Of a stretch of DNA of 64,000 bases, positions 1-64,000 are shown piece after piece (within the stretch, counting starts at the first letter, position 1; each line of letters starts with the position of its first letter). A model generated the notes under the pieces. The model was not told the DNA's origin. It ran no database searches and worked only from the letters and a program-made list of their open reading frames with translations. This DNA comes from Massalongia carnosa. Lineage: Eukaryota. The stretch is taken from assembly GCA_965645245.1 (NCBI GenBank), contig OZ287078.1, forward strand, positions 868,001 through 932,000. The letters are read 5' to 3'. The translations under genes were made by a program, and so were the position numbers.

Positions 1-3000
1 TTTGACTAAATTTTCTGATCGAATTGGGTGTTGAATTTTTGAATTCCACCAGTTATAATATGCATTGAAATCTCCACAAATGACGAATTGATTAGTTGAT
101 GTAGGTTGATATTTGATTAAAAGTCGATCGATCGTGTATGTTTCTCGATCATTTTGACTTTTTTCGTTATAAATATTGAAAATCTGCACTTTTCGAACTT
201 CATCAATTGTAATTTCAATAATTTGCATATCGGAATCGTCAATAAGATCCGTTCTAGGCGTGCATTGCAGTTTGGGATTGCATTTGGTGACAAATATAGC
301 TACTCTCGACGGACACGGCTATTTTCGATCATATTTACATCGATTGAAAGATTATAATTCGTCAAAATGCTCAAATCGATGCAATCAACGACAAACGCCA
401 GAACACTTGTTATTGAATTGCATTCACTATTTCGATGAAATTCAAAACATGAAACAAACCATCGATACTACGATCAACTTGAATATGTTGTTTAATACAA
501 AAATCGGAAATGACATTTTGATTAAATTCATTGTCAATAACAAAATCGCGACTAGAAAATGGATACTAGGTCAGCTTGATGACGAGATTTTCGAAACTGG
601 AGGTTGGGGAGAGATCGAACAGTAAAATCAGAAACGATTTATGCTGAAACATTCACGAACTTACAAAGACAAATTTTAAAATCGATATTCTTCGATTACT
701 ATAGGTTGTTACTAACACGGAGTAAAAATGGGGAAAAATTGACAATACATAGATGGGTTATAAAGGGTTGATTTATTTGTAATATAGAAACATATCCTAA
801 AATAGTTTAGTGTCATAACCTTAGGTTGAATACACTTAATGAATAAATAAAAAAAAAAAAAAAAAAATAGCTACTCTCGAGCGATAAGTCGCTATTTTCG
901 GCATAATGCATGTAAATGACGGATGTGATATTGTTTTTTGATCTCGTGTCCATGGTTCCTGAAACAAAACAATATCAATTTGATTTGATAAAGCATATTC
1001 CAAACACGAAGTCATTGCATTCGTTGACCTTCCACAGTTGTGTTGAATAAATTTGACATTGTTAGTATTTTCTATTTTTGCCAACGAATGCTGTCCTGCC
1101 ATTATAAGGCGGATAATTCGTCAGCCGATTTTCGTGGATTTAATGCAGTAAGCATTTCACAATGTTCATCATTTGATTGATGATTTTTATTGCAGTTTGC
1201 ACATTTCACAACAACGTGTGAACATGCAGTTTTCGATTTGCATGTTATGTATTCATGATTACGTGTTTCATGATTTTGTGCACAAATATTTCATTTTGAT
1301 TTGTTTCGACACTGATAATGCTTGTGTCCGAATTTTTGACAATTAATACATTGTGTATTCGGACGAACGGAAGTAAATATTTCCGTGTCACAGTGTTTTC
1401 CCGCGATATTTACGCCTTTTAACGCGTTTAAGGCCTGATTTCGATCGTTAAAAGTCAAAACGACCGAAGAATTGACTTTATTTTCGCGGTCTCGCGCTAG
1501 CCATCTGCGTAAATCGCATAATTCCATGTTAAGGTTGAATTTCTGGATTTCATTTTGCAAATATTGCATATTTTGATCAAACGTTGCACTATTTAATCCA
1601 TGTGCGATCACTTTAAACCAGGATTCGTCTTTTCGAATTCTTTGTGCATCGAACATATGTTCCCATATAGATTTGTTTTCCAACAATTCTGCAGCAGTGT
1701 TTTTCGAACTAGTAGTGAGAGCGATATTCTGACCGGTTTTCGATTTTTCGACCGTGTTGATTACGATATCTAACTTCGCGTTGCTGAATTGCGCGTTGAT
1801 TTGATCTCGAAGTTTCAATGAGTCGATATCGCCGATTTGAATTTTTGGTGTAATTATCAGTCGTCTGAGTTTGATTTCATTTAATTCGTCGGTTTTGTCG
1901 AATTTGTTCGAGGTTTGACTCGAATTTTTCGATCTGGAAACAGTGGTCCAATTTTCGGAATTCGCAGTTGCTTTTCCAAGCATTTGACTCCAGGATGGAG
2001 GCGTGTTATTGACCTTTGTACTCGTAACCCCGGCGGTTTCTTTTCGTGCGTTCGTGTTGACGACTTTATTTGGATTTTCAGTCGTATTGACTTGTTGAAC
2101 CCGAGTCTATTTTCGCGTCGTTTCTGAGATTCGATTACTAGTCTGATCAATTACCTTGTCTAATTTCCAATTCATCATGTCTAGTGTTGTTTTTATATTA
2201 ATTGATTTTTTTGTCAATAAGGAATTGACATTATCAATGACTATTGCTGTTTCTGGGTTTTGATCTAAGACAAATGACTTCAATAACGCGGTTTTAGCCG
2301 TTTTGAGTAATCCAATCGATTGTGCTCGATTGATTGCTTCTTGGCTTTCCTCTACTCGTTCGTCGAATATTTTTCGTTTGTTAAGTTTGATAGGCGGGCT
2401 TAATTCTATATTAGAATTTAACGATGGCATGGGTAGATTGGTAGTAAATTGTCCATATGGGAATTTGGTTGCTTTTGGGGTCGGCGTAGTCGGGGCGGAC
2501 GAATATTCATTTGATTAATCCATAGGCTCGTCAAGTACAGGCGATTTTTCTATAAGTCCTACTGACGAGAGCCCCGGAGATTCCATTTGGGGAGGGTTTT
2601 GAGGAGTGCTCAGGGGTGTTCCCGGGGAGGCTCTCGATATAATTCGTCGAGTCCTAGGGAGTACCGGATTGAACATGATTTAATAAATAAATCGATATGC
2701 CTTTTCAATATCCCTTTTATCACCACCAAATATTTTATTCTGATGTTCCCCGGACGTACTAATCAGAATAGAAGTTTACACCAATTTACAGGTCTAACGA
2801 CTCTAACTTTCCTATCCCTATTTATATGACAATAACTCGTCAAATAAATCCTAATCGGGTAAAATAGACCGTTCCTCGCTTAGGCAGTAAATCTTATTTA
2901 ACCCTTTACCAGACACTACAATAGTTGAAAATAATGAAAGTTTTTTTTTGTTTTTTTGCGATAAAAATAGATCTAAGGCAAGTTAAGATAATAAGAGACT

Positions 3001-3541
3001 TCCTTTTCTGATTAATCTGAAATAGGATCTTTGGTATAATCCTATTCCAGACGTTTTTCCCCTTCTTTTCAGTGATCTGTTGACCGGCCGTTCAATAGAG
3101 ATCGATAAAGCCTAAAATGGTATATGCAGAAATTATACGTGAAATATACTGTGAAAATTTGTGCTTGCGGAAGTTCCCGTAACCTTAAATGAGAAATGAA
3201 CTTCAAAAAAGTTGGTCGTCGCGACAGTTGTTGTACAGTACCGCGACAGTAGATATTTTTTGTAGATAATTCTTGTAGTAATAATTGAGGGTAATGCGAC
3301 AACAGAACAGAAGAAAGTGAGAAAAAAGAGCGATTTTTGGTGATATTGTTGGTATTTGTTATTTTTTATAACTTCTTGAGCGCGCTTTATCACGTCTGTC
3401 GCGTGCGACCAGCAGAAAATATCCGCTGGAGCTTTGCCGGAGCTCTCCTACACTAAATCTGAGTCCGTTTTTGCTCTGGAGGGGCTAAAATGACTGAGAA
3501 AGAGATGTTCAATTGACTGTGAACGTTATAGAGTATCAAAA
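1..3541 (-). mobile_element. Tad1-like LINE copy 1 (5' UTR, disrupted gag-like ORF1, start of ORF2 AP-endonuclease; runs off the left edge)
   Basis: ORF1 pieces 2656-1102 with CCHC knuckles (QCINCQKFGH). ORF2 starts at 1102 (IQHNCGRS...LFQEPW endonuclease motifs). The 5' UTR is colinear with copy 2 up to a shared TATCAAAA end. Contains in-frame stops. Confidence 0.88.
310..866 (+). mobile_element. 5'-truncated LINE (ORF2 C-terminal zinc knuckle, 3' UTR, poly-A) inserted antisense into LINE copy 1
   Basis: GHGYFRSYLHR...C..C...QTPEHLLLNC motif; AATAAA at 842-847; poly-A 849-867; 14-bp TSD ATAGCTACTCTCGA at 296-309 and 867-880. Confidence 0.92.
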
Positions 3542-6056
3542 GTTCCGGTACTTGTGTTTCGATAGGTGGTCTTTTTCAAATGCTCCTTTGAAATCGAGTA
3601 ATAAACATGATAAAACGTTTTTGTTTCGGTTTGCGATTTCGATATCGTGAACGACGTTCATTACCGCATCGATTGGAGAATGATTTGTGCGTCCGCCCAT
3701 TTGTTCGGTATCTAACAAGCTCGAATTTTCGCCGAGGTAGGCTAGTCGATTAGCAACTATTTCTCCGCAATTTTACCAAGATAATTCAGTAATGTATTAA
3801 TTCGATATGATTTTGGCAGCGAGTAGTCAGGTTTATTAGGTTTTTTTAAAACTGCACCGAGTCCTGTTTGCCAGCATAACGGGTGATAACCGATTTGTAT
3901 AAATTTAGAATAAATAGTAAAAAACACGTTTTTCAATGGTTGAAACGATTTTTGAACTATTGTGAAATTGATTGCATCAGGTCCACATGATTTCTTTGGA
4001 TTAAACAAACTAATCGCATTTTGCAATTCATTTTCGGTTAAATTCGGCCAATTGTTGTCATTTTCGCTGTCTTGATTCGTTAAATCTTCAATATTATCGT
4101 CCGTGAACGGGTTTTTTGTGTACATTGCTGACACAAACGCATCGCATTTGTGATCGAATTGAGCATTTAACTTGTTTTCATATTGAATAGGTGGTATTTT
4201 TTCGAACATTTACGGTTTAGTGTATTTATAAGCTGTAAATACGTCTTTATTCGCTGCGTTTTCGAGGAAAGCCAACCAAGTTTGCTGTTTCGCTTTTCGA
4301 ATTGCATGAAAGTACTCGATTCGGCTATGTCTAAATGTTTGATGACTAAAATAGGACGGATTATTCTTCCATTCTCGACGATGTCTACACATGATTTTTC
4401 GAAGTCCGGTTAAATCTTGCGATCACCAATTTTTCGATTTTGCGCATATTTTTGTCTTCGGAATAAACATTTCAGCCGCGTTTTTGATAACGTTTTGCAA
4501 ATATAACGCTGATTCATCAAATTGATAATTGTTCAATAGACTTTGTATTTGGGACTCGTAGTTTATTGCATTTTCGTCTAGAAACTTCGCGAATTTATCC
4601 CAATCGGCTTTATTGCAGTTGTATTTATTCGATAATGCGGTTGTGTGTGACGTCAAGTTCTTGAAAGACGCGATAAGTTCAAATCGGATAACTTCAAGAT
4701 CTGAACCCGAGACTGCGTTTTCATCGATTGACCAATTTGTAATTGCGTTTTCGATTTTAGAATTTGCAAATGTTAAATCAATAATAGATGAAGAGTTTCC
4801 TGAATGAGCAAAAAATGTATATAGATCAGGCGTATTTATCAAACTACATTTGTTTAATTTTAACCATTTGACTAGATTTTCTGATCGAATTACATTTTGA
4901 ATCTTCGAATTCCATCAGCTATGATTTGCATTAAAATCTCCACATATGACAAATTGATCAGTTGATATAGGTTGATATTTGACTAAAAGTCGATCGATTG
5001 TATATGTTTCTCGATCGTTTAGACTTTTTTCATTGTAGAGGTGAAAGTTCTGCACTTTTCGAACTTTATCAATTGTAATTTCGATAATTTGCAGATCAGA
5101 ATCGTTAATAAGATCCGATCTAGGCGTGCATTGTAATTTTGGATTGCATTTTGAAACGAATATAGCTATTCTCGGCCGATAAGTCGCTATTTTCGGCATA
5201 ATACATGTGAATGACGGACGGGAAATTGTTTTTTGATCTCGCGTCCATGGTTCCTGAAATAAAACAATATCAACACGATTTAATACTGTATATTCCAGAC
5301 ACGAAATCATTGCATTCGTTGACTTTGCACAATTCTGTTGAATAAATTTGACTTTATGTGTATTTTCGATATTTGTCAACGAATGTTGTCCCGCCATTAA
5401 CCAAGCATTAATTCATCATTCGATTTTCTAGGATTTAGCGAGATAAATATTTCGCATCCTACATCGTTCGATTGATGATTTTTGTTGCAATTGACGCATT
5501 TCAGAATCGAATGTGCGCATGCGATTTTAGACTTGCATGTTGTGCATTCATGATTATGCGTTTCATGACTTTGTGAGCATAAATTGCATTTTGCCGGACT
5601 TTTGCATTGATAATGCTTATGTCCAAATTTCTGACAATTAATACATTGCGTGTTTGGACAAACGGAAGCAAATATTTCCGTGTCACAATGTCTACCCGCG
5701 ATATTCACGCCTCTTAACGCGTTTGAAGCTTGATTTTGATTATTGAAAGTCAAAACTACCGACGACGTGACTTTGTTTTGACGATCCCGAGCAAGCCATC
5801 TTGGTAAATCGCATAGTTGCATATTCGAATTGTATTTTTCGATTTCGGTTTGCAAATATTGCATGTTATTATCGAATAACTAGATATTTACTCTGTGTGC
5901 TATGACTTTAAACTAAGATTCGTCTTTTTGAATTCTTTGTGATTCGAAAATGTGTTCCCATGAATATTTATTTTTCAACAATTCTTCGGCATTGTTGTCA
6001 GGGCTAGTGGTGAGAACGATATTCTGACCGGTTTTGGACTTTTCAACAGTATTGAC

Positions 6057-6307
6057 TATCACGATTCTACACGGCACGACCTCGGTACTCGGCACCGCCT
6101 AGGGTAATATTTGATAGAACATGCAGGCACTTTCGATTTCGTTCCCGCAGCTACTAGAAGATTCCATGACGACTATACCACATGGGTACTAGCGCAGTAG
6201 AGGATATATAGGGGCAGGTTCTGGTTGTCGATTGTCTTTTTCCTTCTTCATCTTTATTGTATTCGTTTCTAGTGTCCCTATGACTTGTCTCTAGGTAGAT
6301 CATAACA
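6057..6307 (+). mobile_element. Gypsy solo LTR (251 bp)
   Basis: TATCAC(<TGTCAC)...ATAACA ends; TSD TTGAC at 6052-6056 and 6308-6312; 3' part near-identical to the Gypsy A LTR. Confidence 0.88.
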
Positions 6308-6892
6308 TTGACGATGATGTTTAAATTTGCGTTTTTTAATAGTGCGTTAATTTGATCACGCAACTTCATAGAGTCGATTTGAGCGTGTCACGGTTCTACT
6401 CGGCACTACTTGGGTAGACTGGAGCGGAACAAGCCACAAGCCGAAGTCACGGGATCGCATGTGCGCGCTAGACTCATCGCGGCATTTACGGTTTCCATAG
6501 CTAGTCAATGCTCGAACCTTCTAGATCCTTCCACGAGTCGGTCGAGGGCTAGGGGCCGCTGGACTATATAGGAGCGAGATTTGTCTTTCAATTGATCTTT
6601 TCTTCTTCATCTTGATTGTATTCGTTTCTAGTGTCCCTATGACTAGTTTCTAGGTAGATCATAACATTACAATCAAGATCATTTACCTTCGCTATCCTTC
6701 GTGAGGGATATAAAAGAACTCACCTGAACCACGAAGACACTGAAAAGAAACCGAACCTGAACCAAAACGACGAACCGAAACGAAACTAGAAGAACCAGAG
6801 ACCGCCACTGCGTTGGCACCGAACCGAACCGAACAGAACCGAACCAAACCCAGAAAACGAACCTAGAAGAACCGAAGGAAGCCTCCCCTACA

Positions 6893-8137
6893 GTGATGGC
6901 GCGACCCATGATAATCGAAGATGACCTCTCAACTAGACGGGAGTCCATCATTCCAGAAACCCGAGAAACTGACGACGAACTAGAAGTAGCTGAACCTATG
7001 ATGTTGGAGAACGTGCGACAATTGAAGGCATTGATAGAGCATGACCCACAAGCGGTATCCGACATGTTCCAGGATCTGAAGGCCACCTACCTCGATAATC
7101 TCATCCGCCATGGTAACGCGGTCGGAAAGATGGAATGTTTTCGAGATAGGATAAACCAGCTAGAGGGAATTGTGGAGTACCAGAAGGAGGAACTCAGGGA
7201 GGCACGGCGTCAGGCCACCAAGGAACCAACCCGAGAAGCACCACGCCCTCGCTCTCCTTCTCACACACCCAGCACCCGGGTGACCGATGGAACGGACATG
7301 AAGAAGTCCATGAAACTCCCTGACCCACCCATCTTTACCGATGGAAAAGAGATTTCCATTGACCATTGGCTAACGAAGATGCGGAGCAAACTAGCGGCCA
7401 ATGATGACCACATGCCGACAGAAGTCCTAAAGAAGGCATACGTGGAGAACCGGGTCGGTGGCGAAGCTATGGGTCACCTTGAACCTCGACTTCGGAAAGG
7501 TGCCATCAGACCCTTTACGACGGCCGAGGAAATGTTCGACCAATTAGAACGCATATACGGCGACCCTAACCGCAAGCGGACCGCCATGAACAATTTCCGA
7601 TCGCTCAAACAAGGAAGCAAGGACTTCAACATCTTTTGGGCCGAGTTCCAACGTCTAGCAGCTGAGTTGGACTATAACGAGGAAACGCTAATCGATGAAT
7701 TGAAGTATAAGCTCTCTTGGGAAATGAGCAGACAATTGGCTACCGGCGACCTGGAACCGACCGACCTATACGAATTCGCGCAGAAGTGTCAACGCCTTTA
7801 CCAGAGCCTCAAGGAGTCGGACCGAAGTAAGGCCAGCATGGAACGGTTCGCCGAGAAACGTGCTAGTATGGCTCAGAGCACCCCGAGCACCTCCGCTACA
7901 AGGACAATCACGACGGCTACCACCAAGACCTACGTGCCGCCCCGCCCGACCTCCAACCCATCTACACCAAGGACCACTTACTACATGTCAGACGAGGAAA
8001 AGGAGCGACTAACAAGGGAAGGTCGTTGTTTCTTTTACAAGGAAACGGGACATTTATCTAGGGACTGCGAAAAGAAGAAGAATCGGCCAGCGAGAATACA
8101 GGAGATCGCTGAGGAAGCCAATTCGGGAAAAGAATGA
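6893..8137 (+). CDS. gag: Gypsy A gag (zinc knuckle degenerate: CFFYKETGHLSRDC)
   Basis: Open 414-aa ORF with KLPDPPIF retrotransposon gag motif and C-terminal knuckle. Confidence 0.85.
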   Translation: MMARPMIIEDDLSTRRESIIPETRETDDELEVAEPMMLENVRQLKALIEHDPQAVSDMFQDLKATYLDNLIRHGNAVGKMECFRDRINQLEGIVEYQKEELREARRQATKEPTREAPRPRSPSHTPSTRVTDGTDMKKSMKLPDPPIFTDGKEISIDHWLTKMRSKLAANDDHMPTEVLKKAYVENRVGGEAMGHLEPRLRKGAIRPFTTAEEMFDQLERIYGDPNRKRTAMNNFRSLKQGSKDFNIFWAEFQRLAAELDYNEETLIDELKYKLSWEMSRQLATGDLEPTDLYEFAQKCQRLYQSLKESDRSKASMERFAEKRASMAQSTPSTSATRTITTATTKTYVPPRPTSNPSTPRTTYYMSDEEKERLTREGRCFFYKETGHLSRDCEKKKNRPARIQEIAEEANSGKE

Positions 8138-11100
8138 CCTCCACCGAAGGCGCGGATGGAGGTGAACCTTTGTTGATTTCATCTAGCTGTTTACCAGGCG
8201 ATTTGTTTACGGATGAACCTCTAATCATACAATGTAGGCTAGGTAACAGCGAAGAAATAAAAGTAATGGGACTGTTGGACACGGGTGCAACAGGACACGT
8301 ATTCATTGATGAAACGACTGCGCGTAAAGTTTGCGAAAAGCTTCAGATTTCCCCTCAGAGACTAACACGACCGAAACCGGTGAAAGGGTTCGATGGTAAA
8401 AGAGGTAAAGACATTACTCATGCCATCTATCCTACTCTTACCGTGCAAGACCATATGGAAACGGTCGCCCCCCTGTTGATCACAAACTCGAACAACACAA
8501 GATGATCCTCGGAAAACCATGGATGAGGAAGCACGGGGTGATCATAGACATGGCCACCGACCAGATAGTCTTTTGGCCCGGACACTGCACGCATTCGGGT
8601 ATATCGAAGCCACCATCAGAAAAGAAGATAACGAAGACGACAAAAGAACCCGCTGAACCGAAGAAGGCTATGAAAATCCTGACCAGAATGAATAAAAACG
8701 AACCTGGAAAAACCTGGCCAGAACCGGCAATTTCAACCAATACGACGTCGAACAAGGGACTATCAGAAGGACTATCAGACTCCGGAATCAAGGTTAAACC
8801 GACTACCGAGGAAAAGCCGCTAGAGATGGCGATGATAGGGGCCGCTGCGTAGCGATTATTGTCCAAACAAAAGGACGTTAAATTATTTTCTATCTTATTG
8901 AAAGACATCGAGTACCAGCTGAATAAAGAAGACCGTCCCCCTACTGACCCGAAGACCGTAGTTCCCCCAGATTACCATGAATTCCTGGATATCTTTTCAA
9001 AGGCTGCATCCGACACGCTGGCATCTCACCGCCTCTATGATCATCGAATGATTCTGGAAGGCGGAAAGATCACGGACATAGCCCTCTCAGAAGCATGTCC
9101 CAAAAAGAGCTGGAATTCGTCAAGAAATACCTGGAAGAGAACCTCCGAAAAGGGTTCATTGAGGCTAGCCACGCAGCTTGTTCGTCCCCAATTCTTTTGG
9201 CCAGAAAGCCCAATAGAGGACTTCGCTTTTGTGTCGACTATAGAAGGCCGAACCAGCTGTCAAAGAAAGACTACTATCCAATCCCGCTGATCGAGGAAAC
9301 ACTGGCCCAGCTGAAGGAAGCTAAGATCTTTTCGAAAATTGATATCCGACAGGCGTTCCACAAGCTCCGAATAGCCATGGAATCTGAAGACCTGACCACG
9401 TTCAACTCCCGTTTTGGCGCTTATAAATACAAGGTATTACCGTTTGGACTTTCCGGAGGACCGTCGACCTGGCAGCACTTCATCAATGATGTGTTGTTCG
9501 ATTATCTGGACAAATTCTGCACGGCTTACCTGGATGACATTCTGATTTATAGCAAGAACATGAAAGAGCATCGGGAACATGTGCGGGCTGTTTTGACAAA
9601 GCTTCGAGAGGCCGGACTTCAGGCTGACGTAGACAAATGTGAATTCCATGTGACGGAAACGAAATATCTGGGACTGATCATAGGAGTTGATGGCATTCGC
9701 ATGGACCCGGCCAAAATCAAAGCTATTCAGGAATGGGAAACCCCTACCTGCCTACGTGAAGTTCGGTCGTTCATTGGTTTTTGCAATTTCTATCGTCGGT
9801 TCATCAGGGGTTTTTTAAAAATTGCCAAACTATTGAACGCCCTTACAAAGAAAGAACGGATATTCGAGTGGACCCCAGCATGTGCAAAGGCTTTCAGGAC
9901 GTTATAGAAACGGATCGGTGAAGCCCTAATCCTCATACATTTCGACCGGAACAAGCAGTGCTACTTGGAAACGGACTCTTCGGACCATGTCAATGGAGAT
10001 GTGTTGTTCCAGATAGGAGACGACGGAGAACTTCACACGGTAGCCTTCTTTTCAAAGAACATGAGCCCAGCGGAATACAACTACGAAATCTATGACAAGG
10101 AACTGCTAGCAATCATTCGATGCTTTGAACTATAGAAGCCGGAACTCGAAAGCACAGGGTTACCAGTGAAAATCTTCACCGACAATCGTAGCCTAGAGTA
10201 TTTTATGACTACGAAGAAACTAACTAGACGGCAAGCCCGATGGGCGGAGTTCCTTTCGGGGTTCAATTTCGTCATCACCTACCGGCCTGGAAAGAAAAAT
10301 GAAAAAGCAGACGCGCTAACCCGAAGGCCAAACGATAAGCCCCACGACGATAATGATGAAAGGCAGCAGCACCAATTGCAGACGCTACTGCCCCCGGAAA
10401 GATTAGAACTTCAGCCCATTGAAGAAGCGACGGAACCAGAAGAAACGACACGGAACGATGAACCCGACCCCGAACTCCCGACCCTCGACGAAAGAATCAA
10501 ACAGGAAAACCTCGAAGACGAACTCTGCACCCGAATACGAAACGCGATAAAGGAAGGGAACTCTGATGACGACTCTCTACCGGACATAAAGAACTGCACC
10601 GAGAAGAACGGACTGCTATACAAACGAAAGGGCTTATGGGTACCGGACAAGAAAGAGACCATCCTAGAGGTTATTCGGCAAATACACGACCAAGTGGCGG
10701 TAGGGCACCCCGGAATGGCCAGAACGGTGAATGTAATCGGCCGGAACTACTATTGGCCAGGCATGAACAAGGATATACGCCGCTATATGCGAAATTGCCA
10801 TGTGTGTCGACGAGCCAAGGCCCCAAGGGACAAGTATAATGGACTGCTGAAACCGCTACCCATACCAGAAAGACCATAGATAGACTTCACCCTAGACTAC
10901 GTTACCGGCCTCCCGAAGAGCAATGGAAATGACGCCATCCTGATGGTAGTAGACCGACTGTCCAAAGAGAGACACTATATCCCATGCATATGTGATGAAG
11001 AAGGAACTACGTCCGAGGCCACAATAAAACTCCTAGTAGACAACGTATGGCGCTATCATGGACTCCCAAGCAGCATAGTATCGGACCGGGGCCCCCAATT

Positions 11101-11962
11101 CACGTCAACAGTTTGGAAAGCTTGGTGTAAAATCCTTGGAATCACAGCGAAATTGTCCACAGCCTATCATCCAGAAACAGATGGACAAAGTGAAATCGCG
11201 AATCAGGAAATAGAACGTCACCTTTGGAGTTTCGTGAACTATAATCAGGACGACTGGGCGGACCTTCTTCCAATGGCGGAATTTGCCGCAAACAGCGCAC
11301 CATCGGCCACTACCGGACTGTCACAATTCTTGGCAACGAAATGTTATGAACCAAGGATGAGTTTCGACCCAATCGAACTGTCGTCAGAATCAACAAGGGA
11401 AAGGCTAGCCAATGGAAAAGCCCGCGCGATTACCGAGGACATGAAGAAAATCTGGGATTTCGTCAAACAAAATATGGGAAAGGCCCAAGAAAGGCAAATA
11501 ACAGCAGCTGACCGACACCGAAGAGACGTCTCATATGAAGTAGGCGACATGGTATGGTTATCTACTCGAAATATCAAGACAGAACAAACGTCCAAGAAAT
11601 TGGACCATAAGATGATTGGACCCTATCGAGTCAAGAAGTTAGTAGGGTTATCCTGTCAACTAGAATTGCCACCATCAATGAAAATTCACGATGTCTTCCA
11701 TACCAGCTTACTTCGAAAGGCCTCAGACGACCCACTCCCAGGTCAGATAAACGAGCCACCGCCACCCATAGTCGTAGAAGGTAGCGAAGAATGGGAACTT
11801 GATGACATTCTAGACTCACGAAAGCGGTACCGAAAGGTGCAATACAAGGTCAAATGGAAGGGAATTGACGAGGACCTGACATGGTATGATGCCGAAGGTT
11901 TCGATAATGCAAAAGAAGTGGTGGAGGACTTCCATCAACGAAACCCAAATAAACTGCGATGA
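8134..11962 (+). pseudogene. pol: Gypsy A pol (PR-RT-RH-IN-chromodomain) with stops and frameshifts
   Basis: Domain motifs in the Gypsy order across ORFs 8134-11962; chromodomain EEWELDDILDSR...YKVKWKG. Confidence 0.93.
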
Positions 11963-13067
11963 TCGCACTAATCGTATCGGTCACTTAGTCTCAGATTAAG
12001 CGGAGATAACGCGGACATTATCGCGGTCAGGTGACTCGCGATCTAAAGCGGGGGGTAGTGTCACGGTTCTACTCGGCACTACTTCGGTAGACTGGAGCGG
12101 AACAAGCCACAAGCCGAAGTCACGGGATCGCATGTGCGCGCTAGACTCATCGCGGTATTCACGGTTTCTATAGCTGGTCAATGCTCGAACCTTCTAGATC
12201 CTTCCACGAGTCGGTCGAGGGCTAGGGGCCGCTGGACTATATAGGAGCGAGATTTGTCTTTCAATTGATCTTTTCTTCTTCATCTTGATTGTATTCGTTT
12301 CTAGTGTCCCTATGACTAGTCTCTAGGTAGATCATAACAGAGCGTCAGGATTTTTCGGTGAATTCACGAGTCGTCTGGCCTTGGTTGCATCAAATCGATC
12401 GACTTTGTTCGAATTATAATTCGAACTTTTCCTTTGAATAGTAGTCCAATTTTCGGAGTTTTCGGTTGCTTTTCCAAGCATTTGACTCCATGTACCGGTT
12501 GTGCTAACATTGTTACCAGAGACCCCGGTGGCTCCATTGCGAATAGTCTGATTTTCGATAATTGAACTTTCATTCAATTTAACAATAGGTTTTTGGATTT
12601 TTAGACCGTTCTGTAGTGGAGTCGTTTGTTGTTATGACGTTTTTGAGAAAAGATGACTAGTTTGATCAAGTACTATGCCCATTTTGTAGTTAATCATATC
12701 TAAGGATGTTTGTAAATTGATTGATTTTTTAGAAATCAACGAATTAACGTTGTCAAATACGATAGCCGTTTGCAGATTTTGGTCGAGTACAAATGATTGC
12801 AATAGTGCTTTTTTGGCCGACTTTAAAAGCTCAATTGAATTTGCCCGATTGATCGCTTCTTGGCTATCTCTCGAATGTTCGTCAAATGTTCGTATTTTAT
12901 TTCGTTTGATTAGTGTGCTTGATCCAATATTTAAATTCAATGAAGGCATCGACAAGATAGTGGAAAATGGACCCGATGGGAATTTCGTTGCCTTTGGTGT
13001 TGGTGTTGACGGGGCTGATGCATATTCGCGAGTTTGATCCATAGTGAAACGGGGAGACCTTCTCCCA

Positions 13068-13540
13068 GCAGGCATTCACTACTGGAAGATGGGATCCACA
13101 GGGGCTACACAACGTGATGGTCACAATAGAGGTACAAATAGGTTGGGTCGGGTCAAAGGGTAGACTAAATGCTACCCTTTTGAAGTGCTTGATCATTGAT
13201 CTATATAGGATAGGACAATCCATAACCTAAGCTCTTCTTCCATACCTTGCCCATACTACCTGGTATTTTCGGACTCCGAAATACTTCGGACACCGAAAGA
13301 CACGGGTAGATAAGACTAGGCAGGTGAGCTAGGGGAGGTGAGGCGAGGCGAGGGGATACTTCGTGTACTACGAAAACACCTCCATAATAAGTTAAGTCCC
13401 CACACTATGCCTAACTGGGTTAGGCGGGACCTTATTGTCTTGGTGGTTGTTTTGGCTGTACGTATCCCACATAGCCACATAGGCCAGTCTTACGTTCAAC
13501 GAACGCATACTAGGCCTACCCTATTACACATAGGTTCAAG
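13068..13540. mobile_element. Unclassified 473-bp insertion in LINE copy 2 ORF1
   Basis: 9-bp direct repeat ACGGGGAGA at 13059-13067 and 13541-13549; removing the insert rejoins ORF1 in frame (...GSSPR/FTMDQ...); absent from LINE copy 1. Confidence 0.75.
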
Positions 13541-14763
13541 ACGGGGAGAGCTCCCTATCAACGCCACCGGGGATGGTCCGGGGGAGTGTCGGGGGGGGAC
13601 CGGGTAGGGGGTCGATAGGGGGGCGGGACCGGCTGGGGGTGGTGTCCTTGGTATATTCCGGCGGTTCATTACCGCGTTAAACATGATTTTATAAATAAAT
13701 CGATGTTGCCTTTGCTATATCCCCTTTATCGCCACCAAATAATTTATTCTGACGTTCCCCGGACGTAATAGTCAGAATAGAGAGTTTTTACGCCGATTTA
13801 CTGGTCTAAAGACTCTTGCTTTCCAAACCCTATTTATGTGACAATAACAAGTCAAATAAATCCTAGTCGAGTTAAAATAGACCGTTCCTCGCTTAGGCAA
13901 TAGATCTTATTTAACTCTTTACCTAGACACTACGATATTTGGAATATAATAAGAATTTTACGATCGAACAGAATATTTTTTTTTTAAAAAATGTTTTTGA
14001 TCCAGAAATAAAAATCAAGTACAATGAGAGAGTAGGAGACTTCCTATTCTGGTTAGCCTGAAACAGGGCCTTTGGTTTAACCCTATTTCAGACGTTTTTC
14101 CCCTTCGTTTCAGCAGATTGTTGGTCGGCAGTTCAACGTAAATCGAAAAACCCAAAATGGAATAGTGTATACGGTACCGGTAACCTTAAATTTCAAATGA
14201 ACACCAAGAAGTTTTGTTGTCTCGAGAACAGGTTGTACAGTTACGCGACAGTGATGATATTTTGTAGATAATTTTTGTGATAATAGATGAGATCTATGCG
14301 ACAGTTAAACCGAAGAAATATCGAAAATCGAGCGATTTTTGACGTTGTTGTTGGTGTTTTTGTGTTTCGTAGATTTTTTGGACGCGCTTTTTGGTGAAGG
14401 GGCGGACAGACCGCGAGGAAAACTCTGCAGGAGCAGTGGAAGAGCTCTCCTGTACCCAATTCTGATGGGTTTTAGCTTCTGGTAGGCTCAAATGAATGAG
14501 AAGACTGAGGAAAATAAGTTGGGAAAGTTTCAGTATATCAAAATATAGGGTACTGATGTTTTGGGGGTTGGCTTTTGGGCGCTGTGTCTCCTTCTATTTC
14601 GTGCATCAACTAGTCGTTCAGTCGTTCAGTCGTCGAGTTCTTTTCATGTCTATGCAGTCGTAGGTCCATTCAGACGTTTGTGTGTGTGTGTATGTTCACT
14701 GCTCAGTTCGCCATCTATCATCACGTATCACCACCTTCCATTAGCACGCACGACTACCCTTCT

Positions 14764-17700
14764 TCAATATTTCTTGACAAACTCCAGTTCTTTCTGGGAC
14801 ATGCTCCGAAGAGGACTATATCCATGATCTTTACCCCCTTCGAGCAGTATCTTGTGATCATGCAATCTATAAGGTGACAACGTATCAGAATCTATCTTCG
14901 AAAACACGTCCAAAACTTCGTGATACTCCGGCGGCACTACCAACTTTGGATCAGTAGGAGGCCTCGACTCCTTATTCAACTGATCGTCTATGTCCTTCAT
15001 CGAGATCGCATAGACTTTTACCGCCTTACAGTGAGTAAGATATCGGTAGGAGTCTGCACCAATGATGGCTACATCAACTGGTTTAGATGGTTTCGGATCG
15101 ATCCTCGGAACTTCCTTTGGGATTGGAGTAGCCTCCGGTTTATCTTCCATGATAGATCGACGCAATATCTTTCGGGGTGAGATCACTATAGTCAACTCCT
15201 CATCCGTCGATTTTTTATTGATCGTTTCCAGTTTCCTAGGAGGTTCTATCAACTTAGGAGCACCCGGGTGGGTGCAGTGTCCAGGCCAGAACATGATTTT
15301 ATCGCAACTCATGTCCAGAATGACTCCATGCTTTCGCATCCATGGTTTTCCTAGTATCATTTTATGCTGCCCCAGCTGTGTAATCAACAGAGGCGAGATT
15401 GTTTCCCTATGATTCTGCACGGTGAGGGTAGGATAGATGGCGTGGGTGATAGGTTTACCCAAGCGGCCATCGAAACCTCTCACCGGCTTCGGTTTCGTCA
15501 ATCGCTGCGGTGATAGTTGCAGTCGTTCACAAATCGTGCGCACCATCTTTTCATCAATAAAAGCATGTCCTGTAGCACCAGTGTCTAACAGAGTAACAAG
15601 CTCTATTTCTTCCTGATTGCCTAGTTTACATGAAGTAACAAGAGGTTCATCGGTAAACAAATCACCAGGCAAACAAGAGGATGAGATCAAAAGAGGTTTA
15701 TCATCGTCATCTCCACTCGCGTCTTCGAGGGAGATCAGTCTTTTTTTGACTTCGGCTCAACATCTAACTCGTTAATGATGGCTGTCATCTTTGATTTCTT
15801 TTTAGGACAGTCCCTTGAGGGGTGTCTGACCTCCTTGCAATTGAAGCACTTCCCTTCCCTGCTCAACCGCTCCCGTTCCGACTCCGATAGATAGGATCCT
15901 ACGGTCCAGGACGACAAGGTCGATGGCGATGAAGGGGCACGAGACTCGGTGCGAGCATTTGATGCCACATAGGTTTTGCTTTCGGTGGTAGCGGTAGGGG
16001 TGTTCGCCGGGACCACTACGCTGGTTGGTTTTTTTCCTTCGGCAAAGCGTTCCATCCTAGCCTTGCTACGATCCACATCCTTCAGAGCCTGATACATACG
16101 CTGGCAACGCTGAGCGAACGCATATAGGTCGGTTGGTTCGTGATCGCCGGTGGCTAGCTGACGGCGCATATCTAGGTTGAGCTTGTGTTTCAACTCACCG
16201 ATTAGTGTAACGGTTCGACCAAGCGTGGTGCGGAGGGCAGGACCTACAGCGAACATAGCAGGAGTCCCAGTTATAGTAGAATAGAGCTTGGTCTGCGGAC
16301 TAAGTATTATGCCTTTTGGTCGGGAAGGACAGGTGGCGCAATGGTAGAAATCTATTCACTATCTCGCTTCGTCACAATTAGGGTAGACTCATTGTGATCC
16401 AACTCGGCGGCCAAACGCCGAAACTCCGCCCAAAAGGTATTGAAGTCCTTTTGACCCTGTCGCAGAGAACGGAATAGGTTCATGGCAGTCTGTTTGCGGT
16501 TCGGATCTCCATAAATTCGTTCCAAATGATCAAACATTTCCTCTGCAGTAAGAAAAGGTTTGATAGCATTTTTTCGGAGACGAGGTTCCAAATGGCCCAT
16601 AGCCTCTCCGCCGACTCGGTTTTCCACATAGGCCTTTTTAAATAGCTCGGTAGGCATATAGTCTTCATTAGCTGCTAATTTGCTGCGCATTTTAGTCAAC
16701 CAATGATCGATACTCGGTTCTTTTCCATCGATAAAAACCGGTGGGTCTGGAAGTTTCATCGACTTCCATAAAGATTCTTCGCTCTGATTGGATCGTGCAG
16801 GGGAGCCCTGCAGGTCATGTGGAGGTGGAATTGGTGGTGGTGCATTACTCCCTGCAGGTGCAGTAGCTGCTGCGGCCATCCGCCGAGCCTCTTCAAGTTC
16901 TTCCTTCTGGTATTCAATCATACCTGCTTGGCGAATGATTTTGATCTGACTATCTTCTAAACTAAGCACAAGCTTATTATGTTCCACCACGACCTCCTCA
17001 TAGTCTGACTTCATGTCTCATATTATAGCCAAGACTGTTTCGGCATCCTCCTGCACCCAGTGCCGAAGATGTTGTACTGTTTCTATCCTCCATGGTGAGT
17101 CAGCCCCGGGGCCTTCTTCACCGATGTCTATGGGCGGGATGAGAGACTCCCGTTGATAGTAGGTGGGTGTTTCGTTCGCGGATCTAGCCATTTCTATCGC
17201 TCTTCCTTACTCAGCTCTGTTGAGTATAGTCCAGTTTCGTTCGTTTTCGGATTGTTATCGGATCTACTATCATATGCTGAAGATAGTCCTAGGATTTCGG
17301 ATCTGGTTCGTGTTTCGGGTGCTGACTGACTGACGGACTGACATACAGTTGGGTGGATTGTTTTATATCCTCTACAAGGGATAGCAAGATTTAGAGTGAT
17401 CTTACTAGTTGTGTAGCACGTCGACCTAGATAGAAATCTAATAGGGACTATGTACGAAAACTAGTAAGATGAAGAAAGAAAGCTATGTACAGATCGCCGG
17501 TTAATAAACACTCATACCCGTGCTAAGCCTAATGCAGGTTTTCATCACCGTCGTTGAACTGCTCATACCACGCGTGTTAATAATGTCGCTACAAGTAGTG
17601 CTAAATCCGTTTTCGGTTAGATAAGGTGAATAGCACTACGTCATGTGTTGCCTGAGGTTAGAGCGTTGTAATCCGTGATAGACGCCCTCAGCGCACTATC

Positions 17701-18151
17701 AATCTCCTATAATCCGTATCCGATCTTATCGTCTCTACTATCCAGGCTTATGACTGAGAGTGCTTCAGCACAGATAAAGGCGGGATAGGTCAAAGCAATC
17801 ATGTTAAGGAAATTAGTATAGGAATAGAGATGGGGCAAGTCGAGATTAGAAGAGTTGAAAGCAATGGCTATAAAGTCTATGTGGTTTCCTAGGTGTTTAG
17901 AGCTCTTTGACGTCTTGTGTATTATTCTCAACTTCTAGTTTTAGCATATCTAGATATCCGTTCTGCAAGATAGAGTCTTGTATCTCTCTAGCCCTCCCCT
18001 GACATCTACTGCGCTAGTATCCATATAGTATATTCGCGGTAGAATCTTCTCGTGACTGCAGGAACAAAATCGAAAGTTCCTGCTCGTTCCATCTATGGTT
18101 TGGTGCCGAATTAATCCGAGTGCCGAGGTCGTGCCGATTAGAATCGTGACA
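14764..18151 (-). mobile_element. Ty3/Gypsy element B, 3'-truncated (5' LTR, gag, protease, start of RT)
   Basis: LTR about 17412-18151 (TGTCAC...GCTACA on the minus strand); gag about 17191-15735 interrupted by a solo LTR; protease LLDTGA; breaks off at ELEFVKKY. Confidence 0.9.
16206..16376 (+). mobile_element. Family D solo LTR-like element (171 bp) in Gypsy B gag
   Basis: TGTAACG...CGTCACA ends; TSD ATTAG at 16201-16205 and 16377-16381. Strand is arbitrary. Confidence 0.88.
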
Positions 18152-18168
18152 AATTACCTATTCAATCG

Positions 18169-18442
18169 TGTTGAATATCCAATTCCTACCAGCACAATGA
18201 ACACCTATCAGTACGATGAACATAGCACCTACGGCTGCCCTAGATGGACAGATCATCTACGGAAACCGTAGATGCCGCATTAGGCTTAGTCCCAAGATAA
18301 GATAAGATCACCTCGCTTAGAAGGGGGTGACCAGTAATAGGAAAAGATTGCTGCCTAGCAACTCTTCAACCTTAACATCACGGTCATACATACCTTTATT
18401 ATTACATAGCCATATAGCCATAGTCATACACCTATTTCAACA
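18169..18442 (+). mobile_element. Copia solo LTR (274 bp), same family as 42654-48824
   Basis: TGTTGAA...TTCAACA; TSD AATCG at 18164-18168 and 18443-18447; 2 differences seen from the full element's LTRs. Confidence 0.95.
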
Positions 18443-18517
18443 AATCGAGTATTAATTAAACAAATTAATCTTGATCAAATTAACACTTTACTTTTTATCG
18501 TAATGGTTATGTAAATC

Positions 18518-18895
18518 TACGCCGCGCGTCGGGTTACCCAACCTGTCGGGTTTAGGCTAGGTTTTCGGTTCGGATTTTTTATGCGGGTTTCCGGGTTAAA
18601 CCGTTCAACCCGGTGAGTTTTTTCTGCAAATTAAATATGAACTTTCGACACAAATATGACATTTGAAGTTATAAATTTTTTGCTTACTAATCATCATTTC
18701 TTGATGACTAATTTCCAGAATTTTCAGAATTTTTAAATGTGTTTAAAACGTCTAAAAAACACGTTTAAAATTGATATAAAGAATCGAACGGGTCGACGGG
18801 TCAAACGGGTTAACCCGAGAACGGTTCCCCAACCCGGTAGCGAGTCGGGCTCGACTAGTCAAAACCCGACCCAACCCGACCTGTTGCGCGGCGTA
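18518..18895. mobile_element. hAT-type MITE (378 bp)
   Basis: TIR TACGCCGCGC/GCGCGGCGTA; 8-bp TSD TGTAAATC at 18510-18517 and 18896-18903; many subterminal AACCCG/CGGGTT motifs. Confidence 0.85.
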
Positions 18896-18963
18896 TGTAA
18901 ATCAAACGATTATTAAAATGTGACGGTTCGACCATGCGTGGTGCGGACGGCAGCACCTATAGC

Positions 18964-19459
18964 TATAAGAGGGACAGTAGACACTAGTCCTTATGGGTTA
19001 TAATGCTCAGTGTGACTGCTAATAGATTGGTAGGTGCTAAAGCTAAAAGCTGATTCCCTGAAGATGGGAATCGAGCTTTCTATATACCCCTTGGGGTCCT
19101 ATTTACTAACTACTTATCTGGTTACCTGTCTGCCTTGTTGCCTTCAGCTGAGGTCTAGTAGATAGCCTTGCTGCCTTCAGCTGAGGTCTAGCAGATAACC
19201 TTGTTGCCTTCAGCTGAGGTCTAGCAGATAGCCTTGTTGCCTTCAGCTGAGGTCTCCTAGGCGTCCCAGGCCTCCCATGAGATCGAGGCTTATCTGAATA
19301 GCTTCAGTTGCTGCCTAACAAACTGGTAGGGCTGATTGCTGATGGCTTAGTATTGCTATCCGCCTTATCATGACTTAGCATCCGGATTATCAGTCACCCG
19401 GTCTTCTTGGGTGAGTCATCCCAGGAGCTAGCGCACTCCTGTATTGCCGCGCTATTACA
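18964..19459. mobile_element. Solo LTR (496 bp) of another family nested in the family D element
   Basis: TATAAG(<TGTAAG)...ATTACA; TSD ATAGC at 18959-18963 and 19460-19464. Confidence 0.8.
19132..19255. repeat. 33-bp tandem repeat, about 3.8 copies, inside the solo LTR
   Basis: Unit GCCTTGTTGCCTTCAGCTGAGGTCTAGCAGATA with a TCAGCTGA palindromic core. Confidence 0.9.
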
Positions 19460-19673
19460 ATAGCGAACATAACAGGAGTCCTAGAATAGAGCTTAGTCTG
19501 CGGACTAAGTATTGTGTCGGGAGGACAGGTGGCGCAATGGTAGAAATCCATTCACTATCTCGCTTCGTTATATAAAACGTCATTCGAAGTACTTTAAATG
19601 TAAATAAAAACTTCTCGTTGTTGAACGTAAATATTCACACTATCCGGAGAACATTATAAACTATTTTGAACAA

Positions 19674-20147
19674 TGTGACTGTTTAACCAGGATGTGGAAT
19701 TGACTATCTACTGGGAAGCTATGTACTAGAAAATATCAAAGATGCAGAAAGGAAACAAGCAAAAGGTGCCCTCTCTAGGAGTCTATATAGATAATCGCTT
19801 GGCCCGATCCAGCTGCTTGTGTCTTCATCAATAAGTGAACAGTTTGGTCAAATAGTCTTTTTGCCCGTTGTCCCTTTCATCTATTAGTGTTTGCTTTAAA
19901 AGGTCGTTCCGATGCGACCCTCTAAAGCAAACACTAATAGATGAAAGGGACAACGGGCAAAAAGACTATTTGACCAAACTGTTCACTTATTGATGAAGAC
20001 ACAAGCAGCTGGATCGGGCCAAGCGATTATCTATATAGACTCCTAGAGAGGGCACCTTTTGCTTGTTTCCTTTCTGCATCTTTGATATTTTCTAGTACAT
20101 AGCTTCCCAGTAGATAGTTAATTCCACATCCTGGTAGAACCGTCACA
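19674..20147. repeat. 474-bp palindrome occupying the 5' LTR position of Gypsy C
   Basis: 233-bp arms 19674-19906 and 19915-20147 (about 6 mismatches) around the loop TTCCGATG; the right arm matches 3' LTR sequence 25739-25972. Confidence 0.95.
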
Positions 20148-20757
20148 TAATATCAAAGATCACTTTTTACCCTGTTATCCATCGTGGAGGATACAAAATA
20201 ACCCACCCCATAGAAGCAGAACCAGAAGGCCGCCACCCCTACAGCGTGGCATTCAGAACCAGAATTACCCTATAGATCCAGAACCAGAAGGTCCCCACCC
20301 CTACAGCGTGGCACCCAGAACCCTATTTAGATCCAGAACCAGAATTAGAGACCATGGCGAATCGTCATAAAAAAGAACCAGAACTAGAACCAGAACAGGA
20401 CTCTGTTCATTATCCGGCCCTGCCAGAAGAAGAAACCCAACTGGAAGCAGAAGACCCTTCCATGATCCAGACAATAGAACATCTGAGGGCATGGATGCTC
20501 CAGGATGAGCAGGCAGTGTTACAGATAATTATAGCCATAAAGGAAAGTTATGAAGAGGCCCAAGCTGAAGCGGCCAAAGGAAAGAACACCATGAGCCGAC
20601 TCCTCTCCCTGACGAAACAACAAGAAGGAGTAGTGAATTACTTACAAAAGGTAGTCGAAAAGCTTAGGCTGACATTGATCGAAGAGCGACGACCGGATGT
20701 TGCTACTATCTCTTATTCCACCATCAGTCAGAAGGCAAAACGTTCCATGAAGCTTCC

Positions 20758-20922
20758 TGTGACGAAGCGAGATAGTGAATAGATTTCTACCATTGCGCCA
20801 CCTGTCCTTCCCGACCAAAAGGCACAATACTTGGTCTGCGGACTAAGTAAGTATTGTGCCTTTTGGTCGGGAGGACAGGTGGCGCAATGGTAGAAATCTA
20901 TTCACTATCTCGCTTCGTCACA
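20758..20922. mobile_element. Palindromic family D LTR derivative (165 bp) inserted in Gypsy C gag
   Basis: 75/74-bp inverted arms, both the ...CGTCACA end of family D; TSD CTTCC at 20753-20757 and 20923-20927; splits the gag motif KLP/DPP. Confidence 0.93.
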
Positions 20923-23900
20923 CTTCCTGACCCACCGGTATTTTCCGACGGAAAGGAACCGAACATCGATCATTGGCTAGCCAAAATGCGAAGCAAGTTG
21001 TTGGCCAATGAGGACCATATGCCAACCGAGATATTGCGAAAAGCCTATGTAGAGAACCGAGTGAATAGTGATGCCATGCGACACATGGAAGTCAGACTGA
21101 GGAAAGGGGCCACCAAACCTTTCGAGACCGCTGAGGAAATGTTGGAATTATTGGAACGAATTTATGGGGACCCCAATCGAAAACACACTGCTATGAAGGC
21201 ATTTAGGGCCTTGCGCATGGGAAGTAAGGACTTCAATTCTTTCTGGACCGAATTTCAACGACTATCTTCGGAGTTAGATTATAGCCCCTCCACCCTTATT
21301 GATGAACTCACTCACAAGCTCTCCTTGGACATGAAAAGCAACTGGCCATCGGAAATCAGGATCCCACAGACATTTATGAGTATGCTCATCGTTGCCAACG
21401 AATTTTTCAAGCTTTGAAAGATGCCGAGAGTTCAAAAGCGAGCTATGATCGAATGAACGAAGGAAGGAAAAACGTCATCAAAACATCAACACCCTTCAAG
21501 CCTAGAGTGGACACTCCTGCATCCAAACCTTCAACCTTACCTTCTCACTCCGTCCCTATTGAACCTGCTGTCACATCGGGACGTTTGACTGAGGTGGAAC
21601 GAGAACAATTAACGAAGGAAGGTAGATGTTTTTACTGCAAAGAAAAGGGACATTTAGCAAAAGACTGTAGCAAAACTTCCAAAGCTACTATCCACGAAAT
21701 GAGCGGCGAGACGGGAAAAGAATAACCTCATCTGAAGGCGCGGATGAGGAGGAACCTCTATTGATCTCCTCTTCCTATTTTCCTGGTGATTTATTCACCG
21801 ATGAACCTTTTGTTCATGCATGTACGTTAGGTAATAGGAATGAGATAACGCTTGATGCTTTTTTAGACACCGGTGCTACGGGACATGTTTTTATCGACGA
21901 ATCAATGGTGCGCACTATTTGTGAACAACTTCAAATCGAACCCCAGAAACTGACGAAACCCAAACCGGTGCGAGGATTCGATGGACGACAGGCCCCTAAT
22001 ATTACCCATGCCATTTATCCCACCATGACGATGCAGGATCATCGTGAGAACTTATTACCATTGCTGATCACCGAACTAGGACAGCACGGAATGATTCTAG
22101 GAAAACCTTGGATGAGGAAGCACGGACTCCTCCTGTACATGAAGGACGACAAGATCATGTTCTGGCCTGGGCATTGCACCCATCCTGGCGCCCCTGGACT
22201 GCCAACACCAATGAAAATGATGAGGCAGACAACGTCGGCTTCGAACAAACCAGAACAGACCCGAACGGTCCGACAAATCCTAGTCCGACCGGAAGAGACC
22301 TGTACGGAACGATCCGCCCCATTGTCGGTACCTTTTAAGAAAATTGGAAAAGGACTATCAGAAAGAATATCACAAAAGTCATCTGCCGAAGATAAGCCGA
22401 TAGACTGCGCCCTCATAGGGCCTGCGGCCTACAAATTACTGACCAAGGAGAAAGACGTTCAAATATTCGCAATTTCTCTGAGGGACATTGACTATCAATT
22501 AAACAAGGAATGTTCGACTCCTACCGACCCGAAGACCAAAGTTCCTGAAGAATATCATAACTTTCTGAAGGTATTCTCCAAAGCTGAATCAGATGAGCTA
22601 GCACCTCATAGCCCATACGATCACAGGATCCTGTTGACCGGAGATCAAGCTCATGGACACAGCTATTTGAGGAGTATGTCCCGCATGGAATTGGAGTTCG
22701 TGAAGAAATATCTGGAGGACAATCTAAGAAAGGGGTTCATAGAGGCCAGTCATGCCGCATGTTCTTCTACTATCCTATCAGCCAAGAAACCAGGTGGAGG
22801 ACTCCGTTTCTGTGTTGATTACAGAAAATTGAACCAACTAAGTAAGAAAGACAGATATCCATTGCCCTTGATTGATAAAAGGCTAGCCCAGTTGAAGGAA
22901 GCCAAAGTGTTTTCCAAACTGGACATTCGACAGGCTTTTCACAAGCTGAGAATGGCCAGGGAATCCGAGGACCTTACCACCTTCAATTGCCGCTTTGGAG
23001 CGTACAAATACAAGGTGTTACCATTCGGACTGACCGGCGGACCTTCTTCCTGGCAGCATTTCATCAATGACATTCTGTTCGAGTACCTGGATAAATTCTG
23101 CTCGGCCTACTTGGACGACATCTTGATCTACAGCAAGAATATTACAGAACATCGAGAACATGTCCGAAAAGTGTTGGCCAAACTTCAGGAAGCTGGTCTT
23201 CAAGTGGATGTAGACAAGTGCGAATTTCATGTTATTGAAGTCAAGTACTTGGGGTTAATCATCACCACGGAAGGAATAAAATGGATCCAGCCAAGGTTCA
23301 GGCCATAGTCAGTTGGGGAGTCCCAACCTGTCTTCGTGAAGTACGATCTTTCTTTCATAGGATTCTGTAACTTTTATCGACGTTTCATAAGAGTCTTTTC
23401 CAAGATCGCTGGTTCACTGAACGCTTTGGCGAAAAAGGGAAAATTATTCGAATGGAATCAAGTCTGTGGACAAGCATTTCAAGGATTGAAACAGAGAGTT
23501 ATTGAAGCACCAGTCCTAGCTCACTTCGACCCGAAGAAAAAATGTTATCTGGAAACGGACTCGTCAGACCACGTCAATGGAGGAATAATGTCTCAGAACG
23601 GAGAGGATGGAAAGTTGCACCCAGTCGCCTTCTTCTCCAAGAATCTCAACCCCGCTGAATGCAACTATGAAATCTATGACAAGGAGCTGCTGGCCATTAT
23701 CCGATGTTTCAAACAATGGAGGCCCGAATTGGAAAGCACCGAGCTACCCGTTAAAATCTTCACCGACCATAAAAGCCTGGAATATTTTATGACCACAAAG
23801 AAACTCACCAGACGACAGGCCCGATGGGCCGAGTTCCTCTCAGAGTTCAACTTTGTCATCACCTATAGGACGGGCAAGCAAAATGAAAAAGCTGATGCTC

Positions 23901-25972
23901 TTACACGTCGTTCGAACGACAAGCCACAGGATGACGAAGCTGAAAGACAAAAGCATCAATTACAAACGGTGTTGACCTCAGATAGACTAGACCTTCAACC
24001 AATCGAGATCATCGATGAAGACCTTACCCTCGCAGAAAAGATCAAACATAGAAATCTTTCAGATGAGACCTGCAACCGAATGAGGAGTAAGCTGACCGAA
24101 GAGGACTATGAAGAATCACTAGAACTAGACCCGCTCCCCAGCATCAAGGATTGTGTAATCAAGGAAGGCCACCTCTATAAAGCCGAACGCTTATGGTTCC
24201 CGCTGACGATGATTTGATCCTCAATGTAATTCGACAAATTCATGATCAAGTAGCAGTTGGACATCCCGGAATGGCAAAAACACAACGAACAATAGCCAGG
24301 GACTACTACTGGCTAGGCATGTTGAACTCCATTCGGCGTTATGTCAGAAATTGCCATGTGTGCAAACGAGCCAAAGCACCCAGGGACAAATACAATGGAG
24401 TACTGAAAACCCCTGCCAGTTCCTGAAAGACCATGGACAGACATTTCGTTGGATTATGTAACTGGACTTCCAGAATCCCAAAATGGTCACAATGCAATTT
24501 TGATGGTAGTCGACCGATTGTCAAAGGAACGGCACTACATTCCATGCACGGCCAAGGAAGAGGGAACAACCGCTGAAGCCACCGCTAAACTGCTGATTAG
24601 GAATGTTTGGAGGTATCACGGCCTCCCAACCAGTATGGTTTCTGATCGAGGACCGCAGTTCGTTTCCGATACCTGGAAGGGCATGTGTAAAATCCTAGGA
24701 ATCACCACAAAGCTTTCCACCGCATTTCATCCTGAAACGGACGGCCAAAGCGAAATAGCCAATCAGGAAATAGAACGACACCTCCGGAGTTTCACCAACT
24801 ACTTTCAGGACAACTGGGTTAAACTATTGCCAATGGCCGAGTTTGCGGCGAACTCCGGGGAAGCAGAAACCACCCACCTTTCACCTTTTATGGCTAATCG
24901 AGGTTATGAACCAAGGATGAGTTTTACTTTGACCGACTTGTCGGCCGACACCACCCGTCAAAGACTCGCCAACGAAAAAGCCAAGGACATCACCGAGGAC
25001 ATGGAGAAAGTTTGGGACTTCGTCCGAAACAGCATGACCAAAGCTCAGGAAAGACAAAGGACCGCCGCGGACCGGCACCGAAACGAAGTCACTTATGAGG
25101 AAGGAGACATGGTCTGGTTATCCACCAAAAATATCCAAACCGAAAGAAGCTCCAAAAAGCTGGACCATAAAATGATTGGACCATACCGAGTGGAAGAACT
25201 CATCGGATCCGCATGCCGATTAAAGCTACCAGCTTCCATGAAAATTCATGACGTCTTTCATACAAGCTTATTGAGAAAAACAGCTGACGACCCTCTACCC
25301 GGACAAGTAAATGAACCATCTCCTCCAGTAATAGTAGACAACAAGGAAGAATGGGAGGTGGATGACATACTGGACGCTCGGGAGGTACTATCGAAAAGTC
25401 CACTTCAAAGTCAAATGGAAGGATCATGATGAAGATAGACAATGGTACGACGCAACTGGCTTCGAAAATGCTAAGGACATAGTAGAAGACTTCTATCTTC
25501 GACACCCTAACAAGCCTCGATGGAGTATTTCCTGATTATGATAGTCACTTTTGGGGCTAAAAACATAGTATGTTCAATGAACCTCCACTAAATGCGAAGG
25601 GGTCCACATCCACCCAAGGCCAATCAAAGGAAAGTACGGCATCTGCCAGCGCAATAACCGCTTCCGTTACTCAACCCTTTTAGCAATCATAGGGACAATC
25701 AACGGAGGTCTGAAAGGACTGAAAGGGACGCATCGGAACGACCTTCTAAAGCAAACACAAATGGATGAAAGGGACAAAGGGCAGAAAGACTGTTTGACCA
25801 AACTGTTCACTTATTGATGAAGGACACAAGCAGCTGGATCGGGCCAAGCGATTATCTATATAGACTTCTAGAGAGGGCACCTTTTGCTTGTTTCCTTTCT
25901 GCATCTTTGATATTTTCTAGTGCATAGCTTCCCAGTAGATAGTCAATTCCACATCCTGGTAGAACCGTCACA

Positions 25973-26596
25973 TCTACCCTCATCATCGACCCCATTATTG
26001 ACTAGAACACCTCGCACTTTCACTGAGATCGTTATCTTTGACACTATACTTTAAAGAAGCATGCAGAAAAATGATGTTATCGACGGAAATTAGAAGTTGC
26101 ATGTCGATCGCTTTTTCAAAGATTCTATGGCTAGCGCTCATGCTCAGCAATTGGCTGAAAGGGACTTATTGACCTCAGCCAGAGCCTCAATTGCTAAGGC
26201 AGCGCGTAAAAAGCTTGCTGGAACTGTTGCTCAGTCAGGTGGGGTCATCACCGTTCGAGATTTACGTGCTAAAGTCACCAAACGACATGAAGATGAGGTG
26301 GAAAAGGCACAGAAGGCCTTGGACCGAGCTAAAGCGGCCGCATTGAAAAAGCAACAGGTCATCGACAACGCCGAAAAGAAGCTCTAGAAAGGCCTATTTC
26401 GTGAGGCCAATATCTTCCTTCGAGCGCGTAAAAAATGGGAGGTTGAAAGGACCAAATGGTGGAAGGTTTTCCGTAGTCAGATTGAACATGCATAGTTAAT
26501 TTGGTCTTTGAACCGGTTTGGACTTTGAGCCGTTGGGCACTAGTAAGCGAAAACGATTACTGGTGTGGCACGATTAGCCGACTCGCTTCGATTACT
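25973..26596 (+). mobile_element. 3' fragment of a probable Fot1/pogo-like DNA transposon
   Basis: ORF 26097-26387 (..RTPRT.., VAQSGGVITV, basic coiled-coil tail) resembles the C-termini of fungal pogo transposases; putative TIR near 26555-26596. No catalytic domain in view. Confidence 0.55.
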
Positions 26597-26793
26597 AGTT
26601 TCTTAGCTTGATGTTAACAGCAGGACATTACGTAGTATGTAGTTGACTGGCTTCGACAACATATGTACCTCTGTACTCTGTAAAGAACTAGTATATTAAC
26701 ACAACTATAGGTGTCATCCTGAAAGTTTTATAACAAAATAACTATGCTCAACCTCCATACGAGTGTTTAGTTTCAGGTGGATATCTAAGAACC

Positions 26794-29651
26794 ATGCCAT
26801 CGGCTTTAGACAGCCATAATGGCTGGGAATATGCCGCGCAACAGGTGGATTTTCTATCCTAGGTCCGGTGCGATCATGAGCAGGTGCTGACACCAGTATC
26901 TGACAGGTTATGGTTGCTCCTGATTCCGAATATTTCGACCTGCTCGTTTCTGCGATAAGAAATGCTGAAATTGGTGGGCGTGAGCGACAGCTTCTCCAAC
27001 TATTTACTCAATACTTGGGAGAACGTGAGGCGGAGATAGAGAGAATCTGCAACACCAACCATCAAGGATTTATGACCTCAGTCAACCAGCTGCTACGTGT
27101 GCGTGAAGGCACTATCAGTTTAACATCTGAAATACTTGGGCTAAATGAGTCAATCCTCTCGAGCACCGAGAAGCTAGCTGCTCAAAAGAAGTCTCTCGTC
27201 GAGTCACGCGGTGTGCGACAGAACATTGCTGAAGCTACAATAGTTTTACAAGATTGCCTGGAGGTTTTACGTTCTTCAAACCAGGTTCATGATCTACTCG
27301 GGAGGAAGAATCACTATTCGGCCCTTAGAGCTCTCGCTGAGCTTCAAAATGTTCATTTGAAAGAGATTAACGATTTCAAGATCGCTCAGATGATTCAAAA
27401 GTCGGTGCCAATGACGGAAAGGCTGATTTCTGAAGCTGTAATGGCAGACCTGAATACCTGGCTTCTCCGAATTCGGGAGGCATCCCAGTTCTTAGGTGAA
27501 GTAGCCTTCTGTAATACCGAGCAGAGGAGAACTAGGCAAAAGGATCGAGCAGAAACTTCTTCCTATTTAAGCAATTTTAAGCTGAACTCAGCGCTTGAGC
27601 TTGTTTCGGACGAGAATGAGGAGTTCAATATCTTAGAAAACGAAGACGTTCAAGTTGATTTTGCGCCCCTGTTTGAATGCATGCATATACATAATGCTCT
27701 TGGGCAAAGCGATAAATTTCGTGCTGCATATGCGTTGACACGAAGACAGCAAAAAGACCTTTTGATGCCCGCTTCGATAACTTTGACCGATGTAGAAGCG
27801 GCAAGTCTAAGTGAACTTCTTGAAGGAATTGCCGGTTTCGCAATTGTCGAAAAGGCGACAATTAAGAAAGCCCCCGAGCTGAGGTCCACAGCAGATGTAT
27901 GTAATCCACACGTATCTTCCAGGTGAACGGCATCTGACTCCTTATAGGTCGACGAATTATGGGATTCAATGTGCCAGACGGCAATATCCTTGATATCAAA
28001 AGCATTGCACGAAGTTGAAAATGCCGAGGTTCTGCTCAAAATCAAGGGAGTCGTTGCACTCTTCATACAAACCATGGATGTAAGCCATTAGTCGTAAGTA
28101 TTTTGACCTTCGTCTAACGGCTATTCGATACATTTATAGTCTTGGAACTATTCTATCCGAGCGCTCGATAATTTTCTGCTTGTACTATTCGAAAAGTACG
28201 CAGAACTGCTGAAGAAAAGATTCAGTGACGACTTTCAAGAAGTACGGACCATTGTATATTTGTAATAGTTTCATGTTGACAGTTGCACCCAGATTGTATC
28301 GACAGATGATTATATGCCAATGGCAATCAGTAAACTAGACGAATATGATAAAGTCGTCAATGTCAGTTGGTATACACCCGATAAACCGCGTGAAGATCTA
28401 CGGTAAGAACATCCAGCTCTTCTATATGCAAAAATAGTAGTAGCTAAGCTAGTCTAGGTTCCCCTGCGCACTCCCGTTTTCTCAAATGTATCCACTATGT
28501 TGTATAGATATAAGAAATTTTCTCAACCAATTCTACTTCTTCTCGGATGATCATTTTGAGCATTCAAGAGTTATCGATGAGACTCTCAAAACTGTATAAG
28601 TTTTCTTAGGAAAACGCATCCACACAAGCTTAGGTAAGCTAATGGTTGCATAGTCCCTTGACGAATTACTTTCAGAGAAAGTTTGCCAATCCCTGGTCCA
28701 GCGTCTCAGTTCCCAATATCTCGGCCAAATTGTTCAGATTCTCACTAATCTAGAGCATTTCGAAACTGCCTGCCTAGAGCTTGAGCAGCTGCTTGTAGCA
28801 GCTAGATCCACCGCATCTGCTGGGGAGAGCGTTGTTTTAAAGGCTACAGCCGAGTTTCGAGGCAACAAAAAGACGGCGGAAAAGCGGATTTTTGAGCTAG
28901 TTAACTCTAAAATCGATGATCTAATTGGCACAGCAGAATACGACTGGTGCGCAACAATTAATCTGAGCTCCTAGGAGACTACCTTAGCTTGTTTTGCAGT
29001 AACTAATCAAGTACTTCGCAGGATGGCGCTCAAACTCGAGACTGAGCCTAGTAACTACATGCAAACCTTAACCCGATATCTGTCCAATATAATGGGTTCC
29101 GTTCTTTTGGGCCTACCCACAGAGATCAAGGAGTTGATTTACTTCGATGCTCTTAGCCATGCCGCAACCATGATATTAGTAAGATCTTCCCCCTTTCCCC
29201 CTTCACATAGAGTATGCTGGATGAAAGAAAGAGAGTATTCATACAAATTCTCTATTAGTCGCTCCCACTGTCCCCGGAAGTGAAACGGATAAACGCAAAC
29301 GGCGTGGCCGCGCTCGCCAACGACATCAAGTATCTCGCCGAATTCGTGGACACGCTAGGAAACCCGATTTTCCGCGAGAATCTGGACGAGCTCCAGCAGA
29401 CGGTGGCGCTGCTGCAGGCAGACAACTCGAACGAGTTTTACGATGTGTCGACCAGAAACAAGAAATATGGCCGAGTCGACGCTATGAATGGCCCTATGCT
29501 TCTGGAAAAGTATGTTTATCGAAAAACAGCCCAACGTAGGTTATTGGGCAGGAACGTGCTGACTGGGGATAGACTCGCACCTGTGATACAGAGCCCGATT
29601 AAGACGGATAAGTTTACGGCGCTATCGTCGAGATTTGGCATGAAGTCATGA
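26794..29651 (+). CDS. SEC15: Exocyst complex component Sec15 (multi-exon)
   Basis: EIERICNTNHQGF, FPCALPFSQMYPLCC and RIFELVNSKIDDL motifs; GT-AG introns. Confidence 0.93.
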
Positions 29652-30198
29652 AGCCATCCTGGGTGGCGGAGATTTTTTTTTTTTGCCCGATACTCATGGG
29701 CTTTGGTCTTTATAGCTGCGCTTCAAACATGGAGATTGGTAGCATGATCATGAGTAATACTCAGAAGCGTGGAATTGTTGTATTATATCGGGTGTTTCAA
29801 CTGACAGTTGATATCTAATTTACATGGTGAGGCATGTAGATATTATCAGTAATCGGGTAGGAAACCTCGGACATCGGAAATCAACCCTTCGCCCAGCTAT
29901 CCCAGACTGTTTTACTAAATCACAGGCTTTGTCTACATACATGAATAATCACAATCCGCCACGCGAAGCACGGGGTTTTTTTTAAAAAAAAAAAAAAACC
30001 TTGAAGGCTTTCGTGAACATAATCTATTCCAGATTTGCGTCTGAGCTGAGAAAGAAATGAGAAAACGATCAGACTCTAAATCGACTATTTTAGTTGAAGA
30101 AAGATTCAATTCCTGGCCATTTAAATCTCTTACCGGTACCCAAATAGCAGTTGATATTGGAGATCTTCCATTCAGCAAATACACGGCGATAATTCGTT

Positions 30199-30681
30199 TT
30201 AAGCGACTTCGTAATCTCGATCACCTTCGGCGTCCGCATCCCCCTCTCCAGCATCGTGTCGTTGGTAGTGATGACCTGAATCCTGGGCCCCTGAGGGGTC
30301 CTGGCCTCTCTGATTGACTTGATACATCTGCGATGCAGTTGTGAGCAACCCAACAGGGAAAAGCCACATAATTATCGCCTCACCCGATATTTATGGATGC
30401 GACATCGTCCCCACCGTTATTGAGAGTCGGACATAGACCAACGTACCTGCTGTTGACCCATTGACGGATAGCTGTATATCCCCTCGAATATCTGCTGCTG
30501 CGGCTGTCCATAATTATTAGCCGCGTCTGGCGGCACTTGGGGTGCGTATATGTTAGGTTGCGGTCTGTAGTCCTGCTCCTGTGGCAGAGGATTATTTCCC
30601 ATAGATGGGTAATCAGAGGGGCCCATATGATGCTGTTGTTGCTGTTGTTGCTGTTGTTGTTGTTGTTGTTGTTGTTGTTGC

Positions 30682-30747
<66 letters not shown>

Positions 30748-31650
30748 GAGTGGCTCGAGGGCTGTTGCTGTTGGACGCTGTTCTGTGGAGGAAGAATTTG
30801 GCCACTAGACGGGGAGGGAGCTGGCGCTGCGCTTGTGGACCCAGCCCCACCGTGAGGTACTGTCCGCTTAGCGTGGCTTGCGGCTTCTTCCCGGGGAACA
30901 ATGTCGATCAGAAAATCAAACATGTCTGACTTTGCTAAGGCTGAGGCAATATCTGAACGTTGCAGCGTCCGTCGTTTGTTTTCCTCGGCATGGATCCAGG
31001 CGCGCATCGTCAGTTCTGTTATGAATATATCACACCCTTTGGCAAATAGTATAGGAGCTTCCGCCGAAATCATCTTGACCTCAGGATCAGCCTTCATAAC
31101 CTTTTTGATACGAGCTAGGGGTAGCTGATGAAGCTTGTAGTCATGAGTTTCGGTCTCAAGGTGGTTGATTGTTTGTTGCCAATATGTAGTCAGAATATCA
31201 CGATAATTGCCATGCAGGCCTTGGTTGACCTATTCTTTGTCAATTATGCCGATAGTCTACACCGTCCGTTGAAAGACTGATTACATTGGCCCAGGCACCC
31301 TGATATAGCTCTGCTACAGGCGCAAAACCCTGTGCGGAAAGCTGCAAGTAGTTTCAGCGAGACGCACTTAAATGGCCATGCCATTGTAGCCGGTATTTGA
31401 ATTCACCTACCGCAGCGCTTGCGCCTATTTAACGGGTTCATTAGCAGAAATTTGAACCAAGTCTGCTGCTTAAAGAAGCCAGCATTTGTCACATCGTAGC
31501 CAATACAAAGCCCATGGTGACTCTGCGCCATTGAGAAAGCGCTCGATGATGAAGGTTACGCAACATACCGTAGTGTCCTCCTACATTGGGGTCATATACC
31601 GGCTGCTGGCGTTGCGGTTGCTGCCCGGAACCAGGAGGGTTTGGATCCAT
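30199..31650 (-). CDS. HAP5: CCAAT-binding factor subunit HapE/Hap5 (NF-YC) with polyQ tract
   Basis: Histone fold [39 protein letters not shown]; multi-exon. Confidence 0.95.
30633..30746 (-). repeat. (CAA/CAG)n microsatellite encoding about 38 Gln
   Basis: 114 bp of TTG/CTG on the plus strand, in frame in HAP5. Confidence 0.95.
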
Positions 31651-32602
31651 AATCGAGAAATTTTGCTAGTACGTCAAACAGAAAATAATTATGCTTGACA
31701 AGCAGTCTAGATGCCAATGAGATGAATGTCAAGCTCGTGATGGATACCGGAAAACAAGGGAACGCAGGGTAGCCGAGTATTTGTATGACCAGGACCAATT
31801 TTTAATGTTATGATCAATTGCGGGAGTAGATATGGGGAATGCGTGGTTATATGGATATAGACGTGAGAATCCGTGGAAGAAAGCATATAACGAGGCGGAT
31901 AGCGAGGCCTCAAGAGAGAAGTTTAGATAACTATCGGGATGAGGCGGCAAAGGAACTTTAACATGAGGGAAGCTTCTGATACGCCAATGGATCCCACGAT
32001 TGAGCTGTACTATTCAAGCGAATCAACTAAATGTTGGGCGGATATTGTTTATACAGATACAGTATATTGTACAAAATAGCGATACATGTTATAATAGTAA
32101 CGATATCTTATATTTAGGTCAAGCAGGGATACACTTTCTACTTTCTATTTTCTACTTCAACCATTACAATCTATGACGCCAATCAAGTCTTGTATCATGA
32201 TGTACAAAATATTGCAAACAGAATGTTGTTCCGGCGTGCTTGTACTTTGTACTCTATATGTCTACTCGAATTAGCAGTGAACGGTGGCTGAACAACTCTC
32301 TTGCAACATTAAACATTAAATAGGGAGGCGGAAGTGGGGCGGCGAAAATGAGGCGAATACGGTGGTAATATAGGGACCTTGTCAGGAAGATATGTACAAC
32401 TTCTTGAAAAGTGCTCGGTTTTTAAAATTCAGGTTAGTATAACACTCTAGTAAAGTACTACTTCAATACTCCGTACGGAGTACTCCGTACCTATTATCCA
32501 ATGATTTGATCGGTCTGAATAGAGTCTAACCCGAACAGGAAACGAATAGATTTACCTTGAAGAAATTTGTTTTCGACATTGAAAAACTGATTGTAGGACA
32601 TT

Positions 32603-33568
32603 ATGTCGTTAGAACCCATTGCAACGAATGATGAATTCCCACAGAGTGAGGTTAAGCAACTTCTTTCTAATGCAGAGAAACGATTGAGAGAAAAGCCAAA
32701 GGACTCCTCCGCTGCTATCATCAAGGATTTCTCTACAAACTCACATATAGAAATTTCACCAAAGTATGAACCTTGAGACCGGTTCCAACGAACGTCCCTG
32801 CTAACAAACTTATAGGCACCGCAGACTCAACACTAAGACTATGATACAGCCATATGTAATCTCTGTGAACGGTTTGGCTCGCGCGGAATCGTTTCGTTTT
32901 CTTGAACATGAAGACCGAAAATTCGCGAATATAATGAAACAAGAAGTAAAGGAAGACAAAAAAAAACTAAACCAGGTAATCGAGATTTCTTCTCTAAACC
33001 TTTCTTGCCTATGAGGAAAATATATTTCATTCCCTTGATGCAGATGTCACAATCCCGTCATGGGAGCCTGCTTTGCAACTCTGAGAGTATTAGATACATA
33101 GTTACTCTGAGGCGTCCTAAATTCAATCTTTATTGGAATTGTACAGTCTTTCCACTAATGTCTTGACTAATATATTGCAATCAGCAGAAGAAGTTTCACG
33201 CTGGTCCTGACTGGTTTCAACTTCCCCTGACAGAGCTCACCCCGGAGTTGAAACGAGATCTAAGTATATTAAAGATGCGTTCTGTGCTTGACCCGAAAAT
33301 CCATTACAAGAAAGAAAGTATCAAAGCACAAATACCAAAGTTTTCCCAGGTTGGAAACCTTATACAAGGCCCAACTGAATTCTACAGCTCCAGGATCCTC
33401 AATAGAGATCGACGGAAGACAATTGCTGATGATATTTTGGCTACCGAGAAGTCTACCGGCCGATTTCGGAAAAAGTATGATGATATTCAGTCAGCGGCAA
33501 CAAGTGGTAAAAGGGCCTTCTACAAGAACTTGAAGGGGAAAAGAATGCAAGGGATCAGAAAGCGCTGA
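32603..33568 (+). CDS. FCF2: rRNA-processing protein Fcf2 (5' exons approximate)
   Basis: AGPDWFQLP..ELTPELKRDL..LKMRSVLDPK.HYKK Fcf2 domain. Confidence 0.85.
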
Positions 33569-33816
33569 ATCCGCCTGGGGAAATATTTTCTGGCGAAGGA
33601 TAAGGGCAGAGCAAGGTCGAATCAGCTAAGAAGTCGGCTACTTTCAAGAGAGGCTTAAAATTCTCTTGGTCCTTTTAGCAACATTATGAGCGTGGCTTTG
33701 ACAAACGTAATGCTCATGACGGGTCTTTTCTGATAGGGTTGGGAGTTTGCCGCTGTATCTATTCCTACACCACCCGAATCTGGATCAACAGCGAGTATCC
33801 GCTGTGATCGATTTAC

Positions 33817-35087
33817 TCATAACAAGCTTTCAAGGACTAATTGCGTTAATTGCTAGAACCTTAATATTAGCAGAGGCATACACCTATCTTTACGCCGGCC
33901 AATAGACAAACCTGAAGAACATCCGCTGAGTTTGCAGCAACAGCCAAAACCTCTTCATGTGTTGCTCTACCCTTTTCAATAGTCTTAATCATCTCCTCTT
34001 CGGTTAGATGTTCAAGCTGAGTATCATCTCCTCGAGTCACGGATTCAAGCACGGCGTTGTTGGTGACAAGGCTTAAAGCTAGTACACGTATGCTACAATG
34101 GCGGGCTACTATAATTTCTGGCACTGTAGACATTCCAACCAGGTCTGCGCCCAGGCTACGCAAAAGGCGGCATTCGGCCCTCGTTTCATAACTTGAGCTC
34201 GTTAACTATTATCGGCTCGATCAAAGGGTCCGAATTCACCTGGGACCTCCGACAAAGGCATATATGCCCTCATGCAGCCGCTGGCTGGCTGTTTTGTATG
34301 TTATTTGCTTCCAGAACTGATGTGTTCGACACCGTAGGCTGAGGTCGTACGCATCAGAGAGCGCAGGAAAGCGAGTCCCAAAATCGTCTGCGTTAGGCCC
34401 TCGTAATGGGTGGATGCCCGCAAGGCCAGCTAGATTGATGTGCTTTGCACAGCTTAGCTTCCCAGCTAATACGCACCATCTACCATAATCTTACGTCATT
34501 AAGGACAACAATATCTCCAATTGCATAATCAGGATTAAGACCGCCAGCAGCATTTGTTACTAGACCTTGAGGTTAACGGTTGAAATCTATGTGAGAGAGC
34601 CAAGGCACCTATTATTGTTTTCACCCCTAATAGACTCATAAGCCGAATTGGAAGAGTGATACTTTGGATAGAATTCCCTTCGTAGTAACTGGTAGATAGG
34701 ATAAATAAGCATAGTTCAATAGGCCTACATAGCACAATAGACTGACTGGGCTCTCCCAACCATGAGAACAACTGGGCAGGTAGATGATCCGAGTAAGCCA
34801 AACAGGAGCTTTCCCGCATGACCATGAACTACAACCCACATTAAGATAAGTGATTTACGCCTTTTTATGCCGGACATATGTAAATATCGATTACCTTTAC
34901 TCTCTGGAAAATGAGGTATATCCTCGTAGTGTACCTCCTGACGTGGATGAAGCAGCAAGGTATTCGCCATACCACCAAGTCCAGAGCCACATATCATGCC
35001 CACTGCAGGTCGATCGAGCTCTGGAGGTATTAAATCTTTTATGTACTGAAAAGCCTCCTCAGCGTACTGGGACGTGGTATCGTCCAT
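33817..35087 (-). CDS. PNP1: Purine nucleoside phosphorylase (multi-exon)
   Basis: [22 protein letters not shown] and [12 protein letters not shown] motifs. Confidence 0.93.
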
Positions 35088-35292
35088 GACCGAATGCACT
35101 GCTACTCAACCGGGCGATGTGAAAACTGTACAAGGTTTCCCGACAACGCGCTTATGTAAGTTTTAATATTCGTTTCGAATGATATGAAAGAGTTCTTCAT
35201 CTCCTATTTACCGGCGAAGACTCTTTCAGTATGAGAGCAGTCACAAGATTCGGATATCGTACGCTTGAGATATTCTTGCCTCAGCTCAAAAT

Positions 35293-36259
35293 ATGTCCTA
35301 TGGTACGGTCTCGCCATGGCTCAATCTTAAGAAACGCCTTCTCTACAACATCCGTCCAAAAACAAGAGCACGCCCCGTTCAGCAATTCAGAATTGTAAAT
35401 CACCCGTTCTTCCCTCTCTATCAAACATGGAATATTTGTTAACCTGGTTCGTTGAAAGGCTTGGTCAAGGTCTACTACGATCACCAGTATCATCACAGGA
35501 TTCAAAAGCATTCCATCCTCCGCAAGATAGTTTAACAAAGTACAAAGTTCCGCTATCATTGATAGGCTTCTTTTCTAAACTCTCACGTAGGCGTCCCGAG
35601 GGACTTTTGTCAGATGAATCGCCGATTCCTCGACTACCTCGAAGCGTACAAGCCATTTACTTGAAACCGTTGAAGCGCAAGGCAAACTATGGAGTGCCAG
35701 CGTGCGATTTGCAGCTACGCTCCTACAGCGTAAGAAACCTTGAGTTCTTTACCGATTTTGCTCTTCGAGCGGCCTACTATCTACATCTTCCTGCTGCCGG
35801 GCCAGTTCCTCTGCCTAGAATTACGGAGCGGTGGACAGTTCCAAGAAGTAATTTCGTGCATAAGAAAAGCCAAGAAAACTTTGAGAGAATCACGTTGAGG
35901 CGCCTAATCCAGATTCAAGACGGAAATCCAGAGACAGTTGAGATATGGCTTGCCTTTCTACGGAAACATGCTTATTATGGGATTGGTATGAAGGCCAATG
36001 TATGGGCATACGAGAAACTAGGTACATATCACACGTTCATGCATCAGTTTTACTTGCAAATTTCCGCTTTTGGCTAATTTAGGTGACAGGCGTTGGAAAA
36101 ACCATGGATATTAGCCTGGGTAATATAGAACATGTTCTGCAGCCAAGATGGGATCAGTTTGGGAGACGAAAAAACCGCGAAACCTCCGAAAAGGTTCTTG
36201 AATTGATGACCAAGGAGAACTTCAATCATACATTGGTCGCGCCAATGAGCGAAAAGTAA
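35293..36259 (+). CDS. RSM10: Mitochondrial ribosomal protein uS10m (start approximate)
   Basis: LQLRSYSVRNLEFF.DFALRAAYYL..PA.GPVPLPRITERWTVPRSNFVHKKSQENFER. Confidence 0.9.
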
Positions 36260-37703
36260 AGAGCGAACGATATCTAAAAATGAAGTTTAACAGAGCAGCC
36301 TTCCCGGAAGACGGTAATACCAGCATTCACCCCACATTATCTCCATCTTCGCCTTCGCCTCCACTTCTAGCTCTTATTCCGGGTCTCGCTATAGCTATAG
36401 CTCCAAACTAACCCTCCACCTCTATCCATTCCCTCACTCCCTACGCTTCATCGTAACTGGAAAGAGGCTAGATTGGCTAAGATAGCTAAGCTTGAAGGGT
36501 TCAGGAAGGATATCTGAATTGAAGAGTTCATTGAGATTAGAAAGAGTTGTTGATGCGTTGCGCGGCTCAAACTATTCAGAGAGACAGTGAGGGCTTATGG
36601 ATTACTACAGGGATATGCTTAAGTGGCTGAAACACGGAGCTGAAGTGAGATTATGGCCTACCGGGGGGTTCCGTCTGAATATCACGGAATCGTGGGTTTT
36701 GTTGAAGGGCAATACCAGCCAACATCACTGGAAAAAAGGCATTACCCCAGATATGATACGCAAGATTAAGAGTCAACACATGCTTATCAAACTTTAACCT
36801 TCAGCTTTTCCCCATGAACTCTCAAGTTACATCTTAAATTTCATGAAATCAAAGTCGTCAAGGCTTTTGTCATGAACAGCGCAGTACTCTTGATAACCAC
36901 TAAGTAATCATGCTAAACAGCGTTCAAAACAATAGTACACTACTAAACCTTCACATACAGCCCTATCCACCAAGACTCCAAGACATGCTTTTACATTTCC
37001 ATTTCCATTGTATTGCATACATAATAATTATCAGGGGTTTCCGTGCCCATCCCTCGTTTCTTTTTTTTTCTTACCTTCAGCAAAGAAATCCCCCCACCTA
37101 TTTCCAAGGGAAAACTCTGCGCTTACCTTACATACATTCATCTATTCGACTAATTACTTTGCCGTCTTAATTGAACATAGTTATGTAAAAACGAGTAAAG
37201 TACTTACTCCGAGGAGGCACACCCAAGCCTATTCAACCTTTGTGCCAGGGGTACATACATATACGCGCGTAGGTAGGTATAGTTAGGTAGGTAGATATAT
37301 ACCTTACCGCTCGCTTTGGAATTGCCGGCGACGAGTTGGTTCATTGGCCTGTCCTGTCAGGTTTTGCTGTAGGGGAGAGAGTCCTTCTGTGATTAAGCAG
37401 GGGGGGGGACCATGGTTGTGGATTTGCCGCATTGGTGATGCTCAGGGGGGCCGGGGAGGAGTGGGAGTGGGTGTGTGAAGGACGAGAGGCTGAGGTCGGA
37501 AGGGGGGTTTTAGACGTACGATTAGTATACATTCATCTTTTTAACTTTGAGTACATGGAATTGAGTATTTGATGCTCTCCTCCTGAGGCTCTGAAACCAA
37601 AATACCCGTTTAAATCCACAAATATACCCTTGTACGATACAGTTATGGCAGAAGCTCTGTTTAAGCTCCAATATACAAACTCGTTCCCCCAAAATCCAAT
37701 TCA

Positions 37704-39397
37704 TCATACAGGCGTAATTTGGTTATCGGGCAAACAAACCATTTCGTTCGCATAGGCTCTATATCGACTGAGTAAATCTGTGGTGTAACAGTCGTGTTGG
37801 GTCATGAAGGTAAAGTGCGCAACGCTGGCGTGCGTATTGATCAGCAGAGCTGATAATCGATATAGCACCATCGTCAGTTGTTTTCCCTTGCCTGAAACGT
37901 GCATTTCGTGCGGGGGTTGGGAGGTTTCAAAAGAACATGAGCGGAGCGACCTACGCCTTTGTAGCTTTTGCGGTAGCTTCCATGATAGCGCCGGCTCATC
38001 CACGTCAGGAAAAGGGAAATTGGCCACCACGTCATCCCCTAATATACACAGGAAGTTTATGTTCATCCGTGAATCGCCCATGGTGTAAATGCTTTCCCGC
38101 TCATTGGTTTTCCTGCCAAAATGATATCGGTCCATCTCGCCGGCCTCGATATTCTGTAGTAGCGAATAATGCTGTTGAGCGGCTATTGCCCAGCTCTTCC
38201 ATCCATTGCCATATGCATCGAATTCGGTCTCGGAAATGGGGGTACGCATCAAGCTATTGTTATTGTCTCGGAGAGGGAGCCAGCGGTGACCACTGAATGG
38301 AGGAGCGCCGGGGTCGTCAGGCTCAACCACACCATCGTTATTTGTGCCCCTGCCCAGCGGGAAAGTAATATTGTCACCTTTCCACTGGGGAAGGGATGAA
38401 GCCCGCCAAGCTTTTGATATCGAAGAACTTTGCTCAGCTTTTTCATCCGGCGCTTTGGTCTCGGGCAAATAGGCATGAATGGCCCCCATATGATAATGCA
38501 GCCAGCTGAGGGAAGGGCTGTTAATAATGTTAGCCGATACGGCAAATGCGTCCGGATGGTTGATCTTTGTATAAATCAAATTTGGGATGGCATTCTCGTG
38601 AATAAATACCTGGAGGCCGTTAGCTCGAGCCGAAGAAGATGCACAACTCAACCAACTATGTCATCATCAATCTTGATATAAATATTTCCTTTCTTAACGC
38701 CATGCTTCCACACGCTGTCAAACCCCAGACCTGGAAGCACGGTTTTTTTATACCCATCGCTAGTTTTTACTAATTTATCAAGATATTCCAACGCGTCTTT
38801 GTGATCTGTATTTACAGCCCAGTGGACTTCGTCCAGAAAGCCCCCGTTTGAAGCAAGATTCTGCTTCAGATAGCAATCGAGAATTGATACAGTTTCCGGG
38901 CGACCGTAGAAAACTAGAGCTATAATCTTGATGCCTGTCGGTTTTACCCATAGCTGAGCTTTGGAATCTTTCTCAATTGTAGGTTGTGAAAGATTCGAAG
39001 CCCCAGGAACTGCGGCAAGCTGCTCCGTTTCTATTGCTTGTATTGCTTGTGTTGCTTGTGCTGCATGTGCTACTTGCAGTTTTTGTGCTTCTTGTGGGGA
39101 CTGTGATGTATGTGGCGTGGAGGTAAAGTGTACCAGTGGTATGGTCTTTAACTTTACTGCCAGCTCTTCCTGGTGCTGTCGGACTAACAACAAGAGCGAT
39201 AATACAAAAACGACGCCAAGCGCTGTCAAATAATGTTTCCGCTTCAACCATAGAAATGATGACCTATTGAGCCACGTCTTCCCCTGGCGGCTTCGTCGCG
39301 GGATTTTTTGCATCTCAATAACACCTAAGTTATCCCTGCTGGAGGATGATGATCGCAAAAGGTTTGCGCCATCCTCGTTCGAGTCTAGGATAGCCAT
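37704..39397 (-). CDS. Conserved fungal type II membrane protein, putative GT-A glycosyltransferase-like
   Basis: N-terminal TM helix; VFYGRPETVSILDCYL; YIKIDDDIV (DxD-like); VSANIIN; two introns. Confidence 0.7.
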
Positions 39398-39947
39398 AGT
39401 GGGAAGCGATGAAGCTGTGGAGGATACACAGTTACCCAGTCCCTAAGATGCGGAAAAGGAAAAAATATTAATGGAAGTGTTCTTGAGATTCAGAACTCCC
39501 AGATCCTCATCCTTCGGCACTACGCCGCAGACAGATTCAGGGGTTTAGGTGGGGTGTCTAATCACTTGGCGGACCATTTAAATGGCCCTTATCAGTAATT
39601 TTCATTAATCATCACAACAAAATCTTGTGACGTTTTGAACTGTCAAATTACTGAAGCAACGATATAAATGGTTGTGACTGAACTTACAGCATCTATGATG
39701 TCTATAGTGAGCAATGCTAAGATCATACTATATCAAGGCAGTTTTACATTAATCTCGAAACGCGATGGTCTAGCCCAAGGTTGCTGCACCGAATGCAAAA
39801 TTCTTCGAGCATCTTCAGCTCATACTTTCGGTTCTCAATGTTCTCGAGGAAATGTATTTAACTTCCTGTATTGCGCCCCTAATACAGGGGCCAAAGTCTG
39901 AAAGAAATACAAAGCACGATTAGACACCGCTATGCAAATCAAATTGA

Positions 39948-40943
39948 TCATACAGTATCCAGCACCGTCTCTTTGAACTCCCTCTCAACCTTCTGCCCTT
40001 GCTCGTCTGTCGTCGATTCACCGTGAAGATTGAGGAGAGCGCCCAGGTCAAATTTAGGTGCTTTCAAGAGCTTGACTTTCCTAATGTGCACCTGGGGAAT
40101 GTCAGCATGATGTCGATAGTGTTGCTTGAGTCTTTATTTGCAGGCAGTGCATTGAATACGAACGTTTTGTAGTGGATAGATGCCTTGAGTGGCCTTCTCG
40201 ATTTCACGACCAATAACCTCTGGAATCAACTTAGTTGTCAACTGGGAAAGTGTACAGCTTGAGGCTTCGCGCTGAATGATCTCAACCATTTTTTTACGGA
40301 TAGCGCGGATTTGAGAGGTGGCAGCGTATGTGGTCTTCTTGATCTGGTTGGGTCGTCGCTTTGTAAATGCAATTGCAAAAAGGCGTAGGAGGTAGTCGTC
40401 AGTGGTCTTGACAGTAATGTTCGCCTCAATAAGCGTCTGCCATTTGCGGACAAGAGACCTCAGTTTATCCGAGGTAAAATCTAGTCCATGGAAATTTGTA
40501 AGGCAGTTTTTCCCCTGCACCTCGTCGACCCTAAGCTTCACCTTGCGGAATGCGTGGTCCTCATCCTTCTGTAGATCGGCGAGCGAGACTTCAAAAATCC
40601 TTCCTTTTAGAGCATCGTTCGCATTCTTAAGGCCGGTCGTCCTGTTCACCAGCGTCTTGCCAACACTAAATTAATTAGCAGGCCGATAATACTCGATAAC
40701 GGATGAGAGTCCTACTCGCGGACTTGGAACGTAGACGGCGCCTTGATGACTGTCAGAAAAGTAAAAGATTTTGGGAACGCTCGAAAATACCTTGACAGAA
40801 TACCAATCTTTGCGGGTAAACGGATCTTGTCTCTTCTTTAGCCCCTTCTTGCTCTTTGAAAGACGCTTGTTTCTGGTACAGTCATTAGCTACAAAGTGCA
40901 GACCGTAACCCGTTTAGGATTTCACTGACTTTCCAACAGCCAT
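39948..40943 (-). CDS. RPS1: 40S ribosomal protein eS1 (S1/S3a)
   Basis: MAVGKNKRLSK..., [41 protein letters not shown]. Confidence 0.97.
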
Positions 40944-41083
40944 GATGGCGGTGTAGTGGGGGGTGTAAGTTGATTGCGATTAATCTGCAAAGTTTATCAA
41001 AGTTAGAGTATTATCGACAAATATTCGACGGGTTAAGCTAACATTTCGCTTAAATTCAGGTTGAGGGCAATAACCCTAGCTAT

Positions 41084-42407
41084 CACGCGCTCGCAGAAAA
41101 AAAAGCGACACCCAAAAATTTCACCCCATCAAAAATCTCCCCTTTTCACCAACAACCAGCATCATGGAACGACCCAACACACCTGAACCTAACTCTTCTG
41201 AATCTAGAATGTACTATCCTACTCCTACAAAAGCTAAAATTCAAGGAGCCGTTGAATTCTGCGATCGCATGGGCATTCTCTACTTCAAAGAGGACGTTTT
41301 TCGTACGTTTAATGTGAGTCATCATGCCGGCTGGAGAGCTTTAAATCAGGAGAGCTCGCGAAGACATCACAATAAGCCTGATCTTCCTGAAACGCGAGGG
41401 CGAAAGGCTATTGTTACTCCGCAAAAAATTCGCGAAATGGAGCGCATCATAGAGGAGGAGGGATTTGAGGCGCGTGCTCTCACCTGGGCACAGTTGGGCT
41501 ATGAGGTGGAACTTGAATGCTCGGGACGAATCATACAAATAGCTATGGGAACGATTGACTATCACAAATGCGTCGCATGCGGAAAGGGCTGGGTCAATGA
41601 GAAAACAGCTCGTCGTCGCTTTGATTGGGCCAAAGTTATGTTGAAAAGATATCCTGAAAAGTCTGACTGGCATAACATACGATTCAGTGATGAGGTGCAT
41701 TTCGGATGGGGTCCTCAAGGTAAACTGTCCATCATTCGCCAGCCGGGCGAAAGATATTGTCAGGACTGTATACAGCAAGCAGAAGAACCAGATTCTAGAG
41801 ATGTGAAACGGCATCATTGCTGGGCAGCTGTTGGTCACGATTTCAAGTCAGATATTCATTATTACAATGTGCCGGGCAATGCCAATGGAAAGATGAGTCA
41901 ACGGGTGTATATTGATCAGATTTTGGAGCCGGTGGTCAAGCCGTGGCTTGATCAGGGGCATGACTTCGTGCTTGAAGAAGATGGGGATTCGGGTCATGGA
42001 CCGAGCAAATCAAACATCGTACGCACTTGGAAGGAGACAAATCATCTAAACCATTATTTCAATTGTGCTTCATTACCTGCTTTATCTCCTGTGGAAAACA
42101 GCTGGTCAGTTCCGAAGCAACATCTTCATAAACATCCTCATTGGGACGATGCGACGACCAAGGAGCTAATTAATGAAGGATGGGATCGTGTTTCTCAGGC
42201 ATTTATTAATGAAAAAGTTGATGAAATGCCTGATCGGTTGCAAGCCGTCATAGATGGCGAGGGCCAGATGACTGGCTACTAGTTAGATGAATATAATCAG
42301 CTTTTCATGATGATTAAATGCTGGTTGTTGGTGCTGGTTGTTGATGAAAAGGGGGGATTTTGTAGGGTAAAATTTTTGGGTGTCGCTTTTTTTTCTGCGA
42401 GCGCGTG
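41084..42407 (+). mobile_element. Tc1/mariner-type DNA transposon copy 1 (1324 bp)
   Basis: 38-bp perfect TIR CACGCGCTCGCAGAAAAAAAAGCGACACCCAAAAATTT, extending imperfectly; single intact transposase ORF; flanks GCTAT and CCTGT. Confidence 0.95.
41164..42282 (+). CDS. Tc1-like DDE transposase, 372 aa, DD37E spacing
   Basis: W..IRFSDE, CWAAVG, LEEDGDSGH, LSPVENSW and MPDRLQAVI..G..TGY motifs. Confidence 0.92.
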   Translation: MERPNTPEPNSSESRMYYPTPTKAKIQGAVEFCDRMGILYFKEDVFRTFNVSHHAGWRALNQESSRRHHNKPDLPETRGRKAIVTPQKIREMERIIEEEGFEARALTWAQLGYEVELECSGRIIQIAMGTIDYHKCVACGKGWVNEKTARRRFDWAKVMLKRYPEKSDWHNIRFSDEVHFGWGPQGKLSIIRQPGERYCQDCIQQAEEPDSRDVKRHHCWAAVGHDFKSDIHYYNVPGNANGKMSQRVYIDQILEPVVKPWLDQGHDFVLEEDGDSGHGPSKSNIVRTWKETNHLNHYFNCASLPALSPVENSWSVPKQHLHKHPHWDDATTKELINEGWDRVSQAFINEKVDEMPDRLQAVIDGEGQMTGY

Positions 42408-43180
42408 CCTGTCACGCGGGTGAAAAAAAAATATGCAACGTTGGCCGAGGTTAACCCCAGACCACCCACCGAAATCTTCTAAATAATCAAACAAAATCCC
42501 ATACATTATGATACTCCTCTGAAGGCTAAATTGCAAGGCGCGCATTAATATCTTTCTTCTAAAGGTATTCCACACGACGTGCGCGACATTTTCAAAGAAT
42601 TTGATGTTAGATCTGAAAGAGCAGAATATAAAGGGTCAGAAATATATGACACTTGTTGAATATCCAATTCCTACCAGCACAATGAACACCTATCAGTACG
42701 ATGAACATAGCACCTACGGCTGCCCTAGATGGACAGATCATCTACGGAAACCGTAGATGCCGCATTAGGCTTAGTCCCAAGATAAGATAAGATCACCTCG
42801 CTTAGAAGGGGGTGACCAGTAATAGGAAAAGATTGCTGCCTAGCAACTCTTCATCCTTACCATCACGGTCATACATACCTTTATTATTACATAGCCATAT
42901 AGCCATAGTCATACACCTATTTCAACAGGTTATGAGCCCGGAAGGGTGCTATCGATTTAAACGAATCGAAACTTTTAATCCGCAGCTTCGCAGTGCAATC
43001 AGCTAAGCATCGTTCCTATTCAATAAATCGTAGACACATGACTAAAATCTTTCTGTGTCTTTAGAAACGATCCCTTAAATCACATCAATCAGTTCTCTCT
43101 TCTGTACACAGCGATTTCTTGTCAGAAGCACAAAAACTGCGTGTTAGAAAGAGCATGAACACATTGATCGTACTACACCG

Positions 43181-44739
43181 AAGCCCTCGGACACCAAAGA
43201 GCTTGCTAAGCTCGATGGTCGAAGGCACTCAAGCCCTCGGACACCAAAGAGCTTGCTAAGCTCGATGGTCGAAGGCACTCAAGTCCTCGGACACCAAAGA
43301 GCTTGCTAAGCTCGATGGTCGAAGGCAATCAAGTCCTCGGACACCAAAGAGCTTGCTAAGCTCGATGGTCGAAGGCAATCAAGTCCTCGGACACCAAAGA
43401 GCTTGCTAAGCTCGATGGTCGAAGGCACTCAAGTCCTCGGACACCAAAGAGCTTGCTAAGCTCGATGGTCGAAGGCAATCAAGTCCTCGGACACCAAAGA
43501 GCTTGCTAAGCTCGATGGTCGAAGGCAATCAAGTCCTCGGACACCAAAGAGCTTGCTAAGCTCGATGGTCGAAGGCACTCAAGTCCTCGGACACCAAAGA
43601 GCTTGCTAAGCCCGATGGTCGAAGGCACTCAAGCCCTCGGACACCAAAGAGCTTGCTAAGCTCGATGGTCGAAGGCACTCAAGTCCTCGGACACCAAAGA
43701 GCTTGCTAAGCCCGATGGTCGAAGGCACTCAAGCCCTCGGACACCAAAGAGCTTGCTAAGCTCGATGGTCGAAGGCACTCAAGTCCTCGGACACCAAAGA
43801 GCTTGCTAAGCCCGATGGTCGAAGGCACTCAAGCCCTCGGACACCAAAGAGCTTGCTAAGCTCGATGGTCGAAGGCACCCAAGTCCTCGGACACCAAAGA
43901 GCTTGCTAAGCTCGATGGTCGAAGGCACCCAAGTCCTCGGACACCAGAAGAGCTTGCTAAGCTCGCTGGTCGAAGGCACCCAAGTCCTCGGACACCAAAG
44001 AGCTTGCTAAGCTCGCTGGTCGAAGGCACTCAAGTCCTCGGACACCAAAAGAGCTTGCTATGCTCGATGGTCGAAGGCACTCAAGTCCTCGGACACCAAA
44101 AGAGCTTGCTATGCTCGATGGTCGAAGGCACTCAAGTCCTCGGACACCAAAAGAGCTTGCTATGCTCGATGGTCGAAGGCACTCAAGTCCTCGGACACCA
44201 GAAGAGCTTGCTATGCTTGATGGTCGAAGGCACCCAAGTCCTCGGACACCAGAAGAGCTTGCTACGCTCGATGGTCGAAGGCACTCAAGTCCTCGGACAC
44301 CAGAAGAGCTTGCTACGCTCGATGGTCGAAGGCAATCAAGTCCTCGGACACCAGAAGAGCTTGCTACGCTCGATGGTCGAAGGCACCCAAGTCCTCGGAC
44401 ACCAGAAGAGCTTGCTACGCTCGATGGTCGAAGGCACCCAAGTCCTCGGACACCAGAAGAGCTTGCTACGCTCGATGGTCGAAGGCACCCAAGTCCTCGG
44501 ACACCAGAAGAGCTTGCTACGCTCGATGGTCGAAGGCACCCAAGTCCTCGGACACCAAAGAGCTTGCTAAGCTCGATGGTCGAAGGCGCTCAAGTCCTCG
44601 GATACCAAAGAGCCCGCTAAGCTCGATGGTCGAAGGCGCTCAAGTCCTCGGACACCAAAGAGCTCGCTAATCTCGATGGTCGAAGGCACCGAAGTCCTCG
44701 GACACCAAAAGAGCTCGCTAAGCTCGATGGTCGAAGGCA
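43181..44739. repeat. Tandem array of 31 x 50/51-bp units in the Copia 5' leader
   Basis: Unit AAGTCCTCGGACACCA(G)AAGAGCTTGCTAAGCTCGATGGTCGAAGGCACTC; no spacers. Confidence 0.97.
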
Positions 44740-45221
44740 AAAAAAGTATATTGCTGGCCCTGAGCGCCCCATTGGTTCAAAAATCATCAAAGCGTCAGTT
44801 CACCCGTGGTTGAGTTCTGGACACGCAAACAATACAAAATCCCTCGGACATCAAAGAGCTTAGTAAACTCATTGATCGAAGGCACAAAGACCTTTCTTTT
44901 TGGCAATTATGCCTCCTTAAGGCACTAGATGAGATTGTGCGGCAGTTGCCTCTTATTATCTAACCGGCCTAAGGCCGGTTAAATCAATTGGAATAATCAA
45001 TTTGCTTTTGGTCAATTGGACCCTTGAAAAAGCCGGAGTTGAAATTCTCATCATGGCAAACAAGCATGTTAAGCTAACAGGTTTCTCTGTTGAGACATCA
45101 GAGTGGACACTGCCTAAGGAGGGACTGTTTTTTCCTTGTCTATAAGAAAGGTCACAGATCCACATTCTTTCAGTCACTACTAAGTTTCTCGCCTTGTTCA
45201 ATTGCTCCCCATTCTCCCATT

Positions 45222-48200
45222 ATGTATATCATAGATACGTCACATCTTTTGGAGAAAGCCGAAAGATATTCGGCATGGGCAAGCTATACGAAGGGCATTC
45301 TGCTCAAGAACAACTGCGAAGGAGCCATTCTGGAGAATCAATCAGAAATCACCGCTGAAACCATCGAGGAAGGTTTAATACAAGCAGGCTTCGACGCCAA
45401 AGGTCTTTCAGTCAGCATCTTGGTAAAAGAACTGCGTGACTAGAAGAATAGACAGAAGGCCGAGATGACCAAGGCTATAGGAATCATTCACGGATTAGTT
45501 GCGGAGTGCCATTATAGCCTCATCGACAACAAGAATGTGGCAGAAATGTGGAAAATCCTGAAGGATAGATTCCAAGATATAGCACCAATGAGCATCAGCG
45601 ACATCATTCTGAAGGTTAGTTCCAAGAAGATGACCGACTTCGAGACGACCAGTCTATACTGTGCATATTACGAGAGCGCTTTAAACAAGATTAAAGGAAT
45701 GCTGGACGACAAGGCCAAAGTGGATGTGCATACCGTGGAGTTTATGCTTAAGGGAATGATGCTGGGTAACACCAGACGTCTATTCCCCATTGATAGCCCA
45801 ACTTCGACGAGATTGAACATACGAAACCACAAACCTGTCGGAAGCAATGAAGACCATTATTGCTTATTATGTCAACATGAAAATCACCAAGGCACTTCAT
45901 ATCAGCACACCTGACTCAAGAGGTCGAGCCCCATCAGGGAACTGCACCTTCTCTTAATGTGTCAAGAGAAAGAACACTCGTCATTGGCTAGATACCTGTT
46001 TGCCGAAGTTTCCACAGTTAAAAAGACATAGAAGTTCGCTCGAATCCGGAAGAGCAAAGGAACAAAAGACTACCTCGTTAGAAACGAAGGCGGACTTATA
46101 TCATACATCAACCAACATTTCAACGACCATTGACACTCCAGATTTGAGGATGCATTTGAGCAAAGTGGACGAGGACACCTATCAAGGACTGGACGTCATT
46201 ATCTGTCAAATCAAAACTCACTACATGGCATGGAAGGCTTGGTCATCTCAACATAGCAACGTGTCGAAAATATCTGAAAACGCTAGACATAACGTACGAT
46301 GACGATATCAACCACGGTTGGTTTTGCCATGCATGCGAAATGGGAAAAGCCAAAAAGATATATAACCGAACACGGCAAGAGAAGGCCACAGAGCTCTTTC
46401 AAAAGATAAACTCTGACCTAGTGGGACTAATCAAGCCATCAGGACTTCTTGAAGAACTTTACCTCTTTCCTTTCACCTGTGATGCTAGCAGATACACTCA
46501 TGTCTATACCGGACACAAGACGAGTGAATGGTTTGATCACTTGTTGACATACTACAGCATGGCTCAAAACAAATCCGGAAAGGCTAAACTCATAAGCAGT
46601 TTTCGCACTGACTTCGGCGCGGAGCTTCGCAGTCACAAGTCAGACGTTTGGTCCTTGGAACAAGGCATAACGTTTGAAACAGCTGCTCCATACTCTCAAG
46701 ATGAAAACGGAGTCGCGGAACGAATGGGCAGAACCATCATAGACATGACAAGATGCAGTGTCATTGCCAGAGACATTCCAGACTACTTGTAGGCAGAAGT
46801 GGTTCTAGCCATGGTTCACACCAAGAACGTCAGACCAACCAACGCCTTAGCAGGTAAAACCCCGTATGAGATCTTCGAGAAGAAGTCACCTAAGCTGGAT
46901 CACCTGAGAATTCTCGGATCTACAGTCTATGCATTAATTCACGAAGAAGAGCGAAAAGGAATAAACAGCAAGGCTGCTAAATTTTCTCCGAGGGCTCAGA
47001 AAGGAATCCTGTGTGGATATGACAGAAGCACCATCTATCGCGTCTTTATGGAAAAAGACTACAAGGTCATTAGGGTCAAGAACTTACGAATTCATGAAGA
47101 CGCCACATTCAAAGATGGGATACATTACCTACCGAGTCCATGGAACCCGAACATATAGTCTTAAGTGGCAAATGAGTATTCAAGCTGAAACGAGACGTAA
47201 ATGAAAAGACCGTTCGCTTTAAAGCCAGATGGGTTGTCAAGGATATCTCCAACAATACCGAGTAGATTTCGATCAAACCTTTGCATCTATGGCCAAACAA
47301 TGGCTTTTCGCTTGCTATTCGCGTTAGCTGCTCATCATTATCTGCACATCGAGCGACTGGATATAGTGACAGCTTTTCTGAACGGTCTCATTATCAACTC
47401 ATCTATGTCCACATGCCGAAAGGATATGACACAGCTGGCATGGTGTGCAGGTTGAACAAAGCCCTATACGGTTTGAACAGTCTCCGCGTCCCTGGTATGA
47501 ACGACTGTCAGCTTTTCTATTGAGCAAATTAGGATTGGAGAAACTCCACGCAGATCATAACATTTTCGTCACACCTCAAGGGATAAAAGGACACATTGTT
47601 ACCTCTTTCGTTGACGATTTGAACATCATAGGCCCAAGGGTTCCCCGATGATCACCGAAGTCAAGAAACAGCTCAAGCTAGCTTTCAAGATGGTAGACAT
47701 GGGACCAATCAGCTACTATCTAGGCCTTAAAGTCGAACGAGATCGAGTCAACAAAACCATAAAGCACTCCCATGCGAGAAGGCTGTCTCTTCATCAATGA
47801 ATTTCAGGACTCCGACAAGGACATAAAGCAATATCAAACCATGGTCGGATCCATCACGTTCGCAATGATAGAAACCAGGCCAGACGTAGCTTTCGCAACG
47901 TCCGTAATCAGTCGAAATGCAAAGAATCCAGGCAAAACACATATGGAAGCGGCCAAACACATTCTCAGATACCTTAGCGGTACCAAGAATAGAGACATCA
48001 CCTTCGACAAATAGCAGCGAAAATCCAACTGGGGTTATGTGTTCATGCTGAACAATGGACCAATAAGCTGGTGTTCCAAAAGACAAATAACCGTCACATT
48101 GTCATCAACCGAAGCAGAGTATATGGCACTCACCTTAGTAGCAAAGGAGGCAACATGGCTACGTTTACTGATGACCGAACTCGGATTGACGACTTCTGAT

Positions 48201-48482
48201 GACGGATCCCCGACAATAAACGTGTTAAGAGGAGAAGGCACAATTGCATTGAAAGGCGACAATCAAAGCGCCATAGCACTGGCCAATAACCCCGTATTAC
48301 ACTCCAGGACCAAGCATATCGACATTCAGCACTACTTGATACGAAACGAGGTGCTAGAAGGAAGAATCGAACTCACCTATGTTCCGACCGAAGACATGAT
48401 TGCAGATGGACTGACAAAAACCCTCACGCACGTCAAGTTCTTCTCCTTTATCAGACAGCTCAACATGGACAAACAGACATGA
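45222..48482 (+). pseudogene. Copia gag-pol, fragmented by stops, frameshifts and deletions
   Basis: Integrase (RTDFGAE, ENGVAER), RT (LDIVTAFLNG, LNKALYGL, FVDDL) and RNase H ([26 protein letters not shown]). Confidence 0.9.
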
Positions 48483-49198
48483 GAGGTAAAGAAGTTCAAC
48501 CACGGTTGAATCCACGATGGAAACAAGTACTGGTAGGACTTGAGGGGGGGTGTTGAATATCCAATTCCTACCAGCACAATGAACACCTATCAGTACGATG
48601 AACATAGCACCTACGGCTGCCCTAGATGGACAGATCATCTACGGAAACCGTAGATGCCGCATTAGGCTTAGTCCCAAGATAAGATAAGATCACCTCGCTT
48701 AGAAGGGGGTGACCAGTAATAGGAAAAGATTGCTGCCTAGCAACTCTTCATCCTTACCATCACGGTCATACATACCTTTATTATTACATAGCCATATAGC
48801 CATAGTCATACACCTATTTCAACAACACTCGAGGTCGCAATTCAAGCTGTGATTGACAGTCACGGTGCAATAACTGTGTAATTAGTGAATTTTAGATGGA
48901 ATTTAGGGGGAATTGGAAGGGTTTTAGGTGGGGTGATCATGGGGTAACCTCGGCCCACGTTGCATCTTTTTTTTTCACCCGCGTGCCTGTGTGTGCACTC
49001 TGCTACTTATTGTTTAAATCGCCACATGGCATGATTACCAATAAACAGTACAGTAACTCTGGAATGAAGTAGCCATATGTAATCAGAGCCTTCGTTTCGA
49101 GTTCAGGACTTCAACCATTGTTACCAAAACAAATGGTAGGGAGACAACCATGATAAATATTAAATTCTAGCTGTGAAAGTAGTTTCCTTGGATCAATC

Positions 49199-51340
49199 AT
49201 GGAGACAGGAAGCTCGCTGGAACAGGCTACGTACCATACCACACTTAATCAAATTCTATCGACGCTCAAATCCATTCAATCAGATTATCGGCAAGTTTCT
49301 GCGGCTGTAGAAGCCATTGATGGGCGTGTCAATATTCTTACAAGTTCTAAGCTACACTACGATGCCGAAGAGGATAAGCAGCAGAGTATTAATGGGACGG
49401 TGGCCTTAGAAAGCCCCGTACAGGATATCCATAATGAGTCGGCCGAATCCTCTGCTAAAGTTTCTCCCAGACCGCTGGTCATAAATAGGGGTCCTGATCT
49501 GTCACAGCCAAGAAAAGCTACTCCAGGTGGTCGAATCTCATCATCGACGTCCTCCTCACGGATCATTTTAACTACGTATCCGGGCCAGTCAGGAATTGAT
49601 CCGTTGGTAATGAAATGGGGCCACAAGGATCCATTGCAGAGGGGCCCTGTAGTGGTTTCACGTAGCCAAAGTACAATCAGACGTCGTAACGGTAGGGGAA
49701 CTGGTAATTGTATCTAAATCGCATGCTTCTAACTCGCCATTCTCACAGCAATTGGTGCTCATGGTGGTTCGTACTCGATTTACCATGCTTTGGCCGTCGC
49801 CAGCAAGAACCTCGATGTTGAACACAAGCCTGACTTCACGAACACTGAGCCAGCAGTGGCCCTCGGTCCGTTTCCTCAATGGGCCGATGCGAAGAAGATA
49901 GTTTCAATGGATCCACTTGGGCATCTTGCTCCTTGGCTGTTCACGAAGTTAATTCATGAAGAGGACGTTCACATTAGGCCGACAATTGCAATCACTAAAG
50001 CCCATATGAAGCTTCCAGAAATTGAACAGAGCGTTCGAAATGGCCGGCTTCAAGTGGACGGGAAAATATGTCTGAACGAGACTGGGGAACTGGCTGTCAC
50101 AAAGTTTGCTGTCGAGCCTGTCTGGCATCTGCCTGGGGTTGCCGAGCGATTTGGAATCGGTAGGTCTTTGGTATTTCGCACGAAAAATAATTTCTTTCTT
50201 AGAGAAGCGGCCATAGAATGAGGCTTCAGCTAAGCGGAAGTAGATGAAGGACTTTTAAGGCGGTCACTGTTCGAAAATACTGGGGGTTCGTTCCCAGAAC
50301 TCATCACTCGAAGTGATATCAAGTTATTTCTCCCTCCAATTGGGGGTTTGACCGTCTATTGCTTCGGAGATCCCGCAAAAATGTCAGATCCAAATGTTAG
50401 GCTGGCACTTCGCGTGCATGACGAGTGCAATGGAAGTGATGTTTTTGGGTCCGATATATGCACATGTCGACCATATTTAATATTTGGTGTTGAGGAAGCC
50501 GTCAAGGAAGCCCAGAAAGGTGGCAGTGGAGTTGTCATATATTTTCGGAAAGAAGGACGGGCATTAGGAGAAGTCACCAAGTATCTAGTATATAATGCTC
50601 GTAAGTTCTATCGCGACCATTTTAGAGACTACTGGCACGTCATGCTGACGAATGGAATTGCAGGCAAGCGAGGGACAGATCGTGAGCAAGTTTTGAACTA
50701 CCTTAACAGTCTTGAAACTGACTTGTGGCGATTAAGGGGCAAGCGAATATTTCAAGAGAACCGAGAATATTGCTGGGGTCAAGGTGGGCAAATTGCAAAG
50801 TCATTTAGCATCCGATGCTAACTATTTAAGGATATGCGCTTCCAAGCTCTAATGCCAGACGTACGTAGTAAAAGCAGTTCTTTAACTTACAGGATTGATA
50901 GCTGTGCCAGGTTTTGCATTGGTTAGGTATCATCAAGATTGATCGCATGCTTAGCATGTCAAAGTAAGCCAAGCCATAGCCATTAGTTACAAGGTTCCTA
51001 TGCTAAATATTGTGAGTCATTAGCATGAAATATGATGCTATAGTCGAGCAAGGCATTTCCATCCATGAGCGGGTCCCTATCCCCGAAGAACTGATACCGG
51101 AAGACAGCCGTGTAGAGATCGATGCTAAGATCCATGCGGGGTACTGTAAGCACATAGACCTCAACGAAGTTATGCGTAGAGTAACACTAACAAATGCTTC
51201 AGTCACCACTGGGAGAGTCATGAGTATGGCGGAATTATCTGAAGTTCAAGGTCGAGCCTGGGACGATGTTGATGTAAGCGAAAGAACCACTGCATCTATA
51301 ACTCTTCGATTGCTAACATTGCTGTTCCTAACAGCATTGA
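49199..51340 (+). CDS. URC1: GTP cyclohydrolase II-like uracil-catabolism protein (URC1/urg1 type), multi-exon
   Basis: RIILTTYPGQSGIDP, RRRNAIGAHGGSYSIY, LRVHDECNGSDVFGSDICTCRPYL and EIDAKIHAGY. Confidence 0.85.
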
Positions 51341-51896
51341 ATCCACCAACCGTTTCCTTGAATTCAGTATGACAAACCCCGTCTCCCACCATATAACCCA
51401 ACGTCTCTATGCCCAAACAATATGCGAATAAAGTAAACTAGAAACCCATAGGAAAATGGCATTACGAGGGGACATTTTGCTCGGTCCAGAATTGCTCAAT
51501 GCTTGAAGTATCTCTCTTACTCAAGATCCCTTGCCGTGCTGTGAAAAGTGTCTCTGACAACAAGTTGTACCGAGCTTATAGGCCTGATTTTTCAAGCTGT
51601 GATGCTCGTAAGGAAAAGCTCATGTATTTAAGAATATAATGACTGCTCAAGAGAGAATTAATTACCATATCATTTACCCCTTGAAAGTTTGTAGAAAATA
51701 TCACAGAGATCCATTCAATCAATTGGATCGCAGTTCGAAGACAATTATAGAGAAAGGCCTACTGATATTTGAATCGACTTCCAAATAATGAGGGAAGACC
51801 TTTCTAATCGACCTTTTTTATGAGTTTATACCTCGATAACAAATTAAATCACTCACTTAGCTTTATGAGGGTACTCTCCGTAACCGCATACATAGC

Positions 51897-53219
51897 CACG
51901 CGCTCGCAGAAAAAAAGCGACACCCAAAAATTTTACCCTACAAAATCCCCCCTTTTCATCAACAACCAGCACCAACAACCAGCATTTAATCATCATGAAA
52001 AGCTGATTATATTCATCTAACTAGTAGCCAGTCATCTGGCCCTCGCCATCTATGACGGCTTGCAACCGATCAGGCATTTCATCAACTTTTTCATTAATAA
52101 ATGCCTGAGAAACACGATCCCATCCTTCATTAATTAGCTCCTTGGTCGTCGCATCGTCCCAATGAGGATGTTTATGAAGATGTTGCTTCGGAACTGACCA
52201 GCTGTTTTCCACAGGAGATAAAGCAGGTAATGAAGCACAATTGAAATAATGGTTTAGATGATTTGTCTCCTTCCAAGTGCGTACGATGTTTGATTTGCTC
52301 GGTCCATGACCCGAATCCCCATCTTCTTCAAGCACGAAGTCATGCCCCTGATCAAGCCACGGCTTGACCACCGGCTCCAAAATCTGATCAATATACACCC
52401 GTTGACTCATCTTTCCATTGGCATTGCCCGGCACATTGTAATAATGAATATCTGACTTGAAATCGTGACCAACAGCTGCCCAGCAATGATGCCGTTTCAC
52501 ATCTCTAGAATCTGGTTCTTCTGCTTGCTGTATACAGTCCTGACAATATCTTTCGCCCGGCTGGCGAATGATGGACAGTTTACCTTGAGGACCCCATCCG
52601 AAATGCACCTCATCACTGAATCGTATGTTATGCCAGTCAGACTTTTCAGGATATCTTTTCAACATAACTTTGGCCCAATCAAAGCGACGACGAGCTGTTT
52701 TCTCATTGACCCAGCCCTTTCCGCATGCGACGCATTTGTGATAGTCAATCGTTCCCATAGCTATTTGTATGATTCGTCCCGAGCATTCAAGTTCCACCTC
52801 ATAGCCCAACTGTGCCCAGGTGAGAGCACGCGCCTCAAATCCCTCCTCCTCTATGATGCGCTCCATTTCGCGAATTTTTTGCGGAGTAACAATAGCCTTT
52901 CGCCCTCGCGTTTCAGGAAGATCAGGCTTATTGTGATGTCTTCGCGAGCTCTCCTGATTTAAAGCTCTCCAGCCGGCATGATGACTCACATTAAACGTAC
53001 GAAAAACGTCCTCTTTGAAGTAGAGAATGCCCATGCGATCGCAGAATTCAACGGCTCCTTGAATTTTAGCTTTTGTAGGAGTAGGATAGTACATTCTAGA
53101 TTCAGAAGAGTTAGGTTCAGGTGTGTTGGGTCGTTCCATGATGCTGGTTGTTGGTGAAAAGGGGAGATTTTTGATGGGGTGAAATTTTTGGGTGTCGCTT
53201 TTTTTTCTGCGAGCGCGTG
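51897..53219 (-). mobile_element. Tc1/mariner-type DNA transposon copy 2 (1323 bp), inverted relative to copy 1
   Basis: Same TIRs (one A fewer in a homopolymer); identical protein; flanks ATAGC and ACAGG. Confidence 0.95.
52021..53139 (-). CDS. Tc1-like DDE transposase, identical to 41164-42282
   Basis: Identical 372-aa translation in the ORF track. Confidence 0.92.
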   Translation of the reverse strand: MERPNTPEPNSSESRMYYPTPTKAKIQGAVEFCDRMGILYFKEDVFRTFNVSHHAGWRALNQESSRRHHNKPDLPETRGRKAIVTPQKIREMERIIEEEGFEARALTWAQLGYEVELECSGRIIQIAMGTIDYHKCVACGKGWVNEKTARRRFDWAKVMLKRYPEKSDWHNIRFSDEVHFGWGPQGKLSIIRQPGERYCQDCIQQAEEPDSRDVKRHHCWAAVGHDFKSDIHYYNVPGNANGKMSQRVYIDQILEPVVKPWLDQGHDFVLEEDGDSGHGPSKSNIVRTWKETNHLNHYFNCASLPALSPVENSWSVPKQHLHKHPHWDDATTKELINEGWDRVSQAFINEKVDEMPDRLQAVIDGEGQMTGY

Positions 53220-53605
53220 ACAGGTACTTGGTAACTTCTTGGTAACTTCTTTGAAATACTTACCTAACTTACTTGGAGTACAGTGCAGAGTGCCTACTCT
53301 ATATGATAACGATCGCTTTGATAGCAGTTAAATAATCGCACAAGCGATTCAATCTAGTTGATTGTTCCGTCGAAACTTTCCCTTGTATTTCTGGCTCAGC
53401 GCACTCCAATCCAACTCACTTGGTCTATCTACTACGACTACTATCAACTATCCGATTTTCATGCGAGCTTTGACGAATATAAGTTTGGAGCAGTTATTTT
53501 CCCAATCTGTTTCAGGCCTGTGCACGCTTTCAATGAATTCACTTCCCTACCGATAGGTAATTACCTGAAATAACTCAAAAGAGTTGGCAGGTTGCTCTTC
53601 CCACC

Positions 53606-54233
53606 ATGGTATTGTACTGTCTCATCTTATTGGATCCATTTCAGTGGACCTTTCGGAAATCTAATATTGGTTTAATAGGGAAAACGCAAGAAGTCAAGTC
53701 GGAAGCCACAAGGTCCCAAAAAGGTAATTTAGCACGTATCTTACTTGGTGTCCCCGTGGAAATCTCCTGGTAGGTAGGATATATTTACAATACATATACA
53801 GAAAGAGAACCTACGCACGACATTCTCCTGCTTGTTCTGCAATGGCGAAAACTCGGTGACGGTCAAGCTGGATAAAAAGGCCGGAACGGGCGAGCTCGCC
53901 TGCAAAACATGTGGCCAGCAATATCAAACCGGCATAAATTGTAAGTTTAATGGTCTAGCTCATTGCAATCTAGCTGTTTTGCTTCTTCCGGCATTGTACG
54001 TCGCGAGAATTATTGACTGAGGGCAAATTTCAGATCTTTCTGCAGCTGTAGACGTTTATTCGGATTGGATCGATGCTTGTGACGATGTTGCCAAAAGCGG
54101 AGGAGATGCTCTAGAAAACGAGGGTGGGATGAATCCTTATTACGATCTGGCGGCTGGGACTGGGGGAGAGAGCTCGACGATGCACCTTGACCGCCATTTG
54201 GTATCTACCGTTGAGGGGGATGATGATGGTTAG
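53606..54233 (+). CDS. ELF1: Transcription elongation factor Elf1 (4 exons; first coding exon is the ATG only)
   Basis: [25 protein letters not shown] and [15 protein letters not shown]. Confidence 0.92.
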
Positions 54234-54667
54234 GGACGCTACCATGGCGCTTTATCTTAACAATGAACGACTTTCCCCATCGACGATAGGTTTAATGTAA
54301 AACACTAGAAGTTATGTCAATCAGGAGGTTAAAAGCGGTTGCAAGTAATATGGACTATTTCATATCAATCAATCTCTTCTCTATTTGCGTTGAGCATCTA
54401 GGACTTGAAATATTTCGGGGTGTTTTCAAGCTATCTTGATATGTTTCCTTCCTCGTCGAGTGCTGATCAAAGACCCCTTTTGTCTGTGATCGCGCGAACT
54501 ACAAACCGTACATACTTTCCCGTCTCAAATATATTCGCATATGACTATTCTACAAAGATAGATATCTACAGGCACATGGTTTGGCACCATTTACGCAGTG
54601 CATACTTTCCAGCTGTACTCCAGAAACCGCGCTATATTTGCACGGGTATGAGAGTGCTCTTGCGGAA

Positions 54668-55652
<985 letters not shown>

Positions 55653-55989
55653 TCAGCCTACAGGGTATGTTTTTAAGGTTATCTTACATGCCACATCTAC
55701 AACTAAAATGAATTAGTTTAGTATACTTAATACGCCTAGATACCTATTACGTTCTTACTTTATCTTAATCTAATCGTGACCTAGCATTATAAGTCCAGGT
55801 CTGTGGCTTTAATGTAGCTGCTTCTCAAACTCCATAACTACCATCAGCGAATGGGACCTTACCCATTTATGTACGCGTTACATCGACACGCTTTCCTCTA
55901 GTTAATCTTGAATTCTCTTCACACCACGGCTTTCCCAACTTACCTCAACATACTTCTCGCATTTCCACGCCTTCTTGATTCTTACAGCC

Positions 55990-58900
55990 ATGGGTTCTCA
56001 TCGGAAATTGACAACATATGGCAGGGTTTCGCGAAGGCTAATACCCAATAACCAATCTATAGCTACAGATGATGTAGCTCGCTATACCAATAAAGATTCT
56101 TGGGGTGAGATTCAGGTCGAATCGCATGAAACGGACTATTCTCCTCCAGAATTCTCTTTACATTGCTTAGGTGGTTCACCTACCGATCAGCCCCAACAAT
56201 CAAACCATTCATGTCTATCAATCAGTGCTTGTGGAATTGTGCCTAAAGTTTCGTCACGTCAAATCCCTGCTGATCCCCACCTAGAAATCGTCCCCACCTC
56301 TGTGAAAAAAAATCTACAGCTCACATCTTGCGATGACGACGCGATATGTGGTATTACTTCTTCTGATTGTGGAGCCTGTATTGGTCTGAGCACGGCGGGC
56401 TTGGGAAATAGAAAGCGGAGAAAACTCGCACCTGCTAGCATCCTGGAACCAAAAAACCTTGTGTACGACGATGAAAGCCTACAACGCCATATCGCGGCAG
56501 AGGCTAGCAATGATCGAATCCAGCCTTTAGAATTAGATCGGAGGATTGAACCCAAGGCGAGAAGCCTTAAGCCAGGTATGCAAGCATTTCCCCCGAAGGT
56601 GGGGTATCGACGAGCCTCACGTACGTTGGGTGAAATTAAGCGCCGGCATGAAGAGAATCACAGAAGCTTTCCAACCACTATCTACCCTCCCATTGGTCGA
56701 TATGTGTCAAGTATCGAAGAGATCTCAAGAACAAAAAATAAAGAAAGCGGGCCTAGTCAAGGAGAAGAGTCTATCGATCACGTTCCCCAAGAGGACATGT
56801 GTGATAATCCTGATAGGTATAGCCGTGTATCAAGGGAGCGAAACTTGTCAGCCACCAAACTAAACCCTGATACAACACCAAGTCTGTGTGGCGACAATGA
56901 AGGCTTCATCAATGGTGTAACCATTCGTGGACCTCCAACGCCCCCGAGATCTTCCACAGGGACTAAGATCACAACGCCGCGCCAGCGTGAGCTTTGGAAC
57001 AGGCTATTGAATGATGATAGAGAGAAGTCGAAATCTTCTGTGTCCGACCCTCCCCGTGGCATGATTGAATGTCCTGACGCAACCAGATCTCATGAAGCTG
57101 ATCCTGACACTAATCCGTGGAACCATGCGTCTACCCAGATAAGTGCTAAAATTACTCTTAGTCGAAATAGAATTATCGATCACTTGCACGGACAAGAAAG
57201 TTATGATGAACATGTTACTAGGAGTGTTTCTGAAGTCGAAGCTGATATAGACACAAATCGGATCTCTGAGAGTCCAGAAACGGATTCAGCCCTTTCGAAA
57301 TTGGATTCAGGCAATATTGATTCCCATAATAAAGTCTTACGGAATCATGTTTATGGTACTCATGAAAATCAGTCTATACCCTCTCACGCAAGTGGAGGCC
57401 TCAAGGTGACCTACGCTCGACAAAGGTCTTTCCTCACAGAAGATGATCCTAGTCAAGTCGTAACGTTTGACTTACCAATGGGGAGGGATACTGTCTTTAG
57501 GGCTAGCGGAAGGCGTGGAGGAGCTGGAGATGTAATGCCTAAACTAAAGGTTTCGAAGAAGATGGATGAATGTTTAGACAATGAGGTTTCAAACTCTCAA
57601 GGAAGCATTATGAGGAGTATTCACGAATTACGGGAGGCAGGTGGCAACGCTCGTACATTCGGCGAAATGGAAGCTATGTTGGATGACATTGATGAAGCAA
57701 ATTCTGTGTCGCTTACGCTCAAACGTTCCAGATTGCTAGATCTTGCTGTCAAGTTCGACGATCTTTCCTTTTGCCGCACGTTCATCGACCAAAACCTGGA
57801 TCAACGCCTATTCGCTCATCTGGAGTCGAGTAATGATCTCATCGTCGACACCTTGTTTGCAGCAATGATACTACGTCTTTTAGCAAGTTCGGCATCTATC
57901 CCTAAGCTGTCTCACGTTCACGGACCGATTATGAAGGATTTCCTTATTAAGCTTTTGAAAAAGAAGGAGGATCTAGCAATATCGACTAGGACCCGCAGAT
58001 TGAACTTGTCGAAACTCGCTCAGGCCGATTTTCGGAACCTTTGGGATTCTTTGCAAAAGTCGGCTATATGGAGAGGGGGTAGACCACTTCTCTTAACACC
58101 TTGTGTGATATCTCTGCAATGTCTCGAGTATCTCGTGCGCCAAGCACGGGAAGTTGGAGGCGTTGGTCCTTTAATTTCTAAGCAGGATATCATGGGTGTT
58201 GCGAAAATGCTGAGGCTGGATGCTCTAGGCTCGTCCCAAGGGTCGAACAATAACTCTATGGTAGAACTGCACCTCTCGGTCTCCATCCTCGAATCTTGCA
58301 CAATCAGTAATGCTACCTCTGGCGACGAGACCCCATGGATAGGCAAGACGCTCGATATTACAGTTGGCCTGCTGCCACTACTGGATAGCTGGCCAAAGGA
58401 AAACATCGGAACGCTTAGGACACTGACGCTTCGGCTATATCTCAATCTTACAAATAACAACCCCATGCTATGTGAGGCGTTTTCTAGACCCGATGTGATT
58501 GGTTCTATGCTCAACATCATCGTTTCACATTTTCAATGCTTGTCATCGAATAAGGAGCACCAAAAGTCGGAGGTTCTGCTCGACACACTGATACTTTCTT
58601 TGGGATCAATTATAAACCTTGTGGAATGGTGCGATACTGTGAGGCCGCTAGTCCTAAGCCTTCGGTTCAAGGATGCATGTTTCCTCGATATTCTGATGCA
58701 GCTTTTTATGAGCAAAAAAGAGAAAGCTGCCGAGGTAAGATCGATTCTTATTGCGGCGTATCATGCTGATTCCTTTAGGTCTTTTCTGAGAAGGAGACAA
58801 TTTTTAATGTGGCTTTTGGCTACTTATCAGTTCTTCTTAGCTACTTGTGTGTCAATGAAATAGTCAGGCAAAGGGTAACCTCTCTGTTTCAACAGCAAAC

Positions 58901-59066
58901 GTTGAAACCACTATTGGACGCCGTCGAGGAGTTCTTACAGTACCATAGGCAGATCGACGATGAGGTCTGTCATAGCGATGAGGAGATCGACGTCAGGACC
59001 GGTTTCATCGATCGTCTACAACGTGTTGTAAATGAGTTAAAGAGGGAACAAGGGCTGTCGGGTTAG
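55990..59066 (+). CDS. WPL1: Wings apart-like cohesin release factor (Wapl/Wpl1/Rad61)
   Basis: TYGR N-terminus, KVTYARQRSFL, SIHELREAG and LRLYLNLTNNNP helical WAPL-type domain; one intron near 58735-58779. Confidence 0.8.
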
Positions 59067-59712
59067 GTCTCGCAAGTACATCGGAATATCTAGGGATGGC
59101 ACTTGGCATTGCCGGGCATACATCCGTATACTTCAAGGATGGCTGGACTTTGCGCTGTGACATGTCGGCAAGTAGGTGAAATGGAAATAGCTAGTCTAGA
59201 TTAAAAAGCCTGTGCTACCGACGTTCCATTAGTTGGGATTGATAGGTATTGAGGTACTGAAGTACCTATCTGTGTAAGCAACGACAGGAATGTTCAGACG
59301 TTTCCACATACACTGCTTTCCCCTTGATTGGACTTAAAATGAACATGATTATTGCCGAACACCTCTTCACCGCTTCTTCATATTTTGAGCCGTTTTGTAT
59401 AATGTCGTACGAGGTCGTATATATGGCATCCACCTGCTCGAGAAAGGCATTGTCCAAATTTCTGAAGGTACCCGTTTGGAGATCAAGCCATGAACCCTGC
59501 CGGTTTCTGCATCCTATATCGCTATTTTTTCAGCGGCGGTAGCTTTGGTGGTGAATAACAGTTACCTTACGTAAGAGACTTGACTTTTTCTCAAAAAGCA
59601 TTGAGAAAACGCCCCCCTCGTTTTCCGATATAAAAACCAAACATCCGGTTCCATTTACTGTCTCAGGGAGATTGCCAAATCAGACAAGGGTCCAAAACCA
59701 GCACCTGCAAAA

Positions 59713-60501
59713 ATGCCGACCAAGCCAAAGCAAAGAAAACTGGCCATGGTGGGGAGTCGATCTGTCGGTAAGATATCTTCCGGTTGGAGGCGGTCGGCGA
59801 AGGCGATTAACCATTTGAACTTGCTCCCTTTTAGGCAAATCGTCGTTGACACTGCAATTCGTGCAAGGGCAGTTTGTCGATGACTACTTTCCAACCATCG
59901 AGAGCACGTTCAGCAAGGTCATCCAACATGGCGGGCAAGACTTTGCAACCGAAATAGTCGACACGGCGGGTCAGGTAAGCGCTCAGAAGCCCGGGGATTT
60001 ACATATCCCAAACCGGCCTGCTGCAGCAATGGCTGGGCCACCTGACATGACAACTCGACTTGGCTCTAGGACGAATACAGTATCCTGAACTCAAAGTATT
60101 TCATTGGCATTCATGGCTACATGCTGGTCTACTCCGTGGCATCCAGGCAGTCGTTTAACATAATTCCCATCCTCCGGGACAAGATCCTAAACCACCTTGT
60201 GAGCCCCCATTTGCATCTCTTTTGGAGGCATGCTCGATCCTGACATGCTGATACGCACTAGGGCGCCGATTGGGCTCCCTTGGTCATTGTCGGGAACAAG
60301 AGCGATCTAAAGCCTGAGCAGCGACAAGTACCCCTAGAAGAAGGGATACAGTTGGCAAATGAGTTGAAGTGCGCTTTCACCGAAGCCAGCGCTCGGCTCA
60401 ACACCAATGTGTCCGAAGCTTTTGAATTGATGATCGCTGAGGTGGAAAAGTCACAAAACCCGAGCGAACCGACTGGAGGAAGTAAGTGCATGTTGATGTG
60501 A
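59713..60501 (+). CDS. RHB1: Rheb small GTPase
   Basis: G1 GSRSVGKSS (Rheb-specific Arg), YFPTIE, DTAGQDEY, NKSD and CAAX CMLM. Confidence 0.95.
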
Positions 60502-60863
60502 ACATTATATAAACTTATATCTATATATTTTTGTATTCAAGGGATGAGGGGTCGGCAATTGTAAGATAGAGATATGCGAGCAACACTTCGATTCTCGAGC
60601 ATGCAGCAGACAATGGAAGGCATTTATTTTGTAATATAGGATTATTTTAGACTTTGCCCTTTTGTAGGCTTCCAATACTAGCAACTAGAAGGCTCTTTCG
60701 ACATCCTATCCATAGAGTAATTGTACTTCTTCAGAGTATAGAGCATGTGTGAGGAATATTGGTTCGTGCCATTAGAAAAACCTGGGAAAAACCTCTTGCC
60801 GCAAGTTCGTGCTAGGATCCCTTATAGATCCCCCCACTGCCAAGCCTAAGCTTAAGCCTGCGA

Positions 60864-60870
60864 TGACTCA
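60864..60870. promoter_or_regulatory. Putative Gcn4/CpcA element TGACTCA upstream of SES1
   Basis: Exact consensus about 320 bp upstream of an aminoacyl-tRNA synthetase ATG. Confidence 0.55.
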
Positions 60871-61187
60871 GCTCTTTGGTGGGGGGGAAATACACTTTGG
60901 GCTTTCCGTAGCTGACTAACGTCCGTGCGATGTGCCGCCCGTAGCCAGCTAAACCGTTAACCCGAAGAGACTTACAGACGCTAATCCGAAGGAGCTTAGC
61001 CAGCTCGTAGAGCCACGCACGTCTGAGGCAAAATACACTACCCAATGCTAACTGATATTGATTATGCCCTTGTTATTGAATTTCGCCTCAACTTCTGCAT
61101 GTCCAGAAATAATTAAGATCAATTGCAAGATTTGGACTACAACTTGTGACGAACCCATCGTCTCTTTGTCTTGGCTTGCAGTTCATC

Positions 61188-62898
<1,711 letters not shown>

Positions 62899-64000
62899 GC
62901 AGGGTATTCCTCTTCCGCAATGTTTCAGAGATGCATTGGGAGCACTGGGACATGTGTGTAGCTTACGGCACGTGTAGACGGAAATAGCATCACCGAGTGA
63001 CTGACTAGATGCCTACAAGCTGTTAATTATGTAGGGTCACGCGCACATGTCTTGTAAGGTTCAAAGGATGGGGATAGATGAGCAACGACAATGATGCAAA
63101 GGCAAAAAGTGACTTTAGACAACCTCCATATTGAGAGAGCTAAACCTAAGACTCTTGATATTGAAGATGCTTGCTATGGCAGGTTGATCCATCTATTCAT
63201 ACCTAAAGCTGCCTAACCCAATTTGAAAAGAAAAACAAACATACCATACCAAGGTCAACACAAAGCAAGTCATTTACTCACTCCGCGCTTGTGAACAGTC
63301 ATGCATAGCATCAACTACGGAATGTACGAAGCACAGTAGGTATCACTCCACCTGATTATCTGTCATCATCCCAACGTGCTTTGCGGTCGATGTTCCATAC
63401 GGACAAACCAGCTATTTGCACGCTGTACCACCTGACCATATTTATCAAATTAGCCGTGGGTGACTAACATTCTGAACCAGAAAGATTCATCATTAACTTC
63501 ATCTACGCGTGAAGCGGATAATCTCGCTGGGCAGCAGTCAACCAACCTGCTTGATTTTAAAACTCCATCTGCCTGGCATACCTAGTAGAGTGCATAAACT
63601 ATCCTGCGGGTCAGTTTGGACTGTTATCATTCGGTACAGATCTAAGGTGCAAACAATCAAAAAAAAGTCACAGCTCTGTGGAACCATTTCTAAAGCCTGG
63701 TTTCTTTACTTCTCTACGCTGCTGTTTTTTCAGAAAAGAAAATGGAGTCGGAATGTCCATTTTGTCCTTTCAAAAGCCTGGATTCCTATTCCCTCATGGA
63801 GCATGTAGAGTGTTGTCATCCTGAGAATGGGTTTTCTCCATTCAACGTCAAAGAAGAAGCGACGATGCCGCGGTTGGCGGGGGGGCGTGATGATGAAGCC
63901 TCAGGCTCGTTTAACGCTCTTTCCCACGAAGAAGATTATTTTCAGTGTGCCTGTGGGGAGGTAGTGATGCTGCCTGAAGTTAACAGCCATTTCGCCCTGC

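What the first reader, a model, noticed from the sequence alone, without database searches (positions are those of the whole stretch)
20753..20927. Fold-back LTR mini-element: two copies of the same LTR end integrated with a perfect TSD
Seen: the 165-bp insert is the right end of family D (compare 16206-16376 and 18919-19572) joined to its own reverse complement. It has TG...CA ends and a CTTCC TSD. The turn-around point is a stem-loop already present in the normal element (CTTRGTC-TGCG-GACTAAG). A solo LTR left by LTR-LTR recombination would have two different ends. Inference: nascent cDNA folded back at the stem-loop, self-primed, and gave a short duplex with two identical att ends that integrase inserted. 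This would be a MITE-like element of LTR-retrotransposon origin and a potential hairpin-RNA source.
Basis: partly seen in the sequence, partly recalled or inferred. Interest (0 to 1): 0.78.

Follow-up and report, generated by a model that had tools for sequence, protein, structure and literature searches.

The report
Palindromic insert made of LTR ends
A 165-base mirror-image piece, built from two copies of one end of a jumping gene's terminal repeat, sits cleanly inserted inside another jumping gene of a lichen-associated fungus; it most likely records a copying accident that the element's own insertion enzyme then pasted into the genome.

Summary
Window 20758-20922 is a 165-bp near-perfect palindrome with TG...CA ends and a CTTCC duplication on each side. 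Both arms match the right ~90 bp of family D, whose other copies are 16206-16376 and 18919-19572. A 1163-nt contig from an independent run joins 20752 directly to 20923, which is the empty site. Removing 170 bp in silico restores a 323-codon gag frame.

New here: family D behaves as a true LTR of a Tf1-like, self-priming Ty3/Gypsy lineage.
- Run contigs carry a PPT-like flank at its left end.
- At its right end they carry an 11-nt flank complementary to GACTAAGTATT inside the LTR.
- The two neighbouring Gypsy elements have the same architecture.

So the arms are R-U5, and the turn-around stem-loop straddles the inferred U3/R border.

Best reading (0.58): nascent minus-strand cDNA snapped back there, became a duplex with two U5 ends, and integrase inserted it.

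I found no sign that the palindromic form has multiplied. No read-level check of this locus and no whole-genome count were possible. A second LTR palindrome (19673-20148) lies 610 bp upstream. This is a new variant of a known kind, of moderate to high interest.

The parts
20753..20757 (.). Left copy of the 5-bp target-site duplication, CTTCC
   Evidence: Read directly. The empty-site contig in run X1 carries only one copy: 20752 joins 20923.
20758..20832 (-). Left arm: inverted copy of family D from the U5 terminus (TGTGACG...) inward to inferred R position 5. Its last 3 nt (CTT) are shared with the centre.
   Evidence: It is 94% identical to the reverse complement of 16287-16376.
20830..20840 (+). 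Turn-around: CTTGGTCTGCG, the last 11 nt of U3 in normal copies. This is the 5' half and loop of the native stem-loop, present once.
   Evidence: Alignment with copies A and B. U3/R border inferred.
20841..20922 (+). Right arm: family D from inferred R position 1 (GACTAAG...) to the U5 terminus (...CGTCACA). It carries a 4-nt TAAG tandem duplication within 20844-20851.
   Evidence: Most contigs covering 20844 in runs X2 and X1 lack the 4 nt (table 4).
20923..20927 (.). Right copy of the target-site duplication, CTTCC
20276..21417 (+). Host of the insertion: gag region of Ty3/Gypsy element E3 (LTRs 19915-20148 and 25739-25973)
   Evidence: Pfam Retrotrans_gag on 20854-21417. A 323-codon open stretch spans the junction once the 170 bp are removed. 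LTR pair.
16206..16376 (+). Comparator copy A: 171-bp short form of the family D LTR (U3 nt 1-45 joined to the last 126 nt). Duplication ATTAG. Inserted in gag of the minus-strand Gypsy element E2.
   Evidence: Removing it plus one duplication copy restores a 368-codon frame.
18919..19572 (+). Comparator copy B: 654-bp family D solo LTR. Duplication TAAAA. Internal tandem repeats. Termini mutated to TGTGAC...GTTATA.
16298..16308 (+). GACTAAGTATT in copy A (also 19503-19513 in copy B): inferred first 11 nt of the family D transcript, the self-primer
   Evidence: It is complementary to the 11 nt that follow the U5 end in the majority flank of 19 contigs of run X2 (table 7). It occurs only in these 2 places in the window.

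Best explanation
The 165-bp palindrome is a by-product of reverse transcription of family D, inserted by the element's integrase.

Family D is the LTR of a Ty3/Gypsy lineage that primes its own reverse transcription as Tf1 does. Its right end is U5. Its transcript is inferred to start at GACTAAGTATT, 79 nt from that end.

Proposed steps:
1. A nascent minus-strand DNA started at the primer site next to U5.
2. It copied U5 and R, and went 8-11 nt further into U3. That means it had just made the first template switch, or was copying a transcript that began upstream.
3. Its 3' end then folded back on the small native inverted repeat at the U3/R border (CTTAGTC-CGCA-GACCAAG on that strand) and was extended along itself to the U5 terminus.
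4. After conversion to a full duplex, the molecule had two identical U5 (CA) ends.
5. Integrase joined both ends to a 5-bp staggered cut in the gag region of a resident Gypsy element, giving the CTTCC duplication.

Shown: the palindrome, its exact U5 termini, the duplication, the empty site, and the turn-around at the native stem-loop.

Inferred: the polarity and RNA start of family D, the fold-back itself, how the hairpin became a two-ended duplex, and the action of integrase.
For: 1. Clean insertion.
- One contig of run X1 joins 20752 to 20923 (table 8, record 7). It has 24 differences over 957 nt, so it is a paralogous or allelic copy.
- Removing 170 bp restores a 323-codon open stretch across the junction. 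With the insert, the frame stops at 20780 after 168 codons.

2. Both termini are the same LTR end, exact to the last base, and each abuts the duplication. All 3 of 3 family D copies in the window have TG...CA-type ends and their own 5-bp duplication.

3. Family D is an LTR with U3 on the left and U5 on the right.
- Its left end TGTGACGGTTCGAC matches 12 of 14 nt of the U3 start of element E1, TGTCACGGTTCTAC, which follows the polypurine tract AAAGCGGGGGGTAG.
- Contigs that stop 3 nt before the left end carry a similar flank...GACGGGCGG plus TAG (9 contigs in X2 with agreement 0.67; 2 in X5 with agreement 0.97).
- The majority flank of 19 X2 contigs at the U5 end reads, in element orientation, AATACTTAGTC. 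That is the exact complement of GACTAAGTATT in the LTR.

4. The neighbours have the same architecture. In E1 and E3, 12 nt right after the 5' LTR are exactly complementary to an LTR site 58 nt and 71 nt from the LTR end. Both carry Tf2-type SH3 integrase domains, and E1 also a chromodomain. A primer site complementary to the mRNA 5' end defines Tf1/Tj1 self-priming (PMC4600332, passages read).

5. The centre is co-linear with a fold-back at the native stem-loop. The two stem halves keep their native, non-identical sequences, and no foreign nucleotides lie at the joint.

6. Precedent for the chemistry: self-priming of HIV-1 minus-strand strong-stop DNA at the R-region hairpin gives aberrant cDNAs in vitro (PMC4668388, passages read).

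7. Parallel events in the same data.
- A 476-bp palindrome at 19673-20148 has arms of 234 nt, 97% complementary, with an 8-nt loop. It is the whole E3 LTR turned around at a small native inverted repeat at the U3 start, and its outer end is an exact U5 terminus.
- One X2 contig joins family D U3 starts on opposite strands, 16208 to 18923 (table 5).
Against: - No full-length family D element was seen. Polarity and RNA start rest on contig-flank consensus of modest agreement (0.61 and 0.67).
- Two other right-end flank groups do not show the primer-site sequence: 9 contigs behind 20923 and 3 contigs behind 16379.
- The native hairpin is weak on the minus strand (-0.9 kcal/mol alone, -2.1 in context). 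It is a microhomology rather than a strong structure.
- The palindrome includes U3 nucleotides, so the simplest version (self-primed strong-stop DNA) does not fit as it stands.
- A snap-back product is a hairpin with only one open end. The step that turns it into a two-ended duplex is hypothetical.
- The arms differ by two indels.
- No read or contig was shown spanning the palindrome with its gag flanks at this locus.
- In run X2, every contig covering 20709 and 20715 differs from the window (4 of 4, table 3).
- The nearby 476-bp LTR palindrome has no matching duplication (AACAA against TCTAC). Not every such structure here looks like a clean integration.
Confidence: 0.58

Rival explanations
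1. The palindrome formed outside the chromosome by host DNA repair or replication, not by reverse transcriptase. A broken or partial family D cDNA duplex carrying a U5 end was resected. It folded back at the small inverted repeat, was filled in and copied, and the resulting double-U5 duplex was then integrated.
For: It yields the same end product: exact U5 termini, a duplication, and a turn-around at a native inverted repeat. The hairpin is weak, so any polymerase able to use 3-7 nt of inverted microhomology would serve.
Against: The turn-around lies within 11 nt of the inferred U3/R border. The second palindrome turns at the U3 start. Both are landmarks of reverse transcription, which random breakage would not favour. 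No direct evidence distinguishes the two routes.
Confidence: 0.12
2. It is one copy of a mobile, multiplying palindromic mini-element (MITE-like). The element once arose from an LTR end and is now moved as DNA, either by a Gypsy-type integrase or by a Ginger-like transposase.
For: It is short, non-coding and palindromic, with TGT...ACA ends and a target duplication. Family D ends are very abundant in four runs: bins over them are 30-50 times deeper than the flanking Gypsy sequence in X2 (table 2).
Against: The abundance belongs to normal family D ends. Depth at the palindrome centre (place 20844) is 4,826.8 in X2, against a mean of 431,918.6 for its bin. It is 208.8 in X1 and 0 in X5 and X6. 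Normal copies can also lie on that place (tables 2 and 4). The tool warns that contigs show presence, not absence. No second palindromic copy occurs in the 64-kb window. Retroviral-type integrases are not known to excise integrated DNA (recalled).
Confidence: 0.1
3. Rearrangement after insertion. A normal family D short form or solo LTR integrated at CTTCC. Its U3 side was later replaced by an inverted copy of its R-U5 side, through template switching at the stem-loop during replication or through gene conversion.
For: Fold-back template switches at short inverted repeats are a known source of local inverted duplications (recalled). A 171-bp normal short form of nearly the same length exists in the window.
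Against: The new left arm would have had to end exactly at the last base of the element and leave the left CTTCC intact. A chromosomal fold-back copy has no reason to stop there. The empty-site contig and the restored frame show that exactly element plus 5 bp was added.
Confidence: 0.1
4. Assembly or sequencing artefact, for example a fold-back chimeric read or a collapse of two inverted family D copies.
For: Palindromes are prone to artefacts. A second palindrome lies 610 bp away. No contig was shown spanning this palindrome together with its gag flanks.
Against: An artefact would not produce exact LTR termini, a perfect 5-bp duplication and a frame-restoring 170-bp length. The arms differ by two indels, unlike a read copied on itself. 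In X2, 795.7 of the 4,826.8 depth at 20844 keeps the window-specific 4-nt TAAG duplication. That is close to the depth of contigs matching the window with 0 differences (721.6 and 773.3, tables 4 and 8).
Confidence: 0.05

Closest known systems
Self-priming (snap-back) of retroviral minus-strand strong-stop DNA at the R-region hairpin (HIV-1 TAR; PMC4668388, passages read, and its reference Guo et al. 1997, not read)
   Same: A nascent minus-strand cDNA that starts next to U5 folds back on a hairpin near the start of R and copies itself. This gives an inverted R-U5 dimer.
   Different: That reaction is known as an in-vitro dead end suppressed by nucleocapsid. Here the product sits integrated in a fungal genome with a target duplication. 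The turn-around includes 8-11 nt of U3. The element is a self-priming Gypsy type, not a tRNA-primed retrovirus.
Solo LTR
   Same: An LTR-only insertion with TG...CA ends and a 5-bp duplication. Copies A and B of the same family are of this kind.
   Different: A solo LTR has a U3 start and a U5 end. This insert has two U5 ends, no U3 start, and only the last 8-11 nt of U3.
Tf1/Tj1-type self-primed Ty3/Gypsy retrotransposons (PMC4600332, passages read)
   Same: A primer site right after the 5' LTR is complementary to an LTR-internal site that marks the mRNA 5' end. This was found in E1 and E3, and in run-contig flanks for family D. Tf2-type SH3 domains are present in E1 and E3, and a chromodomain in E1.
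   Different: This concerns the parent lineage, not the palindrome. RNA 5' ends and RNase H cleavage were not tested.
MITEs and Foldback elements
   Same: Short, non-coding, almost entirely two inverted arms, flanked by a target duplication, and able to form a long hairpin.
   Different: The arms are a retrotransposon R-U5, not DNA-transposon ends. There is no evidence of multiplication. The 5-bp duplication and TG...CA ends are those of the local LTR elements.
Ginger DNA transposons (recalled from memory, not checked here)
   Same: TGT... termini and an integrase related to that of Gypsy elements.
   Different: Recalled to make 4-bp duplications and to encode their own transposase. No such gene or family was seen here.
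   Same: A palindrome bounded exactly by two outward-facing LTR-like ends, read as a palindromic double LTR-end insertion.
   Different: About 2 kb and spacerless. An unchecked AI note, in a different genome, with no read support either.

Membership tests
LTR of a Ty3/Gypsy retrotransposon (family D as a whole) | TG...CA termini with a short terminal inverted repeat, and a 4-6 bp target duplication | tested here: met
   TGTRACG...CGTCACA in copies A and C, mutated to ...GTTATA in B. All 3 of 3 copies have their own 5-bp duplication.
LTR of a Ty3/Gypsy retrotransposon (family D as a whole) | A polypurine tract before the U3 start and a primer site after the U5 end in full-length copies | tested here: inconclusive
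   Seen only as contig-flank consensus. A PPT-like ...GACGGGCGG+TAG occurs in 9 X2 contigs and 2 X5 contigs. AATACTTAGTC follows U5 in the majority of 19 X2 contigs. Other flank groups (18 + 9 + 3 contigs) are diverse or different.
LTR of a Ty3/Gypsy retrotransposon (family D as a whole) | Two direct LTR copies flanking gag-pol | not testable with these tools
   No genome is held. No family D internal region is in the window. No hits in metagenome, prokaryote-genome or viral collections.
Tf1-type self-primed retroelements | A primer site adjacent to the 5' LTR, complementary to the first ~11 nt of the transcript | tested here: met
   The sequence part is met. E1 and E3 each show a 12-nt exact complement, 58 and 71 nt from the LTR end. 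Family D shows an 11-nt exact complement 79 nt from the end. That these sites are the RNA 5' ends was not tested.
Solo LTR (for the palindrome itself) | One complete LTR with a U3 start at one end and a U5 end at the other | tested here: not met
   Both ends are the U5 end. U3 nt 1-45, present in A and B, are absent.
MITE | Terminal inverted repeats plus a target duplication | tested here: met
   Met trivially, since the whole element is inverted arms.
MITE | Many dispersed copies of the same short element | tested here: inconclusive
   One copy in the window. Depth at the centre is about 100-fold below the arms in X2 and zero in X5 and X6. Contigs cannot prove absence.
TRIM/SMART miniature LTR retrotransposons | Two direct terminal repeats around a short internal region with primer site and polypurine tract | tested here: not met
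   The arms are inverted, not direct. Only 8-16 nt lie between them.

The most novel reading that the evidence does not exclude
In this fungus, self-priming Gypsy elements routinely feed sub-genomic reverse-transcription by-products to integrase. Under this reading several structures are products of one by-product insertion pathway:
- the 165-bp double-U5 palindrome;
- the 476-bp inverted-LTR cap on element E3;
- the U3-to-U3 inverted junction seen in a run contig;
- possibly part of the very abundant 171-bp 'solo' family D copies.

Some 'solo LTRs' would then never have been full elements. LTR retrotransposons could seed MITE-like hairpin elements directly. If the palindrome is transcribed within element E3, it would also act as a built-in hairpin-RNA trigger against family D.
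Probability: 0.15. Interest if true: 0.8.

Novelty: new variant of a known kind. Interest (0 to 1): 0.58.

Why it matters
Snap-back of early minus-strand cDNA is known from test-tube work on retroviruses as a dead-end side reaction. A genomic insertion with exact U5 ends on both sides and a perfect target duplication would be in-vivo evidence for two things. First, such by-products survive. Second, integrase needs only two correct ends, not a genome.

That gives LTR retrotransposons a direct route to short palindromic, hairpin-forming insertions, a class usually credited to DNA transposons. It also gives a concrete, testable link between the self-priming chemistry of Tf1-like elements and aberrant products.

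Four literature searches (listings and abstract starts only) turned up no paper describing an integrated fold-back LTR-end element.

The case rests on one locus without read-level confirmation, so for now it is a well-defined lead rather than an established mechanism.

Tried and rejected
- Whole genome: none is held for this window. A genome-wide count of palindromic family D copies was therefore impossible.
- Public collections: a conserved 20-mer of family D gave 0 hits in metagenome contigs, genome contigs and viral contigs. A 19-mer over the stem-loop gave 0 hits in metagenome contigs.
- Earlier notes: there are none for this genome or for look-alike stretches. A many-word query also gave nothing.
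- tRNA or SINE origin of the GTGGCGCAATGGTAG motif: ARAGORN found 0 genes in the window and Rfam gave no tRNA match. Rejected.
- Rfam microRNA-precursor matches over both palindromes: 20.3-38.9 bits against gathering scores of 56-94. These are the generic response of hairpin models to any long hairpin. Rejected as evidence of a miRNA gene.
- Family D internal region in the window: the PPT-side and an alternative U5-side flank consensus have 0 matches with up to 3 mismatches. The LTR-end-plus-primer-site motif has 0 matches.
- Alternative primer site: the flank TCATTTGCTGAATG... (3 contigs behind 16379) has no complement in the LTR by eye. It was left unexplained.
- Plain self-primed strong-stop DNA: rejected in its strict form, because the palindrome contains 8-11 nt of U3 upstream of the inferred RNA start.
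- Coverage gaps: runs X5 and X6 show no cover at the palindrome centre, and X2 has no contig with the window's own letters at 20709 and 20715. I do not treat these as evidence of absence.
- One literature search failed on a two-letter term and was not repeated.
Full report
**What is there**

Window 20758-20922 is a 165-bp near-perfect palindrome.
- The inverted-repeat scan finds arms of 54 nt (98% complementary) and 24 nt (100%), with 16 nt between the inner arms.
- As single-stranded DNA it folds at -96.1 kcal/mol, against -17.8 +/- 2.8 for shuffles (z = -28; 0 of 200 shuffles fold as well).
- It begins TGTGACG and ends CGTCACA. CTTCC flanks it on both sides, at 20753-20757 and 20923-20927.
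- Its 34-nt terminus occurs 4 times in the window with up to 3 mismatches: both arms, 16343-16376 and 19539-19572. None is expected by chance.
- BLAST and alignment show that each arm is the right ~90 bp of 'family D'. Identity is 94% to copy A (16206-16376, 171 bp, duplication ATTAG) and 84-85% to copy B (18919-19572, 654 bp, duplication TAAAA).
- Copy A equals copy B positions 1-45 joined to 544-654.
- The small stem-loop CTTGGTC-TGCG-GACTAAG of normal copies occurs once, in right-arm orientation, at the centre.
- The arms differ only by a 1-nt indel, a 4-nt TAAG tandem duplication, and the native G:T position of that stem.

**It is a clean insertion**

The insert lies in the gag region of a Ty3/Gypsy element, E3. 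E3 has Retrotrans_gag, protease, RT, RNase H, integrase and a Tf2-type SH3 domain. Its LTRs are 19915-20148 and 25739-25973, 95.7% identical.

Removing the element plus one CTTCC in silico gives a 323-codon open stretch across the junction. With the insert, the frame ends at 20780 after 168 codons. The same test on copy A, in the minus-strand element E2, gives a 368-codon stretch.

There is also an independent empty site. In public run X1 (labelled a lichen metagenome), one 1163-nt contig lies on 20374-20752 and continues without a break on 20923-21500. It has 24 differences in 957 nt, so it is a paralogous or allelic empty site.

**What family D is**

No genome is held, and three public collections gave no hit. 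The evidence therefore comes from the window and from contigs of four runs laid on 16000-21500.

1. All 3 of 3 copies have TG...CA-type ends and 5-bp duplications.
2. The left end TGTGACGGTTCGAC matches 12 of 14 nt of the U3 start of element E1 (TGTCACGGTTCTAC), which follows the polypurine tract AAAGCGGGGGGTAG. It also matches 14 of 15 nt of the inverted U5 end of E3. Family D therefore carries the end sequences that the local integrases use.
3. Contigs that stop 3 nt before the left end share a PPT-like flank, ...GACGGGCGG plus TAG (9 contigs in X2, 2 in X5). Another 18 X2 contigs that stop at the left end itself have diverse flanks.
4. The majority flank of 19 X2 contigs at the U5 end reads, in element orientation, AATACTTAGTC ATCAATCGG... 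The first 11 nt are the exact complement of GACTAAGTATT. That motif occurs in the window only inside copies A and B, at the stem-loop.
5. E1 and E3 have this same architecture. In each, 12 nt right after the 5' LTR are exactly complementary to an LTR site, 58 nt and 71 nt from the LTR end.

A primer site complementary to the mRNA 5' end is the hallmark of Tf1/Tj1 self-priming (PMC4600332, passages read). I therefore read family D as a true LTR on the + strand, with U3 on the left and U5 on the right. The transcript would start at the G of GACTAAGTATT, giving R-U5 = 79 nt. A TATA-like TTATAG lies 22-27 nt upstream in copy A (read).

Cautions:
- The flank consensus has only 0.61-0.67 agreement.
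- Two other right-end flank groups (9 and 3 contigs) do not show the primer site.
- No full-length family D element was seen.

**Anatomy in these terms**

- Left arm, 20758-20832: inverted U5 end to R position 5.
- Centre, 20830-20840: CTTGGTCTGCG, the last 11 nt of U3 (the CTT is shared with the left arm).
- Right arm, 20841-20922: R position 1 to the U5 end.

The stem-loop thus straddles the U3/R border.

**Mechanism**

The bottom strand reads as a minus-strand cDNA that began at the U5 terminus. It copied U5 and R and went 8-11 nt into U3. It then paired its 3' GACCAAG with its own CTTAGTC and copied itself back to the U5 terminus. The joint carries no foreign nucleotides, and the two stem halves keep their native, non-identical sequences.

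Because U3 nucleotides are included, the strand had already made the first template switch, or was copying an upstream-initiated transcript. It is not plain strong-stop DNA.

The hairpin is weak as DNA: -0.9 kcal/mol on the minus strand and -2.4 on the plus strand in the copy-A type, and -4.3 in copy B. It acts as inverted microhomology rather than as a strong structure.

A snap-back product has only one open end. It must be unfolded and copied to become a duplex with two U5 ends. In a self-priming element, the 3' tail copied from the RNA primer could recruit a new primer. This step is pure inference. The exact termini and the 5-bp duplication then point to concerted integration by integrase.

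**Is the palindromic form a family?**

Family D ends are extremely abundant. In X2 the bin 16184-16367 sums to 1,181,183. Its neighbours sum to 39,907 and 59,748, and the LTR interior to 271,088-414,229. Contigs that match the window with 0 differences have depth 722-773. The tool warns that summed contig depth is not a copy number.

The palindrome centre is poorly covered. Depth at 20844 is 4,826.8 in X2, of which 4,031.1 (4 contigs) lack the TAAG duplication. It is 208.8 in X1, and 0 in X5 and X6. Normal copies can also lie on that place.

So I see no sign of amplification, though contigs cannot show absence. The remaining 795.7 of depth in X2 that keeps the TAAG duplication is close to single-contig depth. 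It is a weak hint that this locus is present in that run.

**Parallel structures**

- A second palindrome lies 610 bp upstream at 19673-20148, with arms of 234 nt, 97% complementary, and an 8-nt loop. It is the whole E3 LTR inverted, followed by E3's own 5' LTR. The turn is at a small imperfect inverted repeat at the very start of U3. The outer end is an exact U5 terminus. The direct arm lacks the first ~15 nt, which are present once as the loop and inner stem. Its flanks (AACAA and TCTAC) do not form a duplication.
- One X2 contig joins family D U3 starts on opposite strands, 16208 to 18923.
- An earlier, unchecked note of this scan describes a 2-kb double LTR-end palindrome in another fungus (e1-7649651).

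These fit a picture of fold-backs at reverse-transcription landmarks, but none is verified.

**Rivals**

- A host-polymerase fold-back of extrachromosomal cDNA gives the same product (0.12).
- A multiplying MITE-like family lacks copy support (0.10).
- Replacement of the U3 side after insertion cannot easily explain the exact left terminus and the intact duplication (0.10).
- An artefact would not give exact termini, a duplication and a frame-restoring length (0.05).

**Comparison and novelty**

The insert fails the solo-LTR definition because both its ends are the same. It fails the TRIM definition because its arms are inverted, not direct. It meets the MITE definition only trivially.

Four literature searches (listings and abstract starts only) showed no paper describing an integrated fold-back LTR-end element. 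One paper even remarks that retrotransposons lack inverted repeats able to give dsRNA (PMC7084138, passages read).

I rate it a new variant of a known kind, interest 0.58. The next steps are read-level confirmation and a genome-wide count.

Noticed in passing
window 19673-20148: A 476-bp near-perfect palindrome with arms of 234 nt, 97% complementary, and the 8-nt loop TTCCGATG. It is made of the inverted LTR of Gypsy element E3 followed by E3's own 5' LTR. The turn is at a small imperfect inverted repeat at the U3 start, and the outer end is an exact U5 terminus. There is no matching target duplication (AACAA against TCTAC).
   Followed up: partly
window 6667-6679 with LTR 6385-6666; window 20149-20161 with LTR 19915-20148: Elements E1 and E3 each have 12 nt right after the 5' LTR that are exactly complementary to an LTR site 58 nt and 71 nt from the LTR end. 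This is the signature of Tf1-type self-primed reverse transcription.
   Followed up: yes
window 16206-16376 (and runs X1, X2, X5, X6): The 171-bp short form of family D is far more abundant in run contigs than the interior of the 654-bp form or the surrounding Gypsy elements. One 174-nt contig of a third coded organism matches it with 2 differences. Why a promoter-poor short LTR is so successful is unexplained.
   Followed up: partly
window 16206/16377 and 16208/18923 (joints in run X2): One contig joins the family D right end back to the left end (goes back 172). One joins two U3 starts on opposite strands. These suggest tandem and head-to-head family D arrangements elsewhere in that genome.
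   Followed up: no
window 41077-42410 and 51894-53226: Two 1.33-kb DDE_3 (Tc1/mariner-like) transposons, 99.7% identical, in opposite orientation, each with an intact 372-aa ORF and ~50-80-bp terminal inverted repeats. They look recently active.
   Followed up: no
window 18168-18443, 42654-42927, 48550-48825: A ~275-bp repeat in three copies, 99-100% identical, of unknown nature. In X2 one family D right end is followed after 5 nt by this repeat.
   Followed up: no
window 43176-44740: A ~1.5-kb tandem array with a period of about 50 bp. Copies are 92-96% alike, and ORFs overlap it at 44004-44620.
   Followed up: no
window 1-6000: An AT-rich stretch (GC 35-38%, against ~45% elsewhere) holding degraded copies of sequences found at 12399-14502 and 4867-6058. 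This pattern resembles repeat-induced point mutation.
   Followed up: no
window 19132-19255: Copy B of family D contains about three tandem copies of a ~33-bp unit (CCTTGTTGCCTTCAGCTGAGGTCTAGCAGATA-like) in its U3. The short form lacks them.
   Followed up: no

Follow-up and report, generated by a model that had tools for sequence, protein, structure and literature searches.

The TA pair is treated as a hallmark of the whole IS630-Tc1-mariner (ITm) superfamily. The window analysed here, a 64,000-nt stretch of the genome of the lichen-forming fungus Massalongia carnosa, contains two full copies of a Tc1-like element (A and B) and a shorter relative (C) that are flanked by five-base repeats, raising the question of whether a lineage with a Tc1-type transposase can integrate without the TA duplication. 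Our reading, to which we assign a probability of roughly 85%, is that these are cut-and-paste, Tc1-derived DD37E transposons that generate 5-bp duplications by joining their ends to target positions 5 bp apart, within a palindromic 11-bp target. The features of the locus are as follows.

41079..41083, no strand: GCTAT, target duplication 1, first copy (inverted partner ATAGC at 51892-51896)
41084..42407, plus strand: copy A, full Tc1-like element of 1324 bp with ends CACGCG...CGCGTG
41084..41133, plus strand: left terminal inverted repeat (TIR) of A, 50 nt long, pairing with 42358-42407 at 92% complementarity
41164..42282, plus strand: transposase ORF of A, 372 aa, intact, with D176, D273 and E311 (DD37E)
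42358..42407, minus strand: right TIR of A
42408..42412, no strand: CCTGT, target duplication 2, lying between A (right end) and C (left end) and shared by both
42413..48985, no strand: element C, MITE-like non-autonomous relative, including a nested insert
42654..48824, plus strand: LTR retrotransposon nested in C, with pieces of an integrase-type ORF
48986..48990, no strand: CCTGT, target duplication 2, right end of C
48991..51891, no strand: single-copy segment between the elements, carrying a plus-strand gene of GTP cyclohydrolase II type
51892..51896, no strand: ATAGC, second copy of target duplication 1, reverse complement of GCTAT
51897..53219, minus strand: copy B, full element of 1323 bp
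52021..53139, minus strand: transposase ORF of B, 372 aa, intact
53220..53224, no strand: ACAGG, copy of target duplication 2, reverse complement of CCTGT

Copies A and B lie inverted relative to each other and differ by one indel in 1324 bp, a T in a homopolymer. In each, the two 50-nt TIRs agree at 92%, and both copies show the Tc1-family layout of one ORF between short TIRs in about 1.3 kb. Rechecking of coordinates and letters bore out the initial annotation in that all six ends of A, B and C start with CACGCG and TA is not among their six flanking dinucleotides. The hexamer alone is no rarity (17 occurrences in the window versus 15.3 expected), but the 20-mer and 32-mer termini are confined in the window to the ends of A, B and C, with 0 occurrences expected. 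A TIR profile built only from relatives outside the window gave six matches in the 64 kb at E≤10, all of them the ends of A, B and C. Moreover, in contigs of four public runs, single-copy depth gives way to repeat depth at 51896/51897 and near 53224/53225. We thus see defined element boundaries, and A and B are apparently young, intact copies among several of a Tc1-like family with 5-bp duplications.

Element C owes its length in the window to the LTR retrotransposon nested inside it; with this insert removed, it measures 397 bp. Its 55-nt TIRs (42413-42467 and 48931-48985) are 89% alike, start with CACGCGGGTGA... and are of a different type from those of A. C, which had been taken for a deleted relative, is instead a 397-bp MITE of a sister subfamily. 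The nested retrotransposon has identical 274-bp LTRs (42654-42927 and 48551-48824; TGTTG..CAACA), holds tandem arrays of 50/51 bp at about 43026-44836, and is flanked by a 5-bp duplication of its own, ACACT (42649-42653 and 48825-48829).

The transposase carries the motifs FSDE (174), EEDGD (271) and SPVENSW (308), with 37 residues between D273 and E311, as originally read from its 372 amino acids; this spacing lies in the Tc1-family range of 34-41 residues between the last two catalytic positions. The alignment columns of D176, D273 and E311 each show at least 90% conservation across the family. The assignment to the Tc1 kind held up by family profile, Pfam and predicted fold. The family profile matches the catalytic domain of Sleeping Beauty (5cr4) at E 9e-15, and 30 of 32 family members carry Pfam DDE_3; the window protein itself scores 20.5 bits, below the cut-off of 28.6. 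As regards the paired-like helix-turn-helix expected at the N-terminus of a Tc1-family transposase, HTH_Tnp_Tc3_2 is detected in 15 of the 32 relatives (best E 3e-10), whereas the window protein gives E 0.15. No Pfam domain besides these two, and no RAG1-like match, was found in the window protein or its family. The predicted structure (mean pLDDT 74) has 5cr4 as its best Foldseek match (E 4e-9, TM 0.74 on the target), followed by Mos1 and SETMAR; the top matches 5cr4, 3hot and 5hoo range from E 4e-9 to 3e-8, and 2f7t and 3f2k are matched as well. The model is helical over residues 22-128, with a weak match to the Tc3 DNA-binding domain 1u78 (E 0.19). None of the fold matches listed is a RAG1/Transib or EnSpm structure. 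Descent of the transposase from the Tc1 family of the ITm superfamily, with a DD37E triad, is supported.

The motif LPALSPVE is present in the window copy in place of the usual SPDLNPIE, as noted initially, but is peculiar to it; the family consensus is SSPDLSPIENCW. Relatives with the normal motif make 5-bp duplications too, so the altered motif cannot explain the duplication length. Out of 89 conserved columns, the window protein departs from the consensus at 7; S304L, D306A and I310V, near the catalytic E, are among these changes, and the activity of this protein is therefore not assured.

The 5-bp duplication proved to be a property of the family rather than a quirk of three elements. Of 80 related loci on metagenome contigs, 52 reached a TIR score of at least 18; removal of redundancy left 45, and the flanks sufficed in 42. 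In 20 of these 42, the TIRs are bordered by an exact direct repeat of 5 bp, compared with 28 of 1722 mismatched control pairs (1.6%). By the same automatic rule, repeats of length 4 and of length 6 occur in 1 of 42 relatives each; without any trimming, the counts are 13 of 42 for length 5, 1 of 42 for length 4 and 0 of 42 for length 6. Tabulated over the relatives, the lengths thus peak at 5 only, and TA stands next to both TIR ends in none of the 42 at offsets from -4 to +4. Since L002, L007 and L023, together with the right end of L006, come from one site seen in several assemblies, and L054 and L056 from another, the automatic count corresponds to 18 independent sites. Among the 22 relatives without an exact 5-bp repeat by the automatic rule, five (L010, L037, L044, L052 and L059) show one by eye after correction of degenerate or over-extended termini, the pentamer is shifted by 2-3 nt in L021 and L050, L033 has 6 bp, and L013 matches at 4 of 5 positions. 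About a dozen of the 42 lack a repeat, e.g., L015, L019, L038, L040, L049, L064, L065, L072 and L073. The elements with verified duplications, two frameshifted ones left out, share 44-64% identity with the window protein, and the relatives are 1.24-1.56 kb long. We saw an empty allele for none of the insertions, and the duplications are read from occupied sites.

Over 25 sites, the target consensus is an 11-bp palindrome, TAN-CCWGS-NTA, in which the central five bases are duplicated. Counts for the individual positions are 15 of 25 for A at -2, 17 for C at the first and 19 for C at the second duplicated base, 22 for W at the third, 15 for G at the fourth, and 17 each for T at +2 and A at +3 (binomial p 3e-4 to 6e-8). 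In both window targets, TA lies at -2/-1 instead of -3/-2. A palindromic target of this kind fits a symmetric transposase dimer, each half of which would read one half-site. Such a transposase would join both element ends to target phosphates 5 bp apart, not 2, and gap repair would then leave a 5-bp duplication of variable sequence in place of TA. Both the 5-bp stagger as the chemical cause and the symmetry of the dimer are what we infer from repeats and consensus. The outer TA may survive as a half-site contact from a state in which the active sites lay closer together.

Could the family still insert at TA like other Tc1/mariner elements, the pentamers being due to chance or the true ends lying elsewhere? 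TA is indeed enriched near the sites, at -3/-2 and +2/+3 of the consensus, and lies directly beside the pentamer at both window sites. However, these flanking TAs are not duplicated, the ends are fixed by TIR symmetry, by the outside-built profile and by the breaks in contig depth, and neither the lack of any relative with TA next to both ends, among 42, nor the single peak at length 5 agrees with TA insertion, which we regard as extremely unlikely. Slightly less remote, though still very improbable, is that the elements home to a motif that already existed in two copies, so that there is no stagger and nothing is duplicated. The strong target preference would suit this, as would the recurrence of CCTGG, CCAGC and CCTAC, the double use of CCTGT in the window, and the control rate of 1.6% against about 0.5% expected for five offsets. 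Yet the 25 pentamers comprise 21 different sequences, and homing would need a tandem pentamer at every target, of which there is none in the 10 nt on either side.

A different kind of doubt concerns classification. Transib elements make 5-bp duplications and have CAC...GTG ends, and the initial annotation had pointed to this likeness; it stands for the ends and the duplication length, but nothing further is shared, since the transposase is unrelated and none of RAG1/Transib type was matched. The CACTA/Mirage/Chapaev/Transib group as a whole has CA..TG termini and 2-5-bp duplications (PMC12730594, in extract), and on these grounds our elements might be placed there, their likeness to Tc1 being superficial. 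This is scarcely credible for a protein that is Tc1-type DDE_3 by profile, Pfam and predicted fold, without RAG1/Transib or EnSpm structures among its listed fold matches; moreover, the inner TIR resembles the mimp/impala pattern, and a 5' CA also starts the published mimp TIR pattern CAGTGGG.

The closest comparison is with impala and its MITEs (mimp) of Fusarium oxysporum. These are likewise fungal and about 1.3 kb long, their short TIRs enclosing a single ORF of 340-370 aa; impala has MITE derivatives, as does the window family, and the impala group of the Tc1 family is DD37E (PMC7325037, in extract), the same spacing as in the window transposase. By inspection, the TIRs of the impala/mimp type (CAGTGGG..GCAA[TA]AA) resemble those of our family, such as CACGCGGGTGCAATAAC / CATGTGGGTGCAATAAC (L010) and CAAGTGGGTGACAAAATAA (L066). 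In contrast to impala, none of the 42 relatives adjoins TA and the duplication is 5 bp, and the outermost 3-5 nt of the TIR are CACGC or CAAGC here and CAGTG there.

Sleeping Beauty/Tc1 and Mos1 share a homologous catalytic domain, a similar predicted fold and the motif order ..SDE.., ..DGD.., ..SPDLSPIEN.. (family consensus) with the window family; Sleeping Beauty has DND in place of DGD. They differ in their triads, which are DD34E for Sleeping Beauty/Tc1 and DD34D for Mos1 mariner against DD37E, and in duplicating TA at a bare TA target instead of 5 bp within TAN-CCWGS-NTA. Tc4/Tc5 (TNA), the ciliate TBE/Tec elements and Zator are ITm members with non-TA duplications, all of 3 bp, so that the superfamily is not strictly tied to the 2-bp TA; the 5 bp seen here differ from these as well. 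Zator is named as an ITm superfamily in the excerpted text of PMC7386202. The common TA target is one basis for uniting the IS630-Tc1-mariner group (PMC7325037, same extract), and TA insertion with a 2-bp TA duplication, a criterion of the Tc1 family, is seen neither at the six window ends nor, with TA next to both ends, in any of the 42 relatives. Precedent for a change of duplication length within a superfamily that kept its transposase type comes from the hAT5, hAT6 and hAT7 lineages, which have 5-, 6- and 7-bp duplications instead of 8 (PMC12730594, same extract); that is another superfamily, in which no sequence-specific hallmark was lost, whereas here a fixed TA has been replaced. A search confined to the literature found no ITm lineage with 5-bp duplications.

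How did the window acquire its arrangement? The flanks read GCTAT-A-CCTGT, CCTGT-C-CCTGT and ATAGC-B-ACAGG. The direct CCTGT repeat on both sides of C was read correctly from the start, and the flanks of A and B resolve, as proposed, into two 5-bp pairs like those left after a segment flip: they form two reverse-complement pentamer pairs, each with a chance of 1/1024 and neither extending to a sixth base. Three copies of CCTGT are present in the window because MITE C used the same pentamer. It appears that the inverted pair flipped about 9.5 kb including a gene and MITE C. Two insertions would have produced the duplications GCTAT and ACAGG (= CCTGT), and a flip of the segment between the inverted copies, by recombination between them, would then have yielded GCTAT, A (forward), CCTGT ... 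ATAGC, B (reverse), ACAGG; or an inverting transposition would have given rise to the pair in a single step. The single-copy segment 48991..51891 would thereby have been inverted together with C. The inversion is read from ten flank letters in one genome, and the order of events is our probable reconstruction from them.

Alternatively, A and B may be the products of a single inverting event and not of two insertions plus recombination. An intramolecular or sister-chromatid 'alternative' transposition into ACAGG would copy the element, flip the segment and split both duplications at once. The near-identity of A and B, which differ by one homopolymer base, would suit this, and the flanks have the form x, forward element, y' ... 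x', reverse element, y that would be expected for replicative or alternative-transposition inversions, a pattern known from IS/Tn3/Mu and Ac/Ds. On the other hand, Tc1/mariner elements are known as non-replicative cut-and-paste transposons, and recombination of two recent copies would explain the same letters; we therefore consider the single event possible but rather doubtful. The order of C end, single-copy segment and B end recurs in contigs from a second individual (X1), so that the inversion routes can be neither dated nor separated. The window pair would be a tangible example, from a lichen-forming fungus, of rearrangement brought about by transposons.

Duplication length and TA target are diagnostic for IS630-Tc1-mariner elements in classification schemes and annotation software; where tools demand TA flanks, this family with 5-bp duplications and its MITEs will be mis-delimited or missed in fungal genomes. 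The profile of the family retrieves 448 clusters (50% identity) at E≤1e-30. The stagger of such transposases reflects the distance between the active sites on a bent target in the transpososome, and a relative of Sleeping Beauty and impala with 5 bp and a GC-rich palindromic core provides a comparison for finding which parts of the protein set this geometry. Tc1-family transposases also serve as gene-transfer tools, and one whose target profile is different and more selective could have practical interest. We see an about even chance that a whole Tc1-family clade, spread over ascomycetes, has switched from the 2-bp TA to a 5-bp staggered integration at an 11-bp palindrome. If so, the superfamily would have its first lineage lacking the TA hallmark, and a natural experiment would be at hand for learning which factors determine strand-transfer stagger in dimers of a DDE transposase.

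Three terminal-inverted-repeat (TIR) elements lie within positions 41079–53224 of the window: two near-identical Tc1-like transposons, A and B, and a relative, C, between them. These elements and their neighbors are arranged as follows.

Features in and around the three elements
40137–40649, minus strand: ribosomal protein S3Ae gene, an ordinary neighboring gene
41084–42407, plus strand: copy A, 1324 bp
42413–48985: element C, with 55-nt TIRs that are 89% alike
42654–42927 and 48551–48824: LTRs of the retrotransposon nested in C, 274 bp each, identical
between C and B: GTP cyclohydrolase II-type gene, an ordinary neighboring gene
51897–53219, minus strand: copy B, 1323 bp, inverted relative to A

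The sole difference between A and B is one T in a homopolymer run; each carries an intact ORF of 372 codons and has TIRs of 50 nt that are 92% alike. The bulk of C is made up by the nested LTR retrotransposon, whose ORF pieces match rve and SH3_retrovirus and which has its own duplication, ACACT. Minus this insert, C measures 397 bp and by inspection has no coding capacity, and it is a MITE-like element. Its TIRs start with CACGCGGGTGA, a type that is present in several outside relatives and differs from that of A and B, which start with CACGCGCTCGCAG. Directly after the 5′ LTR of the nested retrotransposon, two abutting tandem arrays, one with a 50-bp and one with a 51-bp period, span 43026–44836 (20 and 11 registered copies, core 94–98% alike), readable as open frames of 186–188 codons in two frames. 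The GC content of positions 1–6000 is 35–38%, compared to 43–50% elsewhere in the window.

The initial annotation described a Tc1-type transposase together with element ends that share CACGCG and do not abut TA, the hallmark 2-bp duplication of the IS630-Tc1-mariner (ITm) superfamily, and all of its sequence items (motifs, ends and flanks) were found in the window. The motifs FSDE (174), EEDGD (271) and SPVENSW (308) are present, with a gap of 37 residues between D273 and E311. CACGCG starts all six ends of A, B and C, and TA adjoins none of them; the flanks read GCTAT–A–CCTGT, CCTGT–C–CCTGT and ATAGC–B–ACAGG. The hexamer alone is not unusual in the window (17 found, 15.3 expected). Longer terminal words are confined to the ends of A, B and C in a search of the window, and a TIR profile built from outside relatives only retrieved exactly the six ends in 64 kb. 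Two other CACGCG pairs, 27205/28387 and 63038/63506, turned out not to be elements when their sequence was inspected.

The transposase has a Tc1-type catalytic domain and fold. On its own, the window protein gave a weak match to DDE_3 in Pfam, under the cut-off (E 4.6e-4). A word-indexed search, in which 984 candidates were scored, returned 329 relatives at E≤0.001, and the few named ones are ascomycetes (Rutstroemia, Bimuria, Clathrospora, Colletotrichum and Ophiobolus). An alignment of 32 relatives has DDE_3 in 30 and HTH_Tnp_Tc3_2 in 15 of them, and its profile matches the catalytic domain of Sleeping Beauty (E 9e-15). Sleeping Beauty, Mos1 and SETMAR are the nearest structures to the AlphaFold model (mean pLDDT 74). 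In a search of 1.84 billion cluster representatives, 448 matched the profile at E≤1e-30; at E≤1e-10 the number was 3721.

As a stand-in for genome-wide copies, metagenome contigs were scanned with the transposase alignment, which gave 80 loci with flanks. The best inverted repeat around each ORF was sought by script and a minimum TIR score of 18 was required; 52 loci passed, 45 of these were non-redundant, and 42 had at least 8 nt of flank. TIR trimming of 0–4 nt was permitted in the repeat count, because a partly palindromic target over-extends the TIR.

Exact direct repeats at the 42 loci and at mismatched left/right pairs
Length 4: 1/42 loci; 35/1722 mismatched pairs
Length 5: 20/42 loci; 28/1722 mismatched pairs (1.6%)
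Length 6: 1/42 loci; 6/1722 mismatched pairs

With untrimmed TIRs, repeats of 5 bp were found at 13, of 4 bp at one, and of 6 bp at none of the 42 loci. TA was seen beside both ends at no locus (0/42; offsets −4 to +4 checked). The proposal, made from the window, of a 5-bp duplication in place of TA is thus borne out in other copies, with 5-bp repeats at 20 and TA beside both ends at none of the 42. Three of the loci (L002, L007 and L023) represent one site in several assemblies, so that the independent automatic count is 18 sites. The 5-bp duplication, hereafter the pentamer, is visible by eye at five further sites with degenerate termini (L010, L037, L044, L052 and L059), and there are four near misses (L013, L021, L033 and L050). 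No pentamer was found at about a dozen of the 42 loci, which may be copies that are old, rearranged, or recombined in the manner of A and B. The termini of the verified elements include CACGCGG, CACGGGG, CAAGCGG, CAAGTGG, CAAGCTG, CTCGCGG, CACCCTG and CTCCCCC, and their proteins share 44–64% identity with the window protein, indicating that the trait is common to a deep clade. For L076 and L079, single-frame translations are frameshifted and their identities of 23–25% are meaningless; the best segments reach 47–48%.

Eight loci (L001, L002, L004, L018, L028, L030, L032 and L036) have stop-free transposase frames in the matched region, TIRs that are perfect or nearly so, and 5-bp duplications, and are, judging from their sequences, candidates for currently active elements. 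Degenerate terminal bases, mostly C-to-T or G-to-A, occur in L010, L037, L044, L054, L056 and L059, e.g., CACGC versus CATGT in L010 and CTTGG.. versus CATTC.. in the L037 group. This decay, which makes the ends escape a simple search for TIRs, resembles repeat-induced point mutation.

On the plus strand, the order in the window is GCTAT–A>–CCTGT–C–CCTGT ... ATAGC–<B–ACAGG. Flipping the A–B interval in silico gives GCTAT–A>–GCTAT ... ACAGG–C–ACAGG–<B–ACAGG, which would correspond to two ordinary insertions with their own pentamers, and C inside one copy of the second pentamer. Each of the reverse-complement matches between the flanks of A and B has a chance of 1/1024, and the sixth base is mismatched in both. 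Recombination between inverted copies and a one-step inverting transposition could each have produced this pattern, and the data fit both. The empty targets, rebuilt from 41074–41091 with 51884–51896 and from 53220–53231 with 48986–48998, agree at 10 of 13 positions (TA-S-CT-R-TGT-R-TGC); the expected empty sites, with one pentamer each, would read AACCCTA-GCTAT-GTATGCGG and CCAAGTA-CCTGT-GTGTGC. B and the MITE C, two distinct elements, share the pentamer CCTGT. Its double use and the likeness of the two empty targets point to a target preference in the window, perhaps as tight target choice or as homing beside an existing element end.

Contigs of four public sequencing runs (X1, X2, X4 and X5) were compared with the window over 48900–53400; the runs with the single-copy segment are labeled “lichen metagenome” and with two coded organisms. 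The contigs confirm the repeat start at 51897 and its end at about 53219–53224. X1, a second individual with six base differences in 2.9 kb, covers 48980–51939 (record 2) with C-end, segment and B-end ordered as in the window, and contigs of X5 (record 32), X2 and X4 lead from within B into the right flank of the window. No contig bridging an empty site was found among those of the four runs over this interval, which speak neither for nor against the duplication. Depth within B is 5–25 times that of the flanks in X2 and X4, suggesting many copies, although depth summed over contigs does not give a copy number.

At 53279–53400, X1 lacks coverage, while X2, X4 and X5 continue as the window does. 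A 19.5-kb contig from this lichen-metagenome run (X1 record 8) carries the last 50 nt of B and ACAGG and then leaves the window sequence after 53224, and the unitigs of X2 and X4 branch exactly at 53224/53225. This divergence may reflect a further insertion or a rearrangement at that pentamer; alternatively, a second locus may share both this end and its pentamer. A contig of single-copy depth in X2 and X4 joins 51948 and 53170 on opposite strands, just inside the TIRs of B; we read this joint as an assembly-graph effect of shared TIR words.

Alignment of 25 reconstructed target sites, 23 from relatives and the two of the window, revealed the consensus T(−3)A(−2)N–CCWGS–NT(+2)A(+3), whose positions are shared by 15 to 22 of the 25 sites (binomial p 3e-4 to 6e-8). 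The pattern is a palindrome centered on W, in line with what a transpososome of two-fold symmetry would be expected to show. TA at −3/−2 and +2/+3 means that the dinucleotide lies near the site once per side, yet is not duplicated; at the two sites of the window, the 5′-side TA directly abuts the pentamer.

The elements have defined boundaries, their 5-bp repeats vary in sequence, and they prefer a palindromic target. Mechanistically, the phosphates attacked by the two 3′-OH ends would lie on opposite strands at a distance of 5 bp, which by symmetry would place each attack between N(−1) and C(1) of its strand, and gap repair would then yield the 5-bp duplication. The active sites of the dimer may be spaced more widely along the target than in Mos1 and Sleeping Beauty, or the bend of the target may differ from theirs. 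A motif change flagged in the initial annotation, LPALSPVE, is not the cause of the altered geometry, and was dropped as an explanation of the 5-bp duplication on the basis of the family motif comparison and the duplication survey: the family consensus retains the classic SSPDLSPIENCW, and LPALSPVENSW is a private departure of the window protein, which deviates from the consensus at 7 of 89 conserved columns, including three within this motif. L304, A306 and V310 replace the S, D and I of 31/31 aligned relatives in the SPDLSPIE motif directly ahead of the catalytic E311. Despite S304L, D306A and I310V, the A and B copies are identical apart from the single T, and the element appears to be multi-copy.

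In the open literature, Repbase and Dfam aside, no report was found of a 5-bp duplication with Tc1, mariner, IS630, DDE_3 or impala elements, and the accessible portion of PMC5751038 contains nothing on such a duplication in Tc1-type elements. The fungal Tc1-mariner papers, in the sections available, deal with elements that use TA and belong to the larger pogo/Fot type or to other DD37E groups (PMC4188875, PMC2836289, PMC9977792, PMC10379824). TIR words of the family are quoted in none of the literature searched; among the 271 matches, those listed are primers. A precedent for a change of duplication length inside one superfamily is provided by hAT5/6/7, according to excerpts of PMC12730594. 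DD37E spacing is given for the impala group within the Tc1 family (PMC7325037, in part), and the mimp TIR patterns in the consulted parts of PMC5579170 and PMC7576743 resemble, by inspection, the inner part of the family TIRs. From these likenesses, that of the TIRs being judged by eye, the family appears to be related to impala, with its outermost TIR bases and its integration geometry apparently changed.

Follow-up and report, generated by a model that had tools for sequence, protein, structure and literature searches.

Organization of the locus

The window, a stretch of 64,000 nucleotides from Massalongia carnosa, contains a segment with a URC1-like gene that is bounded by two copies of one transposon (A1 and A2). 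It lies between a ribosomal protein gene on one side and ELF1-like and uracil phosphoribosyltransferase (UPRT) genes on the other (Table 1). We take the ribosomal protein gene, which matches relatives at 74-76% of nucleotides, to be RPS1, a name given by recognition of the sequence rather than by a family scan. The URC1-like gene is presumably a uracil breakdown gene, its name being taken from an earlier note on this DNA; that of the ELF1-like gene is likewise our assumption.

Table 1. Features of the inverted segment and its surroundings (window coordinates)
Feature	Position	Strand	Remarks
RPS1 (ribosomal protein eS1)	39948..40943	-	six-frame translation; start codon 136 bp from left breakpoint; lower end approximate
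Target duplication 1, GCTAT	41079..41083	+	partner ATAGC at 51892-96
Transposon copy A1	41084..42407	+	1324 bp; CACGCG termini; ~80-bp imperfect inverted repeats, first 38 bp perfect
Transposase ORF of A1	41164..42282	+	372 aa; Tc1-fold; D176, D273, E311; DD37E
Target duplication 2, CCTGT	42408..42412	+	also left duplication of MITE B
MITE B	42413..48985	.	397 bp without Copia; CACGCGGGTGAAAA ends; CCTGT/CCTGT flanks; exactly at 3' duplication of A1
Copia-type LTR retrotransposon within B	42654..48824	+	identical 274-bp LTRs (42654-42927, 48551-48824); ACACT duplication; fragmented reading frames
Repeat array inside Copia	43181..44739	+	~31 copies of a 50-51-bp unit
Core inverted segment	48986..51896	.	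2.9 kb; third CCTGT to ATAGC
URC1-like gene	49199..51340	+	GTP cyclohydrolase II-like; introns; Pfam GTP_CH_N, GTP_cyclohydro2; 3' end approximate
ATAGC	51892..51896	+	reverse complement of duplication 1
Transposon copy A2	51897..53219	-	1323 bp; ORF 52021-53139
ACAGG	53220..53224	+	reverse complement of duplication 2
ELF1-like gene	53606..54233	+	start codon inferred, ~380 bp from right breakpoint
UPRT gene (FUR1-like)	54672..55646	-	Pfam UPRTase, E 1.3e-46; ends approximate

A1 and A2 are homologous copies in opposite orientation, one at each breakpoint. They differ by no substitution and by one T indel in a poly-T run of the 3' inverted repeat, and about 13 changes are common to both but occur in none of the three further full copies of their subfamily. 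Their target duplications, of the 5-bp length proper to the family, are swapped: each pentamer at A1 has its reverse complement at A2, and all four lie where the earlier note had placed them. With uniform base composition assumed, two pentamers would match reciprocally in this way with a chance of about 1e-6; that chance would rise with target bias yet stay small.

A third CCTGT (48986-90), absent from the earlier note, brackets MITE B, which belongs to the same superfamily as transposon A. The Copia-type element within it has a weak match to the rve domain (E 1.7e-4, below cut-off).

Contigs from sequencing runs

Seven sequencing runs were available, all as contigs, and four of them (X1, X2, X4 and X5) were compared with positions 48400-55400 of the window, a range that begins to the right of the RPS1-side junction, and a junction was counted as bridged by a 31-letter rule. 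The only bridging records were X1 record 5 (ATAGC) and X5 record 29 (ACAGG); X5, at a depth of 2-5, held nothing else informative. Pieces from X2 and X4, either of which may be the source of the assembly, extend into the elements by 25-30 letters. The joints and pieces listed for the four runs included no empty allele and no contig crossing a transposon copy.

In X1, the ends at ATAGC and ACAGG are of A type and the one at CCTGT is not that of B; we infer the latter to be A-type as well from the point at which the match stops, with 19 letters left over. The 2.9-kb URC1 segment is flanked in X1 by transposon ends, but the MITE end at 48985 is missing; X1 appears to be another genotype, without MITE B at the present site. 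For this reason MITE B and its Copia would be younger than the transposon pair, and the core segment would be 2.9 kb. The 9.5-kb inversion of the earlier note therefore keeps its boundaries, the two transposon copies, and loses its size, which includes later insertions; the proposal that the Copia was flipped as part of that event is probably wrong.

Over 5082 unique bases X1 differs from the window at 16 positions. Were the two transposon copies as old as the X1 split, about 4 substitutions would be predicted between them; none was seen (P 0.02, or 0.07-0.11 from the URC1 segment alone). At 52194, 52223 and 52229, X1 contigs show only the letter other than that of the window, X2 shows both letters and X4 shows the window's, which hints at exchange between A1 and A2 after that split, a weak hint since contigs drop rarer variants.

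Orientation in relatives

The present orientation is derived, since relatives have the opposite arrangement of RPS1 and ELF1. Among 80 related loci, counted where both genes in question were present, RPS1 followed URC1 and shared its strand, the latter as the earlier note had predicted, in 18/18 (11 clusters at 90% identity), and ELF1 was divergent from URC1 in 54 of 55, in agreement with the arrangement that it had proposed as the former one. The orientation of UPRT relative to URC1 was other than that in the window in 40 of 41. In L075, the one ELF1 exception, URC1 and ELF1 point the same way and the overall order differs.

After computed unflipping, URC1 and RPS1 are 966 bp apart, against 986 in the related locus L032, so there was no large loss at that breakpoint; ELF1 and URC1 are 1166 bp apart, against 898. 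Intergenic DNA did not align in the empty-site comparison (8 of the 80 loci tried), and CACGCG termini were found in none of the 80.

We are highly confident that the URC1-like gene, as assembled, lies in a real and derived inversion, with one transposon subfamily inserted at both of its breakpoints. The inversion itself is an ordinary kind of event and illustrates a known process cleanly and on a small scale.

A Tc1-type family with 5-bp duplications

The enzyme places the family with IS630-Tc1-mariner (ITm). Terminal inverted repeats surround a single transposase ORF, whose best sequence match is SB100X (E 1e-19) and whose predicted structure (pLDDT 83.6) has Mos1 and SB as best folds (E 3e-11 to 2e-10). 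Homologous transposases number 329. Profile matches are weak: Pfam DDE_3 on protein P0001 gave E 4.6e-4, below cut-off, and the IS630 model matched 3/4 proteins, all below cut-off. The catalytic residues D176, D273 and E311 are present in 86, 89 and 86 of 91 aligned sequences, and two CxxC motifs are conserved, C136/C139 in the linker and C199/C202 in the clamp-loop region. In both A copies the family motif SPDL reads LPAL; the residues altered by S304L and D306A are kept in 88 and 89 of the 91.

In a survey of assembly G000, 335 termini were counted and 103 paired elements examined. An exact 5-bp duplication flanked 77 of the 103, with exact duplications of 2, 3, 4, 6, 7 and 8 bp at 11, 4, 4, 1, 1 and 0, and TA on both sides at none. 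The target consensus is TA-N-[5 bp]-N-TA, the duplication being variable and G+C-rich. Of the three further full copies in the A subfamily, two have exact duplications (CCATG and ACAGG) and the third has, by eye, CTTCC/CCTCC. Because TA duplication is absent and the exact 5-bp one so common, we filed the family as one that works like Tc1 but is not a canonical ITm member. Abutting ends, as at A1 and MITE B, were seen at 1 locus genome-wide and 4 in a looser scan, too few to call targeting.

Two other assignments were rejected. Transib elements have CAC ends, a 5-bp duplication and a RAG1-like transposase, but no RAG1 appeared among the sequence or listed fold matches; the available text of one account reports Transib absent from fungi (PMC5751038). 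The Sagan group, defined in the portion available of its description by TA duplication and a long D-E insertion (PMC3164196), does not fit a family that has a 5-bp duplication and DD37E instead. No Tc1-type family with a 5-bp duplication was found in the literature searched, although Repbase, Dfam, subscription journals and supplements may hold one.

Origin of the inversion

We give about an even chance to an origin by hybrid-element transposition in one step. A single copy at one of the two sites would be the start; after replication, transposase would join the 5' end on one sister chromatid to the 3' end on the other, and this hybrid pair would insert into the same chromatid at a distance of about 2.9 kb, so that a single reaction produced the second copy together with the inversion and the swapped duplications. 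Gene conversion, which probably occurred between the copies, would later keep A1 and A2 alike; MITE B would then land on the 3' duplication of A1 and the Copia in B, the segment growing to 9.5 kb. Since A1 and A2 carry S304L and D306A, the enzyme would need to have come from an earlier intact state or from another copy, a point against this route.

Hybrid-element insertion from one site is described as giving the same exchanged duplications and identical copies (Delprat et al. 2009, PMC2775673, in the text available). Here, the A copies are identical and a coarse spacing test gave no flank loss or gain, as such an insertion entails. Local hops look rare: in the largest young subfamily, inspection by eye of the 43 sites listed showed none with a sibling within 20 kb. 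Flank losses that stop at the end of an element, the sister class of product, are seen at two other elements, L204 (about 96 bp) and L217 (no net duplication). Aberrant transposition is also cited for the fungal Tc1 element impala (PMC8225341, available text). The 128-bp inverted flanks at L191 were weighed as a hybrid-insertion scar but set aside, being probably an insertion into a foldback element. We also count against the one-step route the mismatch in ELF1-URC1 spacing and the co-directional exception L075. For other mismatched elements, no reciprocal partner was found among the sampled elements (pentamers, by eye) or in the 9.9-kb regions around 10 of them.

The earlier note had proposed ectopic recombination, in which a second, opposite copy inserts nearby with its own duplication and a crossover between the 1.3-kb inverted repeats follows, perhaps with later reflipping. 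Its view of the breakpoints as the two copies stands; the cause it assigned is less certain, as swapped duplications alone do not prove it, since hybrid-element insertion is described as yielding the same product (PMC2775673, available text). We regard it as a serious possibility, somewhat short of probable. The intermediate does form: contig C6 carries an unflipped inverted pair, 99.6% alike and 20 kb apart, each with its own matching duplication, which also tells against the one-step route. Then again, this pair and another (53 kb, 97.5%) have stayed unflipped, and two events are required. The excess likeness of A1 and A2 over that predicted from the X1 split, their shared private changes and the X1 allele pattern, itself a weak hint, would suit such exchange, as would the similar case reported for the yeast Diutina, an inversion flanked by identical copies of Dici1 in inverted orientation (PMC13469147, part available). 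Chimeric copies are the criterion of Delprat et al. for this route and A1 and A2 are not chimeric, but that is not decisive, as twin or converted copies cannot show chimerism; nor does copy identity discriminate, as conversion would also give it. It is plausible that the segment could still flip between the copies, and their being more alike than their apparent age would predict gives this indirect support.

Mis-assembly, with the ancestral orientation and matching duplications intact and the assembler crossing over between the repeats, would give exactly the pattern observed, and contigs of all four runs compared break inside the inverted repeats. We nevertheless think it very unlikely. The assembly is 52 Mb in 25 contigs and resolves the 1.5-kb tandem array in the window; moreover, 34/35 paired elements of the youngest subfamily (median of 3 substitutions between copies) have matching duplications, including an inverted pair 20 kb apart, and thus flanks of this kind are not generally mixed up in the assembly. 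We give almost no credence to an earlier inversion by an unrelated break with pentamers matching by coincidence. The family's target bias, the recurrence of ACAGG at L005 and L262 and the block rearranged in another lineage at L075 would favor it, but neither copy could then have its own duplication, and each would still have to match the other's, in a family in which most paired elements keep an exact one.

Significance and relation to known systems

The 5-bp Tc1 lineage is the odder feature here and the lead to follow; it matters more than the inversion. Tentatively, and with the odds in our view against it as a whole, we suggest that the family represents an undescribed Tc1-fold clade, present across filamentous ascomycetes, which has given up the TA rule for a palindromic TA-N-[5 bp]-N-TA site cut with a 5-base stagger, perhaps through a metal site of paired CxxC motifs that re-spaces the active sites. 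Such a clade would also make one-step hybrid-end inversions and deletions beside itself, barcoded by the variable duplication, and the present locus would be one of these, splitting a promoter shared by URC1 and ELF1, and may still switch.

The inversion separates a conserved divergent gene pair. Of its native upstream DNA, URC1 keeps 209 bp, beside a MITE and an LTR, and so its expression could change. In practice, TA duplication serves to define Tc1/mariner enzymes, and annotation tools relying on TA would misfile such elements. Mos1 structures explain how the 2-base stagger comes about; a relative from nature that cuts with a 5-base stagger and has a wider target would open stagger control to direct testing, and the family could conceivably be a gene-delivery scaffold with a different target choice. 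Variable 5-bp duplications also make rearrangements readable from a single genome, unlike those of TA elements.

Among known inversions, Galileo 2z3 of Drosophila buzzatii is reportedly megabase-scale. As described in the text available, it resembles the present case in having opposite copies of one cut-and-paste transposon at its breakpoints, exchanged target duplications and secondary elements inserted afterwards (PMC2775673). It differs in that its copies are chimeric, the finding that settled the case there for ectopic recombination, and its empty sites were sequenced, whereas here there is no substitution between the copies and the segment is 2.9 kb with one gene. Dici1 of Diutina catenulata is likewise a fungal ITm element with an inversion between identical inverted copies. 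In the portion of that report available, Dici duplicates TA (PMC13469147), and for that reason its breakpoints are without the exchange signature, whereas the variable duplication of the present family records each event. Hybrid-element or sister-chromatid transposition, reported for the P element, Ac/Ds and Fusarium impala, predicts inverted copies that are identical and have swapped duplications, a target close by and deletions next to other copies, all as here; those cases were caught experimentally, according to the available texts, while ours is read from the finished product (PMC2775673, PMC8225341).

Reported ITm duplications, in the parts of the sources available, are TA, or TAA or TAAA in pogo. 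With Sleeping Beauty and Mos1, and with the DD37E groups impala and TRT, the family shares the DDE triad, an SPDL-type motif, an N-terminal helical DNA-binding part and a single-ORF element of about 1.3 kb with inverted repeats; in place of their TA duplication and CAG ends it has a 5-bp duplication and CACGCG ends.

Gene order around the inverted segment

Gene order in relatives indicates that the present orientation of the URC1-like gene is derived. One URC1 exon served as the query, the best 80 of 374 metagenome loci were taken, and neighboring genes were found with window-derived peptides. Among these 80, RPS1 was downstream on the same strand as URC1 in all 18 loci holding it (11 clusters when grouped at 90% nucleotide identity), as the earlier note had predicted. 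ELF1 was upstream on the opposite strand in 54 of 55, in line with the proposal that the two genes were formerly divergent, and the uracil phosphoribosyltransferase gene (UPRT) was upstream and codirectional in 40 of 41. The lone exception, L075 (WAPL-, URC1+, ELF1+, UPRT-, RPS1+), is an independent, different rearrangement of the same block.

Once the flip is undone, the URC1-RPS1 spacing is 966 bp versus 986 bp in the closest relative among these 80 loci, and the ELF1-URC1 spacing is 1166 versus 898 bp. Intergenic DNA gave no alignment between the window and the relatives, and empty target sites are unreadable there. The breakpoints leave coding sequences uncut and lie upstream of them at distances of 136 bp for RPS1, 209 bp for URC1 and about 380 bp for ELF1; the inversion does break up an intergenic region kept in relatives as that of a divergent pair. 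In L063/L086 (about 7815-9117), a Tc1-like element, a distant (27%) homologue with CAG ends and TA on both sides, lies between ELF1 and URC1 and represents a TA-type insertion that arose independently in this interval.

Transposon copies and target duplications

All four pentamers reported at the ends of the inverted copies A1 and A2 were found in place, and the near-identity of the copies holds: the single difference is a T within a homopolymer run of the 3′ inverted repeat, and there are no substitutions. Each has a 372-codon ORF. They differ from the other three full copies by 29 to 38 substitutions, and about 13 changes are common to A1 and A2 but absent from those three. Two of the changes at 52194, 52223 and 52229 turn an SPDL motif, whose S and D are kept in 88 and 89 of 91 aligned sequences, into LPAL; because of this alteration, both copies are probably inactive at present.

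Locations of transposon copies and large inverted-repeat pairs
Feature	Location	Strand	Basis
Transposon copy A1	window 41084-42407	+	sequence comparison
Transposon copy A2	window 51897-53219	-	sequence comparison
Inverted-repeat pair	G000 C1:111428-121058 vs 175924-185935		L302-L319 group
Inverted-repeat pair	G000 C7:1904202-1913458 vs 1976100-1985871		L302-L319 group
Inverted-repeat pair	G000 C13:39405-49599 vs 104437-117396		L302-L319 group

To test whether matching 5-mers carry meaning, we examined the superfamily across G000, the genome to which the window belongs (52 Mb, 25 contigs), where the terminus pattern gave 168 + 167 matches, versus 0 + 2 for a reversed control. An exact 5-bp duplication flanked 77 of the 103 paired elements scored from sampled loci and stretches of this one genome, and TA at both sides flanked none of the 103. 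The remaining 26 comprise A1, A2, at least one mispairing (L219), several slipped terminal dinucleotides or single mismatches, and about 10 with unrelated flanks. Since a matching 5-mer is the rule in G000, A1 and A2 each break the rule, yet they match each other. In the target, symmetrized over the 77 matched sites, T at -3 and A at -2 (0.64 and 0.59), with their mirror positions, surround a C/G-C-W-G-G/C core.

Left and right flanks are unrelated at L009, L131, L152, L187, L192, L198, L204, L207, L211, L213, L217 and L234. At L204, an approximately 96-bp deletion in an LTR ends at the element end; L217 has no net duplication and a flank loss stopping at the element end; at L207, another element adjoins the end. 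The others may reflect further deletions or translocations. At L266:3911-5515 (C9:1003537-1004887), the element is flanked by sequences of about 128 bp that are perfect inverted repeats of each other, including CCAGG/CCTGG at the ends. Two same-subfamily copies 6.6 kb apart at L186 (C6:2494661, 2501308) have identical flanks and were apparently duplicated as passengers with both LTRs of a retroelement.

Probable size of the core segment

A third CCTGT, at 48986-48990, had been overlooked. Two direct CCTGTs enclose B, a 397-bp nonautonomous MITE of the A1/A2 superfamily, and therefore B landed exactly on the 3′ duplication of A1, or vice versa. A superfamily element starts 5 to 14 bp from the end of another in four places (window 42408-42412, L011:2581, L187:2537 and L206:170), well above chance expectation by a rough estimate; hot spots and end-directed targeting are candidate readings. 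Nested in B is a Copia element whose 274-bp LTRs are identical and which has an ACACT duplication of its own. This Copia (42654-48824) has broken frames despite its identical LTRs, plus a 1.5-kb array built from a 50-51-bp unit; L291 has a similar array and LTR, suggesting a nonautonomous retroelement mobilized in trans. A solo LTR of this Copia lies at 18168-18443.

Seven runs, all of them contigs, were available; the record holding one of them carries the label lichen metagenome, which suggests an ascomycete associated with lichens. Four of the runs were compared with 48400-55400, a stretch whose limits exclude the RPS1-side junction; their contigs break inside repeats and are uninformative on orientation. 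In the listed pieces, X2 and X4 show no difference from 48958/9 to 51926, nor from 53195 on, and may be the source of the assembly. X1 has 6 substitutions in the URC1 segment and 10 in 53225-55400 and is a different genotype; it also lacks 11, 2 and 5 bases in 53227-53308, the repeat-rich ELF1 upstream region by the right breakpoint. At ATAGC, a 2985-base X1 piece continues into an A end for 43 letters, showing the same short A-run as A2. On its other side, only the hexamer 48980-48985, common to A and B, matches; the 19 letters left do not fit B. The end of B would align; an A end departs at the seventh base. Another X1 piece shows an A end at ACAGG. From where the match stops, we infer that X1 carries the A pair without B or Copia, in which case both insertions postdate that pair and the core segment spans 48986-51896. 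The transposon-bounded inversion of the earlier note is real, with a core probably smaller than the 9.5 kb given there.

Route of the inversion

The process behind such an inversion is already known. According to the accessible text of Delprat et al. (PMC2775673), ectopic recombination and one-site insertion of a hybrid element yield the same exchanged duplications, the sole distinction being chimeric copies after recombination versus identical copies after hybrid insertion. We imagine that a 3′ end from one chromatid paired with a 5′ end from its sister and that the hybrid inserted into a target located 2.9 kb away on the sister; by reasoning, the product would read left flank-GCTAT-[A>]-CCTGT-segment reversed-ATAGC-[<A]-ACAGG-right flank, which is the string observed. 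We give this one-step origin an even chance. It is favored by the absence of substitutions between the copies, by needing one event rather than two, by the largest young subfamily, none of whose 43 listed sites has a sibling within 20 kb, by the flank losses at L204 and L217 that stop at the element end, and by aberrant transposition cited for impala, a fungal Tc1 element (PMC8225341, in the part available).

A second insertion followed by ectopic recombination between the inverted copies is a serious contender, at somewhat under an even chance. An inverted pair on C6, 99.6% alike and 20 kb apart, keeps its matching duplications, so the unflipped intermediate state exists. A1 and A2 also seem to exchange sequence, given their common changes: if both predate the X1 split, they should differ by about 4 substitutions, and none is seen (P = 0.02; 0.07-0.11 from the URC1 segment only). 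At 52194, 52223 and 52229, X1 contigs have only the other letter, X2 has both and X4 has that of the window; since contigs drop variants, this is a hint of exchange. With gene conversion, copy identity loses its value as a test of route, and further flips of the segment become plausible. Misassembly is very improbable, as in a subfamily whose copies differ by a median of 3 substitutions, matching duplications are kept in 34 of 35 paired elements.

Other repeats

The C1, C7 and C13 repeats have arms at least 9-10 kb long that are 97-98% alike, lie 50-65 kb from each other and are common to several contigs; terminus spacing suggests further pairs on C12, C16 and C17. The arms contain a 126-bp tandem array, a CACGCG end and an ORF resembling an NB-ARC-type NLR, and the C1 interior holds NRPS-like and retroelement fragments. 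A giant mobile element and an inverted segmental duplication are both candidates; true ends and duplications of these repeats were not found. Within the window, decayed repeats form a nested cluster over 1-26000, A+T content is high in 1-6000 (GC 0.32-0.38 versus 0.38-0.53 elsewhere), and a 476-bp self-complementary (foldback) element at 19673-20148 has a partial second copy at 25724-25973.

Transposase family and comparison with known elements

A search gave 329 homologues of the transposase, mostly with precomputed DDE_3 and Tc3-type HTH domains; the named ones come from genera of Leotiomycetes, Dothideomycetes and Sordariomycetes. We aligned 90 of 120 listed homologues with the transposase P0001, excluding shorter, partly covering sequences. 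With the resulting profile, Sleeping Beauty scores E = 1e-19 and the match to Mos1 is weak; a structure model (pLDDT 83.6) best matches Mos1 and SB. The catalytic triad is D176, D273 and E311 (DD37E). Four cysteines in two CxxC motifs, kept in 89, 88, 81 and 87 of 91 sequences, might form a metal site, a conjecture because residues 185-205 are low confidence in the model.

In the accessible parts of PMC7386202, PMC7325037, PMC10045372, PMC2817418, PMC3164196 and PMC13469147, ITm duplications are TA, with TAA and TAAA for pogo. No Tc1-type family with a 5-bp duplication appeared in the literature covered, Repbase, Dfam, subscription papers and supplements lying outside its scope, nor in the available parts of PMC5751038, PMC5014426, PMC4981457 and bioRxiv 2022.12.06.519325. 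The family that made the inversion has a Tc1-fold transposase outside the TA definition, its 5-bp rule coming from one genome and its newness pending a repeat-database check. The L063/L086 homologue, with CAG ends and TA flanks, shows the canonical state.
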